DNA from: an uncultured Pseudomonadales bacterium
GTDB taxonomy: Bacteria; Patescibacteriota; Microgenomatia; UBA1400; MFAQ01
Direction: 5' to 3'
NCBI GenBank assembly: GCA_964586045.1
Contig: CAZPFY010000001.1
Coordinates: forward strand, 154-64,153
Length of the DNA: 64,000 nt
Shown: piece by piece, positions 1 through 64,000 of the stretch
How positions within the stretch are numbered: the first letter of the stretch is position 1
How the letters are laid out: each line of letters opens with the position of its first letter
Made by a program: the position numbers and the translations under genes
Notes under the pieces: generated by a model
What the model was told of the DNA's origin: nothing
What the model saw: the letters and a program-made list of their open reading frames with translations, nothing else
Databases searched by the model: none

Positions 1-106
1 GTGCCTCTTAATACCTGGCGCTGCGGCTAAAGCCTTACGCGTTTCACCCTTGATTGGCTCAATTTGTTTAAGAACTCAAGAACAAAACAGAGAGTGTAGA
101 AAGTGT

Positions 107-150
107 GGCGGAGATTGCTTCGGTTCAGAGTACTGAAACTCGCAATGACG
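107..150. mobile_element. MITE/RPE-like repeat, right-half copy (GGCGGAGATTGCTTCGGTTCAGAGTACTGAAACTCGCAATGACG)
   Basis: Same family as 59500..59604. It is intergenic, upstream of the rho promoter. Confidence 0.6.
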
Positions 151-161
151 TATGTGGATAG

Positions 162-189
162 TTGACATAGTATCTGCGGGATGTAGAAT
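162..189 (+). promoter_or_regulatory. putative sigma70-type promoter upstream of rho (TTGACA, 16 nt spacer, TAGAAT)
   Basis: TTGACA at 162-167 and TAGAAT at 184-189, about 80 nt upstream of the rho ATG. Sequence inspection only. Confidence 0.3.
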
Positions 190-271
190 AACAGTGTTGC
201 TTACTTTTTCCCTTTAATGACTTCATTTTTTCAGTTTTCCAAAATTTAATTAATTATTTTCCAATAAACAT

Positions 272-1918
272 ATGGCACCAAGGCCTAAAAAGATCGTAGA
301 TAGTGGTTTGTCGATTGTAGAAGACTCAAAAAAGAATCCAGAACCTGTTGTAGATACTATAGAGAATACTGTTGTGGCTAAAAAAGCTGTTAATGTCGAA
401 AAAACGGCGAAGATTGCTTCGGTCCAGACACCAGAGGGGGATGGATCCTCCCGTGGAGATACACGGGATAAACTACTCAAGTCCGGGATGACAGATGGAG
501 GAGTAAAAGAACTCAAGGACTCAAAACTTCCGCCAGAGGTGGACAGGCAAGAACTTAAAACAGAACTAGTTAGAGTTGAAGAACAAAAAAAAGAAGAGAT
601 TAAGGCACCGGAGAAGTATGTGATTCCCCCTTCTAACTTACCTAACCAAAATCAAATGAGGCCTGGATTTGCGCCTAGGTATGGAAGTTTTAACAGAAAC
701 CAAAATTTTAATAACAATAATAACAATCAGGGGTTTAACGCTCCGAGGTTTTCGCGCCCAATTATAGCCAGTGAGCCAATAGTAACCGAAGAAATAACGG
801 GAATTTTTGATCAAACAGGAACCGACGGCCGAGGCATTGTGCGAGCTGGATTTCGCCCTGGAGAAACGGACGCGGTAGTTCAGTCGATGCAAGCTAAGCA
901 AGTGCGCCTTCGCCCTGGAGATATGGTAACTGGTCAAGCCAGAAAACCAAAAGAAAATGAACCTTACTGGACAATGATGCAGATTACGAAAGTAAACGGA
1001 GAAGAACCATCAAAAATGTTTGAGAGACCAAGGTTTGAAAAGGGAACGCCAATTTATCCGTTTGAAAAATTTAAATTAGAAACAAGTAAAGAAATTTTGT
1101 CGACCCGTTTGGTAGATTTGGTCGCTCCTATTGGTAGAGGGCAACGTGGGCTGATTGTATCGCCTCCCAAAGCTGGAAAAACCACGGTGATAAAAGAAAT
1201 GGCAAGTGGAATTGCGACCAATTATCCCGATGTTCATATTATGGCAGTGCTGGTAGGTGAGCGACCTGAAGAAGTTACGGACATTAGCCGACATATAATT
1301 GCGATAACCAAAAATAGTGCCATGCCAGGAGAAACAGCGGCGAGTAACTTTGATGAAAAGGCTGAAGACCAGACAAAAGTTTCGGAACTAGCACTGGAAA
1401 GAGCAAAAAGGCTTGTGGAAATGGGGAAGGATGTAGTCATTTTGTTGGACTCAATTACGCGTTTGGCTCGGGCGTATAACTTGGCAATCCCGACGTCCGG
1501 AAGAACCTTGTCGGGTGGATTTGATCCCGCCGCTCTTTATCCACCAAAAAAATTCTTTGGTGCAGCACGAAAAATTGAAGGTGGGGGGAGTTTGACGATT
1601 ATTGGAACAGCTTTGACTGATACTGGTTCGCGCATGGATGACCTGGTTTATGAAGAATTTAAGGGAACGGGTAATATGGAACTGCATTTGGATCGCAGGT
1701 TGGCTGAACGCAGAATTTATCCATCGGTAGATGTAATGCGGTCTAGTACTCGTCGAGATGATCTTCTTTTTGAATCTATGGAATATCAAAGTGTCATCCT
1801 TATGCGTCGTATGCTCGATATGCTTAATGACGGAGAAAGAACTGAAGTTTTAACGGGTAGAATAGCGAGAACCAAGAGCAACAAAGAATTTTTGGCTTCG
1901 TTAAAAGATGGAGGATAA
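272..1918 (+). CDS. rho: transcription termination factor Rho, with an N-terminal Asn/Gln-rich low-complexity insertion
   Basis: 548-aa ORF. VDLVAPIGRGQRGLIVSPPKAGKTT (P-loop) and RFEKGTPIYPF match the Rho ATPase core. There is an N-terminal RNA-binding-region extension containing NNNNNNQGFN. Confidence 0.95.
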   Translation: MAPRPKKIVDSGLSIVEDSKKNPEPVVDTIENTVVAKKAVNVEKTAKIASVQTPEGDGSSRGDTRDKLLKSGMTDGGVKELKDSKLPPEVDRQELKTELVRVEEQKKEEIKAPEKYVIPPSNLPNQNQMRPGFAPRYGSFNRNQNFNNNNNNQGFNAPRFSRPIIASEPIVTEEITGIFDQTGTDGRGIVRAGFRPGETDAVVQSMQAKQVRLRPGDMVTGQARKPKENEPYWTMMQITKVNGEEPSKMFERPRFEKGTPIYPFEKFKLETSKEILSTRLVDLVAPIGRGQRGLIVSPPKAGKTTVIKEMASGIATNYPDVHIMAVLVGERPEEVTDISRHIIAITKNSAMPGETAASNFDEKAEDQTKVSELALERAKRLVEMGKDVVILLDSITRLARAYNLAIPTSGRTLSGGFDPAALYPPKKFFGAARKIEGGGSLTIIGTALTDTGSRMDDLVYEEFKGTGNMELHLDRRLAERRIYPSVDVMRSSTRRDDLLFESMEYQSVILMRRMLDMLNDGERTEVLTGRIARTKSNKEFLASLKDGG

Positions 1919-1963
1919 CACAAAATTCAAAAAATCAAAAAATCTAAAACGAAAAATAATGAA

Positions 1964-1992
1964 AACCCCCGCCATTCGGCGGGGTTTTTGTA
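1964..1992. terminator. bidirectional rho-independent terminator between convergent rho and the 2055..2450 gene
   Basis: Perfect hairpin CCCCGCC-ATTC-GGCGGGG flanked by an A-run on the 5' side and a T-run on the 3' side. Confidence 0.75.
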
Positions 1993-2054
1993 TTTGAAAG
2001 TAATATTACGGGCGAACAACGGGACAAGTGGTACTTGTGCCAGTTCCTGATTGA

Positions 2055-2450
2055 TTAGTAGTTGGGTTGGCAAGTGAAGTCGACGGCCATTGGCTCTTTG
2101 GTTTGGAAAGTCCAAGTAACGACAAAGGACTTTGCTTTTTCCGAATAGCTATCGCTTGGCTTTATGATTGCCGTTGCCACTGAAGGGTTTTGCTTGGGAT
2201 CGAATCGAACATCGGTACTTTTGATTTCATCTTTTAACCAAGGGGCCAGACTATTGCAGGCGTTGGTGATGTATTCAAAAATTTCATCCTTGTTTTCTTC
2301 GAAGTAGGTATTAAAACCATACGGATCTTCGGCGGGGTTAACTTCGGTTGTGGGTTGGGTGTCCAATATTTCGGGTGAATAAAAAGTGCTGGTAACGGTG
2401 GCGGCGATAACGGCTATGAGCAAAATCCAGAGAATTCTTTTGGATGGCAT
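2055..2450 (-). CDS. hypothetical secreted/membrane-anchored protein (N-terminal signal anchor)
   Basis: Start chosen at the internal Met (MPSKRILWILLIAVIAATV), preceded by a GGAGG RBS. The hydrophobic N-terminus is consistent with a signal peptide. Confidence 0.5.
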   Translation of the reverse strand: MPSKRILWILLIAVIAATVTSTFYSPEILDTQPTTEVNPAEDPYGFNTYFEENKDEIFEYITNACNSLAPWLKDEIKSTDVRFDPKQNPSVATAIIKPSDSYSEKAKSFVVTWTFQTKEPMAVDFTCQPNY

Positions 2451-2452
2451 AA

Positions 2453-2764
2453 TTATTCCTCCTTTGGCTTTGTGGTCAGCATTGTGGCTTTCGTAGCCCA
2501 CCGGCTAACAACTTCGATGAGAAGGGCTTGGTCGGGGACGGTGCCGTTGGGCATCAGCTCGACGGCGATCCATTTGCGTTTGGGGCTGGAGGTGATTTCG
2601 GCGATTACATCGGTGTCGCCCAGAAGATCTCTTTTGGGGCCGTGGACAATGAGTTTTGGCCCGGCATTGGAAATGAGCCACTTCTTTTCTTTGAGAATCG
2701 GATCGTTTTTGAATTTGTTAGTTAAAAAATTACATGTTAATATTAAAAAACCATTTTTTGCCAT
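2453..2764 (-). CDS. hypothetical protein
   Basis: Start chosen at MAKNGFLIL, preceded by an AAGGAG RBS. This trims the 133-aa track ORF to 103 aa and removes the overlap with the neighbouring gene. Confidence 0.45.
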   Translation of the reverse strand: MAKNGFLILTCNFLTNKFKNDPILKEKKWLISNAGPKLIVHGPKRDLLGDTDVIAEITSSPKRKWIAVELMPNGTVPDQALLIEVVSRWATKATMLTTKPKEE

Positions 2765-2781
2765 TGGTATCTCCTTTGAAA

Positions 2782-3054
2782 TTAAAAGTCGTTTAACATA
2801 ACCACAAGAAGGTTTTGGAGGTATTCGTATGCTTTGGGAACGGGGACAAAACAAATGACGTAGGCGCCAGAGGAGGTGTTTACCTCGAGAAGCGTGATAA
2901 ACATTTTACTTCCTTCGATTTTGCTGCAAATGACAAGAATGTCTTTTGGGTCAAGTTTTCCACCTTGAGATGATCTCCCATACATTGCGATGTCTTCATT
3001 GTGAGTTATGCGACCAGTGAGATATTGAAATAATAGTTCCACCAATTTAGTCAT
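2782..3054 (-). CDS. hypothetical protein, possibly minimal nucleotidyltransferase-fold
   Basis: 90-aa ORF with an AAGGAG RBS. YGRSSQGGKLDPKDILVI loosely resembles the G[SG]...D.D motif of minimal nucleotidyltransferases. This is a weak call. Confidence 0.35.
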   Translation of the reverse strand: MTKLVELLFQYLTGRITHNEDIAMYGRSSQGGKLDPKDILVICSKIEGSKMFITLLEVNTSSGAYVICFVPVPKAYEYLQNLLVVMLNDF

Positions 3055-3109
3055 GCCTATTTCTCCTTTTGATTTGGTAAAGACCTTAACCTATATATTT
3101 TATCACAAA

Positions 3110-4657
3110 TTATTTGGGTGTTGGGTAGGTGAAGGAGGATTCGAGGCTGGTGGAGAGGGTTTGGCCGAAGAAGTTGAGAGTTTGGGGGGAGCTTGGAAAG
3201 CCATTTTGTTTGAGGAGAGTAAGGGAGTAATCGCAGATAGTGTTGGGGAGGGGATGGATTGCCGCGGCCGACCCAAAGTCGGCCTCGCAATGACGATTTG
3301 GGAGGGAGTAGGAGAGGTTAATTTCACTCGTGTTACCGGCGAGGGTAAGATGCCAAAAATTTACGATCTTAAATTTTTGATTGGAGGTATTGGCATAGGT
3401 TGCCGCACTATCCCCCGGATCCAGGTCCGGGGCTAAAGGCTGGGACGCAATGACTGGTGTTTGGTTGATGAGGACGTCGGGGGAGAAACCGGCGGAGGTG
3501 GTGGCTACTTCGGTATGAGAGATGTTGATGTCGGTGGCGTTTTGGGGCAGATAGAGGCGTAGGAAAGCGATGTAGTGGCCACCGTATTGAAGGGGTGGGT
3601 TGGGGTTGGCCTCGGGGGAGGAGTTTTGGAACTGGATGTTTACTTGGTGCTTAACTTGTATGGATTGCCACGTCGGAGTACCTCCTCGCAATGACGGACT
3701 GGGGTTCTGCTTAGTGGCAAGGCTGTCCGGAATGACAGAAATGATGTGGGTGGTGTGGCGAGTGACGTAGGCGTTGGCCTTGTTAGCGCCAAGATTGACT
3801 TCAACTAAACCAAAATGGTCAAAAGAACTGGGTTGATATTCACCAGCGAATTTTTGAGAGATGAGAAAATTTTGAAAATTGGAATTGGTGCTATTGAGGA
3901 CGATGTTTTGATTTTTTAAATCGGTATAAATTATTTTGGTGATCTGATATTTTTTGGAAAGACTAAGGGATTTTATTTTTTTGAATGTTGCGGTGCCAAC
4001 TGCGTGCAGAGCATCGGCTTTTTGGGTGGAGCCGGGGAAAAAGTTGAGTTCGGCTTTGCCCTGGAGGAATAAATAGAGATTGTCGGGAGTGATAGTAGCG
4101 TTGTATTCGGAAACGGTAACTGTGCCAATGAGATTAAATATTTTTTTAATGGTGGAGAGATTGATTAGGCCAAGAATGTTGGGATTGACCTCCTTACCCT
4201 TTTCTAAAAACCAACGAATGGTGGTAGCGGTGGTGGGAAAGTTGGGGTCCCAGTCGGCATTGGCTAACTCCCAAGTGCCGTGGCCAAAGGCTTGCTGGAT
4301 AGGATCTGGTGGCTTAACGTAGCCGTCTAGTTGGCCATTGGGGACGTAGATGTCGTGAAATGAAATGCTAATATCGTCATTGTGAAGAACAGAGTTCTGA
4401 AGCAATCCCCGACGCGGAGATTGCTTCGTCGTTTCACTCCTCGCAATGACGGCTTTGGCGTAGGAACCGGCAAAGCCACCATTGGCGCGAGCTTCGGTAT
4501 CGTTACCTAGAAGAAAGAGATAGGTGGTGGGGGAATTTTTGCCTAATAAATAATTTATATATGGCAAAAAAGGATTCAAAAACTCAAAAACTCGAAAACT
4601 CAAAATGATGAGAATTGTAATTATTAGAAAAGTGGTGAGGAGAAGTTTTTTCTTCAC
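3110..4657 (-). CDS. DUF4012-like membrane-anchored protein carrying four in-frame repeat-element insertions
   Basis: 515-aa ORF with an N-terminal TM helix. LFLLGNDTEARANGGFAGSYA resembles the DUF4012 signature. It contains four copies of the TCGCAATGACG-type repeat and one AAAACTC tract, all in frame. Confidence 0.55.
   Translation of the reverse strand: MKKKLLLTTFLIITILIILSFRVFEFLNPFLPYINYLLGKNSPTTYLFLLGNDTEARANGGFAGSYAKAVIARSETTKQSPRRGLLQNSVLHNDDISISFHDIYVPNGQLDGYVKPPDPIQQAFGHGTWELANADWDPNFPTTATTIRWFLEKGKEVNPNILGLINLSTIKKIFNLIGTVTVSEYNATITPDNLYLFLQGKAELNFFPGSTQKADALHAVGTATFKKIKSLSLSKKYQITKIIYTDLKNQNIVLNSTNSNFQNFLISQKFAGEYQPSSFDHFGLVEVNLGANKANAYVTRHTTHIISVIPDSLATKQNPSPSLRGGTPTWQSIQVKHQVNIQFQNSSPEANPNPPLQYGGHYIAFLRLYLPQNATDINISHTEVATTSAGFSPDVLINQTPVIASQPLAPDLDPGDSAATYANTSNQKFKIVNFWHLTLAGNTSEINLSYSLPNRHCEADFGSAAAIHPLPNTICDYSLTLLKQNGFPSSPQTLNFFGQTLSTSLESSFTYPTPK
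3250..3295. mobile_element. MITE/RPE-like repeat, partial copy inside the DUF4012-like ORF (in frame)
   Basis: GGGGATGGATTGCCGCGG...CTCGCAATGACG, near-identical to the 7467..7509 copy. Translated as ...SLPNRHCEAD... on the minus strand. Confidence 0.6.
3441..3456. mobile_element. degenerate MITE/RPE-like repeat terminus (GGGACGCAATGACTGG) inside the DUF4012-like ORF
   Basis: Terminal motif only. Weak. Confidence 0.3.
3662..3697. mobile_element. MITE/RPE-like repeat, partial copy inside the DUF4012-like ORF (in frame)
   Basis: GGATTGCCACGTCGGAGTACCTCCTCGCAATGACGG, translated as SLRGGTPTW. Confidence 0.55.
4399..4452. mobile_element. MITE/RPE-like repeat, partial copy inside the DUF4012-like ORF (in frame)
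   Basis: GAAGCAATCCCCGACGCGGAGATTGCTTCGTCGTTTCACTCCTCGCAATGACGG, translated as VIARSETTKQSPRRGLLQ. Confidence 0.6.
4576..4605. repeat. AAAACTC heptamer tandem tract (about 4 units) inside the DUF4012-like ORF
   Basis: CAAAAACTCAAAAACTCGAAAACTCAAAA, translated on the minus strand as FRVFEFLNPF. Confidence 0.7.
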
Positions 4658-4672
4658 TGGTTTATTTTAGAC

Positions 4673-4704
4673 TAAAAAAACCGCTCTCGGAATGAGAGCG
4701 GTGA
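4673..4704 (-). terminator. rho-independent terminator (minus strand) after the 4718..5074 gene
   Basis: On the minus strand: CCGCTCTCATTCCGAGAGCGG hairpin followed by TTTTTTT. Confidence 0.65.
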
Positions 4705-4717
4705 GGTTGAACATGTT

Positions 4718-5074
4718 TTATTTTATATTGGGATTGATGTAAAGGCAGTAGTTGTACCCGTTGGTGTTTACCACTGGTTGGACTTTGAGATTGATTGTCA
4801 TGACGAGTGGATTGAGATGTACGCCGAAGACGGTTACGGCGAATTGAAGATAATCGTTAAGTTCCAGCTCGATGTTTTTGCTGGACAAAACAACTGTGGT
4901 CCTTAGTTCGTTTGACGAAGCCTTTTTGTAAATGATGAGGGGGAAGGCGCCGTTGTTGGTAAGAATTGGGGTTCCGTTACCGTCGACCGTTACGCTGATC
5001 ATAAAACCAGTGGGGTAGAGACCGGGGATCACTGGGGGTTGGTTATTGATTCGATCTGGCCAAGGTGGATGCAA
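4718..5074 (-). CDS. hypothetical protein (start uncertain; possible frameshift with a short upstream ORF)
   Basis: 118-aa ORF. A 42-codon ORF in another frame (MTQKGKGLPKVISFADTSGFGMYNDAICIHLGQIESITNPQ) runs into its 5' end. Confidence 0.35.
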   Translation of the reverse strand: MHPPWPDRINNQPPVIPGLYPTGFMISVTVDGNGTPILTNNGAFPLIIYKKASSNELRTTVVLSSKNIELELNDYLQFAVTVFGVHLNPLVMTINLKVQPVVNTNGYNYCLYINPNIK

Positions 5075-5190
5075 ATAGCATCGTTGTACATACCGAAGCC
5101 GCTGGTATCTGCAAAGCTTATAACTTTTGGTAATCCTTTTCCTTTTTGAGTCATTGTTTTCTTCTGTTTTTTGAATGGATGGTGAAGAAT

Positions 5191-5559
5191 TTAAAAACTT
5201 ACGGCAAAGTGGACCCAGCCTGCAGTTGTAGATAGAATCCTTAGTTTAACAACTACAACTTTGGTTTGGCCTTTGGGGACGGCCATAAAGTAGTAATCAA
5301 CGGCCTCGCTTTGTTCCTGGGTGTATTCTGATTTGGAAGTATCGATTCCCTCCTCATCAAATTGGACCAATGAAGTTTTTCCTAGAGATTTAATTATCAA
5401 GGTGTCTTTGTCAAAGCTGAGCTGGAGGCGCAGATTTGTTGGATTGAGACCTTCGATAACAAAAATTGGGAGGGAAGTTTCTTTGTCTGGTTTGCTTGTC
5501 CTGACAAAAGCAACTCTTGTAATTTGTATTTGGTTGTAGCCAGGGTTTAAATGATTCAC
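5191..5559 (-). CDS. hypothetical protein
   Basis: 122-aa ORF with a GTG start preceded by AAGGAG. It is the last gene of a three-gene minus-strand operon. Confidence 0.5.
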   Translation of the reverse strand: MNHLNPGYNQIQITRVAFVRTSKPDKETSLPIFVIEGLNPTNLRLQLSFDKDTLIIKSLGKTSLVQFDEEGIDTSKSEYTQEQSEAVDYYFMAVPKGQTKVVVVKLRILSTTAGWVHFAVSF

Positions 5560-5568
5560 AGATACTCC

Positions 5569-5787
5569 TTAGATGATTTTTTTGAGGATAAAGTATTCAG
5601 AGACAAGTGCCAAGAGAGCAGAGACGATTATGGAGCTGAGTTCACCGACAAATGGCTTTATTAGTGTGTAGATGCCAACGGCGGCTAGAGCGACTAAAAT
5701 AATGAGCCACCACAGTTGAGACAGTAAGGAGATAAAAAACAAATTTACCAGTTTTTTGTCTGGTTTGTTTGGCTGACTCGTTTTCAT
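5569..5787 (-). CDS. small membrane protein (2 predicted TM helices)
   Basis: 72-aa ORF with hydrophobic segments LWWLIILVALAAVGIY and IIVSALLALVSEYFIL. Confidence 0.45.
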   Translation of the reverse strand: MKTSQPNKPDKKLVNLFFISLLSQLWWLIILVALAAVGIYTLIKPFVGELSSIIVSALLALVSEYFILKKII

Positions 5788-5801
5788 TTTTTCCGCCTAC
5801 T

Positions 5802-6239
5802 TTAAACAATTTTGTATTCGAGGTAGAGGGTTCTGTCGTCGGTAGTGGTATTGATGCCAAGCTTGACGATTTTGAAGCCACTGTGGATGTTGGAGTACGC
5901 TATAAAGGTGAAGTAGCGGTAAGTAAAATCGACATAAGGTTGGAGATCGATACTTCCACCGGGCCGGATTTCGGTTAGAACTGGCTTGGGGATACGCGAG
6001 GTGCGACTGATTTCGACCAGTGTTACCGTGGTCTGGCTCCAGTTCATGATTTTGAGGAGGTTTGGGCCGCTGGCGTTGGTCATAGAGATGTTTAAGCGAA
6101 GTTCGGCAAGTGCGAGAAGGCCGTCCAAGATTATGTCGCCTTCCCTTGGTTCGAAAGTGGTTAGGGTGATGCATTGGCGTGGGGCGCGAGCTAATGTAAC
6201 TTTGTGATCTAGATTGGGACGAAGAAGATAGGGTTCCAT
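5802..6239 (-). CDS. hypothetical protein
   Basis: 145-aa ORF, first gene of the operon, divergent from 6340..6582. Confidence 0.45.
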   Translation of the reverse strand: MEPYLLRPNLDHKVTLARAPRQCITLTTFEPREGDIILDGLLALAELRLNISMTNASGPNLLKIMNWSQTTVTLVEISRTSRIPKPVLTEIRPGGSIDLQPYVDFTYRYFTFIAYSNIHSGFKIVKLGINTTTDDRTLYLEYKIV

Positions 6240-6339
6240 ACAGTACAGGCTCCTTTTTTAAAGTGATGGATATACCTATATTATATCAGTTAGGCTTAGA
6301 ATAGTTGACTGGTTGTATGGATAATGGTAATATTCATAC

Positions 6340-6582
6340 ATGGTTACAACAATAAACATCTCTTTACCCAAGAAACTCAAGGAGGCGGCCGATGCTCTAG
6401 TCGCTGACGGGGAGTACGCATCTTTTAGTGATTTGGCCAGATCAGCGATACGGGAGGCTGTCTTGGATCGTAAATATAAAGCAATTATTGAGGAATCGAA
6501 GAGGGAGGAGGCACTTGGAACAGCAACTGTTTTGAATGGCCCAAAAGATATTGACGAATTTATGAGTAAATTTGGAAAGTGA
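6340..6582 (+). CDS. ribbon-helix-helix (ParD/CopG-like) antitoxin
   Basis: 80 aa. INISLPKKLKEAADALVADGEYASFSDLARSAIREAV has an RHH beta-alpha-alpha pattern. It overlaps the downstream toxin-like gene by 4 nt (ATGA). Confidence 0.55.
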   Translation: MVTTINISLPKKLKEAADALVADGEYASFSDLARSAIREAVLDRKYKAIIEESKREEALGTATVLNGPKDIDEFMSKFGK

Positions 6583-6836
6583 TTATCGTTTCAACAAAAC
6601 CATTTATAAGGCAACTAGCTGATTTGATTCGGAAAAATAATAAATATAAAATTAAGGTGGCAAGGATATTGAAGTTAATGGATTTTGACCTTAGACATCC
6701 TTCTTTAAGAATTCACAAAATAAAAGGAGTAGACTACTATTCTGTGTCTGTAGACATGAAGATTAGAATACTCTATGAAAAAGATAGCAATATGATTCGT
6801 TTAATTGAGATAGGTAATCATGATGAAGTTTATTGA
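6579..6836 (+). CDS. RelE/ParE-family toxin-like protein
   Basis: 85 aa. It is translationally coupled to the upstream RHH gene. The C-terminus KIRILYEKDSNMIRLIEIGNHDEVY resembles RelE/ParE toxins. Confidence 0.5.
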   Translation: MIIVSTKPFIRQLADLIRKNNKYKIKVARILKLMDFDLRHPSLRIHKIKGVDYYSVSVDMKIRILYEKDSNMIRLIEIGNHDEVY

Positions 6837-7596
6837 AGAAATAATTAAGTGGGGGAAGCTGACACCAATATATGATTTGTTGGGGAAGCGGTCGTATGCC
6901 CAGAGCGGGGAGGATGTGGTGGTGGATGCTATTTTGAATCGACAGAAGAGAGGCTTTTATGTAGACGTGGGGGCATATCACCCCAAAGTTTTTTCGAATA
7001 CTTATTTGTTTTATAAACGGGGATGGAAAGGGGTTTGTGTTGAGCCAAACCCGGGGGCAAAAATACTTTTTGAGATTGTGAGACTGAGAGATAGGTTTGT
7101 GGGGTGCGGGGTGGGGGAAAAAACTCAAAAACTCAAAAACTCAAAAACTCAAAATAATGTGATGGAATATTATGTTTTTGGGGAGGGGGCGACAAATACA
7201 TTTTCGAAAAAACAAAGAAATGAAAATATACGATCTTCAAGGAGACTCCTTGAAGTTAAAAAGATTCCGGTGAAAACCTTGAAGGAGATTTTGGATGAGA
7301 ATGTGCCAAAAGGGCAAAAGATTGATTTGATGAGTGTGGATGTGGAAGGGATGGATTTGGAAGTATTGAAAAGTAATGATTGGAAAAAATATCGACCGAA
7401 GGTGGTGATTGCGGAAGATATGACCGGCGTCATCGCGAAGCGTGAAATGCTGTGGCGATCCAGAAAGGGGATGGATTGCCACGGTTCGAGTACGAAACTC
7501 GCAATGACGAATGATAGTGTTGTTGGTTATTTGGTTGGGAAGGGGTATAGATTGGTAGGGATGACGGGGTATTCGATGATTTTTAGAATCGGCTGA
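6820..7596 (+). CDS. FkbM-family methyltransferase carrying an in-frame heptamer tract and a repeat-element insertion
   Basis: GFYVDVGAYHP, VCVEPNP and IDLMSVDVEGMDLEVLKS match the Methyltransf_21/FkbM pattern. The AAAACTC x4 tract at 7128-7155 and the repeat at 7467-7509 are translated in frame. Confidence 0.65.
   Translation: MMKFIEEIIKWGKLTPIYDLLGKRSYAQSGEDVVVDAILNRQKRGFYVDVGAYHPKVFSNTYLFYKRGWKGVCVEPNPGAKILFEIVRLRDRFVGCGVGEKTQKLKNSKTQNNVMEYYVFGEGATNTFSKKQRNENIRSSRRLLEVKKIPVKTLKEILDENVPKGQKIDLMSVDVEGMDLEVLKSNDWKKYRPKVVIAEDMTGVIAKREMLWRSRKGMDCHGSSTKLAMTNDSVVGYLVGKGYRLVGMTGYSMIFRIG
7128..7155. repeat. AAAACTC heptamer tandem tract (4 units) inside the FkbM-like ORF
   Basis: AAAAACTCAAAAACTCAAAAACTCAAAAACTCAAAA, translated as KTQKLKNSKTQN. 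Confidence 0.75.
7467..7509. mobile_element. MITE/RPE-like repeat, partial copy inside the FkbM-like ORF (in frame)
   Basis: GGGGATGGATTGCCACGGTTCGAGTACGAAACTCGCAATGACG, translated as RKGMDCHGSSTKLAMT. Confidence 0.6.
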
Positions 7597-7673
7597 GTCA
7601 GCACGCACTACGCGCTGTCGGCAAGAGTCAGCAGAGTCGGTGTGGAGAGATGATAGAATTGGTGTTGGACTAA

Positions 7674-8822
7674 ATGAAGATAAAACATTTTTTTAATTAT
7701 TGGATTAGAGATTTTGGAGTTTTTTTGAGGTTATTTTTTTTACATATCTTGGAAGTTTATTTGAGCCCTAAGTTTGATTATTTTGAGTCGATTAAATCGA
7801 CTTTGGTAGGAAAACTTTACGCGCAAAGAGGGAAAAATTCTCAGATGATTGTAAATTTGACCATGATTACGGTGATGGTTTTGAGTGTCGTTTTTGGGCC
7901 GTCGCTGGTAGTTAATGATTTGCAGGCCCAATCGGTAATGTCCTTGGGACTTGGCGCTAAATTTGCTTTTGCCCAAGAGGGAACTGGTGGAGCGGTAGAT
8001 GAGATGGCGCTGGATGGAAGTGCGCAAGTAGATCCTTTGACTCAGGTTTCGGACAAACCAAGAGCGGAAGTTTTGGAATATACAATAGAAGATGGGGATA
8101 CCTTGGCCGCCATAGCGAAAAAATTTGGAGTAGATACGGATTCGATTAAGTGGCTGAATAAAGATGTCAACGAAAAGAAAATAAAACCGGGAACTGCTTT
8201 GAAAATTCCACCAGTAACGGGAGTGGTGCACGGAGTAAAAGCGGGAGAAACAATTTATTCGATTGCCAAAAAATATAATGTCTCGGCTCAGTCGATTGTT
8301 GATTTTCCGTTTAATGAATTTAGTAACGATGAGACTTTTGCTTTAGCTATTGGCCAGCAAATAATTGTGCCAGATGGAGAGATGCCGGATGAGCCAATTA
8401 TGTCGCCAAGAGGCAATCTCGCTGGTATTCTTACACCCAATGCAGGGAATATTTCGGCGACGGGAAAATGGCTATGGCCAGCGGCTGGTTCGATTACTCA
8501 GTACTTTAAGCCGTGGCATAAGGGTTTGGATATTGCGAACCATTCTGGCGGAGCTATTTTGGCCGCTGATTCTGGAACTATAGTTGTGGCGGGCTGGCCG
8601 GATAACACGGGCTACGGAAATAGGGTCATGATAGATCACGGAAATGGCTACAAGACGCTCTATGCCCATTTGAGCAAGATAGCAGTTACGGTAGGTCAGA
8701 CTGTTAAGCGGGGAGATATGGTGGGAATGATGGGAAGCACGGGACGCTCAACAGGAACTCACCTTCACTTTGAGATCCGCACCAGTAAAGGCAACTCTGA
8801 TCCTGCGAGCGCCCTGAGGTGA
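7674..8822 (+). CDS. LysM-domain M23 family metallopeptidase (peptidoglycan endopeptidase)
   Basis: Two LysM motifs (YTIEDGDTLAAIAKKFGV, VKAGETIYSIAKKYNV). The M23 core is GLDIANHSGG...DHGNGYKTLYAHL...GSTGRSTGTHLHFEIR. The start may be the internal Met at about 7847. Confidence 0.85.
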   Translation: MKIKHFFNYWIRDFGVFLRLFFLHILEVYLSPKFDYFESIKSTLVGKLYAQRGKNSQMIVNLTMITVMVLSVVFGPSLVVNDLQAQSVMSLGLGAKFAFAQEGTGGAVDEMALDGSAQVDPLTQVSDKPRAEVLEYTIEDGDTLAAIAKKFGVDTDSIKWLNKDVNEKKIKPGTALKIPPVTGVVHGVKAGETIYSIAKKYNVSAQSIVDFPFNEFSNDETFALAIGQQIIVPDGEMPDEPIMSPRGNLAGILTPNAGNISATGKWLWPAAGSITQYFKPWHKGLDIANHSGGAILAADSGTIVVAGWPDNTGYGNRVMIDHGNGYKTLYAHLSKIAVTVGQTVKRGDMVGMMGSTGRSTGTHLHFEIRTSKGNSDPASALR

Positions 8823-8826
8823 GTAA

Positions 8827-9249
8827 CTAAATTACAGGGTTTTCGATGAGCTTTAGTTTGCGAAGAATGGGAGCAAGGAAAACCAAAATGAGAGAACCTT
8901 CGACAAAGTTGATGGTGAAGGAAAGAAAGAGAGCAAGGAGTAGGTAGTTGTAGGCCTGTTTTTTGGTAAGAGAATAATAGTGGGAGACGGAATAAAAAAC
9001 TAAGATGTAAGCGATGGTAATGAGCGGGTCGAAGTAGGTGAGACCGTTTTGGATACTAAGGTTGGCGCTAAAGGCAGAGAGAAAGCCAGAAAGAAAAACA
9101 CAGACAAGACCGAGAATTGTGGTGGTGGCGATAATTCCTAGGACTTTACCTAAGGGTTTGAGGTTGATTTTTTTGTGTTTTGATATGGGTAGTTGGGAGT
9201 TGGTGTTGGTTGAGGGAGATGTTTGAATTGGGGCTGATGGGTTGTACAT
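8827..9249 (-). CDS. hypothetical membrane protein
   Basis: 140 aa with three or four hydrophobic helices. It is convergent with the M23 gene. Confidence 0.45.
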   Translation of the reverse strand: MYNPSAPIQTSPSTNTNSQLPISKHKKINLKPLGKVLGIIATTTILGLVCVFLSGFLSAFSANLSIQNGLTYFDPLITIAYILVFYSVSHYYSLTKKQAYNYLLLALFLSFTINFVEGSLILVFLAPILRKLKLIENPVI

Positions 9250-9270
9250 AAATTTATTGTAATTGATATT

Positions 9271-12200
9271 TTATTTTGCGTTGTTAATGGCCGTTATAGC
9301 ATTTTTGATATCTTGAGGAATTTGTGAGTCTGTTTGGGGAGCGAAGGTGTCCTGGTTTTTGTTGCGAATTAACTTGGTCCCTTCTTGCCCAACCAGAGCT
9401 TTGAAACCGTCTTCGTCAACAATATAAACATACGGATTGCCGAGTGGTTTGTTGTCGCCAGTCTCCTTGACTGAGTTGGCTTCTGTAACTACGGCATACC
9501 ACTTATTATTCAAGATATATGTTTCAACAATTGCTCCGGTGTGTTTGTCGCCGTTGTTTGTAAAGTAGTCTCCTTTTTGAAAATTGGAAGGTTTAGGATT
9601 TTCGACGATATCTACATTTCTGAGAAAGTCGGGATTGGTAAGCTGGTCTGATGGATAGACGATGGCCTGGTTGCCTTTGGAAACATTGTAGTCAGGATAC
9701 AAGGGTTTTTCGCCATTTCTGCTTGAGTAAATCCCGGTGCTGTAGGCCCACATAAGACATTGGACAATTTCTCTTTCTTTTAGGCCAAAAGTTAAGCCAA
9801 TATAGTTTTGGTAATATTTTTTGTAATCGCTGCTAGAAATAATTCCTTGTAGATTTTTTTCCATGTAATTATTGAAAGCAGTTACATGTTCAGAGTCGTT
9901 ATAAAGAATGCCATCGTATTCTCTGACTATTTTGGCGATATAGGTAATTTTTTGGAGTTGGACTATGGTGGGGTCGGTAGAGTTTGGGTCGAAACTTTGT
10001 GGATTGAGTAATACGCCGTGACCTTGAAGGTCTTTATTTAGTTCCGTGTTGTTTGGGTAAATGGAGTCGGCTTCTGAGTAGTTATATCTTGGGGTGGGGG
10101 TAGTGGTGATAATTTCGGTGGGGGTAGGTGTAATTGTCGGTTGGATTGTGGGTGTGGGGGTAGTGGTGATAATTTCGGTGGGGGTAGGTGTAATTGGGGC
10201 AGCGGTGGTATAGAGCTGGCTATCCATCCAGGGGAGGAAGAAGATAAGGCTCAGGGAGCTGACGGCGGAGATGATGGTTACTCTTACTATTTCGCCCGCG
10301 GTTTTGCCGATGTTTTTTGTTTTGGTGAGTGGGATGGTGTCTGGTGCTGATATGCTTTCTACATTTTTGCTGCGGGTGATGAGGGAGTCACGATACATTC
10401 TGATTGGTTCGAGATTGTTGAGTAGAGGAGTAATGTCGTCCAACTGAGTGCTAAAGCTGTTTTTTTCGGTGCCTTCCTTTAGATACATTGCCTGTTGTTT
10501 GAATTCAAGAGGTTTATTGGTTAGGGCACCACTATCGATGACTTCGGCTCTTGTTCCATAACTGGTTATCTTGCTATCTGGGTAGTAAATTGAATCGATC
10601 CAGACTTTTTCACCCGTGGCAGTAGAAGCCATAGCCCACTCTACAGTTCTTCCTTCGAGTACTCCTTGATGAATTTCTATTTCTATCTTGCCCAAGATAG
10701 AGTCATTGATCGCGTATCTTCGAATTGGTTGTTTGGTAAAGTCAGGAATAAAGCCATCCGGATATTTAAAATTTCTAAAAGTTGCCGTGAAGTCGGTTTT
10801 GGAGTAATCCCTGTTGTAGTATGCGTCGTACTCTGGAGAATAGGTTCCTGGTCTAAAATATTCAACATTTTCGAGCCCTGGAATATCTGTATGGCCAATG
10901 ACCTCTTTGGTGTAGGTGTTTGAAGGATGGGGTATGCCATCGGCGGGAATAAAGTCGGTGACGAAGTTGCCGGTATGGGTTTTGCCTGACTTGCTGTTTG
11001 CTACCAAAGCTTCGTTAATAAGGTGATGGGGTTTTGTTTCTTGGGTGTAGTGAATATCTCTACCTTTACTAAAGGTGTTTCCAAAAGTTCCTGGGGTGAC
11101 TTTCCAGCTACCATCAGCTCCAGACTTCCAAGCGACACGAGCGACGTAAGTACCATTTGGTAGGGTGGTGTAAATGATGACCATTTCGTAGTTACTTCCT
11201 CTGGGTGTGATGGAGTTAAAAGAGTCGGAAATGTAGAATTTTTTTCCGTCTATTTCGACAAATTTGGTTGGTAAATAGGTATCGTCAGCAACAATTTTTT
11301 TGAAGTACTCTTGTGGGTGTTCGGTTTTTAGTTTGACAAACGTTTGTTTTTCGGTGCTGGTAATTGCTTTTGGTAATTCGCTTATTGGTGAGGTTGGCGT
11401 TGGTGTTGATTCTGTTGTCTCAGTCTTGACTTTTGGAGTAAGTTTTTGCCGAGAGATGATTTTTATTTGAGATTTGATATCGTCGATGATGCTCGGGACG
11501 GTGTGAACAATGTTGTAATTTTGGAGATCCGTGTAGTACATAATCATTTTTGTGTAGTTGGTATCGGTGATTGGGGTGAATTTTCCATTGGCATCGAGAT
11601 GACCAAATTCAACAAAAGCGCCTCTGGGCAGGCTTTCAAAAGCGGGTAGATAGTTTGGTCCTTCTTCTAGTGAATAAATGACTCTTGGGGTGCGTAGCTG
11701 AAGATTGTCATTGGTTGAGGTGAGGGCAATGTAAACCTGTTGACCGTTGATTTTGCTGGGAGGGATTGTGCCTTGTTTGGTACCTCCGACTCGGTATTCA
11801 TCACCTGGGTAGATAGCGACGTTTCCTGTCGGCTTGCTTAAACTGGTGGTGGTTTTGTTTGATTTGAACAATTTTCTTGGTTGGAGAGCAGAATTTATTT
11901 GGTAGGGATTTCCGTCGGGGGAGAAGTAGAGTTTGGTGTTTTTGGAGAGAATAATATAGTCACCTGCTTGGGCGCTGGCTTGTCCGCCGGCACGGATGCG
12001 TTGACCGTTGATAGAAACGGTGGAGTTGTTGTTTGCTTTTGGAATCGAGACGAGTATTGATCCATCACTTTCTTTGGTGAGGGTGATGGGGTTACGAGAA
12101 ACCTCGATATCGTGGATGGCTTGATATGGATTGTTGCTATCGTCCGCTTTGGTGTATCTTCCTATATTAAACGATTTACCATTTTCGAGAGGAATGATAG

Positions 12201-15200
12201 AAGATGTTGATTGTCTAGTTTCGGTTCTGCCAGTAAGGATTTCTCTTGCTAAAATAATAACTCCTTTGTCGTTTGTATTTGTCGTGGTAGTGGTCGCGTC
12301 TGTCGCAGGGGCTGTGCGAGAGGAGCGGAGTGGAACTGAAGGAGTGGAAAGAGAACTAGTTTTTTTTTCTGCTAGATAATTGGTAAGTTCTTCTGCGTTT
12401 GGATTGTGACCGTATTTTTCTCGAAACGCAATCATGGCTTCGAAAGTTTTATTGTTTGTTATTTGTTCTGGAGATTGATAGGTTGCAGCGTTTTTTGGAG
12501 CGCTGGTGTTGGCGAGTCGTGCTAATTCTTCTGCACTGTTTACTCTTGTGTTGGCAGCTTTTGGATCTGGGATCGATTTTTGGAGGTAGATATTGGCTTG
12601 TTCTTTGATTATTGCAGCAAGGTCGGCTTTGTCGGTGGCGCTGGTGTTGGGGTCGTTGTATTTGTCGATAAATTTCTGAAGGTAGTCTCTGGTTGGTGAG
12701 TCGGCAGGAGGAAGGACTTTGGAGGAGAGGCCGGTGATTGATTCGAGAGATGTGGGGGTGTTGTTGGTGCTATTTGGATTTTGGGTGTAGTAGTTTTCAG
12801 CAACGATTCTTTCGGCTTCTGTTCTAGATAGATTAAATTCTTTAACTAGATTATCGATAATTAAATACTCAGTTTTTTCATTACGATTGTCGAAGATGTA
12901 TTTTGTTGCTGTTTGAGTTGATGGAGATGGTTGTGTTTGGGTGCGAACATTAAGATCGCGTAGGGGAATGGCTTTGGAAATATTTTCGTTGAGGAATTCG
13001 GCGACCTGCATGCCGATACTTCTCGTTGTGTGTGCTGGTGAATTGATTGCGTCTTTTGGTACATATATTAGTCCGCCAGCTACTGCAACAAAGTCTTTGG
13101 TAGATTCACTTCCAATTTTTACTCCGCCAGACTCGCGGATTAATTCTCCTTTCCAGATTTTGGAAAGTGTTTTTAGGAACCAGTTTTGGGATTTTGTGGT
13201 AGGATTGTTTTTGTAGTTTTTGTTTCCTGGGTATCCCGGAAAGTCGTTGATATCTGCTATGAGGTTTGACTGATTGATAATTTTTTGTAGGTCGATTAGT
13301 TTTGGATTTTTCTGGTCTATCAGATTTATGACTTCAGCTACAGATTTGTTGATTATATCTATGCCGTTATCAGAAGCGATTTTGATTATAATTGTGTCTG
13401 GTTGGTTTGCAGGGATGAGCATTTCGGTGGTGGTGAGTGGTGAGATAAGATTTGATCTGTGTTTGAGTGTATAAGTGACTTCTCCCGTATCTTGGTCTAT
13501 TTTGAGAATGGTGACATTTTTATCAGTGATTCTTTTATCTGCTCCTAAAAATGTCATTAGGCTTTTTTCTCGCATGCCTCTCACTTTTTCTAAAACTTGT
13601 TGTGAAGATAAGTCAAGTCTGTCTCTGACTGATTTGTTGTCTGTGTATAATCCGGTACTGGGGTTGGTGTCGTTGGGATCGATTTGTCCTCTCTCTCTTG
13701 CCCTAACAATTGCCCTACTAGTTAGTTCGTCGACTTTGGACTCGAAAACTGTGGTGGCTAGTTCAATGACATCGGTGTTATCGAGAGGTGAATTGGCTTT
13801 AGAGATGAAGTCTCTTTGGGCAGTGTCTAGGTCTCGATGGTATCTTGCCATTTCTGATAGATAATTTTGGTCTAAACTTAGTGCACGAATTATTTTTATT
13901 TCTTCATCATTAAAATTATTTTTTAGAGTTTCAGTAAAAAAAGACTCATTTTCTGAGGCAATCCCATTTCGCTCTTCCACAATTTTTGCTATTTCAAGAT
14001 TCCTGGGGTTGTTGGTGTTAGCAATTGTATTGCCAGAATCATTTTGATTTCTGTTTAAATATCTTTTTGTGGCGAGTGAAGTTAAACCACTTATTTGTTT
14101 ATCTGTTTGTTCTTGAATTTGTGATTTCGCAGTGGCAATATCTGCTTCGCTGTACCCGTTTTTGGGGTTACTAAAGTCGGCTTCTACCTCGTTAAAGATA
14201 TTTTGGGTTTTTGTAATTTCGGAAATATAGTTTGGATCTTTTGAAAGCATCCTAACCGTTTCAATTTCGGCAGGAGTAAAACCTTCGTCTTGTAGTAGGC
14301 GATATGTATAGAGTGGTTCGCTAGTTAATTTTTGGTGATACTTTTCTGTTGCTTGGGCGATGGTGACATTTCTTTTCGTGTTTGCTGGAGATGAATCTGC
14401 TGGTGATTTAATAAATGGCGTGTCGACTATTTTGGTTGTGTCTGTTGTGATGCTGAATTTGCTATAGATGTTTTTGAGTACAGCTTCGAGTCTTGTTGGA
14501 TTGGCTGCGGCAATTTCTGCCAGCTTTTTTTCTGTTTGTGGAATTTGATTAATGGCCTCAATGGTGAGGTTTTTAACGTCAGTATCGTTTCTCGCTTGTT
14601 TTTGTAAACTTAAAATATATTCTTGATCAAAGCTAAGTTTGAGAGCAATATCTACCTCTTGGTCATTAAAGGCTAGTTTTTTTAAGTGGCTTCTAAAAGC
14701 GTCTAGATTCTCTACTGCTTCGTAGTGATATCTTTCAGCTGCCATAGAGATACCAATAATTTGGTTTTCGCTTAATTCTGTAGCTACGGGTAATTTGGAG
14801 TTTGGGGTGGAGGCGGTCTTTAGCGATTCTGGGTCGAGACTTCTGGGACTTCTGTAGGCTGTGTCATTGAAAAAAATGCCAGGTACTTGAGTGACTGGGT
14901 CTTTTCCTTTCAAGTTTGCTTCGGTTATAAAACTAAAATTGTGATTGGGTGGATTTTCGCGTTTGATCATGTCGGGAGTTAAGCCTTCGACTTTGGCTCC
15001 ACTTTCAAGCACTTTTTTTATAAAGATCGCGTCTGGTTGGTCGCCTGCGATAATCATCGTTCCTGATATATCTTTTCCTAATATTTCGCTATATCGTTTG
15101 GTTAGATAGGTTATCTTTCCTGTTGCTTTTTCTGTTGACAAAATCACGATAGTTGGATCGGACATTCGGTTGGCTGCAGCAGACAGATTGGTCATTTCAG

Positions 15201-18200
15201 CTACGCCTAGATCTTTTATGATTTCTGCGAGCTCGGTTTTTGTAGCACCAAAAGCTAGTTCCATCTTGCGAATATTTTTGGTGCTGTAAACTGGATTTTG
15301 GATTATTCCCAAGCCTCCAAACACTTTGGTCATGGGATAATTTGGATTTATTTTGTCGCCGACGCCACCGGATTCGCCACCTATTCTTCCATACCAAATA
15401 TCGGAAAGTAGTTTTAGAAATCGGTTTTGGGGTTGGGTTGTGTTTGTTGTTTGTCCGAGGGTAACGAGGCTGTTGTATGACGATTCTGGAGTTCCGGGTG
15501 ATAAAAATACGTTTTTAATTTTAACCAAAGCAATTGTTAGATTGTTATATCCCAATGGTTTGGGATTTCCAGGTTTAGTTCCGATTGGTTTTTCAAACTT
15601 CAAAGTGTATTTTTCGTATTTACTAGTTAAGTTTTCGATGGCTATCATTCGATCTTCGTCATTGGTGTATGTCTTAACATTAATTTCGTCTAATTCACCG
15701 ACGAACATTTCAGCAAGGCGATTTTTTTGAGACTTGGTTAGAGTTGGGGGAGCGGTTGGGGTGGTGGGGATTGGGGGTGTTGCGTCTGGTTTTGGCTGGA
15801 GATTCTCTTCACTTATGGCGTTTTTGGCGCCGGCAACAATTTTTTTACTTTCAGCATTTATAAAATCTATTTCATCTGAATAACGCATCTCGTCAACTGT
15901 GGCGATTCTGTTTTCTGACTCGTCGTTTGGATCACTTAAGAGCTCTTTTGCGATGCGTTCATTTGCGATTCCTCTTTCTTCTAGTGCATTTGTTAATAAT
16001 TGGTCTGATCCAGACTCTCTTATCTTTGCAGCGATTTCTAGATCGGAGTTAGAAAAGCCTCGCTCGATGAGTTTTGCTCTAAAATTTGCATCGGATAGAT
16101 CCCTGTAAGTGATAACAGCTCGGACTATGGAGGAGTCTGCGGTAGGAGACCTTGTCAGGTTTTCAAGGTTAGATGCTGTTTCTCGAAAATTTCTACTGTT
16201 ATTTGTTGTGGTGTCGATGGTTTTTGATTTTATGAGGTTGGCGAGGGTGATGTCGTCGGTAGTTTGGGTAGGAATTTTTCGATTGAAGAGAATGTCTTCA
16301 CTGATACCGAGACTGGCGAGTTTTTCGGTGAGTCCGGGGACTTGATTGTAGAGAATTGAGTCGGTGGTGTTGTCGAGTGACTTGTGGGTTGTTCCAGTGG
16401 GGGAGTTTGTTGAATTATTTGTAGCTAAATTTGTGGCTTTGGTTATAGCAAAAGAGGTGAAGTTGATGGCTTTATCGACAGCTTGGTCGAAAACAATAGC
16501 CATGATTAAATTGCTTTTGGCAGCATCATTATTTTCTTTGGTAACTGTTTGGGCAATTTCTTTACAGGCACCAGAGCCAATACCATTTTTTCTTTCGCAA
16601 CTAGTTAGTTCTATTTCAGATTGGGTGTCGATAAAACCAACAGTGCTTTTGAATTGATAGTCGGCTTGAGTGCCGCCTATTAGTGAATTGCCGAGGCTTG
16701 ATGCTAAGTTGATACCAGTAACCCCGGCTTTTTGGAGTAAAGTTGTTGGGTTTGGTAGTTTGAGATTGGCGACGTAGGAACCAGTACCAGCAGAGATGGC
16801 GCCCATGACAGGGGCGATGGCGAGGTTGATGACGGCTTGACGCTGGTTTTCTTTTTGAAGAGCATCAAATTGTTCGTTGATGAGAGTTTGCATGGAAGCT
16901 TGGGCTGTTATTTCTGAGTTGTTTACGACGGCATTGAGATCGGCATTGTACTGTTGGTAGGTATTGGTAATCGCTTGATAATTTGCAAATTGATTATCTT
17001 TGGTGGTACAAGAAGCACCGATTTTGACACCTTCAGCGGTGTCGCAAGCGGCACCTTGGTTGCTATAGATAGCTTGAATGAGGGTGGCGGCTTTGTCGTT
17101 TCCGACAACTTTGGCAATGCCTTGTCTTTCAGCTTCTATTTCTTGGGCAGTGGCTGTCCCAAGAACTGGAACCAAGTTGGAAATTGCAGCAGCTGTTCCG
17201 CCGATGGCGCCACATGCAAGTGCGCCTGGTCCAAGCTCGGCACAAAGGGCTGTGGCAAGGATCGCGGTGCCAACAGCACCGACAACCCCTGTACCCCTGG
17301 TGTAGGTTTCGGTAACGTAGTAGCGATCTAGCATTTCGTTGGCTAAATTGGTTTTTTGTTGTTCAGTAAGCGGTTTGTTTGCTTCGAGCTGATTTCTGAC
17401 TGAAGCGGGAACGCTGATAGAAGTTCCGGACATATTACCAAAACCATATTTCGGATCAAAAAACTGAAGGCGATCATGAGCTTCGGCAGAGTTAACTGCT
17501 TTTTTTCGAGCTTCATCAGACACCGCAGCGTTATCGATGGTGGCAATGTTGCTTTGGAAAGCATCGGGGAGGGCGTCTTTTTGGATTTGATCGTTAAAAA
17601 CTTCGGCTAGATAGGTGTCTGAATTTTGACTAACGATTTTTGTTAACTCTGTTAGAGCATTTTTTCTGGCCTTAATATAATCATTGCTTGACGCGCCACC
17701 ACCGACGGTACTTAAAGCTTTTTGGCAGAGACTGTCGAGACCTTTGTTGATTTCACAAGCTTTTTTGATTGCTAGATTTTGATATTTTGTATCGGCGTTT
17801 TCCCATTTTACTGGTTTTCCGTTGTCGCTAAGACCTTTGATGGTTTGCTCTTGGGTTAGCTTGTTGGACAGAGAAAGAATAATAGGATTCATATCTTGAC
17901 CAACTTTGTAAGCCGAAGCTTTTTGGATATCGGCAAAGGCTTTGGGATTTTTGTTGTACTTGTCGGAATAGGTTTGATAAACAGTAAAATCTTTGGAAAT
18001 ATCTTCTCGGAATTTGAGAGCATACGCGTCTCTTTGTTCGATGGATTGTTTTGAGAGGAGACAGGTGGCATCACAATTTGGCATTTTGTCTTTTAGATAG
18101 GCCCAGGTGGCTTGAGTTATAGCTTGGTCCAAAAGCACGACTTCGTTTTTGACATTGTTATTGATGCCACTGACTTGTTTGCCTTCTTTAAAATTGGGAA

Positions 18201-19608
18201 TGACTTTGGGGATGAGATTTTCGAGAGCTACAAAGCGTTTGGCTTGAGCATCCTGTTTGATTTGGTCGTTAGTTATTTGTTTGAGAATATCTGTTCGTTC
18301 AAAGTTGCGAAGACAATCGGTTTCACCTTTTTTGCAGACACCGGCAGCGACGGCCATATCACTACTTGTTTTGTTTGGGTCGGCGTAGATATTGGCGAAG
18401 AAAATATTATTGATTTGGTCCTGGCGAGCCTTTACTACTTGCTTGTAATAATTTGGATCGGTATCTTTTAGGGCGATGGTGTCGAGATACATTTGAGGTT
18501 TGAAAGTATTTTCGCAAGCGATGTTGCTTTTGCAGTATTCTTTTTTTAGTTCGGCATCAGTTTTGGTGAGAAATTTGTCAGTAACCAATTTGATAGTGGC
18601 AATTTGAGTTTGTTGTTCTCGTAAAGATTTTTTGAAACTTGTGACCTCGATGTCTTCGAAACCAGCATTTTTGAGGTAATCTTCGCGTTGAAACTCTTTG
18701 AGGCAGATATCTTTTCCGGAAGATTTGCTGCAGGCTTCTTTGGCGAGAGTGGCGGTGCTAATATTTAAATCAAAAAATTTACTAAATGATCTCTGTTGGG
18801 CGTCGATTTTTTGGACAGTTTTTTCGAGACTTTCGGGAGGATAGCCAAGGGCTTGGAGCTTGCCCTTGATGTCGGCTTTGGTTTGGATTTCGGTATCGGT
18901 AATGATTGATCTGGTTAGATCGTTGATAAAAGTTTGATTGGCTTGTTCGGTGATATTTTTTTCATATTCGAGGGGGATGTTGTTGAGAGATATTAAGGCC
19001 TTGCCTGCGTCGGCGAGGGTTTTTGTTTGGCAGTCGAGGTTGGTTCCACATGCAGCATACTGTGTTGTGAGATTAGTTTGGGTAAGAATTTCGGAGGAGG
19101 TGAGATTTGCGACTCGGGTTTGAACACTGTTGACGTATTCGACGGCGGCTTTTTTGGTGTCGGGTAAATTGACTACGTATCTTTTGCCGTTTTGACAATA
19201 TGTGCCGGAAACAAAACCGCCACATTCTTTATCGGTGTCGTAACCATATTCACCTTTTTTGGGAACGTAACCAAAGCGATAGGCAGCAATAGGGGTGGGA
19301 GTTACGATAATCTTTTGTTGGGTTGGGGAAGGTGATGTTGTTGGAGAGACTGAGTTTTTTGTTGCGCTAGTGGCAGGATTGTTTTTATCAGCTTTTTTGG
19401 TGGGGGTGGCAGTAGTTTTTGGTGGTGTTGCTTTTTTAACGGGGACAGCTCTATCTTCTGGTACAGTCATGGCGTAGGGGGTGCTACCTGGAGCATTGGG
19501 GGTTATGCCTTTGGTGTCTGAAATTTTTTGGGAAACATAAAAAGATGTGCCTGCGACACCGGAGATAAAAACAACAGCTAAAATGGCTCGTAAAAAGCGA
19601 GTTTGCAC
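9271..19608 (-). CDS. giant (3445 aa) envelope protein with Cys-rich N-region, internal duplicated modules, FHA-like domain, TM segment and C-terminal Cys/His (CHAP/NlpC-like) module
   Basis: Uninterrupted 10.3-kb ORF with a GTG start and an N-terminal signal anchor. Paired-Cys motifs fill the first ~1000 aa. Gly/Ala hydrophobic segments lie at about aa 1050-1110. Duplicated modules are present (ILSTEKATGKITYL.. / ILKIDQDTGEVTYT..). An FHA-like stretch is FNIGRYTKADDSNNPYQAIHDIEVSRNP...VSINGQRI. A TM helix (IVRVTIISAVSSLSLIFFLPW) sits near aa 3170. The C-terminal domain carries QCLMWAYSTG...GDKHTGAIV. Confidence 0.85.
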   Translation of the reverse strand: MQTRFLRAILAVVFISGVAGTSFYVSQKISDTKGITPNAPGSTPYAMTVPEDRAVPVKKATPPKTTATPTKKADKNNPATSATKNSVSPTTSPSPTQQKIIVTPTPIAAYRFGYVPKKGEYGYDTDKECGGFVSGTYCQNGKRYVVNLPDTKKAAVEYVNSVQTRVANLTSSEILTQTNLTTQYAACGTNLDCQTKTLADAGKALISLNNIPLEYEKNITEQANQTFINDLTRSIITDTEIQTKADIKGKLQALGYPPESLEKTVQKIDAQQRSFSKFFDLNISTATLAKEACSKSSGKDICLKEFQREDYLKNAGFEDIEVTSFKKSLREQQTQIATIKLVTDKFLTKTDAELKKEYCKSNIACENTFKPQMYLDTIALKDTDPNYYKQVVKARQDQINNIFFANIYADPNKTSSDMAVAAGVCKKGETDCLRNFERTDILKQITNDQIKQDAQAKRFVALENLIPKVIPNFKEGKQVSGINNNVKNEVVLLDQAITQATWAYLKDKMPNCDATCLLSKQSIEQRDAYALKFREDISKDFTVYQTYSDKYNKNPKAFADIQKASAYKVGQDMNPIILSLSNKLTQEQTIKGLSDNGKPVKWENADTKYQNLAIKKACEINKGLDSLCQKALSTVGGGASSNDYIKARKNALTELTKIVSQNSDTYLAEVFNDQIQKDALPDAFQSNIATIDNAAVSDEARKKAVNSAEAHDRLQFFDPKYGFGNMSGTSISVPASVRNQLEANKPLTEQQKTNLANEMLDRYYVTETYTRGTGVVGAVGTAILATALCAELGPGALACGAIGGTAAAISNLVPVLGTATAQEIEAERQGIAKVVGNDKAATLIQAIYSNQGAACDTAEGVKIGASCTTKDNQFANYQAITNTYQQYNADLNAVVNNSEITAQASMQTLINEQFDALQKENQRQAVINLAIAPVMGAISAGTGSYVANLKLPNPTTLLQKAGVTGINLASSLGNSLIGGTQADYQFKSTVGFIDTQSEIELTSCERKNGIGSGACKEIAQTVTKENNDAAKSNLIMAIVFDQAVDKAINFTSFAITKATNLATNNSTNSPTGTTHKSLDNTTDSILYNQVPGLTEKLASLGISEDILFNRKIPTQTTDDITLANLIKSKTIDTTTNNSRNFRETASNLENLTRSPTADSSIVRAVITYRDLSDANFRAKLIERGFSNSDLEIAAKIRESGSDQLLTNALEERGIANERIAKELLSDPNDESENRIATVDEMRYSDEIDFINAESKKIVAGAKNAISEENLQPKPDATPPIPTTPTAPPTLTKSQKNRLAEMFVGELDEINVKTYTNDEDRMIAIENLTSKYEKYTLKFEKPIGTKPGNPKPLGYNNLTIALVKIKNVFLSPGTPESSYNSLVTLGQTTNTTQPQNRFLKLLSDIWYGRIGGESGGVGDKINPNYPMTKVFGGLGIIQNPVYSTKNIRKMELAFGATKTELAEIIKDLGVAEMTNLSAAANRMSDPTIVILSTEKATGKITYLTKRYSEILGKDISGTMIIAGDQPDAIFIKKVLESGAKVEGLTPDMIKRENPPNHNFSFITEANLKGKDPVTQVPGIFFNDTAYRSPRSLDPESLKTASTPNSKLPVATELSENQIIGISMAAERYHYEAVENLDAFRSHLKKLAFNDQEVDIALKLSFDQEYILSLQKQARNDTDVKNLTIEAINQIPQTEKKLAEIAAANPTRLEAVLKNIYSKFSITTDTTKIVDTPFIKSPADSSPANTKRNVTIAQATEKYHQKLTSEPLYTYRLLQDEGFTPAEIETVRMLSKDPNYISEITKTQNIFNEVEADFSNPKNGYSEADIATAKSQIQEQTDKQISGLTSLATKRYLNRNQNDSGNTIANTNNPRNLEIAKIVEERNGIASENESFFTETLKNNFNDEEIKIIRALSLDQNYLSEMARYHRDLDTAQRDFISKANSPLDNTDVIELATTVFESKVDELTSRAIVRARERGQIDPNDTNPSTGLYTDNKSVRDRLDLSSQQVLEKVRGMREKSLMTFLGADKRITDKNVTILKIDQDTGEVTYTLKHRSNLISPLTTTEMLIPANQPDTIIIKIASDNGIDIINKSVAEVINLIDQKNPKLIDLQKIINQSNLIADINDFPGYPGNKNYKNNPTTKSQNWFLKTLSKIWKGELIRESGGVKIGSESTKDFVAVAGGLIYVPKDAINSPAHTTRSIGMQVAEFLNENISKAIPLRDLNVRTQTQPSPSTQTATKYIFDNRNEKTEYLIIDNLVKEFNLSRTEAERIVAENYYTQNPNSTNNTPTSLESITGLSSKVLPPADSPTRDYLQKFIDKYNDPNTSATDKADLAAIIKEQANIYLQKSIPDPKAANTRVNSAEELARLANTSAPKNAATYQSPEQITNNKTFEAMIAFREKYGHNPNAEELTNYLAEKKTSSLSTPSVPLRSSRTAPATDATTTTTNTNDKGVIILAREILTGRTETRQSTSSIIPLENGKSFNIGRYTKADDSNNPYQAIHDIEVSRNPITLTKESDGSILVSIPKANNNSTVSINGQRIRAGGQASAQAGDYIILSKNTKLYFSPDGNPYQINSALQPRKLFKSNKTTTSLSKPTGNVAIYPGDEYRVGGTKQGTIPPSKINGQQVYIALTSTNDNLQLRTPRVIYSLEEGPNYLPAFESLPRGAFVEFGHLDANGKFTPITDTNYTKMIMYYTDLQNYNIVHTVPSIIDDIKSQIKIISRQKLTPKVKTETTESTPTPTSPISELPKAITSTEKQTFVKLKTEHPQEYFKKIVADDTYLPTKFVEIDGKKFYISDSFNSITPRGSNYEMVIIYTTLPNGTYVARVAWKSGADGSWKVTPGTFGNTFSKGRDIHYTQETKPHHLINEALVANSKSGKTHTGNFVTDFIPADGIPHPSNTYTKEVIGHTDIPGLENVEYFRPGTYSPEYDAYYNRDYSKTDFTATFRNFKYPDGFIPDFTKQPIRRYAINDSILGKIEIEIHQGVLEGRTVEWAMASTATGEKVWIDSIYYPDSKITSYGTRAEVIDSGALTNKPLEFKQQAMYLKEGTEKNSFSTQLDDITPLLNNLEPIRMYRDSLITRSKNVESISAPDTIPLTKTKNIGKTAGEIVRVTIISAVSSLSLIFFLPWMDSQLYTTAAPITPTPTEIITTTPTPTIQPTITPTPTEIITTTPTPRYNYSEADSIYPNNTELNKDLQGHGVLLNPQSFDPNSTDPTIVQLQKITYIAKIVREYDGILYNDSEHVTAFNNYMEKNLQGIISSSDYKKYYQNYIGLTFGLKEREIVQCLMWAYSTGIYSSRNGEKPLYPDYNVSKGNQAIVYPSDQLTNPDFLRNVDIVENPKPSNFQKGDYFTNNGDKHTGAIVETYILNNKWYAVVTEANSVKETGDNKPLGNPYVYIVDEDGFKALVGQEGTKLIRNKNQDTFAPQTDSQIPQDIKNAITAINNAK
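10090..10195. repeat. direct 46-bp repeat (two copies, 60-bp period) inside the giant gene, encoding ITPTPTEIITTTPTP twice
   Basis: GGTGTGGGGGTAGTGGTGATAATTTCGGTGGGGGTAGGTGTAATTG occurs at 10090-10135 and 10150-10195. Confidence 0.8.
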
Positions 19609-19663
19609 AATTTCATTTAAGCATTTTGTTGACTATATTAGAAGAGGTATTTATGATGAATAT

Positions 19664-20332
19664 ATGGAAAACACAAAGAAGTATGTTTATGGATTTTTGG
19701 GAGTAGTGATTTTATTTTTTGTTTGGAGACATATTACAAATCCTTTGGTAGTTACTGTTTCGGGTAGTGGAAAAGTTGCGGTGCCGGCTACTGAGGCTTT
19801 GGTGGCGGCGACGGTGGTAGAAACGGCTGATTCGGTGGACTTGGTGGAGAAAAATTTGAAAACAAAAATCGGAGCTGTCCGCCTAGCGATGGTAAACGGG
19901 GGAGTGGATGAAAAAAGTTTGAGTCAATCCCAGGTTACGATAACGCCTTTGGCGGCGGTTGTTAGCGGAGCAAAAGGATACTCGGCCACAGTACAGGTTT
20001 CGGGACAATCGAAAGATGTAGCCAACCTTAATATTTTAATTGTTAAGGTTTACCAAGCTGGAGCCTCTATTGTTTCTCAACCTGTGGTGCAAGTAAGCAA
20101 TCAACAAGAACTCGAAAATTCTGCTTTAAAAATGGCTCTGGTGGAAGCAGATAAAAATGCCAAGTACTTGGCCAAGTTAAAATGGAAAATGTTTAAAAAG
20201 GTTGTTTCGGTGCAACAGGCTTCTTCGGGGAACACCTCGACTTCGACAAAGATTTCGTCGGATAACAATGGAGTTGTTGGTTCTAGCTTTGAAGTGGCTA
20301 AGGCGGTGTCGGTGGTCTATTATCTTTGGTAA
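19664..20332 (+). CDS. SIMPL-domain (DUF541, BP26/YggE-like) protein
   Basis: Start set at MENTKKYVYGFLGVVILFF to avoid overlap with the giant gene. An N-terminal TM is followed by a body with the SIMPL pattern (VVTVSGSGKV..., YSATVQVSG..., ALKMALVEADKNAKYLAKL). Confidence 0.55.
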   Translation: MENTKKYVYGFLGVVILFFVWRHITNPLVVTVSGSGKVAVPATEALVAATVVETADSVDLVEKNLKTKIGAVRLAMVNGGVDEKSLSQSQVTITPLAAVVSGAKGYSATVQVSGQSKDVANLNILIVKVYQAGASIVSQPVVQVSNQQELENSALKMALVEADKNAKYLAKLKWKMFKKVVSVQQASSGNTSTSTKISSDNNGVVGSSFEVAKAVSVVYYLW

Positions 20333-20368
20333 AACCCGGGGATCTGCCTTTGATGTTAAAATACTCCC

Positions 20369-21397
20369 ATGATAGATTTTGTAAAAGTATCGATAAGATC
20401 GGGAAAAGGGGGTAATGGCTCGGTGAGTTTTCGTCGGGAAAGATTTATTCCTAAAGGTGGACCAGACGGTGGAGATGGGAGTAAGGGCGGAGATGTTTAT
20501 GTAGAGACAGATGCCAATTTAAATACCCTAGATGTCTTTAATCACAACCAAAAACTGTGGGCGGATAATGGTCAGAACGGAAGAGGAAAAAAGATGTTTG
20601 GATTGAAGGGAAAGGACCTTGTTATCAAGGTTCCTGTTGGTACGGTTTTGAGAATGAAACCACAGATATCAGTTGACAGATCTCAGATCATAGATGGGGA
20701 AACCCTTGCATTGGAAGAGAAAATTTTGGATTTTGATAAGCTGGGGATGAAGGTTTTGGTAGCAAAAGGTGGTAAGGGGGGGAGAGGTAATGTTCACTTT
20801 AAAAGTGCTAGAAATACGACCCCGGTAACGGCTGAGGATGGTGGGCCAAGTGAGAGCTTTGAGGTAGAGATGGAACTAAAGCTGTTGGCAGATGTGGGTT
20901 TGGTGGGCTTGCCTAACGTGGGGAAGTCGACCTTGCTTTCGGCTTTGTCTAACGCTAGACCAAAAGTGGCAGATTATGAATTTACGACTTTGGAGCCAAA
21001 TTTGGGGGTGATGAAAGTTGGAGAAAAATCTTTGGTGATAGCTGACATTCCAGGAATAATTGAAGGGGCAAGTGAAGGAAAGGGTTTGGGGATTCAATTT
21101 TTGAAACACATAGAAAGAACAAAATTGCTTGTTCATTTGGTTTCTGTTTTTGAAAAAAGCCCCGAAGAGGCCTATGGAGATTATGTGGCAATAAGAAGGG
21201 AATTGGAAAGTTTTGGAGAAATATTGATAGACAAGCAAGAAATAGTGGTTTTGAGTAAAATTGATTTGGTCGAGGAAATAAAACTAAAAGAAATGATTGG
21301 TTACTTTAAGAAAAAGAAGGTGTCTGTTTCTGCTTTATCGGTGGCGAATGGAAAAGGTGTTGCAGAGCTAAAAACTAGAATGCTCGACATTCGTTGA
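20369..21397 (+). CDS. obg: GTPase Obg (ObgE/CgtA)
   Basis: The Obg fold N-terminus is MIDFVKVSIRSGKGGNGSVSFRRERFIPKGGPDGGDGSKGGDV. The G domain is ADVGLVGLPNVGKSTLLSALS...DIPGIIEGA. Confidence 0.95.
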   Translation: MIDFVKVSIRSGKGGNGSVSFRRERFIPKGGPDGGDGSKGGDVYVETDANLNTLDVFNHNQKLWADNGQNGRGKKMFGLKGKDLVIKVPVGTVLRMKPQISVDRSQIIDGETLALEEKILDFDKLGMKVLVAKGGKGGRGNVHFKSARNTTPVTAEDGGPSESFEVEMELKLLADVGLVGLPNVGKSTLLSALSNARPKVADYEFTTLEPNLGVMKVGEKSLVIADIPGIIEGASEGKGLGIQFLKHIERTKLLVHLVSVFEKSPEEAYGDYVAIRRELESFGEILIDKQEIVVLSKIDLVEEIKLKEMIGYFKKKKVSVSALSVANGKGVAELKTRMLDIR

Positions 21398-22016
21398 GAT
21401 AAACACCTCTTCGGTTTTTGAGGGTGCAGTCCGGGCAGGTGCTAGGAGGACAAAAACTTGGTCCACAGGTAGGAATGCTGTCCTGGGCAACAATAACACA
21501 AGCTCCGTTTTTGCAACCATAAGATACTTCGCAAAGCTGTTTACCACTACAACCTTTAACTAGGTCGATATAACTCATGTCGGTAGAAGAGACTGCAATG
21601 GTGTTTGGGCAGTAGTAGATATTGTTAGATTTTGGGTCGTTGGTCATTGATAGCGTTGTATATATGGCGTATTTTTGGGGACAACTGGAATCGATGGGGG
21701 TTGTGTAAACAGTATACGGTTCCTTTGTAGCAGGGTCGCATAAAACTTTGTCGAGATAAGGTTGTAGAGCGTTTGATCCGCATTGAGTAAGTACGCTTTT
21801 TTCGGGGTAGCAGCTATGATCGTTGTAGTAATTTTCAAGGGCGGTTTTTAGTTTTGCCAAATTGTCTCTTCGAACTGTATCGTGGCCGCGTAAAAATTGA
21901 GCATGAGGATTGAGACCTATTAATGAGGCAAGTCCCAAAATAACAATTAAGGTAACCACAACCAAAATTTCACCAAGAGTGAAGCCGTTGGGTGTTTTTG
22001 GTTTTGAGTTTTTCAT
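21375..22016 (-). CDS. type IV pilin-like protein (prepilin N-terminal cleavage/methylation domain)
   Basis: The N-terminus KPKTPNGFTLGEILVVVTLIVILGLASL matches the class III signal with G-F-T-L-x-E. The C-terminal half is Cys-rich. It overlaps the obg 3' end convergently by about 22 nt. Confidence 0.7.
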   Translation of the reverse strand: MKNSKPKTPNGFTLGEILVVVTLIVILGLASLIGLNPHAQFLRGHDTVRRDNLAKLKTALENYYNDHSCYPEKSVLTQCGSNALQPYLDKVLCDPATKEPYTVYTTPIDSSCPQKYAIYTTLSMTNDPKSNNIYYCPNTIAVSSTDMSYIDLVKGCSGKQLCEVSYGCKNGACVIVAQDSIPTCGPSFCPPSTCPDCTLKNRRGVYLNECRAF

Positions 22017-22045
22017 TTTATATTTTTATTGTATACATATTTAGT

Positions 22046-25000
22046 TTATTTGGTTTGGACCAGCCAGAAATTGAATGAGATTTCGTCTTCTATTGGTTGC
22101 GGAATGGCGATGGTGAAGCCAACATGGCTTTGTTTGGATTTTACGAATAAGACTTGATTGTTGGTGTCGGAAATTGGGGTGATGTAAACCAAAGTATCAT
22201 CGTTTATTTTGGAACTATTTATAAAAATTTCGGAAGAACCTGTTGCAATAGAGGCGGTGCCAATGGTGGAGTTGGAGGATGTTTGACCGGAGATAGTGGA
22301 GTCTAAATTATTTCCGGAAGCGATGACTAATCCGTAAGTGGTAAGCTTGTCAAAGTTAGCTGAACCAGAAGCGTCGACAGAGCCGACAACGTTACCATCC
22401 TGATTGAAAAGTGCTAGGATTTTTGCTGAATCGGTAGCGAGTTCACCTTTACCGACAGCGAGGGTGCCAGAGACAGTAGCGGTACGAGTGTCGAGGTTGT
22501 TGGCAAAAATATTTCCCGTAACGATTAAGTCTCCATCTACTACAATTTGACCATTGGGGTAGAGGGTCATGAGATTTGCAAGTAAGTGGACTGGTTTGTC
22601 CCCGCTTGGTTGGATAAAAAGATCGGTGCCGAAGGAGCTAATAGATTGGCTGAAGATGGAGCCGTTAGCCAGGATGTCGTTTGTGGTCAAAACTTCGATG
22701 TTTAAATTTTTAAATGCCATGTCGGTTGGCAAAGAAGCTGATTCGGTTGCCAGAGATGAAAGCTGAAGGGGATCGTTGGTTGGATTTGTTTCACTATCCA
22801 GGGCGCTAAAAAGACTGTCGTATTGGGAATATTTTTCTTGAATAGAGGCAAAAATTGATGAGGCGGTGGAATATTTTTCGTTTAAAACGTCAAGTTGAGC
22901 TTTTAGTTTGTCGATGGTTTCACTCTTTATATTGTTAGCGTACAAAGTTCCTGAGACGGTGGCGATATTAACCTTTAGCTGATCGATGTCGGCGATTGGA
23001 GTTATTAGTTTTTGTTGAACAGTAAGATTGTCGATTAACAAATTCATAACAATGTTGGAGCCGAGCTTGAGATTGTTAATAATTTCGCTAGCAATTGATG
23101 ATGAGCTAGTTGCATGGTTCTGATTTAATTTTAAAGATATTTGATTGGTAAGAATCGTAATCTCTTCGTTATTGAAGCTTGAAGAAAGAGAAGCGATTTT
23201 GGCATCTAAGCCTTCTATTTGGTTGGCGTAAATTTTGTCTGCGGTGATTGTGTTGGTGACAATACTGTTTGTATTTAATTCGTCAAAATTACCTTGCTTG
23301 GCAAAAACGGTAGAGGCCTTGATTTGTCCTTCTACTATGAGTAGGGGTTGGGTGTTGTCGGAAAGTAAGTTGGGAGAAATGGTTATAGAAGCAGTAGAGG
23401 CCATGGGAGTAAGGAAACTGGTTTCGATGGTGGGAGAAACTAGCTGATTGGTAGAGATTGAACCGGTGATGACTTTGGCAAAAGAGCCAACGGTGTTTAC
23501 AAATCTGCCTGCAGTTTCGTCGAATAGTTCGTTGGTGTTGGAAATTAGGCGATAAACCCGACTGCTAAAAGTGGTTGGGTTGGGGGCGATACCATTGTTA
23601 ATGTGAATGAGAACAACGCCTTTGCCAATGTTGGGAATCCAGTCTTCAAAGGCGGTACCAATTACTTTGTCGTTTGGCATAGCTTTGGTGGCAAAACCAG
23701 GAAGAGGTGAAGAAGTGAGGCTGTCGCCAGCTTTGATATCTTGTGAGGAAGGATCAATTTTTACAGGTATTCTTCCTGCCAAACCAAGAAGTCGGCGGTT
23801 TTCGGCGGTGATTCCTAGCTCTTGTCCTGCTTTAGTGGAAATTGCACCGACTAAATATTGATCATTCGGAGAGCTTGTTTTGCGAAGAATTGGCACTCCA
23901 AACGGATCAGTTTTTCCCGTAATAGCGACTAAATCGCCGGCTTCAATACTTGGATCTTCGACGGTGTACCACTCAGCGAGATCAGCTCCGTAGACAACGG
24001 CGTCTAATCTGATTTGAATTGTTTCTCCGGTTTTGTTGTAAAGGCGGACGGTGTTCATGTCGGTCTGAACAATTTTGAAACCATTGCTCCAATCGAGCTG
24101 AACACTGCGGAGAGTGGGATGGTAGGCCGGATTGGTAGTAGTGAGGATGGCACGATATTGGAAGTATTCGTTGGGGGTAGAGCTTACTGTGGAGCCATCG
24201 GCATTTGTTAAGTATCTGTCGGCGGTAATATTGTCGACGTATAAAGTAGTGTTTGTTGAAGGAAGGGAGATGCGAAGTTTGGTAACCGCGTTGCGATTGG
24301 TCGTATTGATGTCGGTGAGATCCCAGTAGATTTTTTGCCAAGTGTTGGCGGCTTGGATGTAGAAAGTTTTTTCTTGTTCGGTGCCGGTGGATTCGCCAAA
24401 ACCAAATTTGACAAGATTGCCGGAGCTAGTGGCGTAGACCCAAGCAGTGAGGTAGTCGTAGTTGGTAAGGTCTTTGGCGGTAACTGTAGTTTCGGAATAA
24501 CCATTGGGGCTGCCGACTGAAGAAAACTTGGTCATGTTGCCAACGGTTGCCTCATCTTCATCTTCGAAATAGTCTACGTTGCGAGCTACGCCACCATCTG
24601 CTCTGGTTAAGTCAACCATACCCCAGAGAGTGTCGGTGTTCATATCTATGACGTCGAGTTTGTTGGTATTTGCCACGACTGGTTTCCAAGCTTCCCAGGT
24701 GCCATCTATAGAATTGGCAGATTTTCCAGAGCGAGTTTGGAGCTCTATCATGCCGTAAGTGTCGAGGTCGGCAAGCCACTTGATTTTGTTGTAGCCCGTC
24801 GAGTTTGGAGTTGGCATTTCTTCGGAGATGTACATGGAGTAGTTGTAGGATGGGGTTTGGGCGACGGCTGCGGCCGGGCTGGTCGTTCCCGTTAGGGTAG
24901 AGGCGTAGTAAATGGCTACCCTGCCATCTCCACCACTACCCCCTTCGAAATTGGAAAGACCCGCTATTTGTGCACCGCCATTGCTACTGACAAGGCTGGA

Positions 25001-28000
25001 ACCTAAACTTAGTGTATTTCCGAGAATTTTGATAGAGCCACCCGCACCTGCACCGCCTCCACCCTGGGTACTAGCAGCAGTGCCAGTAAGGCTATCGTCA
25101 CCTTTACTGAGAATTGAGCCCGAAACAGAAATAGTATCGCTATTGATAATGACTATGCCACCACCGCCTCCGCCCGCTAGTCCTGAGTAGTATGTACCGG
25201 TAGTGGCTTGACCAGCTCCACCACCGCCTCCGCCCGAACCCAGGTAGAGCTTGCCTAAGCTGGATTCCCCGTAATTACCAGCTCCACCACCACCACCACC
25301 ACCACCGAAACCACTACCCACACTTCCACCACTCGTACCGCTGCCACTTTGGTTGGTATCACCATTGCTAGCGATAGTTGGACCGGTTCCGCCACTTCCC
25401 CCAGCAGCGTAGCCACCCCCACCCCCACCTCCACCATAACCATTGTAGGAAGAGCCGTTGCTGCTCGCGCTTCCTGCACCACCACCACCTCCCGCCCCAG
25501 TAGTTGATGTTCCTACTCCACCAGTGCCGATACCATCCGTCAAATGTCTCCCTCCACCACCACCACCACTATAAACACCGTTTTGGCCTAGATTGTTGGG
25601 TGTTAATGGTGTGCCACCATCTCCGTCGACTCCAGATGTATAGAAAAGACTATGACCAGGGATGGATCTGGTGGTTGTACTTATTGCGCCGGTGCCACCG
25701 GGATATCCTTTGCCTGTAGCATTGATAGAGCCGGCGACAGAGACGGCGCTAATAGCCCGAAAAAAGAGGACACCACCTAAACCAGTTGTGTAGTCATAAG
25801 CGCTTGGGGAGAGGGTGGCACTAGAATCTACAGTGACGCTTGTGTAGTTGGGGACTCTTTGGAGCATAACTTTTTGATTGTTGACGCCGATGCCGAGATT
25901 GGTGTCGTCGCCTGCGCCGTCTCCATAGTACTTACCCTTACTAGTGGTAAAAGTGATTACGTTGCCGGCAAGACTACTAATTCTGAGGGTTTCGTAGTTG
26001 CCAACATTGACGATCGACCCTTGGGTTCCTTGTAGATTTATAAGTAGTATTTCGTCGCCTGTTTTAAGACAACTGGGTGTAGAGGGAATGGTGGAAAGCG
26101 TTGCCGTGGTTGAGGTGAGAGTGTTAACTGAGTAGTTGATAGCATCAGCACAGGTGCGGCCAACAATTGAGTCTGTGCTCAAGACTTTGGTGCCACTAGT
26201 AACCGTACCCGCACCATCGGCACCATTGCCTGGGTCATAGTCGCCAGCTTGGGTAACACCGGTGGCATTACTGGTAATACCGCTATTTGATAAAGCAGAC
26301 AAAGCGGTTTCGGAAACAGTGAGGTGAGAAGAAGAATAATAGTCGGTGGAATTAGCAAGGCGAATACTGCTGGCGTCGATGGTATGGGAAGCACCGTCGG
26401 AGTAGGTGAGTGAGATATTTGAAATACTGGGGGTGGCTTGGCCATTGGAGCTTGTGAGGATGAAGCGGTATTGGAAATAATTTTTGGGAGTAGAGGTGGG
26501 GGCGGTGCCAGAGGCGACAATGAGCTCTTCGGACTGTAAGCTGTCGACATAGACAGTTTGGTTTGGAGACAAGAGAGTGATTCTTAGCTTTGTAATTGCG
26601 TTTTTTGAAGCACTGGCAACATCACTGATGTCCCAATAAACTTTTTGCCAAGTACCAGTAGCGTCGATTTGAATTATTTCTTCTTGTTCGGTAGCAGCGG
26701 ATTCGCCGATGCCAAGTTTGATTTGTCCGGAAGCAGTAGCGTACACCCAAGCGGAGATAAGGTCGAAATTGGTAAGATCTGTACTAGTAATAGTGTCTTC
26801 GGCGTAACCATTTTCAGCTCCGACGGATCCAAGTTTAATACTTTTGTTTGCAGCATTGGTGATATCTTCGTCTTCGAAGTAATTGACGTTGCGAGCTAAG
26901 GTGCCATCGGCAACGGCATTTAAATTTGTAGCTGTCCAGTCGGCCGTTGCATCCATCGCATTTAGATTTTTGATATTCGTAGTGGTGACAACTGGTTTCC
27001 AAGCTTCCCAGCTACCATCAGTAGAGTCGGGGGTGTTGCCTGTTCTGGTTTGGGCTTCGACTTGGCCATAAGTATTTAGGGTTTCGGTGTAAGCAAAACT
27101 ATTTAAGTTAACGGCGCCGGTGGTGTTGATCTCCTTAGAGACGTAGATGCCATAGTAGCCAGACTGGTGAAGATATGGCGAGGTGGGGAAGTCTGGTTCC
27201 GAAGAGTTTGCAGTTAAAGTGTTTTTGTAAGAGACAGCGATACGGCCGACGCCACCAGTACCACCATCAACAGCTGTAGTGTCGCCAGCACCGCCTGCTG
27301 CAGTAATTAAGTCGGTGGTACTGGTGGTTACTGTGTCTGCCACAATTTTTACGGATCCTCCGGCACCACCACCACCCGATCCTGGATAGGTTGCTGTGGC
27401 GGCGGCGCTACCAGCGCCTCCATTACTTTGGATTCCGCCTGTGCTGGTAACCGAAAGAGTGGCGGCTGAGATCATGAGAATTCCACCACCTTTACCACCA
27501 GCACCTCCGTTGCTTGCAACGTATGTAGTAGTTCCCGTATCTCCGGCACCACCACCAGAGCCACCAGAGCCAAAATATGCTTTGTCTAAGTAGGTGTCAC
27601 CGTAGGTTCCACCACCACCACCACCACCAGCGTAAGCAGGGCCAGTGGTGGTGGTCCAGGCAGAAGTACCACCGTTTCCACTGGTTACCCCGCTTCCATT
27701 GACACCATCGCTAGTTGGAGTGTTGCCAGATTTTCCTCCATTTCCAATTGTTCCGTAACCACCACCAGCACCACCACCACCATACCCATAACCCGAAGCT
27801 CCGGTTGCGGCTCCGGCACTACCACCACCACCACCAGCGCCACCAATGGAAGAGCCGGCAATATTGGCATTGTAAAGAGTTGCGGCATTTACACCTCCAC
27901 CACCACCGCCACCACAGATACCGACTGAACCAACTGGATTATTGTCGTAATCTGCACCGCCACCGCCACCATTTGCGTTGCAGTATGACTCACCTCCATC

Positions 28001-31000
28001 GCTAGGATTGTTGCTTATTCCGCCCGTGCCACCGTTGTAGCCGGCAGAGTTTGTGTTGACAGTAGTTCCGGTGGGAACAGTTACGGTGCCGCTAGCGCGG
28101 AAGAACATAACACCACCTTTGGGAGCGGTCCAGACTGAGGCGGTAAAGTCAGTTCCGGCATTGGAGAGAGTAACGTCGGTGTAATTGGGAACACGTTGGA
28201 GCATGACACGTTGATTGGTGGTGGCGGTACCAAGATTGGTGTCGTTGCCTGGATCATCGCCGTAGGTTTTATTTTTGGCTGTTGTAAAAGTAATGGTTGA
28301 GGTAGAGACAGAAGCAATTCTTAAAGTTTCGTAGTTGCCAACATTTAAATATTTTGTAGAAGTACCCTGAAGATTGATAAGAAGGACTTCATCGCCGGCG
28401 GATAAACAGCCGGTGGATGGGGTAGTGGAAAGGGTAGCAGTCGTGGGAGTGAGAGCGGTTACTGAATAATTGACAGCGTCTCCACCATCGGCGCAAGAGC
28501 GACCAGTAATCGAATTGGCGGTATTGATGTTGGTGTCAGTAGTGATAGCGATGGCACCATCAGAACCGGTACCATAAACATAAGTGCTACTGAGGGCAAT
28601 ATTGGTAGTTTTGAGTTTGTTGGTTGATGACGAAGTGGTATTTACCATAGCCAGATCCTGGTTGGTGGTTGTAGTCCAGTCAGAGATTTTTTTCCAAAGT
28701 GAAGTCACTGTATCGTAGAACCAACCGGTAAGAGAAAGGTCATTTGTGTTTTGATTGTGAGCAATTTCAACGTAACCACCACTTAAAGTTGCCGATTGAG
28801 TGGAGTAAGCGGTCATATCCATGGCAAGGCGGTGCCAGACAGAGTCTTGGCCATACATGAAGAGACTGCCGGTGTTGCCAATGGTGTGAACGTTGTTTAG
28901 ATTTCCAGAAATGGTGGCGCTGTTGTAGTAAATAGATCCAGCAACGCCGGTGGGGATAGCGGTTAAACTTTGGAGGGTAATAGTGCCGGAGTCATTGATG
29001 CGGAATTCGTCGCCACCAGTTGAATTCGTATTAAATGAGAGATACGTAGTTCCAGCGTCACTGATTGTTGATGAGCCAATTAAAGCTGTACCGGTAGTAC
29101 CATTACCAATTGTCAAGGCTGGGTTGGCGGTACCATCTATGGTTAGGGTACTAGAAATTTTAGCGTCTCCATTGACATAAAATTCCATATTGGATGGCAT
29201 CGAATTGGTTGAATCTCCAACTCTTAGATTACTAGTTACATTCCATTGGGTCCCTGCGGTTCCTGTAAGTTGGCGATTGGCAATACTAATTTGTTCGACA
29301 CCCAAGTGGTTGTTGATACCTTGGCTTAGAAATAGATTTTTCCAAGCTGTGCCACTAATGCCCAAAGTTGTTTCATCGTTTGCTCCTGGAACCAGATCGC
29401 CACTGTTTAGGATTTTAAGAAAAGTTAATAAGCCAGCATCACCACCCTGAGAAGTGGCAAAAGATAAATCAGCTCCGTTGAGAACGTTAATGGTTGGACT
29501 TGCTCCTCGGAAAGTAAGAGATCCTGAAGTGGAAGCATCTCCGGCTACATCAAGTTTTGAGGTTGGGGTGGTTGTACCTATTCCAATGTTGCCGGTGCCA
29601 TTGGGGTTGAGGAGAATGTTACCGGTGGTATTGTAGGTGCTGGAATTTCCGAGAGTTAAAGTTTGGCGGCGGGTTGTTCCCAAAGTTCCATTGCCGGTGA
29701 GGTAGGTTGTTCCGGCGATACTGGCAACTGGGGTGCCAAGATTGTTGTTTAGAAAAGAAAAGTTGGCACTGAGTGTTGACTGGCCACCGACGAGTAAATC
29801 AAGGGTAGAGTTTTTGGGGTAGATGGCCCCGTTGCTTGAAAGCCAATTTTCGGCAATGTTTTGGTTAGTTATTTCAGTGTCGAGATCTTTGAGGACGCCT
29901 TGAACAGTGAGAGAGTTGCTGTTTGAAAATTCATCGAAAACACCGATTAAGTAAGCACCACTGTCGTTGTTGGCAGTAGATTCGGCAAGGGTGGTGGTGC
30001 CACCAAAGATTAAATTGGCGGCGGAATTGATTTGAAGGCTGCTGGTATTGGATATGTATACGTTGCCTCCTGCGGACTGAAGGCTGAGGTTGCCAGCCAC
30101 ATCGCTAATGGAGTGGGCAACGCCATTGATCATGTTAATGGCGCCAAGATTACTAATATTAAATTTGGTGATACCAGAGGCTGAAGCACTGAAGAGTGAT
30201 CCTGTGCCGTTTTGATTTACAGTGAGTGCTGAAGTAACAGCAGAACCGGTTGCGGTATTGATGCTAGTACGGCCATCTGCTAAAACCCAAAACTTTGCAG
30301 ATTCAGTTGCCCCGGAAGAAAGTAGAATGAGTTTGCCGCTACCGGTGGCGATATCATTACCAATATATCCTGACAATAGAGAACCAGTTGTCAAATTTGC
30401 ATTTGTAGTTCTAAAAGTGTCTTCGGTAGTAGTGCCGCCAATTGCTAAAATTTGGCCGGACCCAATAGCGTCTGGTTGAATAACAATGTCTCCACCAGAA
30501 TTGGTGGCTGTTGTTAAAGAAATACTTTGGCCCTTGAGATTAAAATTTCCTGATGTTGAAACGATGGATGGTGAACTGGCGGCGATATTAAGATTGCCGG
30601 AGTTGTCAATTACGGGGACAGTGTTGATAGTTGCAGATGCTGACGCAGGATACCCCTGGAGGGTTTCGGAATTGAGGGCGTAGCCGACGGTGGCAATCTG
30701 TTGTCTGGGGGTAAGGGTTTCGGCGCCGACAGTAACTGCTAGGTAAACATCGCGATTATCACTAAAGACAGATTGGGGAATTTCACTGCCACAAACGCTG
30801 TCGCCTATGAGACTGTTAAAAACACCGTCGGAGTCCGGGGTAACAGAACAAGTACCGGTGGTATATAGTTGGCTGCCGGCGGTAAGATGATTCCAAAGTT
30901 TGAAATTGACATTGACGGCAGTGTTAATTGGAGTTCCAGATGAATCGGAGAGTCTGCCCTGGAAAGAAAGTTGTCTGCGGGGGGCGGTTAGAGAGGTGGC

Positions 31001-31891
31001 GGCTGAGCTGGGTTTGGCTTGTTTGATGATTTGGTTGTAGCCCAAAATGCCCATGGTGGTGGTAGCGATTACAAGCAAGGCGAGATGGAAGTAGGGAGTA
31101 AAAGGAAGGGCATTGTACTTGTGGTAAAAAACTGCCAAACGGCTTTTGGAGGGATTCTGAGGGTTTTTGGGTTTGGGAATAAGGCGATTGAGCCAGGCTA
31201 AGGGAGTAATTTTGGCTTCGGTTACGGTAATTTCAAAAGGATCCTTGGGAATTAGACTGCGGTTAAAACAAAAGTGAGTAAGCTTTTTAATAGATGATTG
31301 TCGTCTGCTGATAACAGAAGAGCTGGCGCGGGTTAGTTTTAGATAAGCAATGTAACTAGCTAATTGTTCGGTACTTAAAACTTGTTCGAGGTGGCTAGCG
31401 TTAAAAGGAGTTTGATTGGCAATCCAAGAAAAATAGTGATAAAGATCTGAAAGATAGTTTTTGACGGTAGAATGAGTTTTCTTTTCGTTTATTAATTGTT
31501 GTTTGAATTGTTCAAGAATTTTTTTGCTTGAAAGGTCCTTATTGTTGTTTGCATTGTTTGATGTATTTGGAGTTGGTTCGGATAAAGTTTCTATTTTGGT
31601 GATTTGATACTTGATGTTTAAGAAATTGGATAGTCTTCTGATGGAAGCAAGTCTGCGATTGGTGGTTGCGGGTGGTGTGAGAGTAGAGGATTGTTCCTGA
31701 CTGTATTTGCTGATGTATATTGATAGGTTTTGAAATACTTCGGTAAGATTAAACTGCTTTTGAGATTCCAAAAAGCGAAGAAAGTGCCTAACATCACTAA
31801 GGTAGTTTTTTATGGAAACAGCTGAAAGCCCAGACTCAATAAGAAATGAAGTGAAGAGCTTTAGGATTTCGGTATTGTTGGGCAGGTTCAT
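22046..31891 (-). CDS. giant (3281 aa) surface protein: two tandem integrase core-binding-like N-terminal domains, TM anchor, Gly-rich beta-helix-like regions, internal ~750-aa tandem duplication, C-terminal fibre-like region
   Basis: Uninterrupted 9.8-kb ORF. The two core-binding-like motifs are SIKNYLSDVRHFLRFL and TVKNYLSDLYHYFSWI. The TM is FHLALLVIATTTMGILGY. There are long GGGGG/GGAGG tracts and duplicated modules (ETLRIASVSTSTITFTT... / ETLRISSLAGNVITFTT..., and YFEDEDITN... / YFEDEDEATV...). Confidence 0.85.
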   Translation of the reverse strand: MNLPNNTEILKLFTSFLIESGLSAVSIKNYLSDVRHFLRFLESQKQFNLTEVFQNLSIYISKYSQEQSSTLTPPATTNRRLASIRRLSNFLNIKYQITKIETLSEPTPNTSNNANNNKDLSSKKILEQFKQQLINEKKTHSTVKNYLSDLYHYFSWIANQTPFNASHLEQVLSTEQLASYIAYLKLTRASSSVISRRQSSIKKLTHFCFNRSLIPKDPFEITVTEAKITPLAWLNRLIPKPKNPQNPSKSRLAVFYHKYNALPFTPYFHLALLVIATTTMGILGYNQIIKQAKPSSAATSLTAPRRQLSFQGRLSDSSGTPINTAVNVNFKLWNHLTAGSQLYTTGTCSVTPDSDGVFNSLIGDSVCGSEIPQSVFSDNRDVYLAVTVGAETLTPRQQIATVGYALNSETLQGYPASASATINTVPVIDNSGNLNIAASSPSIVSTSGNFNLKGQSISLTTATNSGGDIVIQPDAIGSGQILAIGGTTTEDTFRTTNANLTTGSLLSGYIGNDIATGSGKLILLSSGATESAKFWVLADGRTSINTATGSAVTSALTVNQNGTGSLFSASASGITKFNISNLGAINMINGVAHSISDVAGNLSLQSAGGNVYISNTSSLQINSAANLIFGGTTTLAESTANNDSGAYLIGVFDEFSNSNSLTVQGVLKDLDTEITNQNIAENWLSSNGAIYPKNSTLDLLVGGQSTLSANFSFLNNNLGTPVASIAGTTYLTGNGTLGTTRRQTLTLGNSSTYNTTGNILLNPNGTGNIGIGTTTPTSKLDVAGDASTSGSLTFRGASPTINVLNGADLSFATSQGGDAGLLTFLKILNSGDLVPGANDETTLGISGTAWKNLFLSQGINNHLGVEQISIANRQLTGTAGTQWNVTSNLRVGDSTNSMPSNMEFYVNGDAKISSTLTIDGTANPALTIGNGTTGTALIGSSTISDAGTTYLSFNTNSTGGDEFRINDSGTITLQSLTAIPTGVAGSIYYNSATISGNLNNVHTIGNTGSLFMYGQDSVWHRLAMDMTAYSTQSATLSGGYVEIAHNQNTNDLSLTGWFYDTVTSLWKKISDWTTTTNQDLAMVNTTSSSTNKLKTTNIALSSTYVYGTGSDGAIAITTDTNINTANSITGRSCADGGDAVNYSVTALTPTTATLSTTPSTGCLSAGDEVLLINLQGTSTKYLNVGNYETLRIASVSTSTITFTTAKNKTYGDDPGNDTNLGTATTNQRVMLQRVPNYTDVTLSNAGTDFTASVWTAPKGGVMFFRASGTVTVPTGTTVNTNSAGYNGGTGGISNNPSDGGESYCNANGGGGGADYDNNPVGSVGICGGGGGGGVNAATLYNANIAGSSIGGAGGGGGSAGAATGASGYGYGGGGAGGGYGTIGNGGKSGNTPTSDGVNGSGVTSGNGGTSAWTTTTGPAYAGGGGGGGTYGDTYLDKAYFGSGGSGGGAGDTGTTTYVASNGGAGGKGGGILMISAATLSVTSTGGIQSNGGAGSAAATATYPGSGGGGAGGSVKIVADTVTTSTTDLITAAGGAGDTTAVDGGTGGVGRIAVSYKNTLTANSSEPDFPTSPYLHQSGYYGIYVSKEINTTGAVNLNSFAYTETLNTYGQVEAQTRTGNTPDSTDGSWEAWKPVVTTTNIKNLNAMDATADWTATNLNAVADGTLARNVNYFEDEDITNAANKSIKLGSVGAENGYAEDTITSTDLTNFDLISAWVYATASGQIKLGIGESAATEQEEIIQIDATGTWQKVYWDISDVASASKNAITKLRITLLSPNQTVYVDSLQSEELIVASGTAPTSTPKNYFQYRFILTSSNGQATPSISNISLTYSDGASHTIDASSIRLANSTDYYSSSHLTVSETALSALSNSGITSNATGVTQAGDYDPGNGADGAGTVTSGTKVLSTDSIVGRTCADAINYSVNTLTSTTATLSTIPSTPSCLKTGDEILLINLQGTQGSIVNVGNYETLRISSLAGNVITFTTSKGKYYGDGAGDDTNLGIGVNNQKVMLQRVPNYTSVTVDSSATLSPSAYDYTTGLGGVLFFRAISAVSVAGSINATGKGYPGGTGAISTTTRSIPGHSLFYTSGVDGDGGTPLTPNNLGQNGVYSGGGGGGRHLTDGIGTGGVGTSTTGAGGGGGAGSASSNGSSYNGYGGGGGGGGYAAGGSGGTGPTIASNGDTNQSGSGTSGGSVGSGFGGGGGGGGAGNYGESSLGKLYLGSGGGGGGAGQATTGTYYSGLAGGGGGGIVIINSDTISVSGSILSKGDDSLTGTAASTQGGGGAGAGGSIKILGNTLSLGSSLVSSNGGAQIAGLSNFEGGSGGDGRVAIYYASTLTGTTSPAAAVAQTPSYNYSMYISEEMPTPNSTGYNKIKWLADLDTYGMIELQTRSGKSANSIDGTWEAWKPVVANTNKLDVIDMNTDTLWGMVDLTRADGGVARNVDYFEDEDEATVGNMTKFSSVGSPNGYSETTVTAKDLTNYDYLTAWVYATSSGNLVKFGFGESTGTEQEKTFYIQAANTWQKIYWDLTDINTTNRNAVTKLRISLPSTNTTLYVDNITADRYLTNADGSTVSSTPNEYFQYRAILTTTNPAYHPTLRSVQLDWSNGFKIVQTDMNTVRLYNKTGETIQIRLDAVVYGADLAEWYTVEDPSIEAGDLVAITGKTDPFGVPILRKTSSPNDQYLVGAISTKAGQELGITAENRRLLGLAGRIPVKIDPSSQDIKAGDSLTSSPLPGFATKAMPNDKVIGTAFEDWIPNIGKGVVLIHINNGIAPNPTTFSSRVYRLISNTNELFDETAGRFVNTVGSFAKVITGSISTNQLVSPTIETSFLTPMASTASITISPNLLSDNTQPLLIVEGQIKASTVFAKQGNFDELNTNSIVTNTITADKIYANQIEGLDAKIASLSSSFNNEEITILTNQISLKLNQNHATSSSSIASEIINNLKLGSNIVMNLLIDNLTVQQKLITPIADIDQLKVNIATVSGTLYANNIKSETIDKLKAQLDVLNEKYSTASSIFASIQEKYSQYDSLFSALDSETNPTNDPLQLSSLATESASLPTDMAFKNLNIEVLTTNDILANGSIFSQSISSFGTDLFIQPSGDKPVHLLANLMTLYPNGQIVVDGDLIVTGNIFANNLDTRTATVSGTLAVGKGELATDSAKILALFNQDGNVVGSVDASGSANFDKLTTYGLVIASGNNLDSTISGQTSSNSTIGTASIATGSSEIFINSSKINDDTLVYITPISDTNNQVLFVKSKQSHVGFTIAIPQPIEDEISFNFWLVQTK
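24000..28550. repeat. approximately 2.3-kb tandem duplication (two copies) within the second giant gene, including Gly-codon (GGN) rich tracts
   Basis: Two homologous ~750-aa protein modules with matching order of motifs. The plus strand shows CCACCACC runs at about 25.0-25.7 kb and 27.3-28.0 kb. The boundaries are approximate. Confidence 0.55.
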
Positions 31892-32471
31892 GAACAGACT
31901 ACGCTTTTAAGAGGCTATTAAAATTAAAAATAAAATAGGAATGACAAAAATTGTTCCTGCGGTAATTAATTCGAGATAGAGAGCCTTGTTGGAAGTACTA
32001 CTGCTTAAAAAGTCTTGTTGGGAGTAGTCGTTTATTAACATGATTTTTTGATTGTTGATAACTTGTCTTTAGGTTCAGATTAGACGATATTAGACGGTTA
32101 TATATTAACTATAAAATAGATTATTTCTGATGTCAATGGCTAGACCAAATATTGTTCTTTAGTTGATTGTTAAGTTTGTGCGTAAATTATTTTTAAAAGG
32201 AGAGGTAAGAGGAATTTGTTTATTTTATCGACGCATTAGATTGCGTTAATAAATATTTTCATGCGTTTAATGAAGCTAAAATAGACTAAATATACGCGGA
32301 AATACTGTTTATGCTTATGACTGCTGTGAAAATATTCAATGATATCTTTTGATTCGTATAGATATCAATTGATAGACAATGATTTCCTTAGGCATTACAG
32401 CTTACAAAATACACTCTGATTTTTTTGGATATTGACTGGTCCTTGTTGGTTCGGGAAGATTAATCTTTTGC

Positions 32472-34145
32472 TTAGGATTTGCTACCTAGTTTAGGGTAAA
32501 TGTATTCGGAAAAGGTGTATTGAAGCGAGAGGTAGAAGTAGACAAGGAGATAGCTGTTTGGAAAGAAGTATAGGCCAATAGAGGAACTGACTATCGCAGT
32601 AATGAGAGGAATTAGTTTGATGGAGTAGAAGTAACCTTGAAGCTCTTCTTTTGCCCCTAAAAACCTTTTGGGAGATGGTGATAGACAGACATCATTTAAG
32701 ATATTGCTGGGTAGAATTTGATTTTTCCAGGTATATCCTGTTTTCTTTAAAGTGATAAAAGATTTGTTTGGTAGACGGGAAGGAAAGAAAATATTTCCCT
32801 TAATGTCACTTACAGTGCGATATACTTTTTTATTTAATTTGTCTGGGTTATACAGTTCGATAAAAGTAAATGGTGTTGTTGAGACGCTTTTTCTTTTTAA
32901 GAAAGGAAACCCGAGCGTAAAGATAAAGCTAAGAAAATTACTCAAGTTTGCGTTAACTGCGATGCTTGTAATAACGAGATGTATAGGTAGGCCGAGACAG
33001 AGGAAGAAGAGAAGGATGTAAATACCACCATTGAGACCTTTCTTTTGAGAAATTATTTTTTGTGGTGGTAGGGAAGGGGCTGGTGGGGTTTTGGCTAGAT
33101 AAGGAGTGGGGGTTATGAGAGTAGAGAGCTCTGAGGGTGGTTTAAGGGTTTCGGTTACGGGCAATAACTCTCCTGAGTCCGTAGCAGTGTTTTCAAGATA
33201 TGGATTGTAGCCCTCTGGGAGTGTTTCTGGTTCTACGAGAATATAATCACTCTGTGATTCTTGGGCGGGTGCTTCGGGAATATATGTTGGAGTAATGGTC
33301 AGTAAACTTGTTGGTTCTAGAGATGGTCCTGGTTCACCTGGTGTTGAGGTGTACAGCAGGTAAAATGGGGGGAATATTGTGGAGTTGCTTGTGGCATCAG
33401 TTGCCGAGAGTTGAATGGTGTATGTAACCCCTGGAATTAGGTTCATAAACTGCTTTTCCCAGTTTCCGTCTGTGGAGTTTGTAATCCATGATTGAGTAAC
33501 GCATTCCGAAGGAGCATTTGTGGGACAAATAAGACTTACCTGAAGATTGGAGTTAGCTTCTACTTTGCCACCAATTAAAGCATTTTCGGTATCAACAAAG
33601 AGATATCTGTTTGGTTCATCTGGTATTGTGGTGGGATTGGTAGTGTCCCAGTTGTATTCAGTTTGGTTGACCTTAGTAAGAGAGATAAAGGGGGAAATGG
33701 TGTCGATATAAAAGTTCCAATTCCCTGTGGTTGCGTTTTGTCCGACGTTGTCGTATACAGCAACTTTCCAGGTATGATAACCCTCCGATGGACTTTGCTT
33801 TAGGGTTACGTAGAAGTAATTTCCTGATGAACTAGCGGTATAAAAATAATAGTCTTGAAAAACAATAGAGTCGGATATTGAGGCCGCAAAAACTACGTTG
33901 TCTATATATAAATCATAGTGGTGTAAATTTAGAGGGTTGGGGGTTGGTCTGAGCCAGATGAATTTAATTAGGCCACTGTTTGTAGCGAAGTTGTTTGGTG
34001 GGGCTACAAGGCTGGGGGGGTAGAAATTGGTGGAGGCGACGCTGGCAGAGACCTTAGAATTGCTACTTGTAGGGTTGGCGGCGTTGGCAAAGTTAACCTT
34101 TAGAAAAATTATGACTAATAGGGCGGCGATAATTTTTCGACCCAT
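32472..34145 (-). CDS. secreted/membrane-anchored surface protein (signal peptide, Ig/fn3-like N-region, Pro/Thr-rich linker, C-terminal TM segments)
   Basis: 557 aa. Signal MGRKIIAALLVIIFLKVNFANA, a beta-rich region, a PTP-rich linker, and hydrophobic helices at about aa 370-400 and 510-545. Confidence 0.55.
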   Translation of the reverse strand: MGRKIIAALLVIIFLKVNFANAANPTSSNSKVSASVASTNFYPPSLVAPPNNFATNSGLIKFIWLRPTPNPLNLHHYDLYIDNVVFAASISDSIVFQDYYFYTASSSGNYFYVTLKQSPSEGYHTWKVAVYDNVGQNATTGNWNFYIDTISPFISLTKVNQTEYNWDTTNPTTIPDEPNRYLFVDTENALIGGKVEANSNLQVSLICPTNAPSECVTQSWITNSTDGNWEKQFMNLIPGVTYTIQLSATDATSNSTIFPPFYLLYTSTPGEPGPSLEPTSLLTITPTYIPEAPAQESQSDYILVEPETLPEGYNPYLENTATDSGELLPVTETLKPPSELSTLITPTPYLAKTPPAPSLPPQKIISQKKGLNGGIYILLFFLCLGLPIHLVITSIAVNANLSNFLSFIFTLGFPFLKRKSVSTTPFTFIELYNPDKLNKKVYRTVSDIKGNIFFPSRLPNKSFITLKKTGYTWKNQILPSNILNDVCLSPSPKRFLGAKEELQGYFYSIKLIPLITAIVSSSIGLYFFPNSYLLVYFYLSLQYTFSEYIYPKLGSKS

Positions 34146-34150
34146 GAGTG

Positions 34151-35110
34151 TTATTTCCTTTCCAAGATATGGATTTCCTTTTGAAGTTCTCGAACTTCTT
34201 TTTCGAGTTCGTCTTGGTGCCTTTTGCTGCGTTTGTTAAGCAAGATGATGACTGTTAGAGCTGAGATTAGGGCTACAAGTGAGTAAATGACTAGACGGAT
34301 TGGAAAAAGCCAAAAGAAAATTGTTGCGCTCAAGACACTGTCTTGACTGCCGTAGATAAGATTGAGTTCTGCTTTGTATTTTCCATAACCCCATTTTTGA
34401 TTCCAGGCGGCGGAAATGAGCTTGGTATTGTCCGGGAAAATGTTTCCGAGGTCCAAAGGAATTCTGGATACTTCTTTGTTAAATAAATCGGTAATGGTTA
34501 TTGATCCTTTTGGTTGAATATGAATATCAGAAGTATTTTCGATGGTTCCTGTAAACTCGATTGGTCCTTTTTCGGTGAATTTTGGAGAAGTAAAAGAGGT
34601 GATTGTTGCTTTTTCGTTTATTTTTCCTTTTATGGTGAGATAAATTAGACTACCAACTCGTTGACCGATGATGGTAGCTGTTTTTTTTAGTTCCCCTGGT
34701 TTTATTTCGGCGTTGGGCATGTAAGTTACCATGGCATAATGACCACCTGGCAATGCAGAGTGTGGTACTCGAATAATGATTTCGATGTTTTGAGTGGCTT
34801 TTGAGTCGACAGGAATGAGCTTGGGAGCACTGATCCATTTGCGAAGCGACCATTTACTGGTGATGTTTTCGGAAATTGGAATTGGGGTGCCACTAAGATC
34901 ATCTACGATAAAATCATTTACAAAAACAGTATAGTTTTGTGAGATTTCGGAGTCGTTTCTGACTTTTAGGGTAGCTCTTATAGTTTCGCCCGGCTTGGCT
35001 TCGATTTGAAGTCGGGGTGGAATGGCGGTGATGGTTGATTCGGCAAAAGTTGGAGTGGAAAATAAAAATAAAAAGAGAGAAAAAATTAAGATGAGATTTA
35101 TTTTTTTCAT
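34151..35110 (-). CDS. DUF916/DUF3324-like cell-surface protein (signal peptide, beta-sandwich, C-terminal TM and charged tail)
   Basis: 319 aa. Signal peptide, then PPRLQIEAKPGETIRATLKVRNDSEISQNYTVFV, as in the DUF916 N-region. C-terminal TM FFWLFPIRLVIYSLVALISALTVIILL followed by a KRSKRHQDELEKE tail. Paralogous to 36567..37559. Confidence 0.5.
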   Translation of the reverse strand: MKKINLILIFSLFLFLFSTPTFAESTITAIPPRLQIEAKPGETIRATLKVRNDSEISQNYTVFVNDFIVDDLSGTPIPISENITSKWSLRKWISAPKLIPVDSKATQNIEIIIRVPHSALPGGHYAMVTYMPNAEIKPGELKKTATIIGQRVGSLIYLTIKGKINEKATITSFTSPKFTEKGPIEFTGTIENTSDIHIQPKGSITITDLFNKEVSRIPLDLGNIFPDNTKLISAAWNQKWGYGKYKAELNLIYGSQDSVLSATIFFWLFPIRLVIYSLVALISALTVIILLNKRSKRHQDELEKEVRELQKEIHILERK

Positions 35111-36538
35111 TTAGAAAGAGGCTGTGGCAGTATAAGTAATTTGGTTTTCGTAGTCTCCAGCGGCTTGAGTAGCGTCGACGGTAACACGGTAACAAACGTT
35201 GGCGGTGTTGCTATTGGCTACTGTGGTGTTTGACATAATGGTGGCAACTAGAGGAGCATCTGGATCTGCGACGGAGGGGAATTTGCGTGCGTTGAAAGCT
35301 GCACCAGAAGAGGTAAAGGGAACCGTAGCTCCAGAAACGGATTTGAGGGTGTAGCCAAAGCCAGGATGGGCAGTAGCGGTGTCCCAAGTGTCGGAAACTG
35401 TTTCGCTGGCTGTTCCAGCGTCTCCTGTAGTGTCGGGAATAAATGGAGTGGTACCGCCATTTTTACCAAGTTGATCGTTTTCTTGGGCGGTTACAATGTA
35501 GCCGTTAGAGGCGTTGGTGGAAACAGTGAGGAGGTGGGCTGCATCCTTGAAGGTATTTAAAGCTAAGGTGCCAAAAGGGACGGCCAGGGGAGCATTTGTG
35601 CCAGTTGTAGTGTCGACGTCTGTTTGGTTTGTAACGCCTGTGCCACACGGGTTGGCACCTGAAGCTACTCCTGCAATAGTAAAGGTGATAGTTGGATCGA
35701 CTGTAGCGGTGACTCTGACTGATTCGATAACAGCGACTTTGCCACTACTGCTGTCAATTTCGGTATCAACATCGTCGTAGTTTTTTACTTGAAAAGTATA
35801 AGTATCAGCTGTTGCTTGAGTGTGTCCAGTGGCAGGAGCTGGGGCTATTGGGGTGTTGGCTCCACTGCCAATAGTGATAGTGATAGGGGTGGAGACGCCA
35901 CCAGCGCCAGAATAATGGACTTCAAAACAGTGGTAGTTGGCTGGGGAAGTACAACCTGTCCCACCTGATGTGGTTGCAACGCCAGCAACAAAGGTGTATC
36001 CGGTTGTATCGGTGCCTGATACGGTAACCGTTCCGCCACCAAAATCAAAACCGTCGTCGTCTGGGCTTCCGTCGTTTGGGGTCGTAGCGTCAGCGGGTAA
36101 AAGAACGCGAAAATAACCATTGGCGACCGCCGAGGCGGTGTTGAAAGTTACGACATGTTGAGGTTTTGATTTTAAATATACCGGGTCGTTATCGTCTGTA
36201 TCTCCGGCGGCTAAAACTGGAGAAACGGAAAATTCACTGGAGTTTAATATACCGACAACAGTGTAGGAGCCTGTGCCGATGGTAAGGCTGTCGCCGATTC
36301 GAAGATTGGCGGTTGAAATGGTATTTGCCGGGGCAGAAGCAACGGTTTTGATCATAACGTTCGAGCTTCCGGTAAAAGTACCTGAAGAATCGACGCGGGC
36401 ATTAATGGAAATTCTGGAGGATTGAAGGGTATCTTTGACGACGGTAAGGTTGGATGAGTCTGTTTCGATAGGGTTTGATACAAAAAAGATTATTGAAAGA
36501 CCAAGGAAAAATGGCAAAAACTTCTTTTTTGTGGACAC
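35111..36538 (-). CDS. secreted beta-rich surface protein (WxL-like candidate), paralog of 37561..38430
   Basis: 475 aa. Signal peptide, Thr/Gly/Ala-rich beta-strand composition, and a C-terminal tail TQAAGDYENQITYTATASF that aligns with SQTAGTYQNGIQYLAIPAF of the paralog. The W..D..GFGY motif is shared. Confidence 0.5.
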   Translation of the reverse strand: MSTKKKFLPFFLGLSIIFFVSNPIETDSSNLTVVKDTLQSSRISINARVDSSGTFTGSSNVMIKTVASAPANTISTANLRIGDSLTIGTGSYTVVGILNSSEFSVSPVLAAGDTDDNDPVYLKSKPQHVVTFNTASAVANGYFRVLLPADATTPNDGSPDDDGFDFGGGTVTVSGTDTTGYTFVAGVATTSGGTGCTSPANYHCFEVHYSGAGGVSTPITITIGSGANTPIAPAPATGHTQATADTYTFQVKNYDDVDTEIDSSSGKVAVIESVRVTATVDPTITFTIAGVASGANPCGTGVTNQTDVDTTTGTNAPLAVPFGTLALNTFKDAAHLLTVSTNASNGYIVTAQENDQLGKNGGTTPFIPDTTGDAGTASETVSDTWDTATAHPGFGYTLKSVSGATVPFTSSGAAFNARKFPSVADPDAPLVATIMSNTTVANSNTANVCYRVTVDATQAAGDYENQITYTATASF

Positions 36539-36566
36539 TATATATTTAGATTACTACACTATCGCT

Positions 36567-37559
36567 TTAATTATCAACTACCTGATTTTTGTTTGTAACT
36601 TTAGATATAATTTTCAGTAGGACGAAAGATATAAAAATGGTGGCACCAGATTTGAATGGGAAGAAAAAGATATCAATAGAATTGCTGGTATTTGTGTTTT
36701 CTGATTTGACGTTAAAGCTAAGTGTATGCAAGCCAACTATTCTTAGCGTTGGAGAAAAGAAAAAGGGTTTTTCGTTGGAAGAGATAAGTGTTCGAGAAGA
36801 CTTGGAAATGACATATTGAGGAAGTATACCTTGAAGAAAAAGAACCTCGGAGTTTTTTTTGTTAGTTAATTTAAAGGTACCTTTGGTTTCGGTTAGGGAT
36901 GGTCCCTCGTTGGTAGCGATTGCGGTTACAGTAATGGGGGTAAGGTTGTCAGCATAATAGCGACGACCAATTTTGACAAAACTACCCGAAGTGATGGTTA
37001 TTTTTTCAATTTTTAAAATGGTGTTGGGATTTATTTCTGGAGTTATAGAAATAAGAAGATTGGCGCCAATTGAGGAACCAATACTAATATTTTTTTGATC
37101 TCCGCTTATTGAGTTATCGTAGGTTGAGAATAGTAAGGTGGTGTAAAGATCTTCGGCATTAGCGGTTTCGGGTACAGAAAGGCTGACCACTATTTGTTGC
37201 TTATTTTTGGCTTTTAGTAAAAATGGTTCGTCAAACTTTATTTCTGAGTTGGAGAGGTTGAAGTATTTTAACCAGGAAGCACTTGCTTTGATGTCAATGG
37301 TGGGATTGCCATTGTTGTCAGCTTTGTTGAAGGGGATGACTCTAACAACAAGATATTTGTCAGTGTTTTCGATGTTTTCAATAGTAAAACTTTTGGTAAT
37401 TGATTTACCAGGTTTTATTTGAACTCGAACAAGGGGTGGATCGAGAGAGAGGCCGACTGGCGAGGCTTGTGTGGGAGTAGCAACTGCGAATAAACAAAAT
37501 ATTATTACGATGCCTGACTTGACTAGTAATTTAGCAAATAAAATATTTTTCGTCTTCAT
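36567..37559 (-). CDS. DUF916/DUF3324-like cell-surface protein (second copy)
   Basis: 330 aa. Signal peptide, then PPLVRVQIKPGKSITKSFTIENIENTDKYLVVRVIPF, similar to the 34151..35110 N-region. C-terminal TM ATIFISFVLLKIISKV. Confidence 0.5.
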   Translation of the reverse strand: MKTKNILFAKLLVKSGIVIIFCLFAVATPTQASPVGLSLDPPLVRVQIKPGKSITKSFTIENIENTDKYLVVRVIPFNKADNNGNPTIDIKASASWLKYFNLSNSEIKFDEPFLLKAKNKQQIVVSLSVPETANAEDLYTTLLFSTYDNSISGDQKNISIGSSIGANLLISITPEINPNTILKIEKITITSGSFVKIGRRYYADNLTPITVTAIATNEGPSLTETKGTFKLTNKKNSEVLFLQGILPQYVISKSSRTLISSNEKPFFFSPTLRIVGLHTLSFNVKSENTNTSNSIDIFFFPFKSGATIFISFVLLKIISKVTNKNQVVDN

Positions 37560-37560
37560 A

Positions 37561-38430
37561 TTAAAAGGCTGGGATGGCTAAATACTGAATTCCGTTTTGG
37601 TAAGTTCCTGCTGTTTGCGATCCGGAAATGTTTAGTTTGTAAGTGACAATAGCACTGGAGTCTGTGGCTGTGGCTGAAGCTCTGGTCATTACTGTACTGG
37701 GTTGGTCAGTTCCTTGAATGGGGAAGGGGCGGAAATAAGTTGTGTTGACAAAATCTGTATCTGCGTTGGTGCCGGTTGCATTATAGCCAAAGCCGTAACG
37801 AGTATCGTCTGTCCAGGGCGTAGCGTCGGTGATAGTGCAAGGGGTGGCAAGATTGCAGCTGGTGTCGGGAATTGTAGTTGAGCCGTTGGTTAGTCTTAGG
37901 GGGTGATCTTGAATTACTTTGACGTTGAAACCGTATGAGCTGCCGGTGGATACAGTAAGAACATTTGTAAGGGTGCTTGGGGTCCCGGGGACTAAAGTGC
38001 CGTAGCTCAGGTCAATGTCAGAGATGGTAAAGGTGAAGGGAATGGAGTTGGCGAGATATTGAAAGCCGGCTTTTATGGTATAGCCACTTGAGTTAAATTC
38101 GCCTTGAGCTGTTTGCCCCACAGTGTCATTTAGTTTGTACGACGTGGAACTTTTTGATCCTCCCGTAATATTAATAGTTCCCATTTTTATTTCAAAACCT
38201 GGGGAAGAGAGGTTGTCAGCGAAAGTTGATGATGGAAAAAAAACGATAAAAACAAACACTGCAATAGTAATTACTACAAGACTATTTTTATTAAAAAAAG
38301 TCTTAAATAAGGCTAAATGGTGGCTATTTGGAGTGCCATCAGCCGTGGAGTGTGTCTTTCTGATGTATTTTGATAAGCTAATCATTTTTACTTTGATATA
38401 TTTCGTGTTTGTGCCTGGTGGGGTATACAT
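37561..38430 (-). CDS. secreted beta-rich surface protein (WxL-like candidate), paralog of 35111..36538
   Basis: 289-aa ORF. The real start may be the internal Met (MISLSKY, about 38385). Signal anchor LVVITIAVFVFIVFFPSSTFA. LTVSTGSSYGFNVKV aligns with LTVSTNASNGYIVTA of the paralog. The C-terminus is YLAIPAF. Confidence 0.5.
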   Translation of the reverse strand: MYTPPGTNTKYIKVKMISLSKYIRKTHSTADGTPNSHHLALFKTFFNKNSLVVITIAVFVFIVFFPSSTFADNLSSPGFEIKMGTINITGGSKSSTSYKLNDTVGQTAQGEFNSSGYTIKAGFQYLANSIPFTFTISDIDLSYGTLVPGTPSTLTNVLTVSTGSSYGFNVKVIQDHPLRLTNGSTTIPDTSCNLATPCTITDATPWTDDTRYGFGYNATGTNADTDFVNTTYFRPFPIQGTDQPSTVMTRASATATDSSAIVTYKLNISGSQTAGTYQNGIQYLAIPAF

Positions 38431-38458
38431 AACCCGAAGAGATTAACAATTATTTTAT

Positions 38459-39199
38459 TTATATGTTTTTATTATCAGATGATTCTTTTATAGTATCTTC
38501 TAGGTCCTCGCTAGAAGAATAAAGGGTTAAAAGGTCAATTTGGATCGATTTTATTTTGTCCAAAAAGCTTTTGGGAAACTGAATGTTGTTGCGGCTGGAG
38601 TTGAGAAAAATAATTAAATCGGTAACCGAATTGATAACGGTGTTGATTGTGGGCTTGGCTTCGGTGGCGAGCCAGAGTAAACTGTCGGTTTCTTCTTTCT
38701 TGATGTTATCTTTTAACAAAGAAATTTTTCCCTCGGCCTCAAGATTTTTAATCATAATTTTGGCAAAAGATTGGGCGAGGGGGGAAATTAAAAGCAGGGA
38801 AAATAAATTGGCGAGAGTGAGGATATCAAACTCAAAATTGGTTTTTACTAAATAGATGGTAGCGGTACAGATAGCAATAGTGAAACTTTGGTAGCTTTCG
38901 TATATGAGGGCAAAAGCAAAAATCAAAAAATAGTATAAGAAAAAAAGTGGAGAAGACGCACCGCCAGTTGAAAGTATCAAGAGTTGGGTAATAGCGTTTG
39001 TTGCAAGGATGGTAAGAATGTTTGGGTCAAAATTGTGATATGTTGCAAGCAAAACTTTTTTGGAGACGGTGTAGAGGATTATAAGAGCTCCGCAAAGCTG
39101 GAGAGTGTAGTTTGAGGTTAAGATATTCTCACTCCACAGAAAGGGTAGTAGGCAGGAAGCGGCAATAAGGCTAGTGTGGAGAAGAAAACCTTGTTTCAT
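38459..39199 (-). CDS. polytopic membrane protein with a C-terminal soluble domain (first gene of the surface-locus operon)
   Basis: 246 aa. About five hydrophobic helices in the first 150 aa, then a charged C-terminal region. Confidence 0.45.
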   Translation of the reverse strand: MKQGFLLHTSLIAASCLLPFLWSENILTSNYTLQLCGALIILYTVSKKVLLATYHNFDPNILTILATNAITQLLILSTGGASSPLFFLYYFLIFAFALIYESYQSFTIAICTATIYLVKTNFEFDILTLANLFSLLLISPLAQSFAKIMIKNLEAEGKISLLKDNIKKEETDSLLWLATEAKPTINTVINSVTDLIIFLNSSRNNIQFPKSFLDKIKSIQIDLLTLYSSSEDLEDTIKESSDNKNI

Positions 39200-39458
39200 T
39201 AATTAAATATAGCAAATATATTAAATTAAAAATTTAAATTTATAGATTCTTTGGTGATATATTTTGTTATTAAATTGGCAATATATATATTTGAGTGATT
39301 ATTGTTTTGGGCATAAATAAGATATTGGATAACAGATGTCAGGTATCAGATGTCTGATGTGTTTCTTAGAGATGGATCAGCCTTTGGATGAAGAAGTCAG
39401 GTGATTGATAAGACCTCACTTCTAATATTGACATGGATTTTTGCTAAAATAAATTAAA

Positions 39459-40058
39459 GTGTTAGATAAATTTAAAGATGTTTATCGAAAAACTGGAGAT
39501 TTGGAAAAATGGATGGGTGTTTTTGCGCTGTTGGGTGTGCTTGTTGCCTTTGTTGGCCTTTTTAGAGGTATTCTAGTGTCTCGTCAGGTTCAAATTGAGT
39601 ACCTAAACACAGATAAGAAGACTACAGAGGAAATTAAAATAGTGGTAGACATAGAGGGGGCAGTAAATAAACCGGGGGTGTACGAACTTTTAAATAATTC
39701 TAGGATAAAAGATATTTTGGTCTTGGCTGGAGGATATAGTGAAAAAGCAGATAGAACATACTGCGAAAAAATGATTAATTTGGCTTCAACCTTAAAAGAC
39801 GCTCAAAAAATTTACATCCCTTTTGTTAATGATACCCCGAAGGTGCTAGGGTATACTGAGGCTAATTCAGCTACAAAACTGATCAATATGAACACCGCTT
39901 CTGATAGTGAACTTGATACCCTTTGGGGTATAGGTGAGTCCAGAATAGAGAATATTGTGAAAAATAGACCATACCAAAGTGTCGAAGAGCTCGTTACAAA
40001 AAAAGTTTTTACGAAACAAATTTTGGAAAAAAATAAGGAGATGATAGTGGTTTATTAA
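39459..40058 (+). CDS. comEA: competence protein ComEA (SLBB plus helix-hairpin-helix DNA-binding domains)
   Basis: GTG start. N-terminal TM, SLBB-like VVDIEGAVNKPGVYEL, and a C-terminal HhH MNTASDSELDTLWGIGESRIENIV. Confidence 0.85.
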   Translation: MLDKFKDVYRKTGDLEKWMGVFALLGVLVAFVGLFRGILVSRQVQIEYLNTDKKTTEEIKIVVDIEGAVNKPGVYELLNNSRIKDILVLAGGYSEKADRTYCEKMINLASTLKDAQKIYIPFVNDTPKVLGYTEANSATKLINMNTASDSELDTLWGIGESRIENIVKNRPYQSVEELVTKKVFTKQILEKNKEMIVVY

Positions 40059-40059
40059 C

Positions 40060-41178
40060 ATGCAAAAAAGGGTTTTTGCATTAGTCTTGTTACTTGTTTT
40101 GAGAATTATTATCGGTTTTGTTATTAATGCCAGATACTATCAATTTGAACAAATTAGAGTTACGGGAAAAGTGATCAGAGTGATTCAGATAGATAATAAC
40201 TGCATCATAGATTTGGGAGTATTTAGAGCAAAGATGGAGAACCGATGCGCCTTTAAAAAAGGCGAGTTTGTGAGGGTTGTTGGCAGACCTACAGCTGGTT
40301 TGATAGAGCTTCTTGGGGGTAAAATACTCTTGAACACGGCGATATTTGATTATTCTGAAAATAAGGATTTACTTGTTATGAGATTTGATTTTTGGCAGTC
40401 CACTTTTGGGCGACTGAGAGATTATTGCAGAGAAGTTTACCAAAGATTGTTGCCTAGGAACGAGTCGGCTTTGCTTGCGGGAATAGTTTTGGGGGATAAA
40501 GAAAGTATAGGCTATGATTTTTATCAGAATATGGTGAGAAGCGGAACAATCCATGTGGCTGTGGCCTCTGGATATAACTTGATGCTGGTGGGGGGAGTTA
40601 TTTTGAATTTGTTGTTTTGGATTTTTGAAAGGAAAAAAGCTACGATCTTTGCAGTTTTGGCCATGGCTTGTTATGCGGTTCTGGCGGGGTTTGAGCCACC
40701 TGTGGTGAGAGCTTTGATAATGTCGAGTTTGTTGCTTGTTGGCGCAGTGTTGGGGAGGAAGACAGCCCCTGTTTGGTTTTTAATAATTAGTGCTTGGGTA
40801 ATGCTGGTTTGGGACATGGATTTGCTTTGGAATGTTAGCTTTCAGCTTTCGGTTATGGCAAGTGTAGGGTTAATGGTGTTTGCGCCTTGGGTACAGGAAA
40901 TATTTAGGATAAAGGGGTTGGAGAAGGAAGGAATTGGTTTGGAAAAATTCGGCTTAATAACAACGGTGTGCACTATGTTGGCAACGGCACCAGTTATTTG
41001 GTGGCATTTTGGTAGAATAAGTATAATAGGCGTATTTAGCAATGTTTTTATATTGCCACTTGTCCCTCCAGTAATGATTCTTGGAGTTTTCACACTACTT
41101 ATGCCCGGACTGTTTTTTGTGCCTACTTATGCTCTGGTCCATCTTATGGTTTTGATAATTAACTTTTTTGGAACTTGA
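40060..41178 (+). CDS. comEC: ComEC/Rec2 membrane competence domain (N-terminal DUF4131-like plus Competence domain), a separate ORF from the MBL domain
   Basis: LLAGIVLGDKESIGYDFYQNMVRSGTIHVAVASGYNLMLVGG matches the ComEC competence-domain motif. It is polytopic. Confidence 0.8.
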   Translation: MQKRVFALVLLLVLRIIIGFVINARYYQFEQIRVTGKVIRVIQIDNNCIIDLGVFRAKMENRCAFKKGEFVRVVGRPTAGLIELLGGKILLNTAIFDYSENKDLLVMRFDFWQSTFGRLRDYCREVYQRLLPRNESALLAGIVLGDKESIGYDFYQNMVRSGTIHVAVASGYNLMLVGGVILNLLFWIFERKKATIFAVLAMACYAVLAGFEPPVVRALIMSSLLLVGAVLGRKTAPVWFLIISAWVMLVWDMDLLWNVSFQLSVMASVGLMVFAPWVQEIFRIKGLEKEGIGLEKFGLITTVCTMLATAPVIWWHFGRISIIGVFSNVFILPLVPPVMILGVFTLLMPGLFFVPTYALVHLMVLIINFFGT

Positions 41179-41242
41179 CATAGATATTTTAAACCTATAA
41201 AATACTAGACAATTGAACGTAAATTGAAATTGGGAGGTACAA

Positions 41243-41431
41243 ATGCTGAGAGATTTGGCGGAGTCGCTGTTTTTTTTGGGAATGGTGGTTGTTATTATTA
41301 AGTTCGGTTGGCAGCTGGTAGACTGGATTATGAGCATGCTGTACGTTCTATCTTTTGGATGCTGCCTGGGTATTGTGGCTTTGATTGGGGGAGCCATATA
41401 TTTCTTTGGAAATAGAGAAAACTTTTTTTAA
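41243..41431 (+). CDS. small hydrophobic ORF between the two comEC parts
   Basis: 62 aa, two hydrophobic helices. It may be a remnant of the ComEC membrane region in a different frame. Confidence 0.3.
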   Translation: MLRDLAESLFFLGMVVVIIKFGWQLVDWIMSMLYVLSFGCCLGIVALIGGAIYFFGNRENFF

Positions 41432-41473
41432 TCTCACCTGATTTAGGTGGGATTTTTTGTGGCAAAATAAACT

Positions 41474-42253
41474 GTGGATTGGAAAAAGTGGGGGGTGGTA
41501 ATTGTTCTTCTTTTATCTATTTGGATATATTTTGAGTGGCCAGATAATAAACTGCATGCGGTTTTTTGTGATGTAGGGCAGGGAGACGCAGCCTTAATTG
41601 TTTTGGGTAGATTTCAAGCTTTGGTAGATACTGGGGCGTATGAAGATAAAGTTTTGCAGTGCCTAGCTGATCACGTTCCTTTTTGGGACAGACAAATTGA
41701 GCTGGTTTTTTTGAGCCATGCGGATAAAGATCACGTCGGAGCTCTGGAGGGGATAAAAAAGCATTACAAGATTGGTAATGTAATTAGTAAGGCAAAGGAA
41801 AATGATTTAATAAGATATGGAACGTTATATTTTGAGATATTAAAAGGGAGTCAAAATAATGTGTTGGTACCCATGAGCGGATCGAGTGAATCGAATGAAT
41901 CGTCGATTGTGATGAGAATGGCTTTTGGTAAGCTGTCGGTGCTTTTTACGGGAGATATTGATATGGAGAATGAATTGGCACTGATTGCTAGTGGAGTGCT
42001 AAGGCAAACAGAGGTGTTAAAAGTGTCGCATCACGGCTCTAAGTTTGCAAGTGGCTCTGAGTTTTTGGAAAAGGTTATGCCTAAGTACGCAATTGTCTCG
42101 GTAGGAAAGAAAAATAGTTATGGCCACCCAAGTAGTGATACTTTGATGCGTTTAGACACTGTTAAAACAAAAGTTTTGCGAACGGATTTAATAGGGGAAA
42201 TTGAGTTTGTGAGCGATGGGAGTCGGTTGGTCGGTGTGTCGGCAGATCGGTAA
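41474..42253 (+). CDS. comEC: ComEC C-terminal metallo-beta-lactamase domain protein
   Basis: HAVFCDVGQGDAALIV, FLSHADKDHVGAL and VSHHGSKFASGSEFLEKV form the ComEC-type MBL fold. Confidence 0.8.
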   Translation: MDWKKWGVVIVLLLSIWIYFEWPDNKLHAVFCDVGQGDAALIVLGRFQALVDTGAYEDKVLQCLADHVPFWDRQIELVFLSHADKDHVGALEGIKKHYKIGNVISKAKENDLIRYGTLYFEILKGSQNNVLVPMSGSSESNESSIVMRMAFGKLSVLFTGDIDMENELALIASGVLRQTEVLKVSHHGSKFASGSEFLEKVMPKYAIVSVGKKNSYGHPSSDTLMRLDTVKTKVLRTDLIGEIEFVSDGSRLVGVSADR

Positions 42254-42308
42254 TCGGTGGCACAGCGACACGGAGTCACAAAAAGACACCCTTGCGGGTG
42301 TCGGATTT

Positions 42309-42902
42309 TTATTTCATGCGTTTTGAAAGGAGTAAGGCTTGGGCTTGGACGAGTTCTGTGGAGATGTAACTCATTTGCGCAAGCAGTTTTACAGAATATC
42401 CTCGATCACGAGGTTCTATATCTTTGTCGGTGAGGAACTTGGCCCAGTGTTCTGATAGGATTACGTTTTCGAGAAGAGAGCGAAACTTGGGATCGTTACC
42501 AATGTAGCCGGTGTTAGCCATAATTTCAATCATGGCTCGCAGAGTGACGATGGGGTCGCAGGCGAGTAGCCAATCAAATATCTTGTCAAAATGATTTTCC
42601 CAAATGTCTTGAATTGAGGTGATTTCGGAAGGCCCGAAACGACCAGTAGCCATGATCCATTTGAGAGGGCTCCCGGGAGCATATTCTTCTATGCCTATCC
42701 AAAGATGGCCGGGTAAAATAGATGGATAGGGGCGAATGACAATATTGTCGATTGTAGTTGGTTCATTGATCATACTTGGGTGGACAAGGCAGAGATTTGG
42801 TTTCGAACCGTGCTTTTTGGCGTAGTAATCGACCGCATTCTGGATCTTCTGTCCAAGAGTGGTCTTTGGGTCATTGTCGAACCATAACATTCCAGTGTGC
42901 AT
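42309..42902 (-). CDS. hypothetical protein
   Basis: 197-aa ORF with no recognizable motif. Confidence 0.45.
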   Translation of the reverse strand: MHTGMLWFDNDPKTTLGQKIQNAVDYYAKKHGSKPNLCLVHPSMINEPTTIDNIVIRPYPSILPGHLWIGIEEYAPGSPLKWIMATGRFGPSEITSIQDIWENHFDKIFDWLLACDPIVTLRAMIEIMANTGYIGNDPKFRSLLENVILSEHWAKFLTDKDIEPRDRGYSVKLLAQMSYISTELVQAQALLLSKRMK

Positions 42903-43014
42903 AAGAGCTCCTTTTGTGAAAGAATTTTGGCTATTTTAGCATGGTTTGGGGAAATATGATACAATATAGGATGACTTAAGCAGTCGTATCTTTGAATAAA
43001 TTAGGAGGTGTAAC

Positions 43015-43359
43015 TTGAGGAGAACAAAGTCGTGGTTGCTTTTAGTGTTTCTGTTGATTGTATTGGTTTCGATTTCGCCCCTTTTTAGTTTTTTGAAGGA
43101 TTTGGCTAAGACCTACCCCTTGTTGTATGTCTCATTGTTTTTGACCTTTGTGGTTGTGCTCCGAATGTTTCCGAGAGGTCAAAATTACCGAACTTTTTCG
43201 GGAGACTTCTGGAAAATGATTTCGACCGTTCTGTTGATTGGTGTTGTTGTTGGCACATTTTTTTCCAGTTTTCTTTATGGATTAATATCTTGGTCTTTAA
43301 TCTGCAGCTTTTTGTATTGGTGGCATGTTTATAGCTTACCTACGAAAAAGACAGGGTGA
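43015..43359 (+). CDS. hypothetical membrane protein (3-4 TM helices)
   Basis: 114 aa, strongly hydrophobic, followed by a terminator. Confidence 0.45.
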   Translation: MRRTKSWLLLVFLLIVLVSISPLFSFLKDLAKTYPLLYVSLFLTFVVVLRMFPRGQNYRTFSGDFWKMISTVLLIGVVVGTFFSSFLYGLISWSLICSFLYWWHVYSLPTKKTG

Positions 43360-43366
43360 GTTGGTT

Positions 43367-43400
43367 ATATCCCGCTTGCGATTTTGCAGGCGGGATTTTT
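43367..43400 (+). terminator. rho-independent terminator
   Basis: ATCCCGC...GCGGGAT hairpin followed by TTTTTG. Confidence 0.6.
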
Positions 43401-43575
43401 GTATCAAAAAAGTAATTTTATTTTGATTTGCTCACACAAAAACCGAACGCTATTTCGCCAGCGCGAAATCCGTTCTTGTTTGCAGCCAAAAATCCCGCCT
43501 GAGCGGGAACCAGCTTTTTGGCTTTGCGCAATATTTTTGTTTTGAGTAAATCGAAATGTTATTTTTTGATATCTG

Positions 43576-44865
43576 TTGGGTTACAATTATCAAATGAGAT
43601 TTGCGCCAAAAATTCACAAGATAGGAAACCTAAAAGTCGTTCTGGTTCCAGAAGATAGAGAGTCGGTTACGGTTCGGGTGATGATTGGGACGGGAAGCCG
43701 AGAGGAGACGGATAAAGAGGCTGGTTCGGCGCATTTTTTGGAACACTTTGTATTTAAGGGGACCAAAAAGTTTCCAGGAATGTATGACATCAACGAGGCG
43801 GTGGAAAAAGTAGGCGGTGCCTTTAATGCTTACACTGGCCAAAACGAAATGGGCTTTTGGGTGAAGATGGCCAAGAATCATTTGGAGACAGCTATGAGTA
43901 TTGTGGCTCAGGTAGTAACCGAGCCACTTTTGCCTGAAGAACACTTCGATAAAGAGAGGGGGACGATATTGGAAGAACTACACATGTATGAAGATCGACC
44001 AAGTAGTAAGGCGGCAGAGGAATGTGGCAAATTGCTTTTTGGGAAAACAAATATGGGAAGACCAATAATTGGGACGGTGGAAAGTTTGAATGCCATGTCA
44101 GTTACTGATTTGCGAAATTATTTTGACAAATGGTTTGTGGCCGAAAATATTACGGTGGGGGTGGTGGGAAGTTTTGGTGATGAGAATAGGGTAATAGAGT
44201 TGATCAAAAAAGAATTTGTTAAATTGGTTGAAGACAAGAGAAAATTACCGATGAAAAATAAATTTATTTGGGAAAAGAGTGAATCAATAAAGACAAAGTT
44301 GGTTAGTCGTAAAGTAGAGCAAGCGGCGGTAGTAATGGCTTTTAGGGGAATTGATATGAATGATGAACGACGATATTCGCTAGAACTTCTTAATATTATT
44401 TTGGGGGATGGGTGGACATCTCGATTGATGCGAGAAGTGCGAGAGGAAAGGGGTTGGGCTTATGCTTTGGGGTCGGATGTGGATCAGTTTACGGATGCCG
44501 GGGAAATATTTATCGGAGCTGGTTTGCCAAAGAATAAATTAAAAGAGGCGGTTAACTTGATTACGGAAATTTGTTACGGATTGGGAGAGCCAAAAAGTAA
44601 ATGGGTGATAAAAGAAGAGGAGCTAAAGGTAGCAAAAGAGTGTTTTAGGGGGAGGATGGCTTTGGCGATGGATAAGCCGGAAAATGTACTAGGTGAAGCA
44701 CTGGATGATGTTACTTTTCGGGGTCATATAATGAGTCCAGAAGAGACGTTGGAGAAGATTGAGAGTGTGAACCTATCGGAGACATTAGAATTGGCCAGAG
44801 AGCTTTTAAAGGAGAAGTATTTAAGCATTGCCGTGGTGGGAGATTATACGAAGTTACCGTTTTAG
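43576..44865 (+). CDS. M16-family zinc peptidase (insulinase/pitrilysin-like)
   Basis: 429 aa. The inverted zinc motif HxxEH is present as GSAHFLEHFVFKGT, with the downstream Glu-rich region expected of M16. Confidence 0.9.
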   Translation: MGYNYQMRFAPKIHKIGNLKVVLVPEDRESVTVRVMIGTGSREETDKEAGSAHFLEHFVFKGTKKFPGMYDINEAVEKVGGAFNAYTGQNEMGFWVKMAKNHLETAMSIVAQVVTEPLLPEEHFDKERGTILEELHMYEDRPSSKAAEECGKLLFGKTNMGRPIIGTVESLNAMSVTDLRNYFDKWFVAENITVGVVGSFGDENRVIELIKKEFVKLVEDKRKLPMKNKFIWEKSESIKTKLVSRKVEQAAVVMAFRGIDMNDERRYSLELLNIILGDGWTSRLMREVREERGWAYALGSDVDQFTDAGEIFIGAGLPKNKLKEAVNLITEICYGLGEPKSKWVIKEEELKVAKECFRGRMALAMDKPENVLGEALDDVTFRGHIMSPEETLEKIESVNLSETLELARELLKEKYLSIAVVGDYTKLPF

Positions 44866-44875
44866 GCAAAAAATT

Positions 44876-44898
44876 GCCTCCCATAAGGGAGGTCTTTT
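44876..44898 (+). terminator. rho-independent terminator after the M16 peptidase gene
   Basis: GCCTCCCATAAGGGAGGT hairpin followed by CTTTTCG. Confidence 0.6.
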
Positions 44899-45052
44899 CG
44901 ATTGGGAATCTGCAAGGGTTAGGGTATTCAATACTTCATGAGTAAGCTCCGTTGCACGGCCTTATCGGCAATTAGTCCGGTTACGCTGGAAAGCGGCCAC
45001 CTGGTTTTTTGAATCAGTTAGGAGCAAATGGCTCCATACCAGGGTGCTAATA

Positions 45053-45110
45053 GGTAGTATTATAACCTATAGTTGCTAATTTGTCAAGTTGGGGAATTTT
45101 TGGCAAAAAA
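45053..45110 (+). repeat. conserved intergenic motif copy A (GGTAGTATTATAACCTATAGTTGCTAATTTGTCAAG, then TTTTTGGCAAAAAAA)
   Basis: Near-identical ~35-bp motif found four times in the window. It may be a promoter or operator. It is immediately followed by a bidirectional terminator-like hairpin at 45112-45165. Confidence 0.6.
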
Positions 45111-45615
45111 ATAACCTGTGTCCATCAGCTTTCGCTATTGATGACTACAGGTTTTTTTGGTTTCGGCTTAAGTATCCGTAACGTTGGCGGCCGCGCTCCC
45201 CACTTTCTGGCGTCCCAACGTGTTAGGTCCTTTATCGCTTCTATGTGTCCTGGGAAGAGGATACTCTGATGAATGTGGAATCTCAACAGATGTCAATTTC
45301 TCCCGATCACCACTGAAAAGCGGTGTTTTAACTTGTCCAAACTACTCTACGCTCCGAGGTTAATCGGGCACTAAGATTCCTTTTTAAGGCCGCTTAATAG
45401 AGATTTACGCTTGGTGATAAGTTTGCTGGACTACGGTGCATAGCCCCACAGGCCTCGTCAATGGACGTCTTACCTTACCTGTGGGGCCACAATATCATTT
45501 TGATTTTTAATGCTCCTTTTTTACACCGGCTCGGCCGGGCTATTGAGGCGCGACTTTGTGCACCAAGGCTTTTTTTGAACCTGGGTTGTAAGAGGGGCGG
45601 GTTGCCCTTCTTGAT

Positions 45616-45674
45616 GAGGTTATTATATCTCATAATGTATCTGTGTCAATAACTAGTTTTTTTGGCAAAAAAAA
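45616..45674 (+). repeat. conserved intergenic motif copy D (divergent; TATTATATCTCATAATGTATCTGTGTCAAT, then TTTTTTGGCAAAAAAAA)
   Basis: Shares TATTATA, CTATA/TCATA, TGTCAA and the TTTTTGGCAAAAAAA extension with copy A. Confidence 0.45.
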
Positions 45675-46131
45675 TGCCAGGTAAGCGATGCAAGCGCGAT
45701 AGTGTCTCGACTAATCTGAGCCACTATGGTTGATATCGTCAGTACCTGGCAGGCCGGTTTTCGGCTGATGGCGACTCTCGTGAGTATCCCCCGAGAGAGT
45801 GCGAACCCATACGAATGGGTTATTCACCGTTATTAGCGGTGCAGCTTTTAAACTCATTGATTGACTCAGCGGGGGATTCCCGTGAAGTGCTTCAGATGAA
45901 GTTTCGCAATTGGGATAAGAATCTATATCACAATTTTGAGCTGCACGAGGGCTTTTCTCCTTTCTTTTCCGCTCAGGGGCGGGTTATTGCCGGCGATCGT
46001 GCCGGACTGTTTTTTTGTGTCCATCGACGCAGGTTCCTGCCTGGAGGGCGAGGATATCGGTGGACGGTGCAGTTTGGCGGATTTTCCGTTCGGGATAGTC
46101 GTTCAAGAGCATCCCTTATCAAACCAAATAT

Positions 46132-46167
46132 GGGAGTATTCTAGCCTATAGTTGCTAATTTGTCAAG
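46132..46167 (+). promoter_or_regulatory. conserved intergenic motif copy B, probably overlapping the promoter of the 46208 gene (TTGCTA, 17 nt spacer, TAGAAT)
   Basis: GGGAGTATTCTAGCCTATAGTTGCTAATTTGTCAAG, with TAGAAT 17 nt after TTGCTA. About 40 nt upstream of the ATG. Confidence 0.5.
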
Positions 46168-46207
46168 ACGATGGTAGAATTGGCCATCCTAATAGTTTGG
46201 AGGAACA

Positions 46208-46450
46208 ATGAAAATTAAGCTTGGTATTACTGGTTTGTATCTGTTTGTTTTGGCGGCCGTTCTGTTTCTTGCCAAAACAATTGATTTGCCTTACGGGTAT
46301 ATCCCGCAGTGGGCCGGATACATTGGTTTGGGGTTGATGTTCCTTGGTATCGTGTTCATGGCCATTGATTCTGGTCCGTGGAACAGAATCAAGAAATCAG
46401 GCGATCACGATGCACCGTTTCGGATAAGGAAGCCAAAAAAAGAAGAGTAA
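46208..46450 (+). CDS. small membrane protein (2 TM helices)
   Basis: 80 aa with a GGAGG RBS, followed by a strong terminator. Confidence 0.5.
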   Translation: MKIKLGITGLYLFVLAAVLFLAKTIDLPYGYIPQWAGYIGLGLMFLGIVFMAIDSGPWNRIKKSGDHDAPFRIRKPKKEE

Positions 46451-46474
46451 AAATAAGTTTATCTGTTTGAAACT

Positions 46475-46503
46475 GAGACGCCGTAAGGCGTCTCTTTTAT
46501 TTG
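46475..46503 (+). terminator. rho-independent terminator
   Basis: GAGACGCC-GTAA-GGCGTCTC hairpin followed by TTTTATTT. Confidence 0.75.
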
Positions 46504-46561
46504 GGGGAATCGTAAGAATGGAGTTGCAAATTTTGGAAAATGAAGGTATAGATTAGAGCTA

Positions 46562-47152
46562 ATGAGTGATACAAAAACTGGACCGAGGGAGTATCGTCCC
46601 TTGAGTATTCCTGGAGCAACAATAATAAGGCCAAAATTAAACGTGGGTAAGTATGATGGTTGGTTGATTGAGCCGGTGGATTTTTCGGAAGCTAGTTACT
46701 ATTTGGGATATAAATTTGATCCGAGAAGTATGTATGCTACGTGGGCGCCTGAGGGAATTGTCCGCGGTGGTCATATGGAGAGTAGGTCCAAGTTGGTAAC
46801 GATATTGTCTGGTTTGGTTTATTATGTTTTGGTAGATATGCGACCAGGAGAAAATCAGGGTAAGGTGGAGCAGTTTTATTTGGGTGATGGGATAGAAGAG
46901 GCATGGGGAAGATCTGTTTTGGTTCCAGAGGGGGTAATTGATGCTTATGTGGTGGTCAGTGAAAATGCATTGCATTTGGGAGTTGGAGATCAGCCCTATA
47001 ACGCTTTTTATTCTTTGAAGACACTTGACTTGTTTGATAAGAACCTTGGAATTAATTGGCCGGTTATTGGTGATAGAGCAACATACAACGATTCGCATAG
47101 AGATAACCAAGTGGTTTTGCCAAAAGAGGAATTTATAAAAAGTTTGTATTGA
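46562..47152 (+). CDS. RmlC-like cupin (dTDP-4-dehydrorhamnose 3,5-epimerase-like) protein
   Basis: 196 aa. The RmlC-type pattern is RGGHME, then KLVTILSGLVYYVLVDMR, then GRSVLVPEGVIDAYVV, then INWP. Confidence 0.6.
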   Translation: MSDTKTGPREYRPLSIPGATIIRPKLNVGKYDGWLIEPVDFSEASYYLGYKFDPRSMYATWAPEGIVRGGHMESRSKLVTILSGLVYYVLVDMRPGENQGKVEQFYLGDGIEEAWGRSVLVPEGVIDAYVVVSENALHLGVGDQPYNAFYSLKTLDLFDKNLGINWPVIGDRATYNDSHRDNQVVLPKEEFIKSLY

Positions 47153-47155
47153 GAT

Positions 47156-48208
47156 ATGGATAAAAATAATTTACAAAACGATGCAGCTTATGAGGTAGCT
47201 TCAATGAAGAGTAGTGCCAGGTATTGGTTTAAGCGAGATTTTTGCGACATTCGACATGGTAAGGACAGATCGATTTTGATTGCTTTGGAAAAGGCTGGTT
47301 GGAGTGGTGATAATGGGTTGGGTCAATTGCCTTGGAACATCCGAGTTGAGGACAAAAGGTCTTTTCAGGCTTGGAAGTTGGGAATTTTGAGTATTAACGG
47401 TGAAGATAAATTGGTTTTTGAGAGATTTTTGAGAGGTATAAGCGGAGTTAAAACAGATACATTTAATTTATCTTACTTGCCCAATTGGATAATTGAGGAG
47501 TTGGAGCAAGTGGCTTTGGAAATAACTCAGAGGGATTTCGAAAAAGAAGCAGGTGAGTTTGTGGAGAAAATAGCGCGACAAGCAAAAGAGGAAAAACAAA
47601 GTCAAAAAGCAACTTTGTCGGCTAAAGTAGAAGAACTATCGATTGGTGGTTTATTTCATATCATGTCGCAGACGCGAGGCGACGAGAGGGGAAGTTTTCG
47701 GGAGGTAGCCAGAATGCCGGAAATAGAACTTTTGACGGGTTATGATTTTGTGGGGAAGCAAGTAAATCACTCAATGTCCACCTATGGAATTTTGCGAGGG
47801 ATGCACGTAGAACCTTGGGCAAAACTGGTAACGGTGATTCATGGTTTTGCGGTTTCTGTTTTGCTTGATTGCCGTTTGCATTCCAGAACCTATGGCAAGA
47901 TGGAGACTATCTTTTTGGGTTATGGAAAAGCACCGGACGGAGAAGAAGTAAAAGGAGGAGCCCTGTTTATAGAGCCAGGAATTGCGAACTCTGTTTTGGT
48001 TTTATCTGAGAAGATGGATTATCAATATGTAGTTGATGATTTGTGGAGGCCTGAGACAGCACTTTACTCGGTTAATCCCATGGATTCTGAACTAGCAATT
48101 GATTGGGGCAAATATGTGTCTTTGGACAAAATAACCAGGTCGGAAAGAGATACCAAGTCGCCAACATTCGCTGAGTTTACTAAATTAATGAAAGAAAATG
48201 GAAAATAA
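47156..48208 (+). CDS. two-domain protein: unknown N-terminal domain plus C-terminal RmlC-like cupin (sugar-nucleotide epimerase/isomerase-like)
   Basis: 350 aa. The C-terminal half has DERGSF, then LRGMHVEPWAKLVTVIHGFAVSVLLDCR, then ALFIEPGIANSV, then AIDWG, matching the RmlC-like order. Confidence 0.55.
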   Translation: MDKNNLQNDAAYEVASMKSSARYWFKRDFCDIRHGKDRSILIALEKAGWSGDNGLGQLPWNIRVEDKRSFQAWKLGILSINGEDKLVFERFLRGISGVKTDTFNLSYLPNWIIEELEQVALEITQRDFEKEAGEFVEKIARQAKEEKQSQKATLSAKVEELSIGGLFHIMSQTRGDERGSFREVARMPEIELLTGYDFVGKQVNHSMSTYGILRGMHVEPWAKLVTVIHGFAVSVLLDCRLHSRTYGKMETIFLGYGKAPDGEEVKGGALFIEPGIANSVLVLSEKMDYQYVVDDLWRPETALYSVNPMDSELAIDWGKYVSLDKITRSERDTKSPTFAEFTKLMKENGK

Positions 48209-48569
48209 AAATATGAAAGTAGTTGCGGTTGATTTTGATGGGGTAATTCACAAATATTCTAAGGGTTGGGGCGATGGCAGTATTTACGATGTTGCGGTTG
48301 AGGGGGCAAGCGAGAGTTTGGAAAAATTGGTTGCTGACGGATGGAAGGTAATTATTTTTACTACCAGACTTAATCCAGAAGTTAATGAAGATATTTTGCT
48401 GGAGAGAAATAAAATGATGAAGTGGTTACATGATAATGGTATTATTTTGAATCGACATTTTCACGAAATAACGGCGGTGAAGCCATCGGCGAAATATTAT
48501 ATTGATGACAAAGGGATTCGGTTTACTGACTGGGAGGCAACTATCAAATTTGTAAGCGAAAATGCCTGA
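48198..48569 (+). CDS. small HAD-superfamily hydrolase (nucleotidase/phosphatase-like)
   Basis: 123 aa. HAD motif I is VVAVDFDGVIH. A Lys/Asp-containing C-terminal motif (YIDDKG) is consistent with motif III/IV. Confidence 0.55.
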   Translation: MENKNMKVVAVDFDGVIHKYSKGWGDGSIYDVAVEGASESLEKLVADGWKVIIFTTRLNPEVNEDILLERNKMMKWLHDNGIILNRHFHEITAVKPSAKYYIDDKGIRFTDWEATIKFVSENA

Positions 48570-49173
48570 AGTACAAGAAATGTTTGTTAGTGAAGAGAGT
48601 GAGAAAACAGATGAGCTGTTGCGAATAGTGAAAGAGACGAAAAATATGCGTGGTGAGCCGATATATGAAAATTCTGAAATTAGTTTGCGCGAGTTTGACC
48701 CCAAAGATTTACATCCTTCGGCGGTTTATATGTTGGAAGCTAACTTAGAGTTTCTTGAGGCAATGTACTATGACTTGTTTAAAGAAGGAATCGATATTTT
48801 TAATTTGGATCAAATTGTCGAAACAGAGAAATATGGCAAAATTGCTCCGCCAATTGTAGAGATGGCAGTAGATGAAAAAGGTAATCGGGTCCCGACAATA
48901 GTGGATGGAATTCATAGGTCAAAACTAGCGATGTATTTGGGAAAGAGAATAAAAGTGGTTTTGATTGATGGGGTTAACCCTGATTATCCCTTGATTGGTT
49001 TGCCGGCTGATTGGGATGAGGTCAAAATTTACAGAGGGAAGCCTCAGGCTGAGCCAGAACTGAGAAAGTTACGACCAGGCATGGTGGGATTGGAAGACAA
49101 AAGCCATCTCTTTAGAAATCTGGAGCCAGTGGGGGCGAACAAGAGACAGTTGATGGCTTGGCAGAAGGGGTAG
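48562..49173 (+). CDS. ParB/sulfiredoxin-fold (ParB-like nuclease domain) protein
   Basis: 203 aa. PPIVEMAVDEKGNRVPTIVDGIHRSKLAMYLGKRIKVVLIDG contains the DG.HR signature of the ParB N-terminal domain. Confidence 0.45.
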   Translation: MPEVQEMFVSEESEKTDELLRIVKETKNMRGEPIYENSEISLREFDPKDLHPSAVYMLEANLEFLEAMYYDLFKEGIDIFNLDQIVETEKYGKIAPPIVEMAVDEKGNRVPTIVDGIHRSKLAMYLGKRIKVVLIDGVNPDYPLIGLPADWDEVKIYRGKPQAEPELRKLRPGMVGLEDKSHLFRNLEPVGANKRQLMAWQKG

Positions 49174-49321
49174 GTGAGTTGACTTTTGACCCATAGTGTG
49201 ATAGAATACCCAATCGAGGAAGTTCATTGATTTAATATGTTTTAGTTGTCATTTTCTCTTGTTTACGCTCTTCTAAAAGAATGCGTGTGATAAGAAAAGA
49301 TGGCTAATTTGCGGAGGCAAA

Positions 49322-50140
49322 ATGGCAGATTGGAAGGAGTTGCTTGCCCAGTGGCAGCAAAATATTGAACGTAAATACCCAAAGTTGGTTGGAACGAAGG
49401 CGCTGCTTGGTGTAGCTGCCTGGTATAACCGTGTTCTTAACGAATTGGGTGACTACACCATTGAAGAGGCACCGATGGAAGATGCTCTCTGGAAAGTGGT
49501 TCACGATGACGACGGCAAACATTTGCGCATTGAGAGATACGATGGTACTTTTTTTAGAGTTATCAGCGTACTTTGTCGCAAGGGTAAGTCTACTTGGCTA
49601 CAGCCGGTACTGGAAAGCATCCATTCGCTCATGAAAGTGGTGTTGTGGGGTGAAGAGGTAGAGGTGCCGGTTTATGGACTGTTGATGGTCATTCGTGACA
49701 GTGAAGGCAAGATTTTGCTATCAATAGGCCAAGAAACCATGGCTGATACACCCAAGAAAGCGGTGGTTAGATTGCCCCTGCAAGCATCTTGGGGAAAGAT
49801 TTTGTTGATGCTGGCCGGGAAGGCGAGTGATGTAAGTATCGAAGCCTTGATGGCGATTTATGACTGCCAAACCGTGCAAGAGCTGTTAGCCCTTGCTGTC
49901 GAAAGAGGGCGAGAGCCTTTTGAGGATTTAGATCGTGGTTGGAAAAACAATGTCGTTTGGATTATGCCGACCGTACAGGTTGGTACCGAACTTCACGAAA
50001 AACTGACCTCGAACGGATCCATGATGTGGGTTGATCCTTTGCAGTGGAAGATTATCAAGATGTCGGGACTGACGGGTTTGCATACAGTTGGTCCTATTGA
50101 CATGATGTACACGTTGGATGCTCTGAAGGAATACGAGTAA
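49322..50140 (+). CDS. hypothetical protein (noticeably higher GC and Trp content than neighbours)
   Basis: 272-aa ORF with no recognizable motif. Local GC is visibly higher than the window average. Confidence 0.45.
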   Translation: MADWKELLAQWQQNIERKYPKLVGTKALLGVAAWYNRVLNELGDYTIEEAPMEDALWKVVHDDDGKHLRIERYDGTFFRVISVLCRKGKSTWLQPVLESIHSLMKVVLWGEEVEVPVYGLLMVIRDSEGKILLSIGQETMADTPKKAVVRLPLQASWGKILLMLAGKASDVSIEALMAIYDCQTVQELLALAVERGREPFEDLDRGWKNNVVWIMPTVQVGTELHEKLTSNGSMMWVDPLQWKIIKMSGLTGLHTVGPIDMMYTLDALKEYE

Positions 50141-50149
50141 TTTTGTTGA

Positions 50150-50180
50150 GACTGTCTTTGATTAGGCAGTCTTTTTTTTG
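50150..50180 (+). terminator. rho-independent terminator
   Basis: GACTGTCTTTGATTAGGCAGTC hairpin followed by TTTTTTTT. Confidence 0.75.
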
Positions 50181-50386
50181 TGCCAAAATTTAGTTTAAAA
50201 AAAAGAATCCCCGCTCTGGAGCGGGGTTCGGTTGGGGTGAAGTAGGTTGCTTGGCCTAAGTGTCTGTTGTCGCACCGTCGAAACGCAACAGTGGGGCTTA
50301 GCGGGCTCTAATCACACCCTTTTGGGTATGGAAGGAGGGGGAACCTCCTTTTTCGGGGCTGGATTTCCAGCAAAAGTTAAGTTGTA

Positions 50387-50421
50387 GGAGTATTTTATCC
50401 TATAATTGTTTATTTGTCAAC
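50387..50421 (+). promoter_or_regulatory. conserved intergenic motif copy C upstream of the 50525 gene
   Basis: GGAGTATTTTATCCTATAATTGTTTATTTGTCAAC is the same motif as copies A and B. Confidence 0.45.
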
Positions 50422-50524
50422 TTGGGTGGCTTGGGGCGATATTTATGATATCTTGTGCCTAAAATATGACAACTGATATGACAACTGACGAAATGTACTT
50501 GACAACTATATTTAAACTGTTAAA

Positions 50525-51565
50525 ATGTATTGTATAAGTATGACCATACAAGATCAGATAATAAAAATCGCAACAAAAGAGGGAACTGTTAGGACCGCTG
50601 ATGTTTTAAAGAGTTTAAAGCCTGCGGTAACTAGGGGATACTTGAGTTTAATAATGTCTCGAATGACAAGAGATGGTTTGCTAGTGAAAACAGGATCAAC
50701 TTCAAAGTCTGTATATGCTTTGTATAAAAATGGAGATTTGCTGGGAAATGTCTTTAAAAAGCATTTGGCTAGAAGCACCACAAAAGAACATGAAGTACTG
50801 GATGTGCTTAACAGAAAAGTGCCTTTTTTGTTTAAATTGGATGAAAACTTGAGAAGCATTTTGGATTTTTCTTTTTCTGAAATGTTAAATAACGCCTTAG
50901 AACATTCTGAATCAAAGTATATTGACATTAAGGTATTTGTTGATTCTAAATACCTGAATTTTACTGTGTCTGACCTTGGTATTGGTGTTTTTAAAAATGT
51001 AATGAAGAAGAGGGGTTTGGGGTCGGAATTCGAGGCCATGCAGGATATTTTGAAAGGAAAAACTACCACTCAACCCCATGCACATTCTGGCGAAGGAATC
51101 TTTTTTACTTCAAAAATGGCTGACATATTTGTTTTGGAAAGTTATGGATACTCGATGAGAGTGGATAATATAATTCCTGATATATTTTTTGAGCAAGTTA
51201 AACCGATTAAAAAAGGAACGAGAGTGCATTTTTGCATTAGAAGAGAGACTGATAAACACTTGAAAGATACTTTTATGAACTACGAAACTGATCACGAAGA
51301 TCCCGATTTTGACAAAACAGAGATTCACGTAAAACTATATAAAATAGGCACGGTTTACGTATCTCGATCACAAGCTAGGAGAATTTCATATGGTCTTGAG
51401 AAGTTTAATCACGTTGTTTTGAACTTTGAAAAAGTACCAACTATCGGACAAGCTTTTGCAGACGAGATATTTAGAGTTTTTAAAAATAAATATCCAAATA
51501 TTTTGATTACCTCTATTAATATGAATGAGGCGGTTAAGTATATGGTTAATAGAGCGAGTAAATAG
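50525..51565 (+). CDS. HATPase_c (GHKL, anti-sigma-factor/RsbW-like) ATP-binding protein with N-terminal wHTH-like region and C-terminal STAS-like (DUF4325-like) domain
   Basis: EMLNNALEHS (N-box), VSDLGIGV (G1) and SGEGIFFTS (G2). The C-terminus VVLNFEKVPTIGQAFADEIFRVF is STAS-like. Confidence 0.5.
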   Translation: MYCISMTIQDQIIKIATKEGTVRTADVLKSLKPAVTRGYLSLIMSRMTRDGLLVKTGSTSKSVYALYKNGDLLGNVFKKHLARSTTKEHEVLDVLNRKVPFLFKLDENLRSILDFSFSEMLNNALEHSESKYIDIKVFVDSKYLNFTVSDLGIGVFKNVMKKRGLGSEFEAMQDILKGKTTTQPHAHSGEGIFFTSKMADIFVLESYGYSMRVDNIIPDIFFEQVKPIKKGTRVHFCIRRETDKHLKDTFMNYETDHEDPDFDKTEIHVKLYKIGTVYVSRSQARRISYGLEKFNHVVLNFEKVPTIGQAFADEIFRVFKNKYPNILITSINMNEAVKYMVNRASK

Positions 51566-51568
51566 AAT

Positions 51569-51808
51569 TTATTTTTTTGGCTTGGGGGGGTGTTTGGCCT
51601 CGGATTGTTTGATGCTGGTGCAGATGGGGCAGAGGGTTGGTTTGTCGGTTGACCAGTTTGTCGGTTGACCAGTTTGTCGGTTGATCGGTTTGTCGGTGTT
51701 TCGGAGTTGCTCGTAGACGGAGTAGACAAAAGGATTGCCACAGTTTTCGCATTTTAGAAGTTGGTCTTGCATGAGAGTATTATATCCGCTAAGGGTGGAA
51801 GAGTACAA
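51569..51808 (-). CDS. small zinc-ribbon protein with an in-frame 17-bp tandem repeat expansion
   Basis: CENCGN...CPIC forms the Cys4 pair. The central repeat encodes NRQTGQPTNWSTDKLVNRQT variants. Confidence 0.45.
   Translation of the reverse strand: MYSSTLSGYNTLMQDQLLKCENCGNPFVYSVYEQLRNTDKPINRQTGQPTNWSTDKPTLCPICTSIKQSEAKHPPKPKK
51640..51700. repeat. 17-bp tandem repeat (GTTTGTCGGTTGACCAG, about 3.5 copies)
   Basis: Direct inspection. Copies are at 51640, 51657 and 51674, plus a partial fourth. Confidence 0.85.
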
Positions 51809-51844
51809 AAAACTCCGGCCAAAGAGGTCGGAGTGATTATAAAA

Positions 51845-52570
51845 TTAAATGCGATTGGCAAGCATTTTTTTGTAGTCTGATTCGGAGAGGTAGATGGATA
51901 GACGTTCGTAGTTTTCATCACCGAAAACCGCGCCGTCCCAATCGATACCTAAGAGGTTTTCTTTGAGATATAGACTGTCATCGGTTTCAAAATCTGCCGC
52001 CAAATAGTCCTCGGTAAAAACAACTTCCAAAATGGGATTTTGAAGAGTGTCGTCTTTGAAGAAATCAACGTCCTTTACTCGGAGGCGGAAGGAAACCATT
52101 TCGCCGGTGCAGAGTGTTGTGGAGATCTCGACCAGATCGTTCTCTGAGTCGTAACCATTGATGCTGATTTCTTTTCTGTCGCCGAACTGGAAGAACTTTG
52201 CGATGATCGACATGTTGGTGTAGTCTTCGAGGCCGTTTGCCTTTAACCAGATTTCAAATTCTTCCTCCAGGTTGATGGCAAACTCTTCTTCGTCGCTGGT
52301 GAGTACATCTTCTTCCAAAACTTCTTCTTCGAGAACCTCTTCTAAATCTTCTGTTTCCACAATGGTGCCATTTTCAGCTACATTAACGACAGGTGAAGGA
52401 ATGTTGTACCCCTGAACGTAGCTGGACATATCGCGAGGTTGATTGTACCTTTTTATGGCTAAATAGCCTTGCCAGACGGCGACCCCTACAAGAGCCAATA
52501 CGAAAACGAGGATTAAGAACTGACCAAATCCGGTGCACCAAAATGAGATTGATTCAAGACCACATGACAT
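51845..52570 (-). CDS. membrane-anchored acidic hypothetical protein
   Basis: 241 aa. N-terminal TM (FLILVFVLALVGVAVW), then a Glu/Asp-rich region EEVLEEEVLEEDVL. Confidence 0.5.
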   Translation of the reverse strand: MSCGLESISFWCTGFGQFLILVFVLALVGVAVWQGYLAIKRYNQPRDMSSYVQGYNIPSPVVNVAENGTIVETEDLEEVLEEEVLEEDVLTSDEEEFAINLEEEFEIWLKANGLEDYTNMSIIAKFFQFGDRKEISINGYDSENDLVEISTTLCTGEMVSFRLRVKDVDFFKDDTLQNPILEVVFTEDYLAADFETDDSLYLKENLLGIDWDGAVFGDENYERLSIYLSESDYKKMLANRI

Positions 52571-52736
52571 GAGATTTTCTCCTGGTTATAAATTTGCGTA
52601 CTTACCGCATTATTATACCATTTTGGTGGACTTAGCCGGAATCGGACCGGCGACTCTGCAATGCGAATGCAGCGGTATACCACTTACCTATAAGCCCTAA
52701 TAACTTTGATTTTACTGGATTATGCTATAAATAGTT

Positions 52737-54440
52737 ATGGAATTTGACGATGTTAATAAGGACAGTGAGGTTTTGCGCCAACTTGGGGTAGAAATAAGTT
52801 TTGTGGAGGGGAAAAAGAATGTTTTGGTGGAGAATGAAGGATGGAGATACTATCGTAGTGAGGTTCAAGTAAAAATTGATGAGAAAAATTTGAGTATCCA
52901 GGAGTATCAGAGAGCTGGTGAGGTTTTGGCAAAGTTTAAAAACTACACCTTTAGTATTTGGAGTATTGAAAAAGTATCTAGTATGGAAGAAGTCGTTGCA
53001 ACTTTGAAAGAAGATGGGGCTTTTTTTGGTGAGTGTGGTTTGGCGTCGAACCCTGATCAGTTTGATAACGAGACCTGTTCAACTGTAGTAAGTCTTAATA
53101 ACGAAGCTAATGAAAGAAGAATAAAGAAAAAAATGTTTTTGGGTTTTTCTTGTCCTGGGTTTGGCGGATCTAGTTTGAAAGATGATGAGGTTTCGGAGGA
53201 AAATGTGGGGATTGAGTCGTATTTGCAAATAAATAATTTTATGTTGGATACCTTGGGTGTAAACGTTAGCAAAAGTGTTCTTTTGGGGCATTCTGCTGGC
53301 GGAGAGAAAGCTTTGGGGATGTCGAGTAGATTGAGAGTCGTAGCTCTAAACCCGGCGGTGCACGAAGAGGAAGATAAGGTTTTTGGAGGACTAGAGTTTC
53401 CTAATTCGATTGCTAAACTCTTTCGTACTGAGATAACTAGTAGCACGGTAGATTATTTTGTTGATAAAGTGGTCAAATACAATGTTGGTGCTACAGAGGC
53501 GATGTTGGTGGCGTCAAATAATTTGGCGATGAATGCTCAAGTGGCTAATCACCGTGAGGAGATAAAAAATAACTTTAAAGCATATATTGCTAAATCAAAA
53601 GAATTAATTAGACCAGATGTTTTGAGAAATTATGGAGGGAATCCGATGGTGGTGGTAGGTGGTAGAGCAGATAGGCTGACGCCGTGGGATAAGGCGTTGG
53701 AATCTATCAAAAAAATGATTGGGGAAAAGGGTGGAGTAAAAGTAGTTTCGGAGGAGGAACTGGGTGTTGATAAACTCCATCACGATACGGTGTTTATGAA
53801 TAAGGAGGCAAATGCGAAAGTGGCTAAGATGGCCTGGGATCTTTTGGATTTGCCGATGGTGGAGGAAAGAGTGGTGGTTGAAAAAGTTCCTGTTGCTAAA
53901 TTGGTTGTGGCTGAATTACCACAAGCAAGAGAATATGACGGTCATAAAGAAAAATTGGATATTTTGTTTCGTTGGGAAATGTTTGCTTTGGAGGCAAAAG
54001 GTTGGGTGGACTTGATTAAAAGTGGTTCTGACCAGAAGCCAACAACGAGAGATTTTGTAGAGGCATATGATAAGTGGATTTTGAGTTATGAACCAATAGC
54101 TGAAATAATCGAAAGAAAAAAACTGGACGGAAGTGGTATTGCTACTATGGTGGGAGATTTGTTTACCAGTGTCGATAAAGTGTATGACGGGGTTAAATAT
54201 CCAATGTTTTCCTTTTTTGGTCAGGCGGATACTATTTCGGAGATGCAAACCTTGAGGATTGGGTTGGGGGTACTTGCTATATATTATGGTTCTTGGAGTA
54301 AAAAAGGAGATGTTGGATCGATAGATTTTTTGGTTAGTGCTCTTGAGGAACAGATTGTGCCATTTGTGGAACGAAAAAATAATGGTGGAAAAATTGGATT
54401 AAGCCCGATTGAGTTAGCGATTAAGAGTTTGGAGAAATAA
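52737..54440 (+). CDS. alpha/beta-hydrolase-fold protein (esterase/lipase-like) with a long C-terminal extension
   Basis: 567 aa. The nucleophile elbow LLGHSAGG (GxSxG) sits about 100 aa after an N-terminal unknown domain. Confidence 0.55.
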   Translation: MEFDDVNKDSEVLRQLGVEISFVEGKKNVLVENEGWRYYRSEVQVKIDEKNLSIQEYQRAGEVLAKFKNYTFSIWSIEKVSSMEEVVATLKEDGAFFGECGLASNPDQFDNETCSTVVSLNNEANERRIKKKMFLGFSCPGFGGSSLKDDEVSEENVGIESYLQINNFMLDTLGVNVSKSVLLGHSAGGEKALGMSSRLRVVALNPAVHEEEDKVFGGLEFPNSIAKLFRTEITSSTVDYFVDKVVKYNVGATEAMLVASNNLAMNAQVANHREEIKNNFKAYIAKSKELIRPDVLRNYGGNPMVVVGGRADRLTPWDKALESIKKMIGEKGGVKVVSEEELGVDKLHHDTVFMNKEANAKVAKMAWDLLDLPMVEERVVVEKVPVAKLVVAELPQAREYDGHKEKLDILFRWEMFALEAKGWVDLIKSGSDQKPTTRDFVEAYDKWILSYEPIAEIIERKKLDGSGIATMVGDLFTSVDKVYDGVKYPMFSFFGQADTISEMQTLRIGLGVLAIYYGSWSKKGDVGSIDFLVSALEEQIVPFVERKNNGGKIGLSPIELAIKSLEK

Positions 54441-54465
54441 AAAAACCTCTCGACGGATCGGGAGG
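54438..54465 (-). terminator. rho-independent terminator (minus strand) after the 54473..54958 gene
   Basis: On the minus strand: CCTCCCGATCCGTCGAGAGG hairpin followed by TTTTTTT. Confidence 0.65.
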
Positions 54466-54472
54466 CGATTGG

Positions 54473-54958
54473 TTATTGAAACTTAAGGCCGGCGTTGTAT
54501 TTTTCGAACTGAGTTTTTGTACAGTGGATGTTGAGATGTTTAATGCCGCTATAGACTAGGTCGTCCCAGTCCATAGGGCCATAAGCTTTTTCGTCCAAGT
54601 AATTATCACAAAACTCGATGTTGCAATCGGGGACGGTTGGAAGGAGGGCACTGTGCTCGGGATCGATAAAAAATTTGATTTTGTCGCGGTATATTCTAAA
54701 GGGAACCGCCTGTCCATCCTTTGGGTTTCTCAAGTAAACACTAAATTGATATTCACTTTCTCTTATAATGCTTACGACTTCAATTCCCTTTTGAAAGAGG
54801 AATTGAAGGTTGGTTAATAGCACTTCTCGACGAGTGGGGAGTTTGTCTTCTTTGGCAATGAGGTGGTTGACAAATCGGACCAAGGCAAAGATGAAGATGG
54901 CGGCCAAAATAAGGCAGGGCCAGGTGGTACAGATGAATGCATATTTTTCGCAGAACAT
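54473..54958 (-). CDS. membrane-anchored hypothetical protein
   Basis: 161 aa with an N-terminal TM (ILAAIFIFALVRFV). Confidence 0.45.
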   Translation of the reverse strand: MFCEKYAFICTTWPCLILAAIFIFALVRFVNHLIAKEDKLPTRREVLLTNLQFLFQKGIEVVSIIRESEYQFSVYLRNPKDGQAVPFRIYRDKIKFFIDPEHSALLPTVPDCNIEFCDNYLDEKAYGPMDWDDLVYSGIKHLNIHCTKTQFEKYNAGLKFQ

Positions 54959-54974
54959 GAATGATCTCCTCGAT

Positions 54975-55529
54975 TTATGCGTGGTTGGGATTTGTGAGGC
55001 TTTCGAAAACAGCGTCGTACTGTGCTTGAGTTACGCTAACTTCGATATTTGACGCCATCTTGAATATTTTTTCGATGGTGACGTTTTTCATTGCTGCTTC
55101 GAGATCGCCGTCGGAGTAATAGCCGCAACTGAAATCGTTTTGGAGTAAAGATTCGTCGTAAATGAAATGCGCGTTGGGCTTGTCTGCGTATGGATTAATA
55201 ATCCAATTAACGGTATTGAGATCAACTTTGATGCCTACAATAGTGCGACCCACTTGTACAGACAGAGTAATGTCTCTATCCTCCCAGTCGACTTTGGGAA
55301 TGCCAATAACATACCAGCTTCGAACACCAAACAAGATTTCAATTATTGATCTGTTGCTGCGATTGGGGAGATTTTTTTTCCTTAACCATTCCTGGTTGGC
55401 TGTTTCGATTTGGTCCTTTGCTTTTTGAGCCTTACGATTCTCGATGGTGGTGAATAGCCAAATGATTAGTCCAACTGCAACCAAAATGGCTGCCACGATA
55501 AGTGCTGCAATCAGTTTTGAATTTTCCAT
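54975..55529 (-). CDS. membrane-anchored hypothetical protein
   Basis: 184 aa with an N-terminal TM (LIAALIVAAILVAVGLIIWLF). Confidence 0.45.
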   Translation of the reverse strand: MENSKLIAALIVAAILVAVGLIIWLFTTIENRKAQKAKDQIETANQEWLRKKNLPNRSNRSIIEILFGVRSWYVIGIPKVDWEDRDITLSVQVGRTIVGIKVDLNTVNWIINPYADKPNAHFIYDESLLQNDFSCGYYSDGDLEAAMKNVTIEKIFKMASNIEVSVTQAQYDAVFESLTNPNHA

Positions 55530-55629
55530 TTTTACCTTCCTTCTTTTTCAAAGTGGGATAGATTTCAACCTATATTATACCACTTGATAGTGTTGTCAAG
55601 AGAGATTAGTTGGTATAATTACCTTTGTT

Positions 55630-55702
55630 GGGCCCTTAGCTCACCTGGTAGAGCGTCTCTATGGCATAGAGAAGGTAGTCGGTTCGAGTCCGATAGGGTC
55701 CA
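55630..55702 (+). tRNA. tRNA-Ala (anticodon GGC)
   Basis: Cloverleaf by hand-folding. The 7-bp acceptor stem contains the G3:U70 Ala identity pair. D arm is GCTC/GAGC. Anticodon stem is TCTCT/AGAGA with loop ATGGCAT. T arm is GTCGG-TTCGAGT-CCGAT. CCA is not encoded. Confidence 0.9.
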
Positions 55703-55736
55703 CAACTTCGTTATGATGCTCAGAATAAGGGTCCAC

Positions 55737-57668
55737 TTATTTTGTGGGTGTGGGTGTGGGGGTTGGGGTTACAACCGATTTGAGATTTTCCGTAAGATCA
55801 GTGAGCTCTTTTTGGAGTTTGTCGTAGTTTGGAGTTTGGGGAGAGATAAGAGTGAGAGCTTGCTTGAGATTGGCTTGAGCTTTGGCGTAATCCTGGTTTT
55901 GAAGATAAATTTGGTAAAGGTTGAGATAGGGAATTTCCCAGTTTGATTTAAGGTCAAGACTTTGGTTGATGAGTTTTATAGCTTGGTCTTTGTCTTGGAG
56001 GTTGTAGTACAAAATACCTAACTGAAGCCTTAGTTTGGGGTTTGTGGGGTCCAGGGAAATGGCTTGAGCCAAGTGAGAGATGGCCAGGTCTGGAGCGCCT
56101 TCGGCGACGCCAATAAAGGCTTGGTAAATTCCGGAGAGATTTTCCCAAACAAGAACGTTGACGGGGTCAATTTTGGCGGCGATACGGCCAGAGTCGATGG
56201 CGCGTTGCATGGTCTGAATGGTATTTTTTTTGTCTTCTTCGGTGGGGTCTTGTTTTTGAAGATAGTAGGTAGCGACTTGTTGGTAAGTTTGAGAAAGAAC
56301 CATGGGGTAAGTAGAGTAATAGGGGTTTAGTTTTTGGGCCTCAACTTGTTTGAGGAAAGAGCCGGTGATGTCTGTATTTATTTTTTGGCTAGCTTGATAG
56401 AGTGATTGTGAAGCTCTGTAAAAAGGAAGACCAAATGACCAGTAAGTGTAAACAGCGATCGTGGAAATAATGAGAGAAACAATGGGTAAAAAGTGGGTAA
56501 GAACTTTGTTTTGTTGGCCTTCGCTACTAATGTTAAAGTGAAGATCTTTGATTTGGGAATCGTCATTTTTTTTGTAAATTTGGGTTAGAGTTCCCAAAAG
56601 GGTGGTGGCGATCACAATACTGGTAATGCCGGTAGGAGTAATAACGAAGGAGATTAAAAAGCCAATAAGGGAAACAATGATAAAGCCAAGAATTGGTTTG
56701 GATTCGGAGTTTTTAAAACTCTTGATAGCCTTAGAAATATTTTTTGTAAATAGAACCAAAAAGCTGAGGCCACCGATAAGGCCGGAAGTAGTAAGAATAG
56801 TGAGAAGAAAGGATCCAGATTCACTAAACCGAATGTTCCAGATTTTGGTGTTGTTTAAATAGGCAGGACGAAGTTGAGTAAAAGTGGAAAAATAGTTTTC
56901 TGGTCCGGTGCCCAAAAAAGCAGTTTTGGGATTTTTGAAGATATCGAGAGCTATAGACCAGCTGGCTTTAAGTGGTAAAAGAGTGATGGGGGAAACATTA
57001 TTTTTTGGAAGAAGCAAACTGATGTCGATAATGGCGGCGGAGATGGCAAAAACGGAAATGAAGAATAAAAAGATTTTGGTTTTGGAGTTTGATTCGAGAA
57101 AAGTGTAGTAGATGGTGCCAAGAAGCAAGGGGATGGTAAGAGATAGCGCGGGGATAACGCCGCCTGTTAAGTTAAAAAAGTTGCCTTGGGTGATTTCGGC
57201 GCCAAAAAGATATTTGGTAAGGCCGAAAAAGTGAAGGATGGTGATAAGACTTATGATGAGCAGGGAAAGTAGGAGGGTAAAAAGATGTCTTTTGACTTGG
57301 CGCAGACTGGGCTTGGTGGAGGTATAGGCCAAAGTGATGAAAAAGAGAGAGGTAAAAAGAGTGGTAAGACCTGTGAGGCTTAAAATTTTGGTAGGGCTGA
57401 TAAAAAAGGCAGACGCGATGTGGGCGAGGACTAAAACAAAAATGATTTTTAAGCTAGGAGAAAGAGTAATGTTTATTTTGTTGCTAAGAATATTTTGAAG
57501 ACACCACAAAATTAAGGAGGCGCTGCCAATGGCGTTTAGAAGATAAAATTTGTTAAAAGCGAAGTAGTCGACGGTGTTAGTTAAGAAAAAAAGAGGGATT
57601 AAAAAAAAGACGAGAGTGGGGATGTTTTGGAGGGCGAAGTAAACGGTTTTTTCTAAGGAATTGCGCAT
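55737..57668 (-). CDS. polytopic membrane protein (O-antigen ligase/Wzy-like) with C-terminal TPR repeats
   Basis: 643 aa. At least 10 hydrophobic helices in the first ~430 aa. The C-terminus has TPR-like repeats (AISLDPTNPKLRLQLGILYYNLQDKDQAIKLINQSLDL...). The end is Pro/Thr-rich. Confidence 0.55.
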   Translation of the reverse strand: MRNSLEKTVYFALQNIPTLVFFLIPLFFLTNTVDYFAFNKFYLLNAIGSASLILWCLQNILSNKINITLSPSLKIIFVLVLAHIASAFFISPTKILSLTGLTTLFTSLFFITLAYTSTKPSLRQVKRHLFTLLLSLLIISLITILHFFGLTKYLFGAEITQGNFFNLTGGVIPALSLTIPLLLGTIYYTFLESNSKTKIFLFFISVFAISAAIIDISLLLPKNNVSPITLLPLKASWSIALDIFKNPKTAFLGTGPENYFSTFTQLRPAYLNNTKIWNIRFSESGSFLLTILTTSGLIGGLSFLVLFTKNISKAIKSFKNSESKPILGFIIVSLIGFLISFVITPTGITSIVIATTLLGTLTQIYKKNDDSQIKDLHFNISSEGQQNKVLTHFLPIVSLIISTIAVYTYWSFGLPFYRASQSLYQASQKINTDITGSFLKQVEAQKLNPYYSTYPMVLSQTYQQVATYYLQKQDPTEEDKKNTIQTMQRAIDSGRIAAKIDPVNVLVWENLSGIYQAFIGVAEGAPDLAISHLAQAISLDPTNPKLRLQLGILYYNLQDKDQAIKLINQSLDLKSNWEIPYLNLYQIYLQNQDYAKAQANLKQALTLISPQTPNYDKLQKELTDLTENLKSVVTPTPTPTPTK

Positions 57669-57677
57669 TAAACCATT

Positions 57678-58184
57678 CTATGGATTTACGGTTTGATAGT
57701 CAATGGGGCGGTCGGTGTCGGTGGCGGCGTTGGCACTTACGATAAATTGGCCAATGGTTTTACTTTTGACGGTGTAGAGAGATTTATCGCCTTCTTTGCT
57801 GATTAAATATATTTGACTGTTTTCTAAAACGGCGGGATCTGAAATGGATATTTCTTGTTGGCCAGCAGGGAGAATAAATGATTTTTGGGTAGCGTTGCTT
57901 TGGGTGTTAGCGGATGAACTGGCATCGTTTGTGGTGTCTGGGGCGGCGATGATGGGTTTGGTGAATGATTCGGCTACGTCAGCGCGCCCTTCGGGCTTGT
58001 CGGAATTTGAGATTATGCCTTGGGGAAGAGGAGAGATAAGAGATCCTGTGGGCAGGCTGGAGTAGTAGCCTAAGACAATTAAGGTGGCGGGGACAAAGAA
58101 GAAGAGACAGGAGGCGACCAAAAGAGCCACGGAAAGGGTGGATTGGGACTTGGCTGGGGTGGCGTTGGTAAATTCGATAGTCAC
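57678..58184 (-). CDS. membrane-anchored hypothetical protein
   Basis: 168 aa with TM LSVALLVASCLFFFVPATLIVLGYY. Confidence 0.45.
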   Translation of the reverse strand: MTIEFTNATPAKSQSTLSVALLVASCLFFFVPATLIVLGYYSSLPTGSLISPLPQGIISNSDKPEGRADVAESFTKPIIAAPDTTNDASSSANTQSNATQKSFILPAGQQEISISDPAVLENSQIYLISKEGDKSLYTVKSKTIGQFIVSANAATDTDRPIDYQTVNP

Positions 58185-58267
58185 GATTTTATTTTAGCAG
58201 ATTTTGGCAAATGAAAATATTAATTTGAAATGTACTTTAGTAATTTATTAACGTAAAGGTCCTGAAA

Positions 58268-58546
58268 TTGGTGTATAATAGTCGTATGGAAATTATACAA
58301 TCTCAACTAAAGTTGAATTTGCCTTTGCCCATGAAGGTTCATGTGGATACGAGGGCGAGTAAGTTTGGTATGACGACTGGCGCATACATTAAGCATTTGA
58401 TTGCAAAAGATATTGAAGACAAAGAATACCCTATTTATCAGGCCAGTGAGAAAGTGGAAAAGGCATACAAAAAAGCTATGAAGAACAAAAAAAATTCTGA
58501 GCTAGTTGAGGGAAGTTTGGAAGAATATTTTGCTAATGAAAAATGA
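58268..58546 (+). CDS. putative RHH/CopG-like antitoxin-like protein
   Basis: 92-aa ORF. The probable start is the internal MEIIQ. KVHVDTRASKFGMTTGAYIKHLIAKDI fits a ribbon-helix-helix. A truncated toxin-like ORF follows. Confidence 0.35.
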   Translation: MVYNSRMEIIQSQLKLNLPLPMKVHVDTRASKFGMTTGAYIKHLIAKDIEDKEYPIYQASEKVEKAYKKAMKNKKNSELVEGSLEEYFANEK

Positions 58547-58614
58547 AAATAAGATTCGATACGGATCTGATTAAAGAGCTGGGAAAATTAAGAAAAACAA
58601 ATAATCGAAAGTAA
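58543..58614 (+). pseudogene. truncated RelE/ParE-like toxin remnant (23 codons)
   Basis: MKIRFDTDLIKELGKLRKTNNRK then stop. The N-terminus matches the typical toxin start (M.I.F...a.kdL.kL) and overlaps the stop of the upstream RHH-like gene (ATGA). Confidence 0.35.
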
Positions 58615-58646
58615 GTTTGGCTTGTCATTAATGTTTAATATGTTTT

Positions 58647-59495
58647 ATGTATGAGACTTTGGAAAGGGATAAGTATAAAAAAGAATGGGAGAGGGTAAAG
58701 CCGGCAATAAAAAATATTTTTTATAAGGGGGATGTAAAGCTGTTGATGGACGAGAAACCAAGGTTGGCAATTGTGGGATCGAGAAGGATGACGGAGTATG
58801 GCGCAAAAATAATTGAAAAATGGATGTCAAAATTTGTTGACAGAGGAATAATAATTGTTTCTGGTTTTATGTATGGAGTAGACCAAAAAGCTCATACGGA
58901 ATGTATAAATAATGGAGGGAAAACGGTTGCGGTTTTGGGGTGGGGAATAGATTGGCAGGTGATGGATGATGATGTAGAAATGTATGAAAAAATATTAGAA
59001 AAAGGTGGATTGATATTGTCAGAATATGAAGGGAGGGCGATACCAGAGTTGTGGAAATTCCCTCAAAGAAATAGAATAGTGGCAGGAATTTGCGACGCTG
59101 TTTTGGTAATAGAGGGAGCAGAAAAAAGTGGCAGTATGATAACTGCAAGGTTGGCAAAACAGTTTGACAAAGTCCTTTTATCCTTACCTGGCCCGGTAAC
59201 GAGTAAGGTAGCCGAGGGAACAAATAATTTAATCAAAAGAGGAGAGGCAAAAATGGTAACGAGTGCGGAGGACGTTTTGAGGGGGATGGGGTTGGAGGAG
59301 GGGCAGATGAGTTTGTTGGGAGAAGTAAAAATTTTGGATCCTATTTTGGAAATTTTGGAAAATGAAAGTAAAAGTGTGGACGAGCTAGCGCGAATTTTGC
59401 GACAGCCGGTGAACGAGGTGCTTATTAAACTTAGCTATTTGAGTTTGAGGGGGTTGGTGAGTGAATCCAACGGAAAATATTTTATTGTGAGTTAG
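58647..59495 (+). CDS. dprA: DNA processing protein DprA (Smf)
   Basis: LAIVGSRRMTEYGAKIIEKW...IIVSGFMYGVDQKAHTECI...VLVIEGAEKSGSMITARLA forms the DprA Rossmann-like domain, with a C-terminal wH-like domain. Confidence 0.85.
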   Translation: MYETLERDKYKKEWERVKPAIKNIFYKGDVKLLMDEKPRLAIVGSRRMTEYGAKIIEKWMSKFVDRGIIIVSGFMYGVDQKAHTECINNGGKTVAVLGWGIDWQVMDDDVEMYEKILEKGGLILSEYEGRAIPELWKFPQRNRIVAGICDAVLVIEGAEKSGSMITARLAKQFDKVLLSLPGPVTSKVAEGTNNLIKRGEAKMVTSAEDVLRGMGLEEGQMSLLGEVKILDPILEILENESKSVDELARILRQPVNEVLIKLSYLSLRGLVSESNGKYFIVS

Positions 59496-59499
59496 CCTT

Positions 59500-59604
59500 G
59501 TCATCGCGAATCTCGTACTCGAGCTGTGGCGATCCCCGCTACACAAGATATCACTCAAAGCTCGGAGATTGCTTCGGTTCGGAATACCGAAACTCGCAAT
59601 GACG
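59500..59604. mobile_element. MITE/RPE-like palindromic repeat element, complete copy (TIR GTCATCGCGA ... TCGCAATGACG)
   Basis: About 105 bp, bounded by imperfect inverted repeats. The internal hairpin TTCGG-AATA-CCGAA is shared with other copies. It is intergenic between dprA and a terminator. Confidence 0.7.
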
Positions 59605-59623
59605 CTTTTTTTTGCATAAAAAA

Positions 59624-59650
59624 ATCCCGCTCTTGGTTATAGCGGGATTA
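59624..59650. terminator. bidirectional rho-independent terminator
   Basis: ATCCCGCTCTTGGTTATAGCGGGAT hairpin with a flanking A-run (5') and T-run (on the minus strand). Confidence 0.7.
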
Positions 59651-60313
59651 CTTGAGGTGATCGGTGTAGTTGGACTCGAGAATTGTCCACATACCAGTTT
59701 CAGAATCGAACTGAACAGTTGTGATGGAGCCAAAGGGGGGGAAATTTTCTTTGTCCCTAAAGGGGTCCATTAGTTGGTGCGGGGTTGGGTTTGGTCCACG
59801 CTCGATAAAAGTTTTTAGTGTTACCTTTACTTGGCTATGGGTATAAACTGCAATTTTTTTGTTAGCGAACTGAGAGTGGCTAAAAGCCTGAAGTATTTGA
59901 CCACCTCGCTGATGAAATTGCCAGTAGGATTCACCCCGATTCATGAAGCGAGAACGGATGTTATCTTCATTTGGATAGTAGACGACATTTCTACGCCACT
60001 GAAAATATTTTTGCAAAGTATCGTCAGTGTAGGGTCTGCCATCCGCTAATGGTCGGCTAATTTCATTTAGTAGGGAATCGGTAATAACACAATACCTTTT
60101 TTTGTGTAGCGTGTTTTTTAGCTCTTTGGCCATTTCTTCTGCGCGTCTGTAGGTACCAGAAAATACCAAGTCGGGTGGGTCATTTTTGAAGTACATAGCG
60201 ACTTTTGAAGCTTGCCGAAAACCTTCTTTACTGAGACTTTCATCCCAGTCGTGCTTTTCATCTTTTTCTGGAGTTCGGCCATGCCGAACGAGATATAGCG
60301 TGGTAACGGACAT
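59648..60313 (-). CDS. histidine phosphatase family protein (phosphoglycerate mutase-like)
   Basis: The N-terminus LYLVRHGRTPEKDE carries the RHG catalytic motif. Confidence 0.8.
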   Translation of the reverse strand: MSVTTLYLVRHGRTPEKDEKHDWDESLSKEGFRQASKVAMYFKNDPPDLVFSGTYRRAEEMAKELKNTLHKKRYCVITDSLLNEISRPLADGRPYTDDTLQKYFQWRRNVVYYPNEDNIRSRFMNRGESYWQFHQRGGQILQAFSHSQFANKKIAVYTHSQVKVTLKTFIERGPNPTPHQLMDPFRDKENFPPFGSITTVQFDSETGMWTILESNYTDHLK

Positions 60314-60512
60314 GGTACCTCCTTATAGATTTGGTTTTTATGGTGCAAAGCTAGTTGGGCGAGTATAGCACATTTGAGGTCAAAATGCAAGTATATAGGG
60401 TATGCGTAGAGGATGTGTACGGGTTAGTTGACTTGAGAAGCTAGGTGTGATATTATAGGGCAATTAGGTTATACATTTCAATATAAATCAAAAAGTTGGT
60501 CTGGAGGCTGAC

Positions 60513-61058
60513 ATGAAGTTAAAAAATAATTTAATTGTATTTTTCGTAGTGCTTTTTCTTGGAGCGTGCGCTCCCACAAAAGCCGATTTGGAGCCTGTTT
60601 CAGAAAAACCCACCTCCTTCGTTTGTTTTTTGCACGGTGAGAAGGTGATTGATACAAATACCTTGCATGGTGCCAGTTACGATCGTGAAACGATCGGCGG
60701 TCTTCGAGACCTGTACTGGATGTGGGAAGATGAAGGCGGTTTTAAGTCTCGGCCGGTGGACAATGGAGAGCTTTCTTGCGCGCAGGAAGGCTTGAGCTAT
60801 TCTGATGTGATAGCACCGTCTGAACCCCTTCAACCCTCAGAAATGGTTTGTACTCAAGATGGGGTTGAAATACTACGCACGACTACCATCGACGGAATGA
60901 CCACACAGAGGGTGTGGATTAATCCAACGGGGGATGATCAGCCTTATGCCTATACTTGGTATGAGGCGGATGGACCGCATTATCTGACCACAGATCAGTT
61001 TAGTGATAATGCAACCTTTGGTAACACTTTGAGGTGTGTGGATATTTCAGTTAAGTAA
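60513..61058 (+). CDS. putative lipoprotein
   Basis: Signal peptide with lipobox LFLGAC. 181 aa. Confidence 0.55.
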   Translation: MKLKNNLIVFFVVLFLGACAPTKADLEPVSEKPTSFVCFLHGEKVIDTNTLHGASYDRETIGGLRDLYWMWEDEGGFKSRPVDNGELSCAQEGLSYSDVIAPSEPLQPSEMVCTQDGVEILRTTTIDGMTTQRVWINPTGDDQPYAYTWYEADGPHYLTTDQFSDNATFGNTLRCVDISVK

Positions 61059-61070
61059 GCTTTGCAAAAT

Positions 61071-61100
61071 GGCTTCGAGATTCTCGAGGTCATTTTTTTT
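61071..61100 (+). terminator. rho-independent terminator
   Basis: GGCTTCGAGATTCTCGAGGTC hairpin followed by ATTTTTTTTT. Confidence 0.65.
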
Positions 61101-61203
61101 GGCATATAATATGGGTTATAGTATCCAAAGTACCCAGCCAACAGCTACCCGACAACAGCTAAAGCAGTTTGACGGGCGGGCGCAGTTTGGCGGGTGATAT
61201 TTA

Positions 61204-62838
61204 TTGAGATACAATAAAATCATGTTGGCACGAATTGAGAGCGTGGCTTGTGTGGGACTAGAGAGTTTTTTGGTGGAGGTAGAAGTGGATGTGGCGGAGA
61301 AGGGCTTCCCCGGGTTTAGTATTGTGGGGCTGGCTGACAAAGCGGTGGGTGAGGCAAAAGAGAGAGTAAAAACAGCCTTGATTAATAGTGGTTTTGAGTT
61401 TCCACAGAAGAAAATAATCGTCAATTTGGCACCGGCCGATCTGCCTAAGGAGGGATCGGCGTTTGATTTGGCGATTGCTATGGGGATTTTGGTGGCTAAT
61501 GGGGATATCGAGATAAAAACTCAAAAAATCGAAAACTCAAAAACTCAAAATATCGCTCAAAACTCGGAGATTGCTTCGGTTCGGAATACCGAAACTCGCA
61601 ATGACGACGTGGAAAGTAGCGATATATTTTTTGGGGAGTTGTCGCTCGATGGGAGTTTGCGACACACCAAAGGGGCACTTTTGGTAGCTCTTTTTGCCAA
61701 AAAAGAGAAGAGGAGGAGAGTGTTTGTGCCGGTATTGTCGGCGAATGAGGCGGCGGTAGTGCCTGGAGTAGAGGTAATGCCGGTGAGGAACTTAAAAGAA
61801 CTAATAGTTCACTTTTTGGGAGATAAGAAGATAAAACCTCTGAGAACAATTGAAATAAAAAGCTTGGTGGAAACGGCGATGCCAGACTTTGACATGGCGG
61901 ATATTGTAGGCCAGGAATCGGCGAAGCGAGCCTTGATGGTAGCGGCGGCTGGGGGACACAATATGCTCATGTCTGGGCCACCAGGATCGGGTAAAACCAT
62001 GCTCTCCAGGGCTTTACCTGGAATAATGCCCCCGATGACCGAGGAGGAGAGTATGGAGGTTACTAGGGTTTACTCGGCTTCGGGATTGATGGAAGCGGGA
62101 GAAGCGATTGTGCGCAGAAGGCCATTTCGGTCGCCTCATCACTCGACGAGCCTTGCTGGCTTAATAGGAGGTGGCAGTAGGCCTATGCCTGGGGAAGTGA
62201 GCCTCGCTCACTTGGGGGTATTGTTTTTGGATGAGATGGCGGAGTTTCCCCGGAGCGTGTTGGAGGCCATGAGGCAACCAATGGAGGATGGGAAGGTGGA
62301 GATATCAAGAGTAGCCGGGAGAATTAGCTATCCTGCGTATTTTCAGCTCATTGCTGCGGTGAACCCGTGCCCTTGTGGCTATTTGGGGCACCCAACTAAA
62401 GAATGTAAGTGTACGAGTAGAGAGGTTGAGAAGTATAAAAGAAGGATAAGTGGGCCTATTTTGGATAGAATAGATTTGCATATCAATGTCCCGGCGGTGG
62501 AGACAGAAAAGATCGTGGGGAATGTAGAAAAGGGAGAAAGCTCTCTGGTGATTAGACAAAAAATTGTCAAAGCGCGACAAATTCAAAGCACAAGGTTTGG
62601 TAAAGGGAAAATTTATTGCAATGCCCAGATGAAAAACAAGCAAGTGAAGGAGTTTTGCGATCTGGATGAGGAGGGGTTAAAAATCCTGAAATTAGCCATG
62701 GAAAAGTACGATCTGTCGGCCAGGGGCTACTTTCGGATTTTAAAGGTGGCCAGGACGATAGCGGATTTGGAGAATAGTGAGAAGATTTTGAGCTCGCATT
62801 TGGGGGAGGCGCTGCAGTACCGGGAGAGGGTGTTTTAG
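61204..62838 (+). CDS. comM: YifB/ComM-family Mg-chelatase-like AAA+ ATPase with an in-frame heptamer-tract plus repeat-element insertion
   Basis: N-terminal Lon-like ChlI domain. Walker A is MLMSGPPGSGKTM. The insertion IEIKTQKIENSKTQNIAQNSEIASVRNTETRNDDVESS lies between the ILVANGDI and FFGELSLDG motifs, which are normally about 10 aa apart. Confidence 0.9.
   Translation: MRYNKIMLARIESVACVGLESFLVEVEVDVAEKGFPGFSIVGLADKAVGEAKERVKTALINSGFEFPQKKIIVNLAPADLPKEGSAFDLAIAMGILVANGDIEIKTQKIENSKTQNIAQNSEIASVRNTETRNDDVESSDIFFGELSLDGSLRHTKGALLVALFAKKEKRRRVFVPVLSANEAAVVPGVEVMPVRNLKELIVHFLGDKKIKPLRTIEIKSLVETAMPDFDMADIVGQESAKRALMVAAAGGHNMLMSGPPGSGKTMLSRALPGIMPPMTEEESMEVTRVYSASGLMEAGEAIVRRRPFRSPHHSTSLAGLIGGGSRPMPGEVSLAHLGVLFLDEMAEFPRSVLEAMRQPMEDGKVEISRVAGRISYPAYFQLIAAVNPCPCGYLGHPTKECKCTSREVEKYKRRISGPILDRIDLHINVPAVETEKIVGNVEKGESSLVIRQKIVKARQIQSTRFGKGKIYCNAQMKNKQVKEFCDLDEEGLKILKLAMEKYDLSARGYFRILKVARTIADLENSEKILSSHLGEALQYRERVF
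61515..61553. repeat. AAAACTC-type heptamer tract inside comM, immediately upstream of the repeat-element copy
   Basis: AAAAACTCAAAAAATCGAAAACTCAAAAACTCAAAAT, translated as KTQKIENSKTQN. Confidence 0.75.
61563..61605. mobile_element. MITE/RPE-like repeat, right-half copy inside comM (in frame)
   Basis: CTCGGAGATTGCTTCGGTTCGGAATACCGAAACTCGCAATGACG, identical over 43 nt to the 59562..59604 part of the intergenic copy. Translated as SEIASVRNTETRND. Confidence 0.7.
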
Positions 62839-62840
62839 TT

Positions 62841-62967
62841 CGTCATTGCGAATCTCGTACTCGAGCTGTGGCAATCTCCGAGGTTGAGTGAAATTTAGCA
62901 GGCGGGGATTGCTTCGTCGTTTTGCTCTCCCGAGTAGATACTCGGGATCCTAGACTCGCAATGACGG
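62841..62967. mobile_element. MITE/RPE-like palindromic repeat element, complete copy (CGTCATTGCGA ... TCGCAATGACGG)
   Basis: About 127 bp with terminal inverted repeats. The internal GGGGATTGCTTCGTCGTTT segment is shared with the 4399..4452 copy. It is intergenic, downstream of comM. Confidence 0.7.
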
Positions 62968-64000
62968 GTATTGTGATAAAATACAGCCTATATTGTGCTT
63001 TTTGACAATTTAATCTTTTTTGGAGGCGAAATGGAAGATTGGTCTGGTTTGTTGTTTTACAAAACGGTCTTGAATGAGTGGCTGGCCATTGATTTTAGGG
63101 AACCCGAGTACGAGGTTTACTATAGCCCCGATGGTGTCAGGTTTTTGCAGCTTTATGTTGGTGGTTACAGTAGCAACAATGGGGTGATGACTAGTTACAG
63201 CGTTACCAATCCACACCCTGGTTGTGAATGGGAAGGTAAAATTGTTAGACAGGATGGTGGCTTTGTTTTGAGTATTCCACAATCTTGCAGTTTGCCTTAT
63301 TTCCTGTTGAGTGAGCCGCCGGAGTTGGGGTACGAGTTTTTTTCCAAGCCGGTAGTTATGCAATTGATGGAAGTTTTTACTTTGCCAAATGGTTTGTGTG
63401 TACTTTGGACTCAGTCCAAATATGATCGTCCGTATACTGATGTTCACTTGTACTTTGGGAAAGCTGAGAGTCTAAATGAATTCAAGGTAGAAAAGGTAAG
63501 CGCAGGTGGTATTCATACGGCGATTGGCGTTTTGGAGTTTGGCTTGCGCCGATTTGGTGGCTACACCTTGACAAAGCTAAACGAAAAAAGGTTTGAGCTC
63601 AAAATTGATGGTTTAAAAATCAGTTTGGTGAGTAAAGAGTAAAGGAGAAGAGGAAATGGGAGATAAACCCGAGAATTTGTTGTACTACAAATCATATTTG
63701 GGTCAGTGGATTGTTTTGAATTCTGACAAGTTGACGAGTGAGGCCTGGTGGAGTCCCGACGGAATTACTTTTTATCAACTGGAATCGACTGGTTGGGGAA
63801 ATGGTATTATGTCAGTTAAACATCCACTAGATATGTGGAAAGGCGAGATTGGGGTTGAGAAATGGGATAAGGGTGAGTTGACTTTTGGAATAAACCATTC
63901 TGTACATGGTAGACCAATTTATCGGTCTCAGCCAGTTCCTAACCAGCCAACTATTTTTATTCCGTTACCAAAAACGCGTAAGGTTTATGCAATGTACCAG

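Follow-up and report, generated by a model that had tools for sequence, protein, structure and literature searches.

A probable natural two-gene ComEC with a small gene inserted at its junction in a lineage of Patescibacteria

Introduction

When the parts of ComEC are found in separate open reading frames (ORFs), is the gene broken, or does the organism naturally build this protein from two pieces? The question is raised by a locus in the window, the whole stretch of 64,000 nucleotides analysed here, in which a channel ORF and a metallo-beta-lactamase (MBL) nuclease ORF are separated by a small hydrophobic ORF. The genome is one of groundwater Patescibacteria. The initial annotation allowed two explanations, namely, a natural two-piece ComEC, or a frameshifted or interrupted gene whose missing transmembrane (TM) segments might be encoded by the middle ORF.

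In the cryo-EM structure of ComEC (PMC13539106), the channel consists of TM4-9 and NS6, with TM1-3, TM10, and TM11 at the periphery. A contact with the OB fold keeps the MBL domain in place, and its other attachment is a flexible linker. In Patescibacteria, comEC-dependent transformation in Saccharibacteria is the only experimental precedent (PMC10633639), and Meheust et al. (2019, PMC6744442) describe the MBL fusion as "essentially absent" from CPR.

Results

Organization of the locus

The three ORFs are present as first described (Table 1), including the separate MBL gene with its own GTG start. ORF1 lies in frame 1, while ORF2 and ORF3 both lie in frame 2, and the spacer from ORF1 to ORF3 is 295 nt. 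The TAA stop of the comEA-like gene is 1 nt 5' of the ComEC-N ATG, and a comEA-like gene also precedes ComEC-N in relatives. At the other end, the distal hairpin closes both the comEA/comEC/MBL unit and a convergent gene (42309..42902, minus strand). ORF1 had been thought to end right after the competence domain. It does stop in this region; however, the end falls inside the Pfam model, because the PF03772 match (150.6 bits, cutoff 23) covers only positions 1-225 of 270. On TIGR00361 (ComEC_Rec2, 663 positions), ORF1 corresponds to positions 119-357 (70.3 bits) and ORF3 to positions 424-661 (134 bits, E 4.8e-39), each below the equivalog cutoff of 190.05, and approximately 66 positions between them are unencoded.

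Table 1. Features of the comEA/comEC locus in window coordinates
Feature	Position	Strand	Basis
comEA-like DNA-binding protein gene (SLBB + helix-hairpin-helix)	39459..40058	+	Pfam HHH_3 38.9 bits, SLBB 37.3 bits; TIGR01259 comEA E 3.4e-14
ComEC channel piece gene (ORF1, ComEC-N, 372 aa, ATG)	40060..41178	+	Pfam Competence PF03772
Sigma-70-type promoter-like site TTGACA-17-TAAAAT	41175..41203	+	11/12 consensus positions
Shine-Dalgarno GGGAGG, 5 nt 5' of the 62-aa ORF ATG	41232..41237	+	read from sequence
62-aa two-TM small protein gene (ORF2, ATG), lineage-restricted	41243..41431	+	counterpart P0113 in L015
Intrinsic-terminator-like hairpin, 11 pairs, then T-run	41430..41459	+	terminator scan
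Vestige of ancestral MBL start (GTG GCA AAA), TAA at codon 4	41459..41470	+	sequence comparison
ComEC nuclease piece gene (ORF3, MBL, 259 aa, GTG)	41474..42253	+	TIGR00361, Lactamase_B
Terminator-like hairpin, 7 pairs, T-run on both strands	42285..42302	both	terminator scan

The channel piece

The channel piece starts with a single N-terminal TM helix and a beta domain resembling an OB fold, continues with NS1-4, TM4-9, NS6, and NS7, and terminates at "FFGT", ahead of TM10. Its AlphaFold2 model (pLDDT 85.8, pTM 0.79) contains helix H2-24, strands in 32-98, and helices in 110-371. The family profile of this piece matches the ComEC of Neomoorella carbonis (30bt_A) with an E value of 5.9e-59. In the profile alignment, H165 and V168 align with the constriction residues H254 and V258, and the C-terminus aligns at approximately residues 459-462 of the N. 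carbonis protein, before the strand and TM10. This comparison with PDB chains was done by sequence profile, Foldseek giving only weak OB-fold matches (AspRS, LysRS, RPA, Stn1; E ~1e-2) for the beta domain. Full-length ComEC was not among the Foldseek PDB matches for the model, and the library probably holds no such entries. Pfam PF13567 (OB fold, DUF4131) has no match on the channel piece and matches more distant homologues.

Residues H165, R217, F261, L263, P311, and N328 are invariant in 73 sequences. Moreover, homologues are 363-383 aa long down to 35% identity, the length is kept in approximately 70 of them, and dN/dS is 0.19-0.24. From the topology mapped on the cryo-EM structure, TM10 and the cytoplasmic helix CH1 are absent from the ComEC pieces. 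The "hook/pocket" contact between ComEC and ComFC (PMC12663950) was also considered and set aside, as it is Firmicutes-specific and not mappable onto the missing segment.

The nuclease piece

In sequence searches of the PDB, the MBL piece matches the ComEC MBL domain (9ic4, E 3.8e-25; 9vc6; 30bt). Its AlphaFold2 model (pLDDT 89.9) begins with a helix at residues 3-21, and the best Foldseek match is again 9ic4 (E 5.8e-20, TM 0.80), with the next fold at 3.6e-11. The piece carries the ComEC-type nuclease motifs DxGQGD, HxDxDH, D, HHGS, and GHP. Across 40 homologues, the metal-binding motifs do not vary, and D33/Q36/G37/D38, H82/D86/H87, D161, and H186/H187 are invariant, and dN/dS is 0.11. The best 120 homologues are all stand-alone proteins of 218-310 aa. 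The predicted order of parts is a short basic N-terminus, a TM11-equivalent helix acting as an N-in anchor, and the nuclease domain. No Shine-Dalgarno sequence precedes the GTG start at 41474, and the terminator T-run is 14 nt upstream of it; therefore, the nuclease may be poorly expressed in the window genome.

The split in related genomes

Approximately 67 related loci from Collierbacteria and other Microgenomates-type Patescibacteria (27-66% identity) were compared with the window. All share the gene order comEA, Competence-domain gene, and separate ComEC-type MBL gene, and the N piece stops at the same position after the FFG motif. In the window and in 67 of the loci fetched, a separate MBL ORF comes next after the channel gene, with no case of fusion; the single fused homologue available for comparison is P0100. 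The two genes overlap or abut in approximately 43 loci, where the projected gap is −22 to +50 nt, including ATGA overlaps. At six loci, start and stop overlap by a few nucleotides with the ORFs in different frames (junction sequences were compared for five). Most relatives lack the small ORF and have junctions that are tight or hold other inserts, and an Rfam search of the relatives' spacers gave no match. In type-B relatives, the N piece has one more hydrophobic helix and a basic tail at its end.

A comparison of orthologous loci had been proposed, and no uninterrupted gene was found among these approximately 67. The window comEC is not a broken gene, because all relatives have the same two intact genes. 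The shared stop, the separate MBL gene, the conserved lengths, and the purifying selection bear out the natural two-piece explanation, and we consider it quite probable that this is a lineage-wide two-gene ComEC with a small gene inserted at the junction.

Alternatively, the two proteins may no longer be one machine, such that a nuclease-less channel, comparable to the ComEC of Helicobacter or of most CPR, would stand beside an independent membrane-anchored extracellular nuclease serving, for example, nucleotide scavenging. The covalent link through TM10/CH1 is gone, and several lineages carry terminators or entire genes inserted in the junction, which uncouples expression. Furthermore, on L096, a 628-nt low-coverage contig, the small-ORF cassette and the MBL start lie behind another upstream ORF, not ComEC-N, which hints that the ComEC halves can become unlinked. 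The more distant Saccharibacteria-type loci have no MBL gene within 2-4 kb, and, according to PMC6744442, CPR bacteria probably scavenge DNA as a source of nucleotides. However, adjacency, strand, and start/stop overlap are conserved across the approximately 43 loci, and the MBL domain is specifically of the ComEC type and retains the TM11-equivalent helix. In addition, the OB-fold contact positions the nuclease noncovalently even in one-piece ComEC, so a covalent linkage is not obviously required. We therefore regard an independent nuclease as unlikely.

The small ORF and its cassette

The 62-aa protein is hydrophobic, as first described, with two TM segments predicted by a Kyte-Doolittle scan, and its TM2 is rich in small residues, typical of helix packing. 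The promoter-like site in front of it is the best in 39200-42500 and overlaps the ComEC-N TGA stop. At the aligned position, L015 has TTGACA-17-TATAAT; GGGAGG is also found 5' of the small ORF in L015, and AGGAG in L016. The terminator hairpin has a fold energy of −13.3 kcal/mol (z −3.5). L015 and L016 have hairpins at the same place with other stem sequences that still pair, followed by the same TTTTTT(G/A)TGGCAAAAT. The vestigial MBL start region reads ATG GCA AAA TAG in L016 and is open in L015. A type I toxin-antitoxin system would have an overlapping antisense RNA with its own promoter; on the minus strand, only a weak promoter-like site was seen (41572-41544, 9/12).

An exhaustive phmmer search of 1.84 billion representatives returned, apart from the query, only one protein, P0113 (61 aa, 40% identity, E 1.5e-7), which is encoded at the same junction in L015. 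A third, diverged version of 58 aa occurs at the junction in L016 and beside the MBL gene on L096, giving 3-4 homologues in approximately 15 billion proteins. No Pfam, NCBIfam, or PHROGs family matched even at E <= 1. Between the window and L015, dN/dS is approximately 0.34 and pN/pS is 0.57, and the small protein (37-40% identity) evolves much faster than the neighbouring ComEC pieces (63% and 79%). The ORF is missing from most relatives with the same TM10-less N piece, and L012 is without it although it is the closest relative in both pieces.

The suggestion that this ORF encodes the missing TM segments is not supported. It has no ComEC match, hhalign against the TM10-CH1-TM11 region gives a probability of 0.1%, and most TM10-less relatives do without it. 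Judged from its sequence, the 62-aa ORF is a real gene and not a missing segment of ComEC, and it is treated here as a young lineage-specific insert that did not arise from ComEC and that most relatives can dispense with.

The 62-aa protein might instead be a third translocon subunit, either standing in structurally for the lost TM10/CH1 or holding nuclease and channel together. Its two TM helices, with a TM2 suited to packing, its occurrence exactly at the junction of three genomes and, on a fourth contig, immediately 5' of the MBL gene, and its dN/dS below 1 are consistent with such a role. In contrast, its absence from most TM10-less genomes, including L012, its lack of similarity to the TM10-TM11 region, its rapid evolution, and its own strong promoter and terminator in place of translational coupling make this decidedly unlikely. 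We give still less credence to a three-protein translocon in which the 62-aa protein is a newly evolved subunit that stands in for TM10/CH1 and docks the free nuclease and, more broadly, to the idea that the adjacent genes of Microgenomates-type bacteria could be ancestral to the fusion into one-piece ComEC and not the result of fission. An ORF that had arisen by chance in a noncoding spacer would be short, without a family, and nearly without homologues, as this one is. However, the same length and two-TM layout recur in L015 at 40% identity, and the promoter, GGGAGG, and terminator there align with those of the window. The terminator stems pair in both despite their different sequences. Together with the pN/pS and dN/dS values below 1, these points make a chance origin highly improbable.

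Frameshift and gene decay

Single-indel collinearity with an intact gene is absent. ORF2 and ORF3 are separated by three in-frame stops (TAA 41429, TAG 41444, and TAA 41468), and a promoter, a ribosome-binding site, and a terminator also intervene, so that the frameshifted or interrupted gene of the initial annotation has to be given up. Likewise, translation in all frames, which had been proposed for 41179..41473 to look for a frameshift and was done for 41140-41520, revealed stops in every frame and no ComEC-like peptide. The window is base-for-base identical over 39743-42931 (3189 nt) in ENA and JGI contigs and, from 41189, identical to a 1743-nt Logan contig of a groundwater metagenome; thus, the spacer stops are not an error of one assembly.

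A programmed −1 frameshift was also considered, on the conserved TTTTTTGG with which gene 1 ends; by eye, it would join the frames in the ATGA-overlap relatives. It was rejected for the window because 295 nt with stops in all frames intervene, and because, as the topology implies, a TM10-less fusion would put the nuclease on the wrong membrane face.

A decaying pseudogene, in which a frameshift, nonsense mutation, or sequencing error had split an intact comEC and left the organism nontransformable, would account for two ComEC-like ORFs in different frames, the partial Competence match, and the unencoded TIGR00361 positions, but the identical stop and separate MBL gene in the approximately 67 related loci, dN/dS of 0.11-0.24 with invariant catalytic residues, three stops and a regulatory cassette instead of one indel, and the identical sequence in several assemblies leave it almost no probability.

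Discussion

A proposed two-gene ComEC machine

In the natural two-gene ComEC that we favour, the pair would be transcribed after comEA. Gene 1 would provide the DNA channel, with an N-terminal TM helix, a periplasmic OB fold, and TM4-9 with NS6/NS7. Gene 2 would provide the strand-degrading MBL nuclease, which would enter the membrane independently through its TM11-equivalent helix, with the basic N-terminus inside and the catalytic domain outside. TM10 and CH1, which link channel and nuclease in canonical ComEC, would have been lost in the window clade. The break is placed in the TM10-TM11 cytoplasmic loop because TM10 is still encoded in the last part of gene 1 in Microgenomates-type relatives that are more distant. 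The two proteins would assemble in the membrane, and the nuclease would dock on the OB fold in the way that the cryo-EM structure shows. ComEA would then deliver double-stranded DNA, the MBL piece would degrade one strand, and the other would cross the channel. From the conserved adjacency and the one-piece structure, we infer that the two pieces physically associate; without TM10/CH1, their complex could be changed or weaker.

In the window sub-lineage, the junction would have been opened and a self-contained cassette inserted (promoter, GGGAGG, 62 codons, and terminator). MBL expression would thereafter depend on terminator read-through and initiation at GTG 41474. Self-contained cassettes that encode small hydrophobic proteins can specify type I toxins or accessory subunits of membrane machines. 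The small ORF resembles such cassettes in its size of approximately 60 aa, its hydrophobicity, and its fast evolution, and in having a promoter, a strong ribosome-binding site, and a terminator to itself. It differs in having two TM helices, and it matches no family.

Comparison with known systems

One-piece ComEC/Rec2 (Bacillus subtilis; N. carbonis 30bt; TIGR00361) shares with the window the channel with constriction His and Val, the MBL nuclease with the same metal-binding motifs, the comEA neighbour, and the collinear order of parts, and its OB fold has a putative counterpart in the beta domain of the channel piece. In contrast, the window has two polypeptides, one N-terminal TM helix instead of three, no TM10 or CH1, and TM11 as an independent signal anchor.

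The channel without a fused MBL domain resembles Competence-only ComEC (the "C" profile of Pimentel & Zhang 2018, PMC6299819; H. pylori; CPR fam000603), and a single N-terminal TM helix is reported for H. pylori ComEC. Unlike these proteins, the window and its relatives keep a ComEC-type MBL gene immediately downstream. Because this dedicated gene adjoins the channel gene and is conserved, the nuclease has been relocated, not lost. The accessible parts of PMC6299819 and PMC6744442 make no mention of an adjacent MBL gene.

The ComEA plus short ComEC of a reduced genome is also seen in the Mycoplasma pair MAG0480 (ComEC-like) and MAG0490 (ComEA-like) (NF045979 and NF045978; weak matches, E 3.8e-13 and 1.6e-11). 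However, that family does not imply a partner MBL gene, and the window is not a member because its scores are far below the cutoffs (49 vs 150; 44.2 vs 98).

Implications

The split ComEC is a modestly novel version of a known system. Published surveys score the ComEC of CPR/Patescibacteria as being without the nuclease domain (PMC6744442) and treat "Competence-only" proteins as one class. A large group of Patescibacteria, represented by the window and the approximately 67 loci, keeps the ComEC nuclease as a separate, adjacent, membrane-anchored gene; therefore, surveys that score domains per protein undercount it. Automatic annotation could also easily take a two-gene ComEC for a broken gene.

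As a natural experiment on ComEC architecture, the arrangement suggests that the nuclease can function without covalent attachment and that TM10/CH1 are dispensable, the latter in agreement with their peripheral position in the cryo-EM structure. Judging by its genes, the window organism still seems to have the genetic equipment for the ComEC step of DNA uptake in intact rather than degraded form.

Comparison of the two ComEC pieces with related loci

The three ORFs described in the initial annotation were all found on the forward strand (see the table), and a comEA-like gene (SLBB and HHH_3) ends 1 nt before the ATG of the channel gene. The small ORF and the MBL (metallo-beta-lactamase) ORF share a frame, with three stops between them (41429, 41444, and 41468). 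Window positions 39743-42931 are identical between the ENA and JGI contigs, and the sequence from 41189 on is identical in a shorter Logan contig from a groundwater metagenome. Pfam Competence matches the channel ORF at model positions 1-225 of 270. For NCBIfam TIGR00361, the channel ORF covers positions 119-357 and the MBL ORF positions 424-661, so that ~66 positions are encoded by neither.

Two readings had been offered, a natural two-piece ComEC and a frameshifted or interrupted gene. Channel-ORF homologues are nearly all Competence-only proteins of 363-383 aa, with identities from 66% down to ~35%. Similarly, each of the best 120 homologues of the MBL ORF is a stand-alone MBL protein (218-310 aa); their source names include Collierbacteria and Microgenomates group. 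Among 95 related loci (including a few duplicates of one contig), in each of which both ComEC halves were placed by a script, 67 carry, as does the window, a separate MBL ORF on the same strand directly downstream of the channel gene, and a fused channel-MBL gene occurs in none of them. Six loci initially scored as fused have start/stop overlaps of a few nucleotides in different frames (ATGA in 5 of the 6 junctions), and for ~43 loci the gap is projected at -22 to +50 nt. In more distant, Saccharibacteria-type loci, an MBL gene was not found within 2-4 kb. Furthermore, dN/dS was 0.19-0.24 in the channel piece and 0.11 in the MBL piece by Nei-Gojobori comparison with the related loci L015 and L016. 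The MBL motif residues D33/Q36/G37/D38, H82/D86/H87, D161, and H186/H187 are invariant in 40 homologues and align with those of the ComEC MBL crystal structure 9ic4. Because the homologues are likewise split, both halves show low dN/dS, and the MBL motifs are invariant, the frameshift reading is wrong; comEC is not a broken gene here, and the natural two-piece reading is right.

Features of the comEC region and of related loci (window unless a locus, L, is named)
Feature	Position or locus	Strand	Description
ComEC channel ORF	40060..41178	+	372 aa, frame 1
Promoter-like site	41175-41203	+	TTGACA-17-TAAAAT; best site of the region; overlaps channel-gene stop
GGGAGG	5 nt upstream of small-ORF ATG	+	putative ribosome-binding site
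Small ORF	41243..41431	+	62 aa, frame 2
11-pair hairpin and T-run	directly after small ORF	+	terminator-like
MBL ORF	41474..42253	+	259 aa, frame 2
~110-nt motif	43435-43541	+	single window copy
~110-nt motif	L013 5151-5262; L014 5150-5263, 6108-6214; L002 5198-5308, 5389-5500; L018 5158-5268; L026 6251-6358; L005 4968-5044		L005 weak
Promoter-like sites	45649-45622, 45087-45059, 46166-46138	-	sigma-70 type; two 12/12 (perfect), one 11/12
Junction: small-ORF cassette	window, L015, L016
Junction: ~110-nt motif	L013, L014, L002, L018, L005		two copies in L002; weak in L005
Junction: other GC-rich or repeated non-coding elements	L001, L012, L040, L003
Junction: PaaX-like gene	L054 1371-2033; L057 5243-5917; L059 5231-5995; L064 5116-5829; L065 1585-2280

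Position of the break

In the report on Neomoorella carbonis (Nc) ComEC, cryo-EM structure 30bt (PMC13539106), the order is TM1-3, OB fold, NS1-4, TM4-7, NS5, TM8, TM9, NS6, NS7, TM10, CH1, TM11, and MBL; CH1 is a cytoplasmic helix, and the OB fold and MBL domain are periplasmic. TM4-9 and NS6 form the channel, TM1-3, TM10, and TM11 are peripheral, and H254 and V258 are named at the constriction. For the 372-aa protein, AlphaFold2 (pLDDT 85.8, pTM 0.79; 73-sequence alignment) predicts one N-terminal helix (2-24), a beta domain (32-98), and helices between 110 and 371. The channel-piece family profile matches the Nc sequence (30bt_A) at E 5.9e-59; window H165 and V168 align with Nc H254 and V258, and the C-terminal FFGT falls at ~Nc 459-462, immediately ahead of a beta strand and TM10.

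In the multiple alignment, distant Microgenomates-type proteins (Woyke-, Levy-, and Shapirobacteria) carry 35-45 extra C-terminal residues, which comprise one hydrophobic helix and a basic tail, and the fused homologue P0100 has the order TM10, basic loop, TM11, MBL domain. The 259-aa protein (pLDDT 89.9) starts with MDWKKW and forms a helix (3-21) followed by the MBL fold; its best structural match, the ComEC MBL domain 9ic4 (E 5.8e-20, TM 0.80), is nine orders of magnitude ahead of the next fold. Given where the channel piece ends, the relatives' extra helix, the order in P0100, and the helix preceding the MBL fold, the break between the genes therefore corresponds to the TM10-TM11 cytoplasmic loop of one-piece ComEC. 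In the window's clade, TM10 and CH1 are additionally deleted, and the TM11 equivalent is now the predicted membrane anchor of the nuclease piece itself. Collectively, these results show that two intact, conserved, adjacent genes jointly encode all ComEC modules apart from TM1-2, TM10, and CH1, with the beta domain of the channel piece as the putative OB fold.

Insertions at the ComEC-N/MBL junction

The idea that the two-TM small ORF represents the missing TM segments fails, since the ORF does not resemble the TM10-TM11 region of ComEC and is missing from most other genomes with an equally truncated channel piece, as well as from L012, the closest relative in both flanking genes (66% identity for the channel piece and 83% for the MBL piece). 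It has no protein-family match. When 1.84 billion representative proteins were searched exhaustively, the ORF itself and one 61-aa protein (40% identity) were the only hits, and a profile search added a 58-aa protein. The 61-aa homologue is found in L015 at precisely this junction; its cassette has TTGACA-17-TATAAT and GGGAGG, and the stem of its terminator differs in sequence from that of the window. The 58-aa version (L016, L096) occupies the same position and is barely alignable to the 62-aa protein. Versus L015, dN/dS is ~0.34, with dS near saturation. We conclude that the small ORF is a genuine gene, young and evolving fast, that was inserted between the channel and MBL genes.

Compared with the window and L015, L016 has ~87 nt extra after the channel-gene stop (5127-5215), including a perfect 10-bp inverted repeat, TATCAATAAC TG GTTATTGATA, that looks operator-like. 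In L096 (1-628; ENA contig, coverage 0.5), an L016-type cassette and MBL start follow a different, non-ComEC-N ORF, an acetyltransferase-like candidate by eye, and homology to L016 starts immediately past its stop; either the ComEC halves were unlinked by a rearrangement here or this low-coverage contig is chimeric.

In both the window and L016, a stop at codon 4 cuts off the ancestral MBL start (GTG/ATG GCA AAA), and translation in the window must therefore begin at the next GTG (41474). No Shine-Dalgarno sequence precedes this GTG, which is 14 nt past the terminator T-run; thus, the MBL gene is presumably expressed by read-through of the terminator. The junction is a hotspot for insertions, and the content of gaps > ~100 nt varies by lineage. 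The PaaX-like genes, in several more distant Patescibacteria, encode 220-254 aa between the Competence and MBL genes; Pfam PaaX_M scored 67-78 bits on the three tested of five (L054, L057, and L059).

Other elements of the window and relatives

In the window, the ~110-nt structured RNA-like motif lies 35 nt upstream of an M16 peptidase gene; in relatives, it occupies the ComEC-N/MBL spacer or follows shortly after the MBL gene. It is always on the comEC strand. The motif has AAACCGA on its 5' side, then a hairpin whose loop is C(C)UGC, then a second hairpin (8-10 bp outer stem and 6-bp inner hairpin with an ACCNNGC bulge), and it ends in the tail UGCGCAAUAUUUUU. Covariation is strong (paired cells 94% vs 36-52% in slid controls), with compensatory changes in 24-27 pairs, and no Rfam match was found.

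Positions 44870-46170 (1.3 kb) contain no ORF of at least 110 aa. Each of the three minus-strand promoter-like sites there is followed, by eye, by a hairpin and T-run; the terminator scan of this region itself called only hairpin 44892-44877. These look like three non-coding RNA genes on the minus strand. The middle unit shares 83% identity over 392 nt with L001 8302-8687, far above that of neighboring proteins; one stem change in it is compensatory. Rfam contained no match to the candidates at E <= 1, and folding gave a z-score of -2.5. A 36-nt direct repeat, GGTAGTATTATAACCTATAGTTGCTAATTTGTCAAG (45053-45088, 46132-46167; third, partial copy 50385-50426), is the reverse complement of the minus-strand consensus promoter.

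Six minus-strand ORFs at 32472-39199, including one of 246 aa (38459..39199), have no Pfam match beyond a faint Big_13, and an upstream block of minus-strand ORFs of similar size is kept beside comEA in relatives. The closest MAGs (L016, L017, L019, L022, and others) have labels such as 'uncultured Pseudomonadales' or 'Gammaproteobacteria', and their loci are clearly of Collierbacteria/Microgenomates type; the taxonomy labels of these TPA records look unreliable.

Discussion

The channel and nuclease proteins may come together in the membrane as a ComEC-like translocon, with the nuclease kept in place by its TM11-like anchor and an OB-fold contact; such a contact positions the MBL nuclease in the one-piece structure. 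ComEA would pass on dsDNA, of which one strand would be degraded and the other imported. As a less likely alternative, the nuclease would work alone as a surface DNase for nucleotide scavenging. For natural transformation, comEC-dependent uptake in Saccharibacteria is the phylum's only experimental precedent (PMC10633639).

Pimentel & Zhang 2018 (PMC6299819) class ComEC by domains within one protein, with no mention found, in term searches and the sections covered, of a separate adjacent MBL gene, and Meheust et al. 2019 (PMC6744442) report MBL-fused ComEC as essentially absent in CPR, with six genomes carrying it. Likewise, no description of a split ComEC was found by term search in Baker et al. 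2016 or in the parts covered of structural ComEC papers. Some annotation pipelines already name the MBL piece 'competence protein ComEC'. Split ComEC thus represents gene-level variation on a well-known machine; the arrangement is widespread in one Patescibacteria group and has apparently gone unremarked so far.

Follow-up and report, generated by a model that had tools for sequence, protein, structure and literature searches.

What fills the 1.3 kb between an M16 peptidase gene and its next neighbour in a bacterium of Candidatus Collierbacteria, a member of the CPR/Patescibacteria, whose genomes are tiny and carry few regulators and whose non-coding RNAs (ncRNAs) are almost uncharted? The gap, 44866–46207, runs from the stop codon of the peptidase gene (44865) to an ATG at 46208; the window that contains it, meaning here the whole stretch of DNA that was analysed, is 64 kb long. 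A sequence-only reading had proposed that 44899–46200 holds one or two structured ncRNA genes, or the remains of a mobile element, and is not spacer DNA.

That reading had found no convincing open reading frame (ORF), and we find none either. On the minus strand of the gap no ORF exceeds 53 aa. The only longer one in the gap, of 109 aa on the plus strand (45815–46144), has neither a Shine-Dalgarno (SD) sequence nor a Pfam match, and a search against 5.8 billion proteins returned only itself. Six-frame peptides of the region, compared with 45 Collierbacteria loci, gave no protein-level signal and no protein remnant; the peptide matches are confined to one relative's copy (L002) of unit B, described below, and are present in every frame. 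A protein written in an alternative genetic code, which had been named as a possible refutation of the reading, does not appear: reading one stop codon, or TAA and TAG jointly, as sense opens no long frame (stop-free stretches reach at most 163 codons), each of the three stop codons is present 5–10 times in every minus-strand frame, and the genes on either side follow the standard code.

The gap differs from its surroundings in composition and in folding. At 0.467, its GC content exceeds that of the whole window (0.426) and of the flanking genes (0.39–0.42), a rise that had been noticed and is real, if modest (about 4–5 points). When 44800–46400 is folded in 400-nt sliding segments, MFE values lie between −100 and −122 kcal/mol and z-scores between −2.5 and −4.8, compared with −35 to −90 kcal/mol and z-scores of −2 to +2 for most flanking coding segments of that length; the description of the region as hairpin-dense was apt, and the hairpins that had been named are where they had been placed. 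A second z-score peak lies at 43200–43600. It was rejected as an RNA gene, since it stems from terminators that belong to a genuine gene for a small membrane protein.

Scoring for the sigma-70-type consensus TTGACA-N16/17-TATAAT locates three strong promoter matches in the gap, all on the minus strand. Transcription would therefore run from right to left, in three units rather than one or two, which we call A, B and C. Each has a promoter, an ORF-free stretch and then a hairpin with a T-run, all on the minus strand. The predicted features, with two that lie outside these units, are as follows.

46138–46166, minus strand: predicted promoter of unit A; TTGACA (46166–46161), 17-nt spacer, TAGAAT (46143–46138); 11 of 12 consensus positions match
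45667–46131, minus strand: predicted RNA of unit A, about 465 nt, starting about 7 nt past the −10 box, with its 3′ end in the T8 run 45674–45667
45622–45649, minus strand: predicted promoter of unit B; TTGACA, 16-nt spacer, TATAAT; 12 of 12
45105–45615, minus strand: predicted RNA of unit B, about 510 nt; terminator ACCUGU...ACAGGU (45152–45114), then the T7 run 45111–45105
45059–45087, minus strand: predicted promoter of unit C; TTGACA, 17-nt spacer, TATAAT; 12 of 12
44868–45052, minus strand: predicted RNA of unit C, about 185 nt, ending at the hairpin CCUCCCUUAUGGGAGG (44892–44877) and the T6 run 44873–44868
46152–46180, plus strand: predicted promoter of the 80-aa membrane-protein gene 46208–46450; TTGCTA, 17-nt spacer, TAGAAT, with TG; in back-to-back arrangement with the promoter of unit A
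50190–50420, minus strand: unit D, beyond the 1.3-kb gap; promoter TTGACAAATAAACAATTATAGGATAAAAT (50420–50392), predicted RNA of about 195 nt with its 5′ end near 50385 and its 3′ end at about 50193, terminator CCCCGCUCCAGAGCGGGG and T8 run

Promoter-like motifs had already been pointed out at 45053–45110 and 45616–45674. They are the promoters of C and B, on the minus strand, which had been missed, as had the third promoter, that of A. Similarly, the hairpin described at 45112–45165 as a bidirectional terminator is present, and its role would be that of intrinsic terminator of the minus-strand unit B. The terminator of unit A has a long stem, in which 45751–45743 pairs with 45683–45675 ahead of the T8 run, and the hairpin at the end of unit C doubles as terminator of the convergent M16 gene.

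A 36-nt repeat surrounds the promoters of A (46132–46167) and C (45053–45088), its copies being 92% identical; the copy at unit A also bears the plus-strand promoter. Apart from this repeat and short terminator motifs, a repeat search of the region found nothing. Such promoters are rare: TTGACA-N16-18-TAnAAT occurs in the whole 64-kb window at four minus-strand and three plus-strand sites, and four of these seven precede units A–D. The variant TTGACA-N10-TATRGGNTANAAT is found in the window at units A, C and D only and, among the loci fetched, solely upstream of such units. Fold z-scores for single units are −4.98 for A (MFE −149.9 kcal/mol), −3.12 for B, −1.07 for C, −3.71 for D and −3.58 for unit E, which is found in relatives.

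Two of the units in the gap carry recognizable internal elements.

46019–46065, minus strand: hairpin P2 of unit A, GUCCACCGAU...GUCGAUGGAC
45990–46005, minus strand: hairpin P3 of unit A, CCGGC-ACGAUC-GCCGG, better conserved than any other element of the A/E family
45923–45962, minus strand: SD-like AAGGAG of unit A (45962–45957) with a mini-ORF of seven codons, from GUG (45946–45944) to UAG (45925–45923)
45475–45518, minus strand: AAGGAG of unit B (45518–45513) with a mini-ORF of seven codons, MILWPHR, from AUG (45498–45496)
45441–45490, minus strand: hairpin of 14 bp inside unit B, GUGGCCCCACAGG...CCUGUGGGGCUA

The last of these had been read as a hairpin followed by a T-rich run; the hairpin is there, internal to unit B, and on the transcribed strand it is no terminator. 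Another, noticed near 45810, falls within unit A. Units of the A/E family share a module made up of the long hairpin P2, the CCGGC-loop-GCCGG hairpin P3, the SD-like GAAAGGAG and a start codon. Its SD-like and start-codon part is present in units of the A1, A2 and E types and loosely in B and F, at 110–190 nt from the 5′ end.

P2 of the A2 unit at locus L045 folds identically to that of unit A, with a U.G to U-A change, and A1-type units have the same shape at that position in unrelated sequence; across the A1 and A2 types, P2 and P3 thus adopt one common fold. The P3 stem is kept in all eight sequences, with one closing pair broken, and its loops vary. The 14-bp hairpin of unit B shows in L002 one compensatory change (G-C to A-U) and one U-A to U-G. 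Over the local helices of B, pairing survives two double (compensatory) and five single changes, and the G-U pairs fit the minus strand; covariation is thin, at two to six homologues per type, and a shuffle control of the B alignment is not significant (121/500). In the MFE structures of single sequences most changed pairs are broken in the homologue, and global MFE folds are not conserved. Paired columns are no more conserved than unpaired ones in B; E and A1 units have fewer changes in paired than in unpaired columns (Fisher p = 4e-5 to 1e-2).

In close relatives the locus is variable, with one to three cassettes between the M16 peptidase gene and a small treble-clef zinc-ribbon gene. Same-locus cassettes are found in at least 10 related genomes, in the order A-B-C here, B-A in L002 and A-F-G in L108, and similarity from unit to unit is mosaic. 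In other relatives the M16 gene is immediately followed by sugar isomerase genes, giant ORFs or the zinc-ribbon gene. The exact M16 protein of this genome is also recorded in assemblies of JGI, ENA, NCBI and Logan. The unit A core has homologues in seven genomes, and homologous units are present in L001, L002, L045, L108, L042 and L048. No homologue of unit C was found; its proposed homology to E was rejected, resting on a 12-nt identity that is not significant.

Unit B and its L002 counterpart are 83–84% identical over about 375–390 nt (81% over aligned core columns), against 41% at four-fold-degenerate sites in the neighbouring M16 gene, our neutral reference. The conserved core is 45252–45615, and the 3′ 110 nt or so are not conserved. 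The −35 and −10 hexamers are both kept despite a diverged spacer (41%, 7/17 positions), and the terminators are kept as well as the hexamers, while spacer and 3′ tail (39%) are randomised. Perfectly conserved runs of 27–50 nt stand within B at 19% average divergence. Unit E is 91% identical over 257 nt between L042 and L048, against 36% at four-fold sites. Judged by these alignments, the cores of B and E are conserved well above the neutral level. The A1 units of L001 and L045 behave otherwise: their 75% identity is below the 82% at synonymous sites of these genomes. With this, and with cassettes present, absent or reordered among close relatives, the history of the cassettes is not vertical, and the high identities of B and E could thus partly reflect recent exchange instead of purifying selection.

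The sequence-only reading was to fall if a lack of Rfam matches went together with a lack of transcription and of conservation in relatives. Rfam indeed gives no match, but relatives conserve the sequence, so the reading holds. The gap is best regarded as containing candidate ncRNA genes, not spacer DNA, a view supported by the ORF-free units bounded by predicted promoters and terminators, their fold stability, conservation above the neutral level and the lack of any protein signal. We consider it likely that A, B and C are three ncRNA genes set in tandem on the minus strand, each transcribed on its own, and that they are lineage-specific mosaic cassettes at one variable locus. The units are probably real genes of this kind. 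The host clade of the cassettes is a subclade of Candidatus Collierbacteria (CPR/Patescibacteria), and no described RNA family matches them.

The mosaic could instead be decaying debris: pseudogenes, or what is left of mobile or horizontally gained DNA, whose strong promoters and terminators happen to survive and whose transcripts would have no function of their own. The variable hot spot, with its differing M16 neighbours, changing cassette number and order and mosaic similarities, is what debris would leave, and the A1 divergence beyond that of synonymous sites and the unconserved global MFE structures point the same way. We nevertheless hold it unlikely, given B and E cores that are 81–91% identical beside saturated synonymous sites (36–41%), the perfectly conserved runs within B, and promoter hexamers and terminators that outlast the spacer and 3′ tail. 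Moreover, none of the frames shows the remnant of a protein, and no recombinase or transposase is nearby.

The SD-like module raises the question of whether the units are micropeptide mRNAs or dual-function RNAs, with the mini-ORF yielding a functional product. An SD-like GAAAGGAG or GGAGG followed by AUG or GUG does recur in A1, A2 and E units, where its relative position is constant, and more loosely in B, F and C, and in L052 an ORF of 51 codons opens at that start. Yet no ORF is conserved in both length and amino-acid sequence: the peptides range from 4 to 51 aa and lack database homologues, the 51-aa one included, and the mini-ORFs, of 4–20 codons, vary even from one close homologue to another, in length as well as in sequence (MTLDHVSLNPDE vs MTLDHDCLNSRSGKKARCL). 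Between MASLDKY and MVSEDKY all changes are non-synonymous. In B, most of the conserved sequence is outside the seven-codon ORF, and the 14 nt between SD-like sequence and AUG are long for a functional ribosome-binding site. A peptide function is thus improbable.

Still less probable is a role as type I toxin-antitoxin-like RNAs that control a small membrane protein transcribed divergently from a shared promoter region. The gene 46208–46450, for an 80-aa two-helix membrane protein, stands back to back with unit A, and in L046 and L042 a unit is similarly paired with a small membrane protein (homologous or analogous); type I loci typically comprise RNAs that are arranged in tandem, evolve fast and are strongly expressed. 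Against this, the longest complementary stretches between units and mRNA 5′ regions are 6–10 nt, no longer than shuffled controls give, the predicted transcripts have no overlap, PADLOC finds no match, and 80 aa exceeds the usual size of a type I toxin. Furthermore, in L001, L002 and L004 units directly follow the zinc-ribbon gene, with no membrane-protein gene between them.

Known RNAs were sought with Rfam 15 (4227 models, among them RNase P, 6S, SRP, OLE, ROOL, GOLLD, raiA, HEARO, riboswitches and ribozymes). At the gathering threshold the whole window yields two tRNAs only and 12 related loci yield nothing; at E ≤ 10 the region itself gives only chance matches at the level of microRNAs and snoRNAs. 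ARAGORN finds two tRNA-Ala genes and no tmRNA. These results agree with the earlier failure to match the region by eye to tmRNA, RNase P, SRP or 6S RNA. We give next to no credence to diverged copies of known RNAs missed by the models (RNase P RNA, tmRNA, 6S, SRP RNA, OLE/ROOL/GOLLD-type RNAs or riboswitch leaders), for although the sizes fit (about 185 nt for 6S, 400–500 nt for RNase P or large ornate RNAs) and CPR RNAs are often divergent, neither Rfam nor ARAGORN finds one, housekeeping RNAs are not expected to be absent or reordered among close relatives, and leaders are excluded because none of the units leads into an ORF ahead of its terminator.

Several narrower candidates were also rejected. 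The MFE folds of C and D, at about 185–195 nt, are multi-hairpin and not rod-like; 6S RNA, a long rod-like helix with a large central bubble, is not matched there by Rfam either. A CRISPR array or tandem-repeat RNA such as ToxI would need regularly spaced direct repeats, which are absent. An integron-like cassette array was set aside, Pfam finding no recombinase among the neighbours and the junction motif (T-run plus GCCAAAA) being a general terminator feature of this genome. PADLOC and Pfam detect no defence gene, recombinase or transposase in the neighbourhood.

Outside the small clade, searches of phage, plasmid, viral and metagenome sequences found no counterpart. Phage and plasmid collections gave no match by blastn in distant mode, and conserved blocks of B and E used as patterns had 0 matches in viral contigs. 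The P3 hairpin pattern met only chance matches there, in high-GC contigs, and the promoter pattern, found in 32 AT-rich phage contigs, marks unrelated generic strong promoters. A single metagenome scan, for P3 plus SD, returned 49 loci, nearly all in high-GC contigs and all but one evidently due to chance; at L091 the exact P3 hairpin precedes an SD and ATG, which we also judge to be chance. A prediction of trans targets, in which RNAduplex paired the units with every translation-initiation region of the window, produced only uninformative long duplexes, and literature searches on ncRNAs of Patescibacteria and Collierbacteria turned up nothing relevant.

Returning to the tandem array of ncRNA genes, we can outline how it might work. 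Each of A, B and C would be transcribed from its own near-consensus sigma-70-type promoter to its own intrinsic terminator, giving RNAs that may be abundant, stable and trans-acting. Recruitment of a 30S subunit or of a protein is the most likely use of the SD-like/start-codon module, and peptide production an unlikely one; recruitment could stabilise the RNA, as in STAB-SD elements, or titrate a factor. Hairpin loops with short palindromes (GAUC/UCGA) may make loop-loop contacts, and recombination would have reshuffled the cassettes between lineages. As a more tentative possibility, these may be a new class of CPR-specific modular RNA genes: 200–500 nt, strongly expressed and structured, with a ribosome- or protein-engaging module (GC hairpin with palindromic loop, SD mimic, start codon), swapped at one hot spot. 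Such RNAs might titrate ribosomes or factors, or self-associate, in cells of minimal protein regulatory capacity.

That a compact genome devotes 1.3 kb and three of the window's best promoter matches to these units hints strongly at an important function at the RNA level. Should the genes be confirmed, the A/E and B families would count as new large ncRNAs of bacteria, with a comparative series to hand (one to three cassettes, at least 10 genomes), and an exchange of cassettes from one lineage to another would be an uncommon way for ncRNAs to evolve.

Known systems resemble the array in part. Like the type I toxin-antitoxin loci tisB/istR-1, zor/orz and shoB/ohsC, it pairs a small membrane-protein gene with an ncRNA diverging from overlapping predicted promoters, at duplicated, variable loci; unlike them, it has no complementarity above chance, its proteins are 80–111 aa, and several related loci have units and no protein gene. 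RNAIII of Staphylococcus (514 nt) encodes delta-haemolysin (hld), and STAB-SD sequences are 5′ stabilisers, for example in Bacillus cryIIIA; a transcript could be made more stable by an SD to which 30S subunits bind and from which no productive translation starts. The predicted long structured RNAs with an SD and start codon at a conserved position recall both, but the mini-ORF peptide is not conserved as hld is, and the SD module is 110–190 nt from the 5′ end instead of near it, its ribosome binding being putative. Tandem or island sRNA genes are known in LhrC1-5, Qrr and the Yfr RNAs of Prochlorococcus, the last in hypervariable islands. With them the array shares a promoter and intrinsic terminator for each copy, tandem arrangement, a variable region of a small genome, narrow range and quick divergence, whereas A and B are 4–5 times the typical sRNA length and the units are not simple paralogues. 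The covariance models of OLE, ROOL, GOLLD, raiA and HEARO do not match, and conservation here is within one genus-level clade; the likeness to these large structured ('ornate') RNAs lies in size (A and B, about 465–510 nt), strong predicted structure, orphan function and variable or mobile context. ROOL, GOLLD and OLE form multimeric assemblies, and the palindromic loops of our units hint at RNA-RNA contacts of that kind.

The stretch from the M16 peptidase stop codon (44865) to the next start codon (46208) holds three autonomous promoter-terminator units, A, B and C, which are probably functional non-coding RNA (ncRNA) genes. They are defined by three minus-strand promoters, each followed by an ORF-free stretch and then a minus-strand hairpin with a T-run. 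The sequence-only reading had proposed one or two ncRNA genes from hairpins and promoter-like motifs; both kinds of element are present (every hairpin it named was found) and the ncRNA interpretation is supported, but the units number three and the transcribed strand, which it missed, is the minus. Its 'bidirectional terminator' at 45112-45165 is a real hairpin whose role is to terminate unit B, and that at 45441-45490 lies inside unit B. Promoters were scored by consensus scan, and unit bounds are set by promoter and terminator:

46166-46138, minus: unit A promoter, TTGACA-17-TAGAAT, 11/12 consensus positions
~46131-45667, minus: unit A
45649-45622, minus: unit B promoter, TTGACA-16-TATAAT, 12/12 consensus positions
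~45615-45105, minus: unit B
45087-45059, minus: unit C promoter, TTGACA-17-TATAAT, 12/12 consensus positions
~45052-44868, minus: unit C
45053-45088 and 46132-46167: copies of a 36-nt repeat bearing the unit C and unit A promoters
50420-50190, minus: unit D, ~195 nt, of the same design, with promoter TTGACAAATAAACAATTATAGGATAAAAT and terminator CCCCGCUCCAGAGCGGGG plus a T8 run
51590-51772, minus: treble-clef zinc-ribbon gene (PF13451), conserved

In the 36-nt repeat, promoters are packed compactly back to back: the right-hand copy also carries a plus-strand promoter for the 46208 gene (46208-46450), which encodes a two-helix membrane protein of 80 aa. A divergent layout with an RNA unit is likewise seen in the related locus L046, for an 86-aa homologue, and in L042, for a membrane/zinc-finger protein of 111 aa. 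TTGACA-N16-18-TAnAAT occurs at seven sites in the 64-kb window, four of which drive units A-D. The promoter type TTGACA-N10-TATRGGNTANAAT is found in the window only at units A, C and D, and in the fetched loci solely upstream of cassette units. Unit D, with a fold z-score of -3.7, matches nothing in Rfam and lacks a homologue among the loci fetched. The motif T5-G(G/C)C-A5+ (TTTTTGGCAAAAA or TTTTTGCCAAAAA), with 13 copies window-wide against 1.3 expected (for example at 41456, 44860, 45097, 45659, 50175, 59607 and 61689), typically adjoins terminator hairpins; it appears to belong to terminators or UP elements across the genome rather than to the cassettes in particular.

The units have no coding capacity. 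As had been judged by eye, the interval lacks a convincing ORF: none on its minus strand exceeds 53 aa, and the one 109-aa ORF on the plus strand (45815-46144) has no Shine-Dalgarno (SD) sequence, no Pfam hit and, among 5.8 billion proteins, only a self-match. TAA, TAG and TGA stops all occur in each frame, and reading any single one, or TAA and TAG jointly, as sense yields no long ORF, which speaks against the alternative-code protein that the sequence-only reading had offered as a refutation. Six-frame peptides match a single related locus, in all frames, a signature of nucleotide rather than protein conservation. GC content (0.467) is above that of the flanking genes (0.39-0.42), as had been noticed, and of the window (0.426). 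The units are predicted to fold stably: a 400-nt sliding scan gave -100 to -122 kcal/mol (z -2.5 to -4.8) across the interval, versus z between -2 and +2 for most coding windows alongside.

A further fold-stability peak, at 43200-43600, was rejected as a second RNA gene, being due to terminators. Strong terminators lie downstream of two small plus-strand membrane-protein genes, 41244-41431 (about 62 aa; consensus promoter at 41175; region 41175-41470) and 43015-43359 (114 aa; 9/12 promoter match at 42936; region 42936-43400). The window also has giant minus-strand ORFs at 9271-19608 (3445 aa) and 22046-31891 (3281 aa). GC skew on its plus strand is persistently positive (about +0.2 to +0.6) but falls to about 0 at the RNA units, a pattern reminiscent of the disparity in strand composition that has been reported for a Microgenomates genome (PMC7143001).

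M16 protein homologues place the host in Candidatus Collierbacteria (Microgenomates, CPR). Gene order is conserved as comEA, comEC, metallo-beta-lactamase, M16, a variable segment, the zinc-ribbon gene, tRNA, TPR protein and dprA. What fills the variable segment differs among relatives: many have nothing there, or else dTDP-sugar isomerase genes or giant ORFs. Of the nearest relatives covered (M16 identity roughly 74-88%), most carry one to three minus-strand cassettes built like those of the window, namely L001, L002, L004/L054, L042, L045, L046, L047, L048, L052 and L108; L003, L050 and L057 have none at this locus. In L001, L002, L004, L042 and L047 the RNA-unit promoter comes straight after the zinc-ribbon gene, while in the window about 5 kb of accessory genes intervene. 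The accessory block 48198-51565 (plus strand), missing from most relatives, encodes a 123-aa protein, a ParB-CE domain protein, a 272-aa protein and a HATPase + DUF4325 (STAS-like) protein, with no PADLOC hit. The window's zinc-ribbon gene carries a 15-nt in-frame tandem duplication, and short tandem repeats (ctgtgaact / ctgtgatct) directly follow the M16 stop in L001 (7285-7330) and L045 (6190-6245).

Conservation in relatives, a check that had been suggested, was found. Unit B is 83-84% identical to its L002 homologue over about 375-390 nt (81% in aligned core columns), with perfect runs of 27-50 nt; this genome pair shows only 41% identity at four-fold-degenerate sites of the neighbouring M16 gene, 41% in the promoter spacer and 39% in the ~110 nt at the 3′ end of B; both promoter hexamers are retained. 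The shorter type E units of L042 and L048 share 91% identity across 257 nt, while four-fold sites of the two share 36%. The unit A core is detectable in seven genomes, solely at the M16-to-zinc-ribbon locus. Cassette order (A-B-C in the window, B-A in L002, A-F-G in L108) and mosaic similarities between units indicate a history that is not vertical, and between L001 and L045, whose M16 genes are 95% identical (82% at four-fold sites), type A1 units are only 75% identical, so that transfer from one lineage to another may account in part for the high identities of B and E. That selection acts as well is argued by the patchy substitutions and by the randomised spacer and tail. Promoter hexamers, terminators, RNA cores and a hairpin-SD-start module are selectively retained; unit C has no detected homologue among related loci. 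Non-functional debris with fossil promoters is, on balance, an unlikely account of the interval.

As candidate ncRNA genes, unit types A1, A2 and E have a common architecture: a long hairpin (P2), linker, P3, C-rich linker, GAAAGGAG or GGAGG, 4-10 nt, and AUG/GUG. P3 is a 5-6-bp GC hairpin, CCGGC-N6-GCCGG, with its stem retained and its loop variable, and P2 keeps predicted shape and position between A1 and A2 despite unrelated sequence; B and F have the module in looser form. GAUC occurs in the P2 and P3 loops of all four A1 units and is replaced in both by UCGA, partly within the stem, in L002, which hints weakly at a loop-loop contact. In unit B, local consensus helices survive two compensatory and five one-sided changes, with G-U pairs consistent with the minus strand. 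For E and A1, changes are significantly scarcer in paired than in unpaired columns. With 2-6 homologues per RNA type, a two-sequence shuffle control for B that was not significant (121/500) and single-sequence MFE pairs mostly broken in the homologue, conserved structure is no more than suggested. The small numbers follow from a single metagenome scan, with the P3+SD pattern, that returned essentially chance matches; one of these (L091, contig Ga0163144_10031302, 53% GC, about 8088, minus) has CCGGCACGATCGCCGGCAAT as an exact hairpin, with AAGGAG and the ATG of a real-looking ORF behind it, and is probably chance too.

The start codons of the module open mini-ORFs of 4-20 codons whose peptides are not conserved, so that the SD/start rather than the peptide appears to be what is kept; a 51-codon mini-ORF in L052 has no homologue. 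Micropeptide or dual-function genes are a very improbable explanation. More improbable still is a type I antitoxin-like role directed at the small membrane protein encoded divergently, complementarity between units and its mRNA being no higher than chance. Known families gone unrecognised are scarcely credible: Rfam 15 found two tRNAs and nothing else in the window, hits in the interval at E<=10 were chance-level (eukaryotic microRNA/snoRNA models and cis-regulatory DapZ), and ARAGORN found no tmRNA, in agreement with the earlier failure to match the stretch by eye to tmRNA, RNase P, SRP, 6S or rRNA consensus.

As functional ncRNA genes, the units would yield abundant, stable, trans-acting RNAs whose SD mimic might engage 30S subunits or a protein, leading by analogy either to stabilisation, as in STAB-SD elements, or to titration; cassettes would be exchanged through recombination in naturally competent hosts. 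Any one specific mechanism is doubtful at best, and it is a tentative and rather unlikely reading that the units make up a class of their own, specific to CPR, of RNA cassettes that are modular and exchangeable. They fit the definition of no named family and are classed as orphan bacterial ncRNA genes. Their design is like that of the stand-alone sRNA genes which streamlined genomes carry in tandem arrays or islands; their size is like that of the large orphan RNAs OLE, ROOL, GOLLD and raiA, and an SD/start element is a feature they share with RNAIII-type and STAB-SD RNAs.

Follow-up and report, generated by a model that had tools for sequence, protein, structure and literature searches.

A conserved minus-strand promoter motif and putative structured non-coding RNA genes between an M16 peptidase gene and tRNA-Ala in Collierbacteria

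Each copy of a recurring motif in this 64,000-nt stretch of DNA (the window) probably drives its own structured non-coding RNA (ncRNA) gene of no described family, and the interval from the M16 peptidase gene to tRNA-Ala would be a hotspot for such cassettes; we put the probability of this reading at roughly 80%. The four units would then be new, lineage-specific ncRNA genes, the kind of element itself being already known. In the mechanism we propose, the motif would be a lineage-specific class of very strong sigma-70-type minus-strand promoters and every copy would open a transcription unit complete in itself. In such a unit, RNA polymerase would begin roughly 7 nt past the -10 box, run leftwards for 190-520 nt without a conserved reading frame, and stop at a GC-rich hairpin and U-run, usually UUUUUUUGCC and then an A-run.

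The motif is real, as the first-pass annotation had proposed: a repeat search gives three copies of a 36-nt repeat, at 45053-45088 (100%), 46132-46167 (92%) and 50386-50421 (78% identity), whose 22-nt core TTGACAAATTAGCAACTATAGG has 0, 0 and 3 mismatches, respectively, with 0.00 occurrences expected (100 shuffles). A fourth copy, at 45616-45650, had been called divergent, and we agree; just the two promoter hexamers are shared, and the spacer is 16 nt. The motif had, however, been assigned to the wrong strand; its information content lies in -35 and -10 hexamers on the minus strand, where all four copies take the form TTGACA-16/17 nt-TAnAAT; only nine sites in the 64 kb score at least 11/12 against the promoter consensus. 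Promoters, start sites and terminators are all named here as consensus matches.

45059..45087, minus strand: promoter A; -35 TTGACA at 45087-45082, 17-nt spacer AATTAGCAACTATAGGT, -10 TATAAT at 45064-45059; 12/12
45622..45649, minus strand: promoter B, the divergent copy; TTGACA, 16-nt spacer, TATAAT; 12/12
46138..46166, minus strand: promoter C; TTGACA, 17-nt spacer, -10 TAGAAT; 11/12
50392..50420, minus strand: promoter D; TTGACA, 17-nt spacer AATAAACAATTATAGGA, -10 TAAAAT; 11/12

Promoter C has the spacer of promoter A up to position -14 (92% identity to copy A over 36 nt; promoter D, 78%), and the homologue of promoter B in the relative L002 (relatives carry L numbers) likewise has a 16-nt spacer. 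Upstream of promoter A, a T-run/A-run at roughly -40 to -60 matches an UP element in position and may act as one. Across 17 units the consensus extends to TTGACAAAT-N7-yTATAGGTTAyAATA; a pattern search found 20 occurrences in 1.19 Mb of Collierbacteria DNA, every one of them inside the M16-to-tRNA-Ala interval and on the strand convergent with M16, and the stretches downstream in L001-L004, L120 and L155-L163 are non-coding and terminated. Conservation also takes in TATAGG in the spacer and the AAT that follows the -35 box, more than a minimal promoter would require. The suggestion of a dedicated promoter thus survives in part: by sequence, this is a distinct, conserved promoter class, but one predicted to fire leftwards on the minus strand into ncRNA genes and not into the 46208 and 50525 genes. 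The host is an uncultured groundwater Collierbacteria (CPR) genome.

Downstream (leftwards) of each promoter lies a stretch without a conserved ORF, followed by a hairpin and U-run; transcription itself would begin and end as set out below.

44866..45052, minus strand: RNA-A, putative ncRNA of ~187 nt, convergent with the M16 peptidase gene; no ORF; promoter and terminator
44877..44892, both strands: terminator hairpin common to RNA-A and the M16 gene (terminator scan, both strands)
45097..45111, minus strand: T7-GCC-A5 tail UUUUUUUGCCAAAAA at the end of RNA-B, immediately upstream of promoter A
45100..45615, minus strand: putative RNA-B, ~516 nt; 5' domain (45615-45250) structured and conserved, 3' part variable, then the terminator
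45662..46131, minus strand: putative RNA-C, ~470 nt; terminator stem 45750-45676, U8 at 45674-45667, then GCC
50197..50385, minus strand: putative RNA-D, ~189 nt, multi-hairpin; terminator hairpin 50226-50209, then AUUCUUUUUUUU (terminator scan)

RNA-C, RNA-B and RNA-A lie head-to-tail in the 1.34-kb gap between an 80-aa gene and the M16 peptidase gene, and RNA-D is 4 kb from this array. The hairpin shared with M16 is followed on the minus strand (the RNA-A side) by CAAUUUUUUGCC, and its plus strand serves the M16 gene. RNA-B has its terminator hairpin at 45153-45113, with U7 at 45111-45105 and then GCCAA; RNA-C contains a CCGGC-ACGAUC-GCCGG hairpin, then GAAAGGAG. A second T7-GCC-A5 tail (45659-45673) ends RNA-C upstream of promoter B, and a degenerate copy (87%; 44860-44874) ends RNA-A. 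The window has 10 occurrences of the tail pattern (0.8 expected), and TTTTGC is over-represented in 8/12 non-redundant RNA units from relatives. What had been taken for an extension shared by the 45053 and 50387 copies belongs to the upstream unit as its terminator tail; these TTTTTGGCAAAAAAA tails, at 45097-45111 and 45659-45673, follow the 45053 and 45616 copies and not the 50387 copy, the copy labels having been inconsistent. In the C-B-A array, the T/A-rich terminator tail of one unit would thus fall at the UP-element position of the next promoter.

The RNA regions, non-coding stretches adjoining the motif copies, are the GC-rich spots (0.47-0.53 vs 0.426 for the window), and the genome-wide strand skew already known in Collierbacteria (PMC7143001) has local minima there. 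Rfam searches returned 0 families at gathering thresholds or E<=10 for the window and relatives, and these stretches hold no tRNA or tmRNA. Fold z is -3.96 on the minus strand vs -1.61 on the plus strand for RNA-B, and -4.24 vs -1.96 for RNA-D; RNA-C gives -4.27 on the minus strand and -4.03 on the plus strand, so its folding signal is not strand-specific. Of the four RNA bodies, support is weakest for RNA-A: its z of -1.15 is weak, shuffled sequence folding just as well, a search of 1.7 Mb of loci gave no homologue, and Rfam gives no match at E<=10. RNA-D likewise has no Rfam match and no homologue in the relatives' loci searched. For these two, therefore, the claim of an RNA gene rests on promoter and terminator, joined for RNA-D by the fold z.

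RNA-B, as judged by comparison with its L002 homologue (E 5e-72), is under purifying selection. The 5' 370 alignment columns are 83.1% identical (sub-blocks, 90-96%) and the 3' part 40.7%; third-codon positions of M16 in the same two genomes are 54.8% identical. Conservation sets in precisely at the predicted +1 (ATCAAG); the three codon phases carry 19/21/21 substitutions, without periodicity, and stops occur in all frames. Of its 87 predicted pairs, 0 are broken and 4 are compensatory between the window and L002 (slid-partner controls, 39-46% pairing and 0 compensatory pairs), and L004r/L157r has 28 pairs with 4 compensatory, in both cases from two-sequence alignments with structures predicted from those same sequences and with weak shuffle controls (22/500 and 31/500). 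RNA-C has a homologue in L159 (E 7e-11) and more distant ones in L001, L002 and L160; stems of this family are invariant and loops variable, with no compensatory change in the relatives compared. Gene callers place a 109-aa plus-strand ORF in the RNA-C region, which is not conserved as a protein and changes frame in L159.

The RNA content of the locus varies between relatives. L001, L155 and L159 have M16 genes 96-97% identical and different RNA sets, which suggests cassette turnover, and L155a and L163r are ~92% identical although the M16 DNA is 74% identical. In relatives, the stop codon of a zinc-ribbon gene directly adjoins the RNA promoter's -35 box, and across genomes at least six unrelated RNA bodies lie behind this same junction.

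51569..51772, minus strand: small zinc-ribbon (zf_Tbcl) gene; tblastn 1e-13 to 9e-20; PF13451 27.9 bits vs cutoff 24

In the window the junction is split by an inserted gene, and a relic of the zinc-ribbon gene's 3' end lies just upstream of promoter D. Promoter-RNA-terminator cassettes may thus be gained, lost and reordered between M16 and tRNA-Ala while the promoter stays conserved, and are probably exchanged between Collierbacteria lineages. The RNAs themselves are most likely abundant and would act in trans, as protein-binding (sequestering) or base-pairing regulators.

How do these units compare with known systems? Island-encoded or horizontally acquired sRNA genes, such as Salmonella InvR and the Isr RNAs, stand alone with a sigma-70 promoter and a Rho-independent terminator. 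The units here are similarly self-contained in intergenic DNA, phylogenetically narrow and patchy, and located in a variable region by a tRNA gene, but two of the four (470-516 nt) are far longer than typical sRNAs, three form a head-to-tail array, and one conserved extended promoter is shared by unrelated bodies. The host is, moreover, a CPR bacterium, for which no sRNA biology is known to have been described. The large structured ncRNAs OLE, GOLLD, HEARO, ROOL and raiA (Rfam) were found as GC-rich intergenic regions of AT-rich genomes; RNA-B and RNA-C resemble them in being large, GC-enriched relative to the genome and strongly structured, but our RNAs match none of their covariance models, are confined to a few Collierbacteria and have thin covariation support. 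As with CsrB/RsmZ, the RNAs look abundant, with strong promoters and over-represented A-rich GGA (AAAGGA, 11 vs 2.1 expected, partly single-stranded), yet each carries just 1-4 motifs, as opposed to 5-22, with no hairpin-loop preference. As with DapZ/MicL-type 3'-UTR sRNAs, the relatives' RNA promoter overlaps the upstream zinc-ribbon stop codon with no terminator between, and the RNA could therefore also arise as the 3' end of the zinc-ribbon mRNA; unlike that type, bodies behind the one junction are unrelated between genomes, and the window's junction is split. RNA-A and RNA-D share size (~185 nt) and a strong promoter with 6S RNA, but their predicted folds are local hairpin series and not a rod with a central bubble, Rfam gives no 6S match, and, unlike housekeeping 6S, they are not conserved among close relatives.

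Among other explanations, it is possible, if rather unlikely, that the RNAs are conflict-system parts on exchangeable cassettes (antitoxin, phage-defence or mobile-element RNAs). The unlike cassette content and the L155a/L163r similarity exceeding that of their hosts are as expected of such parts; additionally, the locus adjoins tRNA-Ala and bears att-like scars in L158, a transposase and an integrase are close by in L155 and L156, and a variable HATPase/DUF4325 gene is inserted beside RNA-D. However, no toxin, reverse transcriptase, nuclease or repeat array adjoins, the units lack terminal inverted repeats, and phage, plasmid and IMG/VR collections gave no match. The RNAs have no excess complementarity to neighbouring mRNAs, those of small membrane proteins included, and their anti-SD-like motifs are mostly paired.

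We consider it improbable that the units serve to express mini-ORFs or micropeptides (as leader-peptide-like or minigene-like cassettes), with RNA structure secondary. SD-like pentamers number 37 vs 15.1 expected (exceeded in 0/200 shuffles), AAAGGA is present in 7/12 RNAs and moderately accessible, and several units have an SD, 7-14 nt, an AUG and an ORF of 3-19 codons, for example MILWPHR* in RNA-B and MILWPHK* in its L002 counterpart, with the same SD-AUG arrangement in the C family, L158r and L120. Given this recurrence, some mini-ORF translation may occur. Against peptides as the main product, length and sequence vary within families (4, 7, 12 and 19 codons in the C family), L163r and L157r have lost the AUG, which in subfamily C2 sits in a conserved hairpin, and RNA-B conservation continues about 250 nt past the mini-ORF with no codon periodicity.

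Very little probability attaches to the regions being decaying pseudogenes or neutral spacers with chance promoter-like and terminator-like sequences. Such decay would suit RNA-A and RNA-D, which lack homologues, the former also lacking a folding signal, and the 109-aa ORF; but that ORF's frame differs in L159, RNA-B and L155a are conserved far above neutral expectation, and four 11-12/12 promoters, each with a terminator at 190-520 nt, are unexpected by chance. Streamlined genomes of roughly 1 Mb also rarely retain 1.3 kb of junk.

Equally slight is the chance that the motif serves on the plus strand, as a promoter or operator common to a protein-gene regulon including the 46208 and 50525 genes, as the first-pass annotation had entertained. 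The sigma70-like promoter that it described for the 46208 gene is present, overlapping the 46132 copy.

46152..46180, plus strand: extended -10 promoter of the 80-aa membrane-protein gene (46208-46450); TTGCTA-17-TGgTAGAAT, 9/12

This promoter overlaps the promoter C spacer back-to-back and is kept in L157 as TGGTAAAAT, along with the intergenic sequence and a homologue of the gene (86 aa, 39% identity, E 5e-10); being the gene's own plus-strand promoter, it is a correct detail but an incidental one. TATAGG and AAT, in exceeding a minimal promoter, make a bound regulator conceivable. However, it is the minus-strand hexamers that are invariant, what lies downstream of copies A and B on the plus strand is another RNA unit's terminator and no plus-strand gene, an 11/12 promoter at 50499-50526, about 80 bp from the motif, belongs to the 50525/50540 gene, and what follows on the relatives' plus strand varies (an opposite-strand zinc-ribbon gene, or terminators).

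Finally, it is scarcely credible that the copies are repeats marking the ends of a higher-GC island of ~5.3 kb (cupins, HAD-like, ParB-like) gained by horizontal transfer, even though they flank the block as direct repeats in a variable interval with tRNA att-like scars in L158: GC at 46168-50386 is 0.423 vs 0.426 for the window (57th percentile of 4.2-kb windows) with no discontinuity, similarity between repeats stops at the ~36-bp promoter, the window contains no second copy of the tRNA 3' end, and the block has no integrase. The acquired-island reading is refuted by synteny and composition. In L016, L018, L019 and L022, cupin1-cupin2 lie 3-30 bp after M16, and L012 has cupin1-cupin2-p123-ParB in the same interval; with M16 66-72% and the proteins 38-65% identical, this is consistent with vertical descent. 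The cupin block is thus ancestral, and the RNA units are the variable part.

We propose that the four copies of the ~35-36-bp repeat are the promoters of four candidate non-coding RNA (ncRNA) genes, RNA-A to RNA-D, that fall outside every described family and appear to undergo an unusual cassette-like turnover. A repeat search of the window bears out the sites at which the first-pass annotation had noticed the motif: a 36-nt family is found at 45053-45088, 46132-46167 (92% identical) and 50386-50421 (78%), with 0, 0 and 3 mismatches, respectively, in a 22-nt core (chance expectation 0.00), and the divergent copy at 45616-45650 has only two hexamers in common with the other three. Read on the minus strand, all four copies are near-consensus matches to the sigma-70 pattern, a -35 TTGACA and a -10 TATAAT separated by 16-18 bp, and behind each one lies a candidate RNA unit.

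Promoters and candidate RNA units in the window
Promoter A, minus strand: TTGACA-17-TATAAT, 12/12
RNA-A, 45052-44866, minus strand: 187 nt; fold z -1.15 on the minus strand
Promoter B, minus strand: TTGACA-16-TATAAT, 12/12
RNA-B, 45615-45100, minus strand: 516 nt; fold z -3.96 minus, -1.61 plus
Promoter C, minus strand: TTGACA-17-TAGAAT, 11/12
RNA-C, 46131-45662, minus strand: 470 nt; fold z -4.27 minus, -4.03 plus
Promoter D, minus strand: TTGACA-17-TAAAAT, 11/12
RNA-D, 50385-50197, minus strand: ~189 nt; fold z -4.24 minus, -1.96 plus

Across the 64 kb, no more than nine sites score 11/12 or better, and four of these are the motif copies. Copies A, C and D additionally have a common spacer (AAT...CTATAGG) and common first bases past the -10 box, and the hexamers vary little or not at all among 17 units from about 10 genomes, whose alignment gives the consensus TTGACAAAT-N7-yTATAGGTTAyAATA. 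A search of 1.19 Mb, made up of the window and 93 Collierbacteria-type loci, finds this extended pattern 20 times, every time on the strand convergent with the M16 peptidase gene and within the M16-to-tRNA-Ala interval. The onset of conservation coincides exactly with the predicted +1, ~7 nt past the -10 box, both in RNA-B (ATCAAG) and in subfamily C2 (ATAAAGGAAC). The bare promoter pattern, with 59 matches on viral contigs, proved too generic for metagenome scanning. The earlier suggestion of a dedicated promoter was sound as to the nature of the motif but not as to its strand, which is minus rather than plus, or its target genes. The plus-strand promoter that had been seen there is real but incidental to the motif. 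It is the extended -10 promoter, on the plus strand, of a small membrane-protein gene; both here and in the related locus L157, such a gene, with a promoter of this kind to itself, lies back-to-back with an RNA promoter.

Leftwards, each promoter is followed by a region that has no credible open reading frame (ORF) and closes in a GC-rich hairpin and a U-run. A terminator scan predicts intrinsic terminators (GC-rich hairpin, then U-run) for RNA-A and RNA-D, and RNA-B and RNA-C end in longer stems followed by U7 and U8, respectively. The sequence TTTTTGGCAAAAAAA, at 45097-45111 and 45659-45673, adjoins the first and second motif copies; read on the RNA strand it is the tail UUUUUUUGCCAAAAA that ends RNA-B and RNA-C, and in the array this tail lies directly upstream of the next promoter, at the position of an UP element, a role that we predict for it. 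The tail pattern T6GCCA4 occurs 10 times in the window vs 0.8 expected; a terminator-tail match at 61690, inside a ComM-like coding sequence, was set aside as chance. The RNA regions are GC-rich (0.47-0.53) and form local minima of the strand-wide skew. The bodies of the four RNAs are mutually dissimilar, and neither they nor the relatives' units match any of the 4227 models of Rfam 15 at gathering thresholds; relaxing the threshold to E<=10 brings only chance-level matches of the RNA regions to eukaryotic snoRNA and miRNA models, and none for the relatives' units. ARAGORN finds no tRNA or tmRNA in the four stretches and two tRNAs only in the whole window. For RNA-A and RNA-D no homologue was found in 1.7 Mb of loci, and it is the promoter and terminator that mark RNA-A as a candidate RNA gene.

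Could these stretches encode proteins after all? Reading UGA as a sense codon was rejected, as stop-free runs become only modestly longer and the flanking genes are normal in code 11. Public annotations of the contig carry a gene antisense to RNA-C, a 109-aa plus-strand ORF at 45815-46144; it is not kept as a protein, the similarity in the related locus L159 changing reading frame and meeting stops, and it is probably a spurious call. RNA-B has a homologue in L002 (E 5e-72) that is 83.1% identical over the first 370 alignment columns, with blocks at 90-96%, and 40.7% identical in the 3' part, and the third-codon positions of the adjacent M16 genes are 54.8% identical. Its substitutions fall 19/21/21 by phase, its indels are mostly of 1-2 nt, and every frame contains stops. 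The RNA units L155a and L163r are ~92% identical vs 74% for the M16 DNA of their loci, and for both comparisons the sequence evidence points to purifying selection without a coding signature.

For the two RNA-B sequences, RNAalifold predicts 87 pairs, of which none is broken and four are changed on both sides; with a slid partner, pairing is 39-46% with no compensatory pair. In the two-sequence comparison of units L004r and L157r, 4 of 28 pairs are compensatory. For these two families, slid controls gave 0-1 compensatory pairs, and the shuffle counts were 22/500 and 31/500. The RNA-C family (the window, two copies in L159, and L001, L002 and L160) combines invariant stems with variable loops, including a CCGGC-loop-GCCGG hairpin followed by GAAAGGAG, and shows no compensatory change. 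With 2-5 sequences per test, the covariation support is suggestive, not conclusive. Six viral matches to the CGCCGGC...GCCGGCAAT hairpin were discarded as chance, nhmmer having returned no match beyond the motif.

The first-pass annotation had also taken the genes between the motif copies for a block of higher GC, possibly an acquired island bounded by repeats. The block has a GC content of 0.423 vs 0.426 for the window (57th percentile of equal-sized windows), there is no GC discontinuity, and the block is syntenic in seven related loci (L009, L012, L016-L019 and L022). The M16 gene (43576/43594-44865) retrieves genomes of Candidatus Collierbacteria (CPR, Microgenomates) at 65-88% protein identity, and in the relatives M16 is followed by a variable interval and then by tRNA-Ala(cgc) and tRNA-Ala(ggc), in that order. 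Two cupin genes follow within 3-30 bp of M16 in L016, L018, L019 and L022, and L012 has cupin1-cupin2-p123-ParB at the same place. By this synteny, the cupin block is ancestral, contrary to the idea of an acquired island, and the variable part is the non-coding units. Over 15 kb, groundwater-metagenome contigs match the window at 100% identity, and contigs identical to it come from SRR2177986/PRJNA292723, JGI 3300009031 and ERZ5996431; exact-protein look-ups return such identical contigs and therefore carry no polymorphism information.

How variable this part is becomes clear among close relatives. The M16 proteins of L001, L155 and L159 are 96-97% identical, and their RNA sets are different; L001 and L159 agree at 92-95% in the flanks but at just 80% in the RNA that they have in common, and whole units are inserted. 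L155a and L163r are more alike than their hosts are, and RNA-B, the first unit in L002, takes the middle place in the window. At least six unrelated RNA bodies lie behind the orthologous zinc-ribbon/promoter junction. This pattern fits whole-cassette exchange, gain and loss rather than simple divergence. A more distant locus, L120 (M16 66%), has the same extended promoter ahead of another unrelated RNA of ~230 nt (7800-8064, minus strand; fold z -5.49). The more distant relatives L009, L012, L014, L017 and L025 have no RNA units behind M16; the gap is occupied there by a small minus-strand protein gene (about 100-130 aa) with a Shine-Dalgarno (SD) sequence ahead of it. L158 (9860-10240) has two copies of the tRNA-Ala 3' end, about 110 bp from each other and beside a disrupted tRNA fragment; they resemble att-type scars left by integrative elements at the tRNA bounding the variable interval, and the window has no duplicated tRNA att site.

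Several genomes have a small zinc-ribbon gene (Pfam zf_Tbcl) whose stop codon directly adjoins the -35 box. In the window another gene lies between the two.

Genes beside promoter D
51772-51569, minus strand: zf_Tbcl zinc-ribbon gene
50540-51565, plus strand: HATPase_c + DUF4325 (STAS-like) gene, between the zinc-ribbon gene and promoter D

None of the relatives has the HATPase/DUF4325 gene. On either side of it lies one copy of an 18-nt imperfect direct repeat (50427-50444 and 51578-51595), a duplication of the zinc-ribbon gene's 3' end, and the arrangement suggests the insertion of a single gene. Three TGACAACT repeats (about 50449-50510) lie in the promoter region of the HATPase/DUF4325 gene. 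The zf_Tbcl gene seems to be leaderless, with TATAAT 6 nt ahead of the ATG, likewise in relatives, and contains three tandem copies of a 16-nt repeat (51640-51697). A palindromic element (CGTCATTGCGA...GAAGCAATCT) adjoins M16 in L001 (~11300-11470), L159 (~7240-7340) and L155 (~7300-7400); its copy in the window (61569-61608) lies in-frame within the ComM/Mg-chelatase-like ORF.

What might these RNAs do? A search for antisense control of the neighbours gave no signal. In a type I toxin-antitoxin pair, the RNA would be antisense to, or extensively complementary with, the mRNA of a neighbouring small membrane toxin; here the predicted transcripts are divergent and do not overlap, and duplex energies are no better than those of shuffles (RNA-C vs p80, the 80-aa membrane-protein gene, z +0.27; L157r vs its neighbour, z +1.9). 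One membrane-protein family pairs with unrelated RNAs across genomes, and complementarity between the RNAs and neighbouring mRNAs is not above that of shuffled RNAs. Anti-SD-like motifs are enriched and mostly base-paired, for which reason we rejected them as accessible seed regions. The enrichment is stronger for SD-like motifs (37 observed vs 15.1 expected overall), with AAAGGA found 11 times vs 2.1 expected, in 7/12 RNAs (z 6.4). For a CsrB/Rsm-type sponge one would expect many GGA motifs, unpaired or in loops, together with a CsrA-family protein in the genome; AAAGGA occurs here 1-4 times per RNA. In several units an SD and a start codon introduce an ORF of 3-19 codons, and within RNA families these small ORFs are not kept, save a 7-codon ORF in RNA-B. 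The L120 RNA has AAAGGAGG, 8 nt, AUG and then a 12-codon ORF. Phage and plasmid collections gave no blastn match, and IMG/VR had no exact match of the conserved 20-25-mers. We infer a function as trans-acting regulators: the RNAs would be abundant, structured, and protein-binding or base-pairing, and encoded at a cassette-like, hypervariable locus. More speculatively, and with the odds in our view clearly against it, the M16-to-tRNA-Ala interval might be a dedicated RNA cassette locus, in which a conserved strong promoter and a likewise conserved U7-GCC-A5 terminator tail serve as fixed handles and the unrelated 190-530-nt structured RNAs between them are swapped, tandem-stacked and exchanged across lineages. 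It would then be the RNA-only counterpart of a variable or defence island and might serve phage defence or episymbiont-host interaction.

CPR/Patescibacteria genomes are streamlined, at roughly 1 Mb, and here one lineage devotes ~1.5 kb to four candidate RNA genes, which have the best promoters of the 64-kb window. Our literature search found almost nothing on CPR regulatory RNAs and no description of RNAs such as these. To our knowledge, few bacterial ncRNAs are near 500 nt, and two of the four are of this size. If the transcripts are confirmed, an uncultured phylum would gain a defined strong promoter along with new ncRNA families, and the turnover at an orthologous promoter would offer a tractable case of rapid ncRNA birth, loss and exchange. 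A practical outcome is that the 109-aa gene call, which has spread through public assemblies, is probably spurious.

The strand composition of the window deserves comment. The plus strand has ~28% G and ~14% C across 1-64000 irrespective of how the genes are oriented, and its cumulative skew climbs monotonically, in agreement with the G/C strand disparity known as a Collierbacteria peculiarity (PMC7143001). The C-rich strand carries all RNA units and tRNA-Ala(cgc). An explanation of G-richness as a property of the coding strand is wrong, as the disparity is strand-wide; what holds is that the RNA genes are local minima of this skew. Giant minus-strand ORFs lie at 9271-19608 (3445 aa) and 22046-31891 (3281 aa), both with Gly-rich repeat blocks (GGN runs); in the 3281-aa ORF, such repeats account for the GC-rich patches of negative skew at 25.0-25.5 and 27.5-28.0 kb, which are unrelated to the motif. 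A minus-strand promoter at 32136, upstream of the 3281-aa ORF, is kept in L001, L002 and L156.
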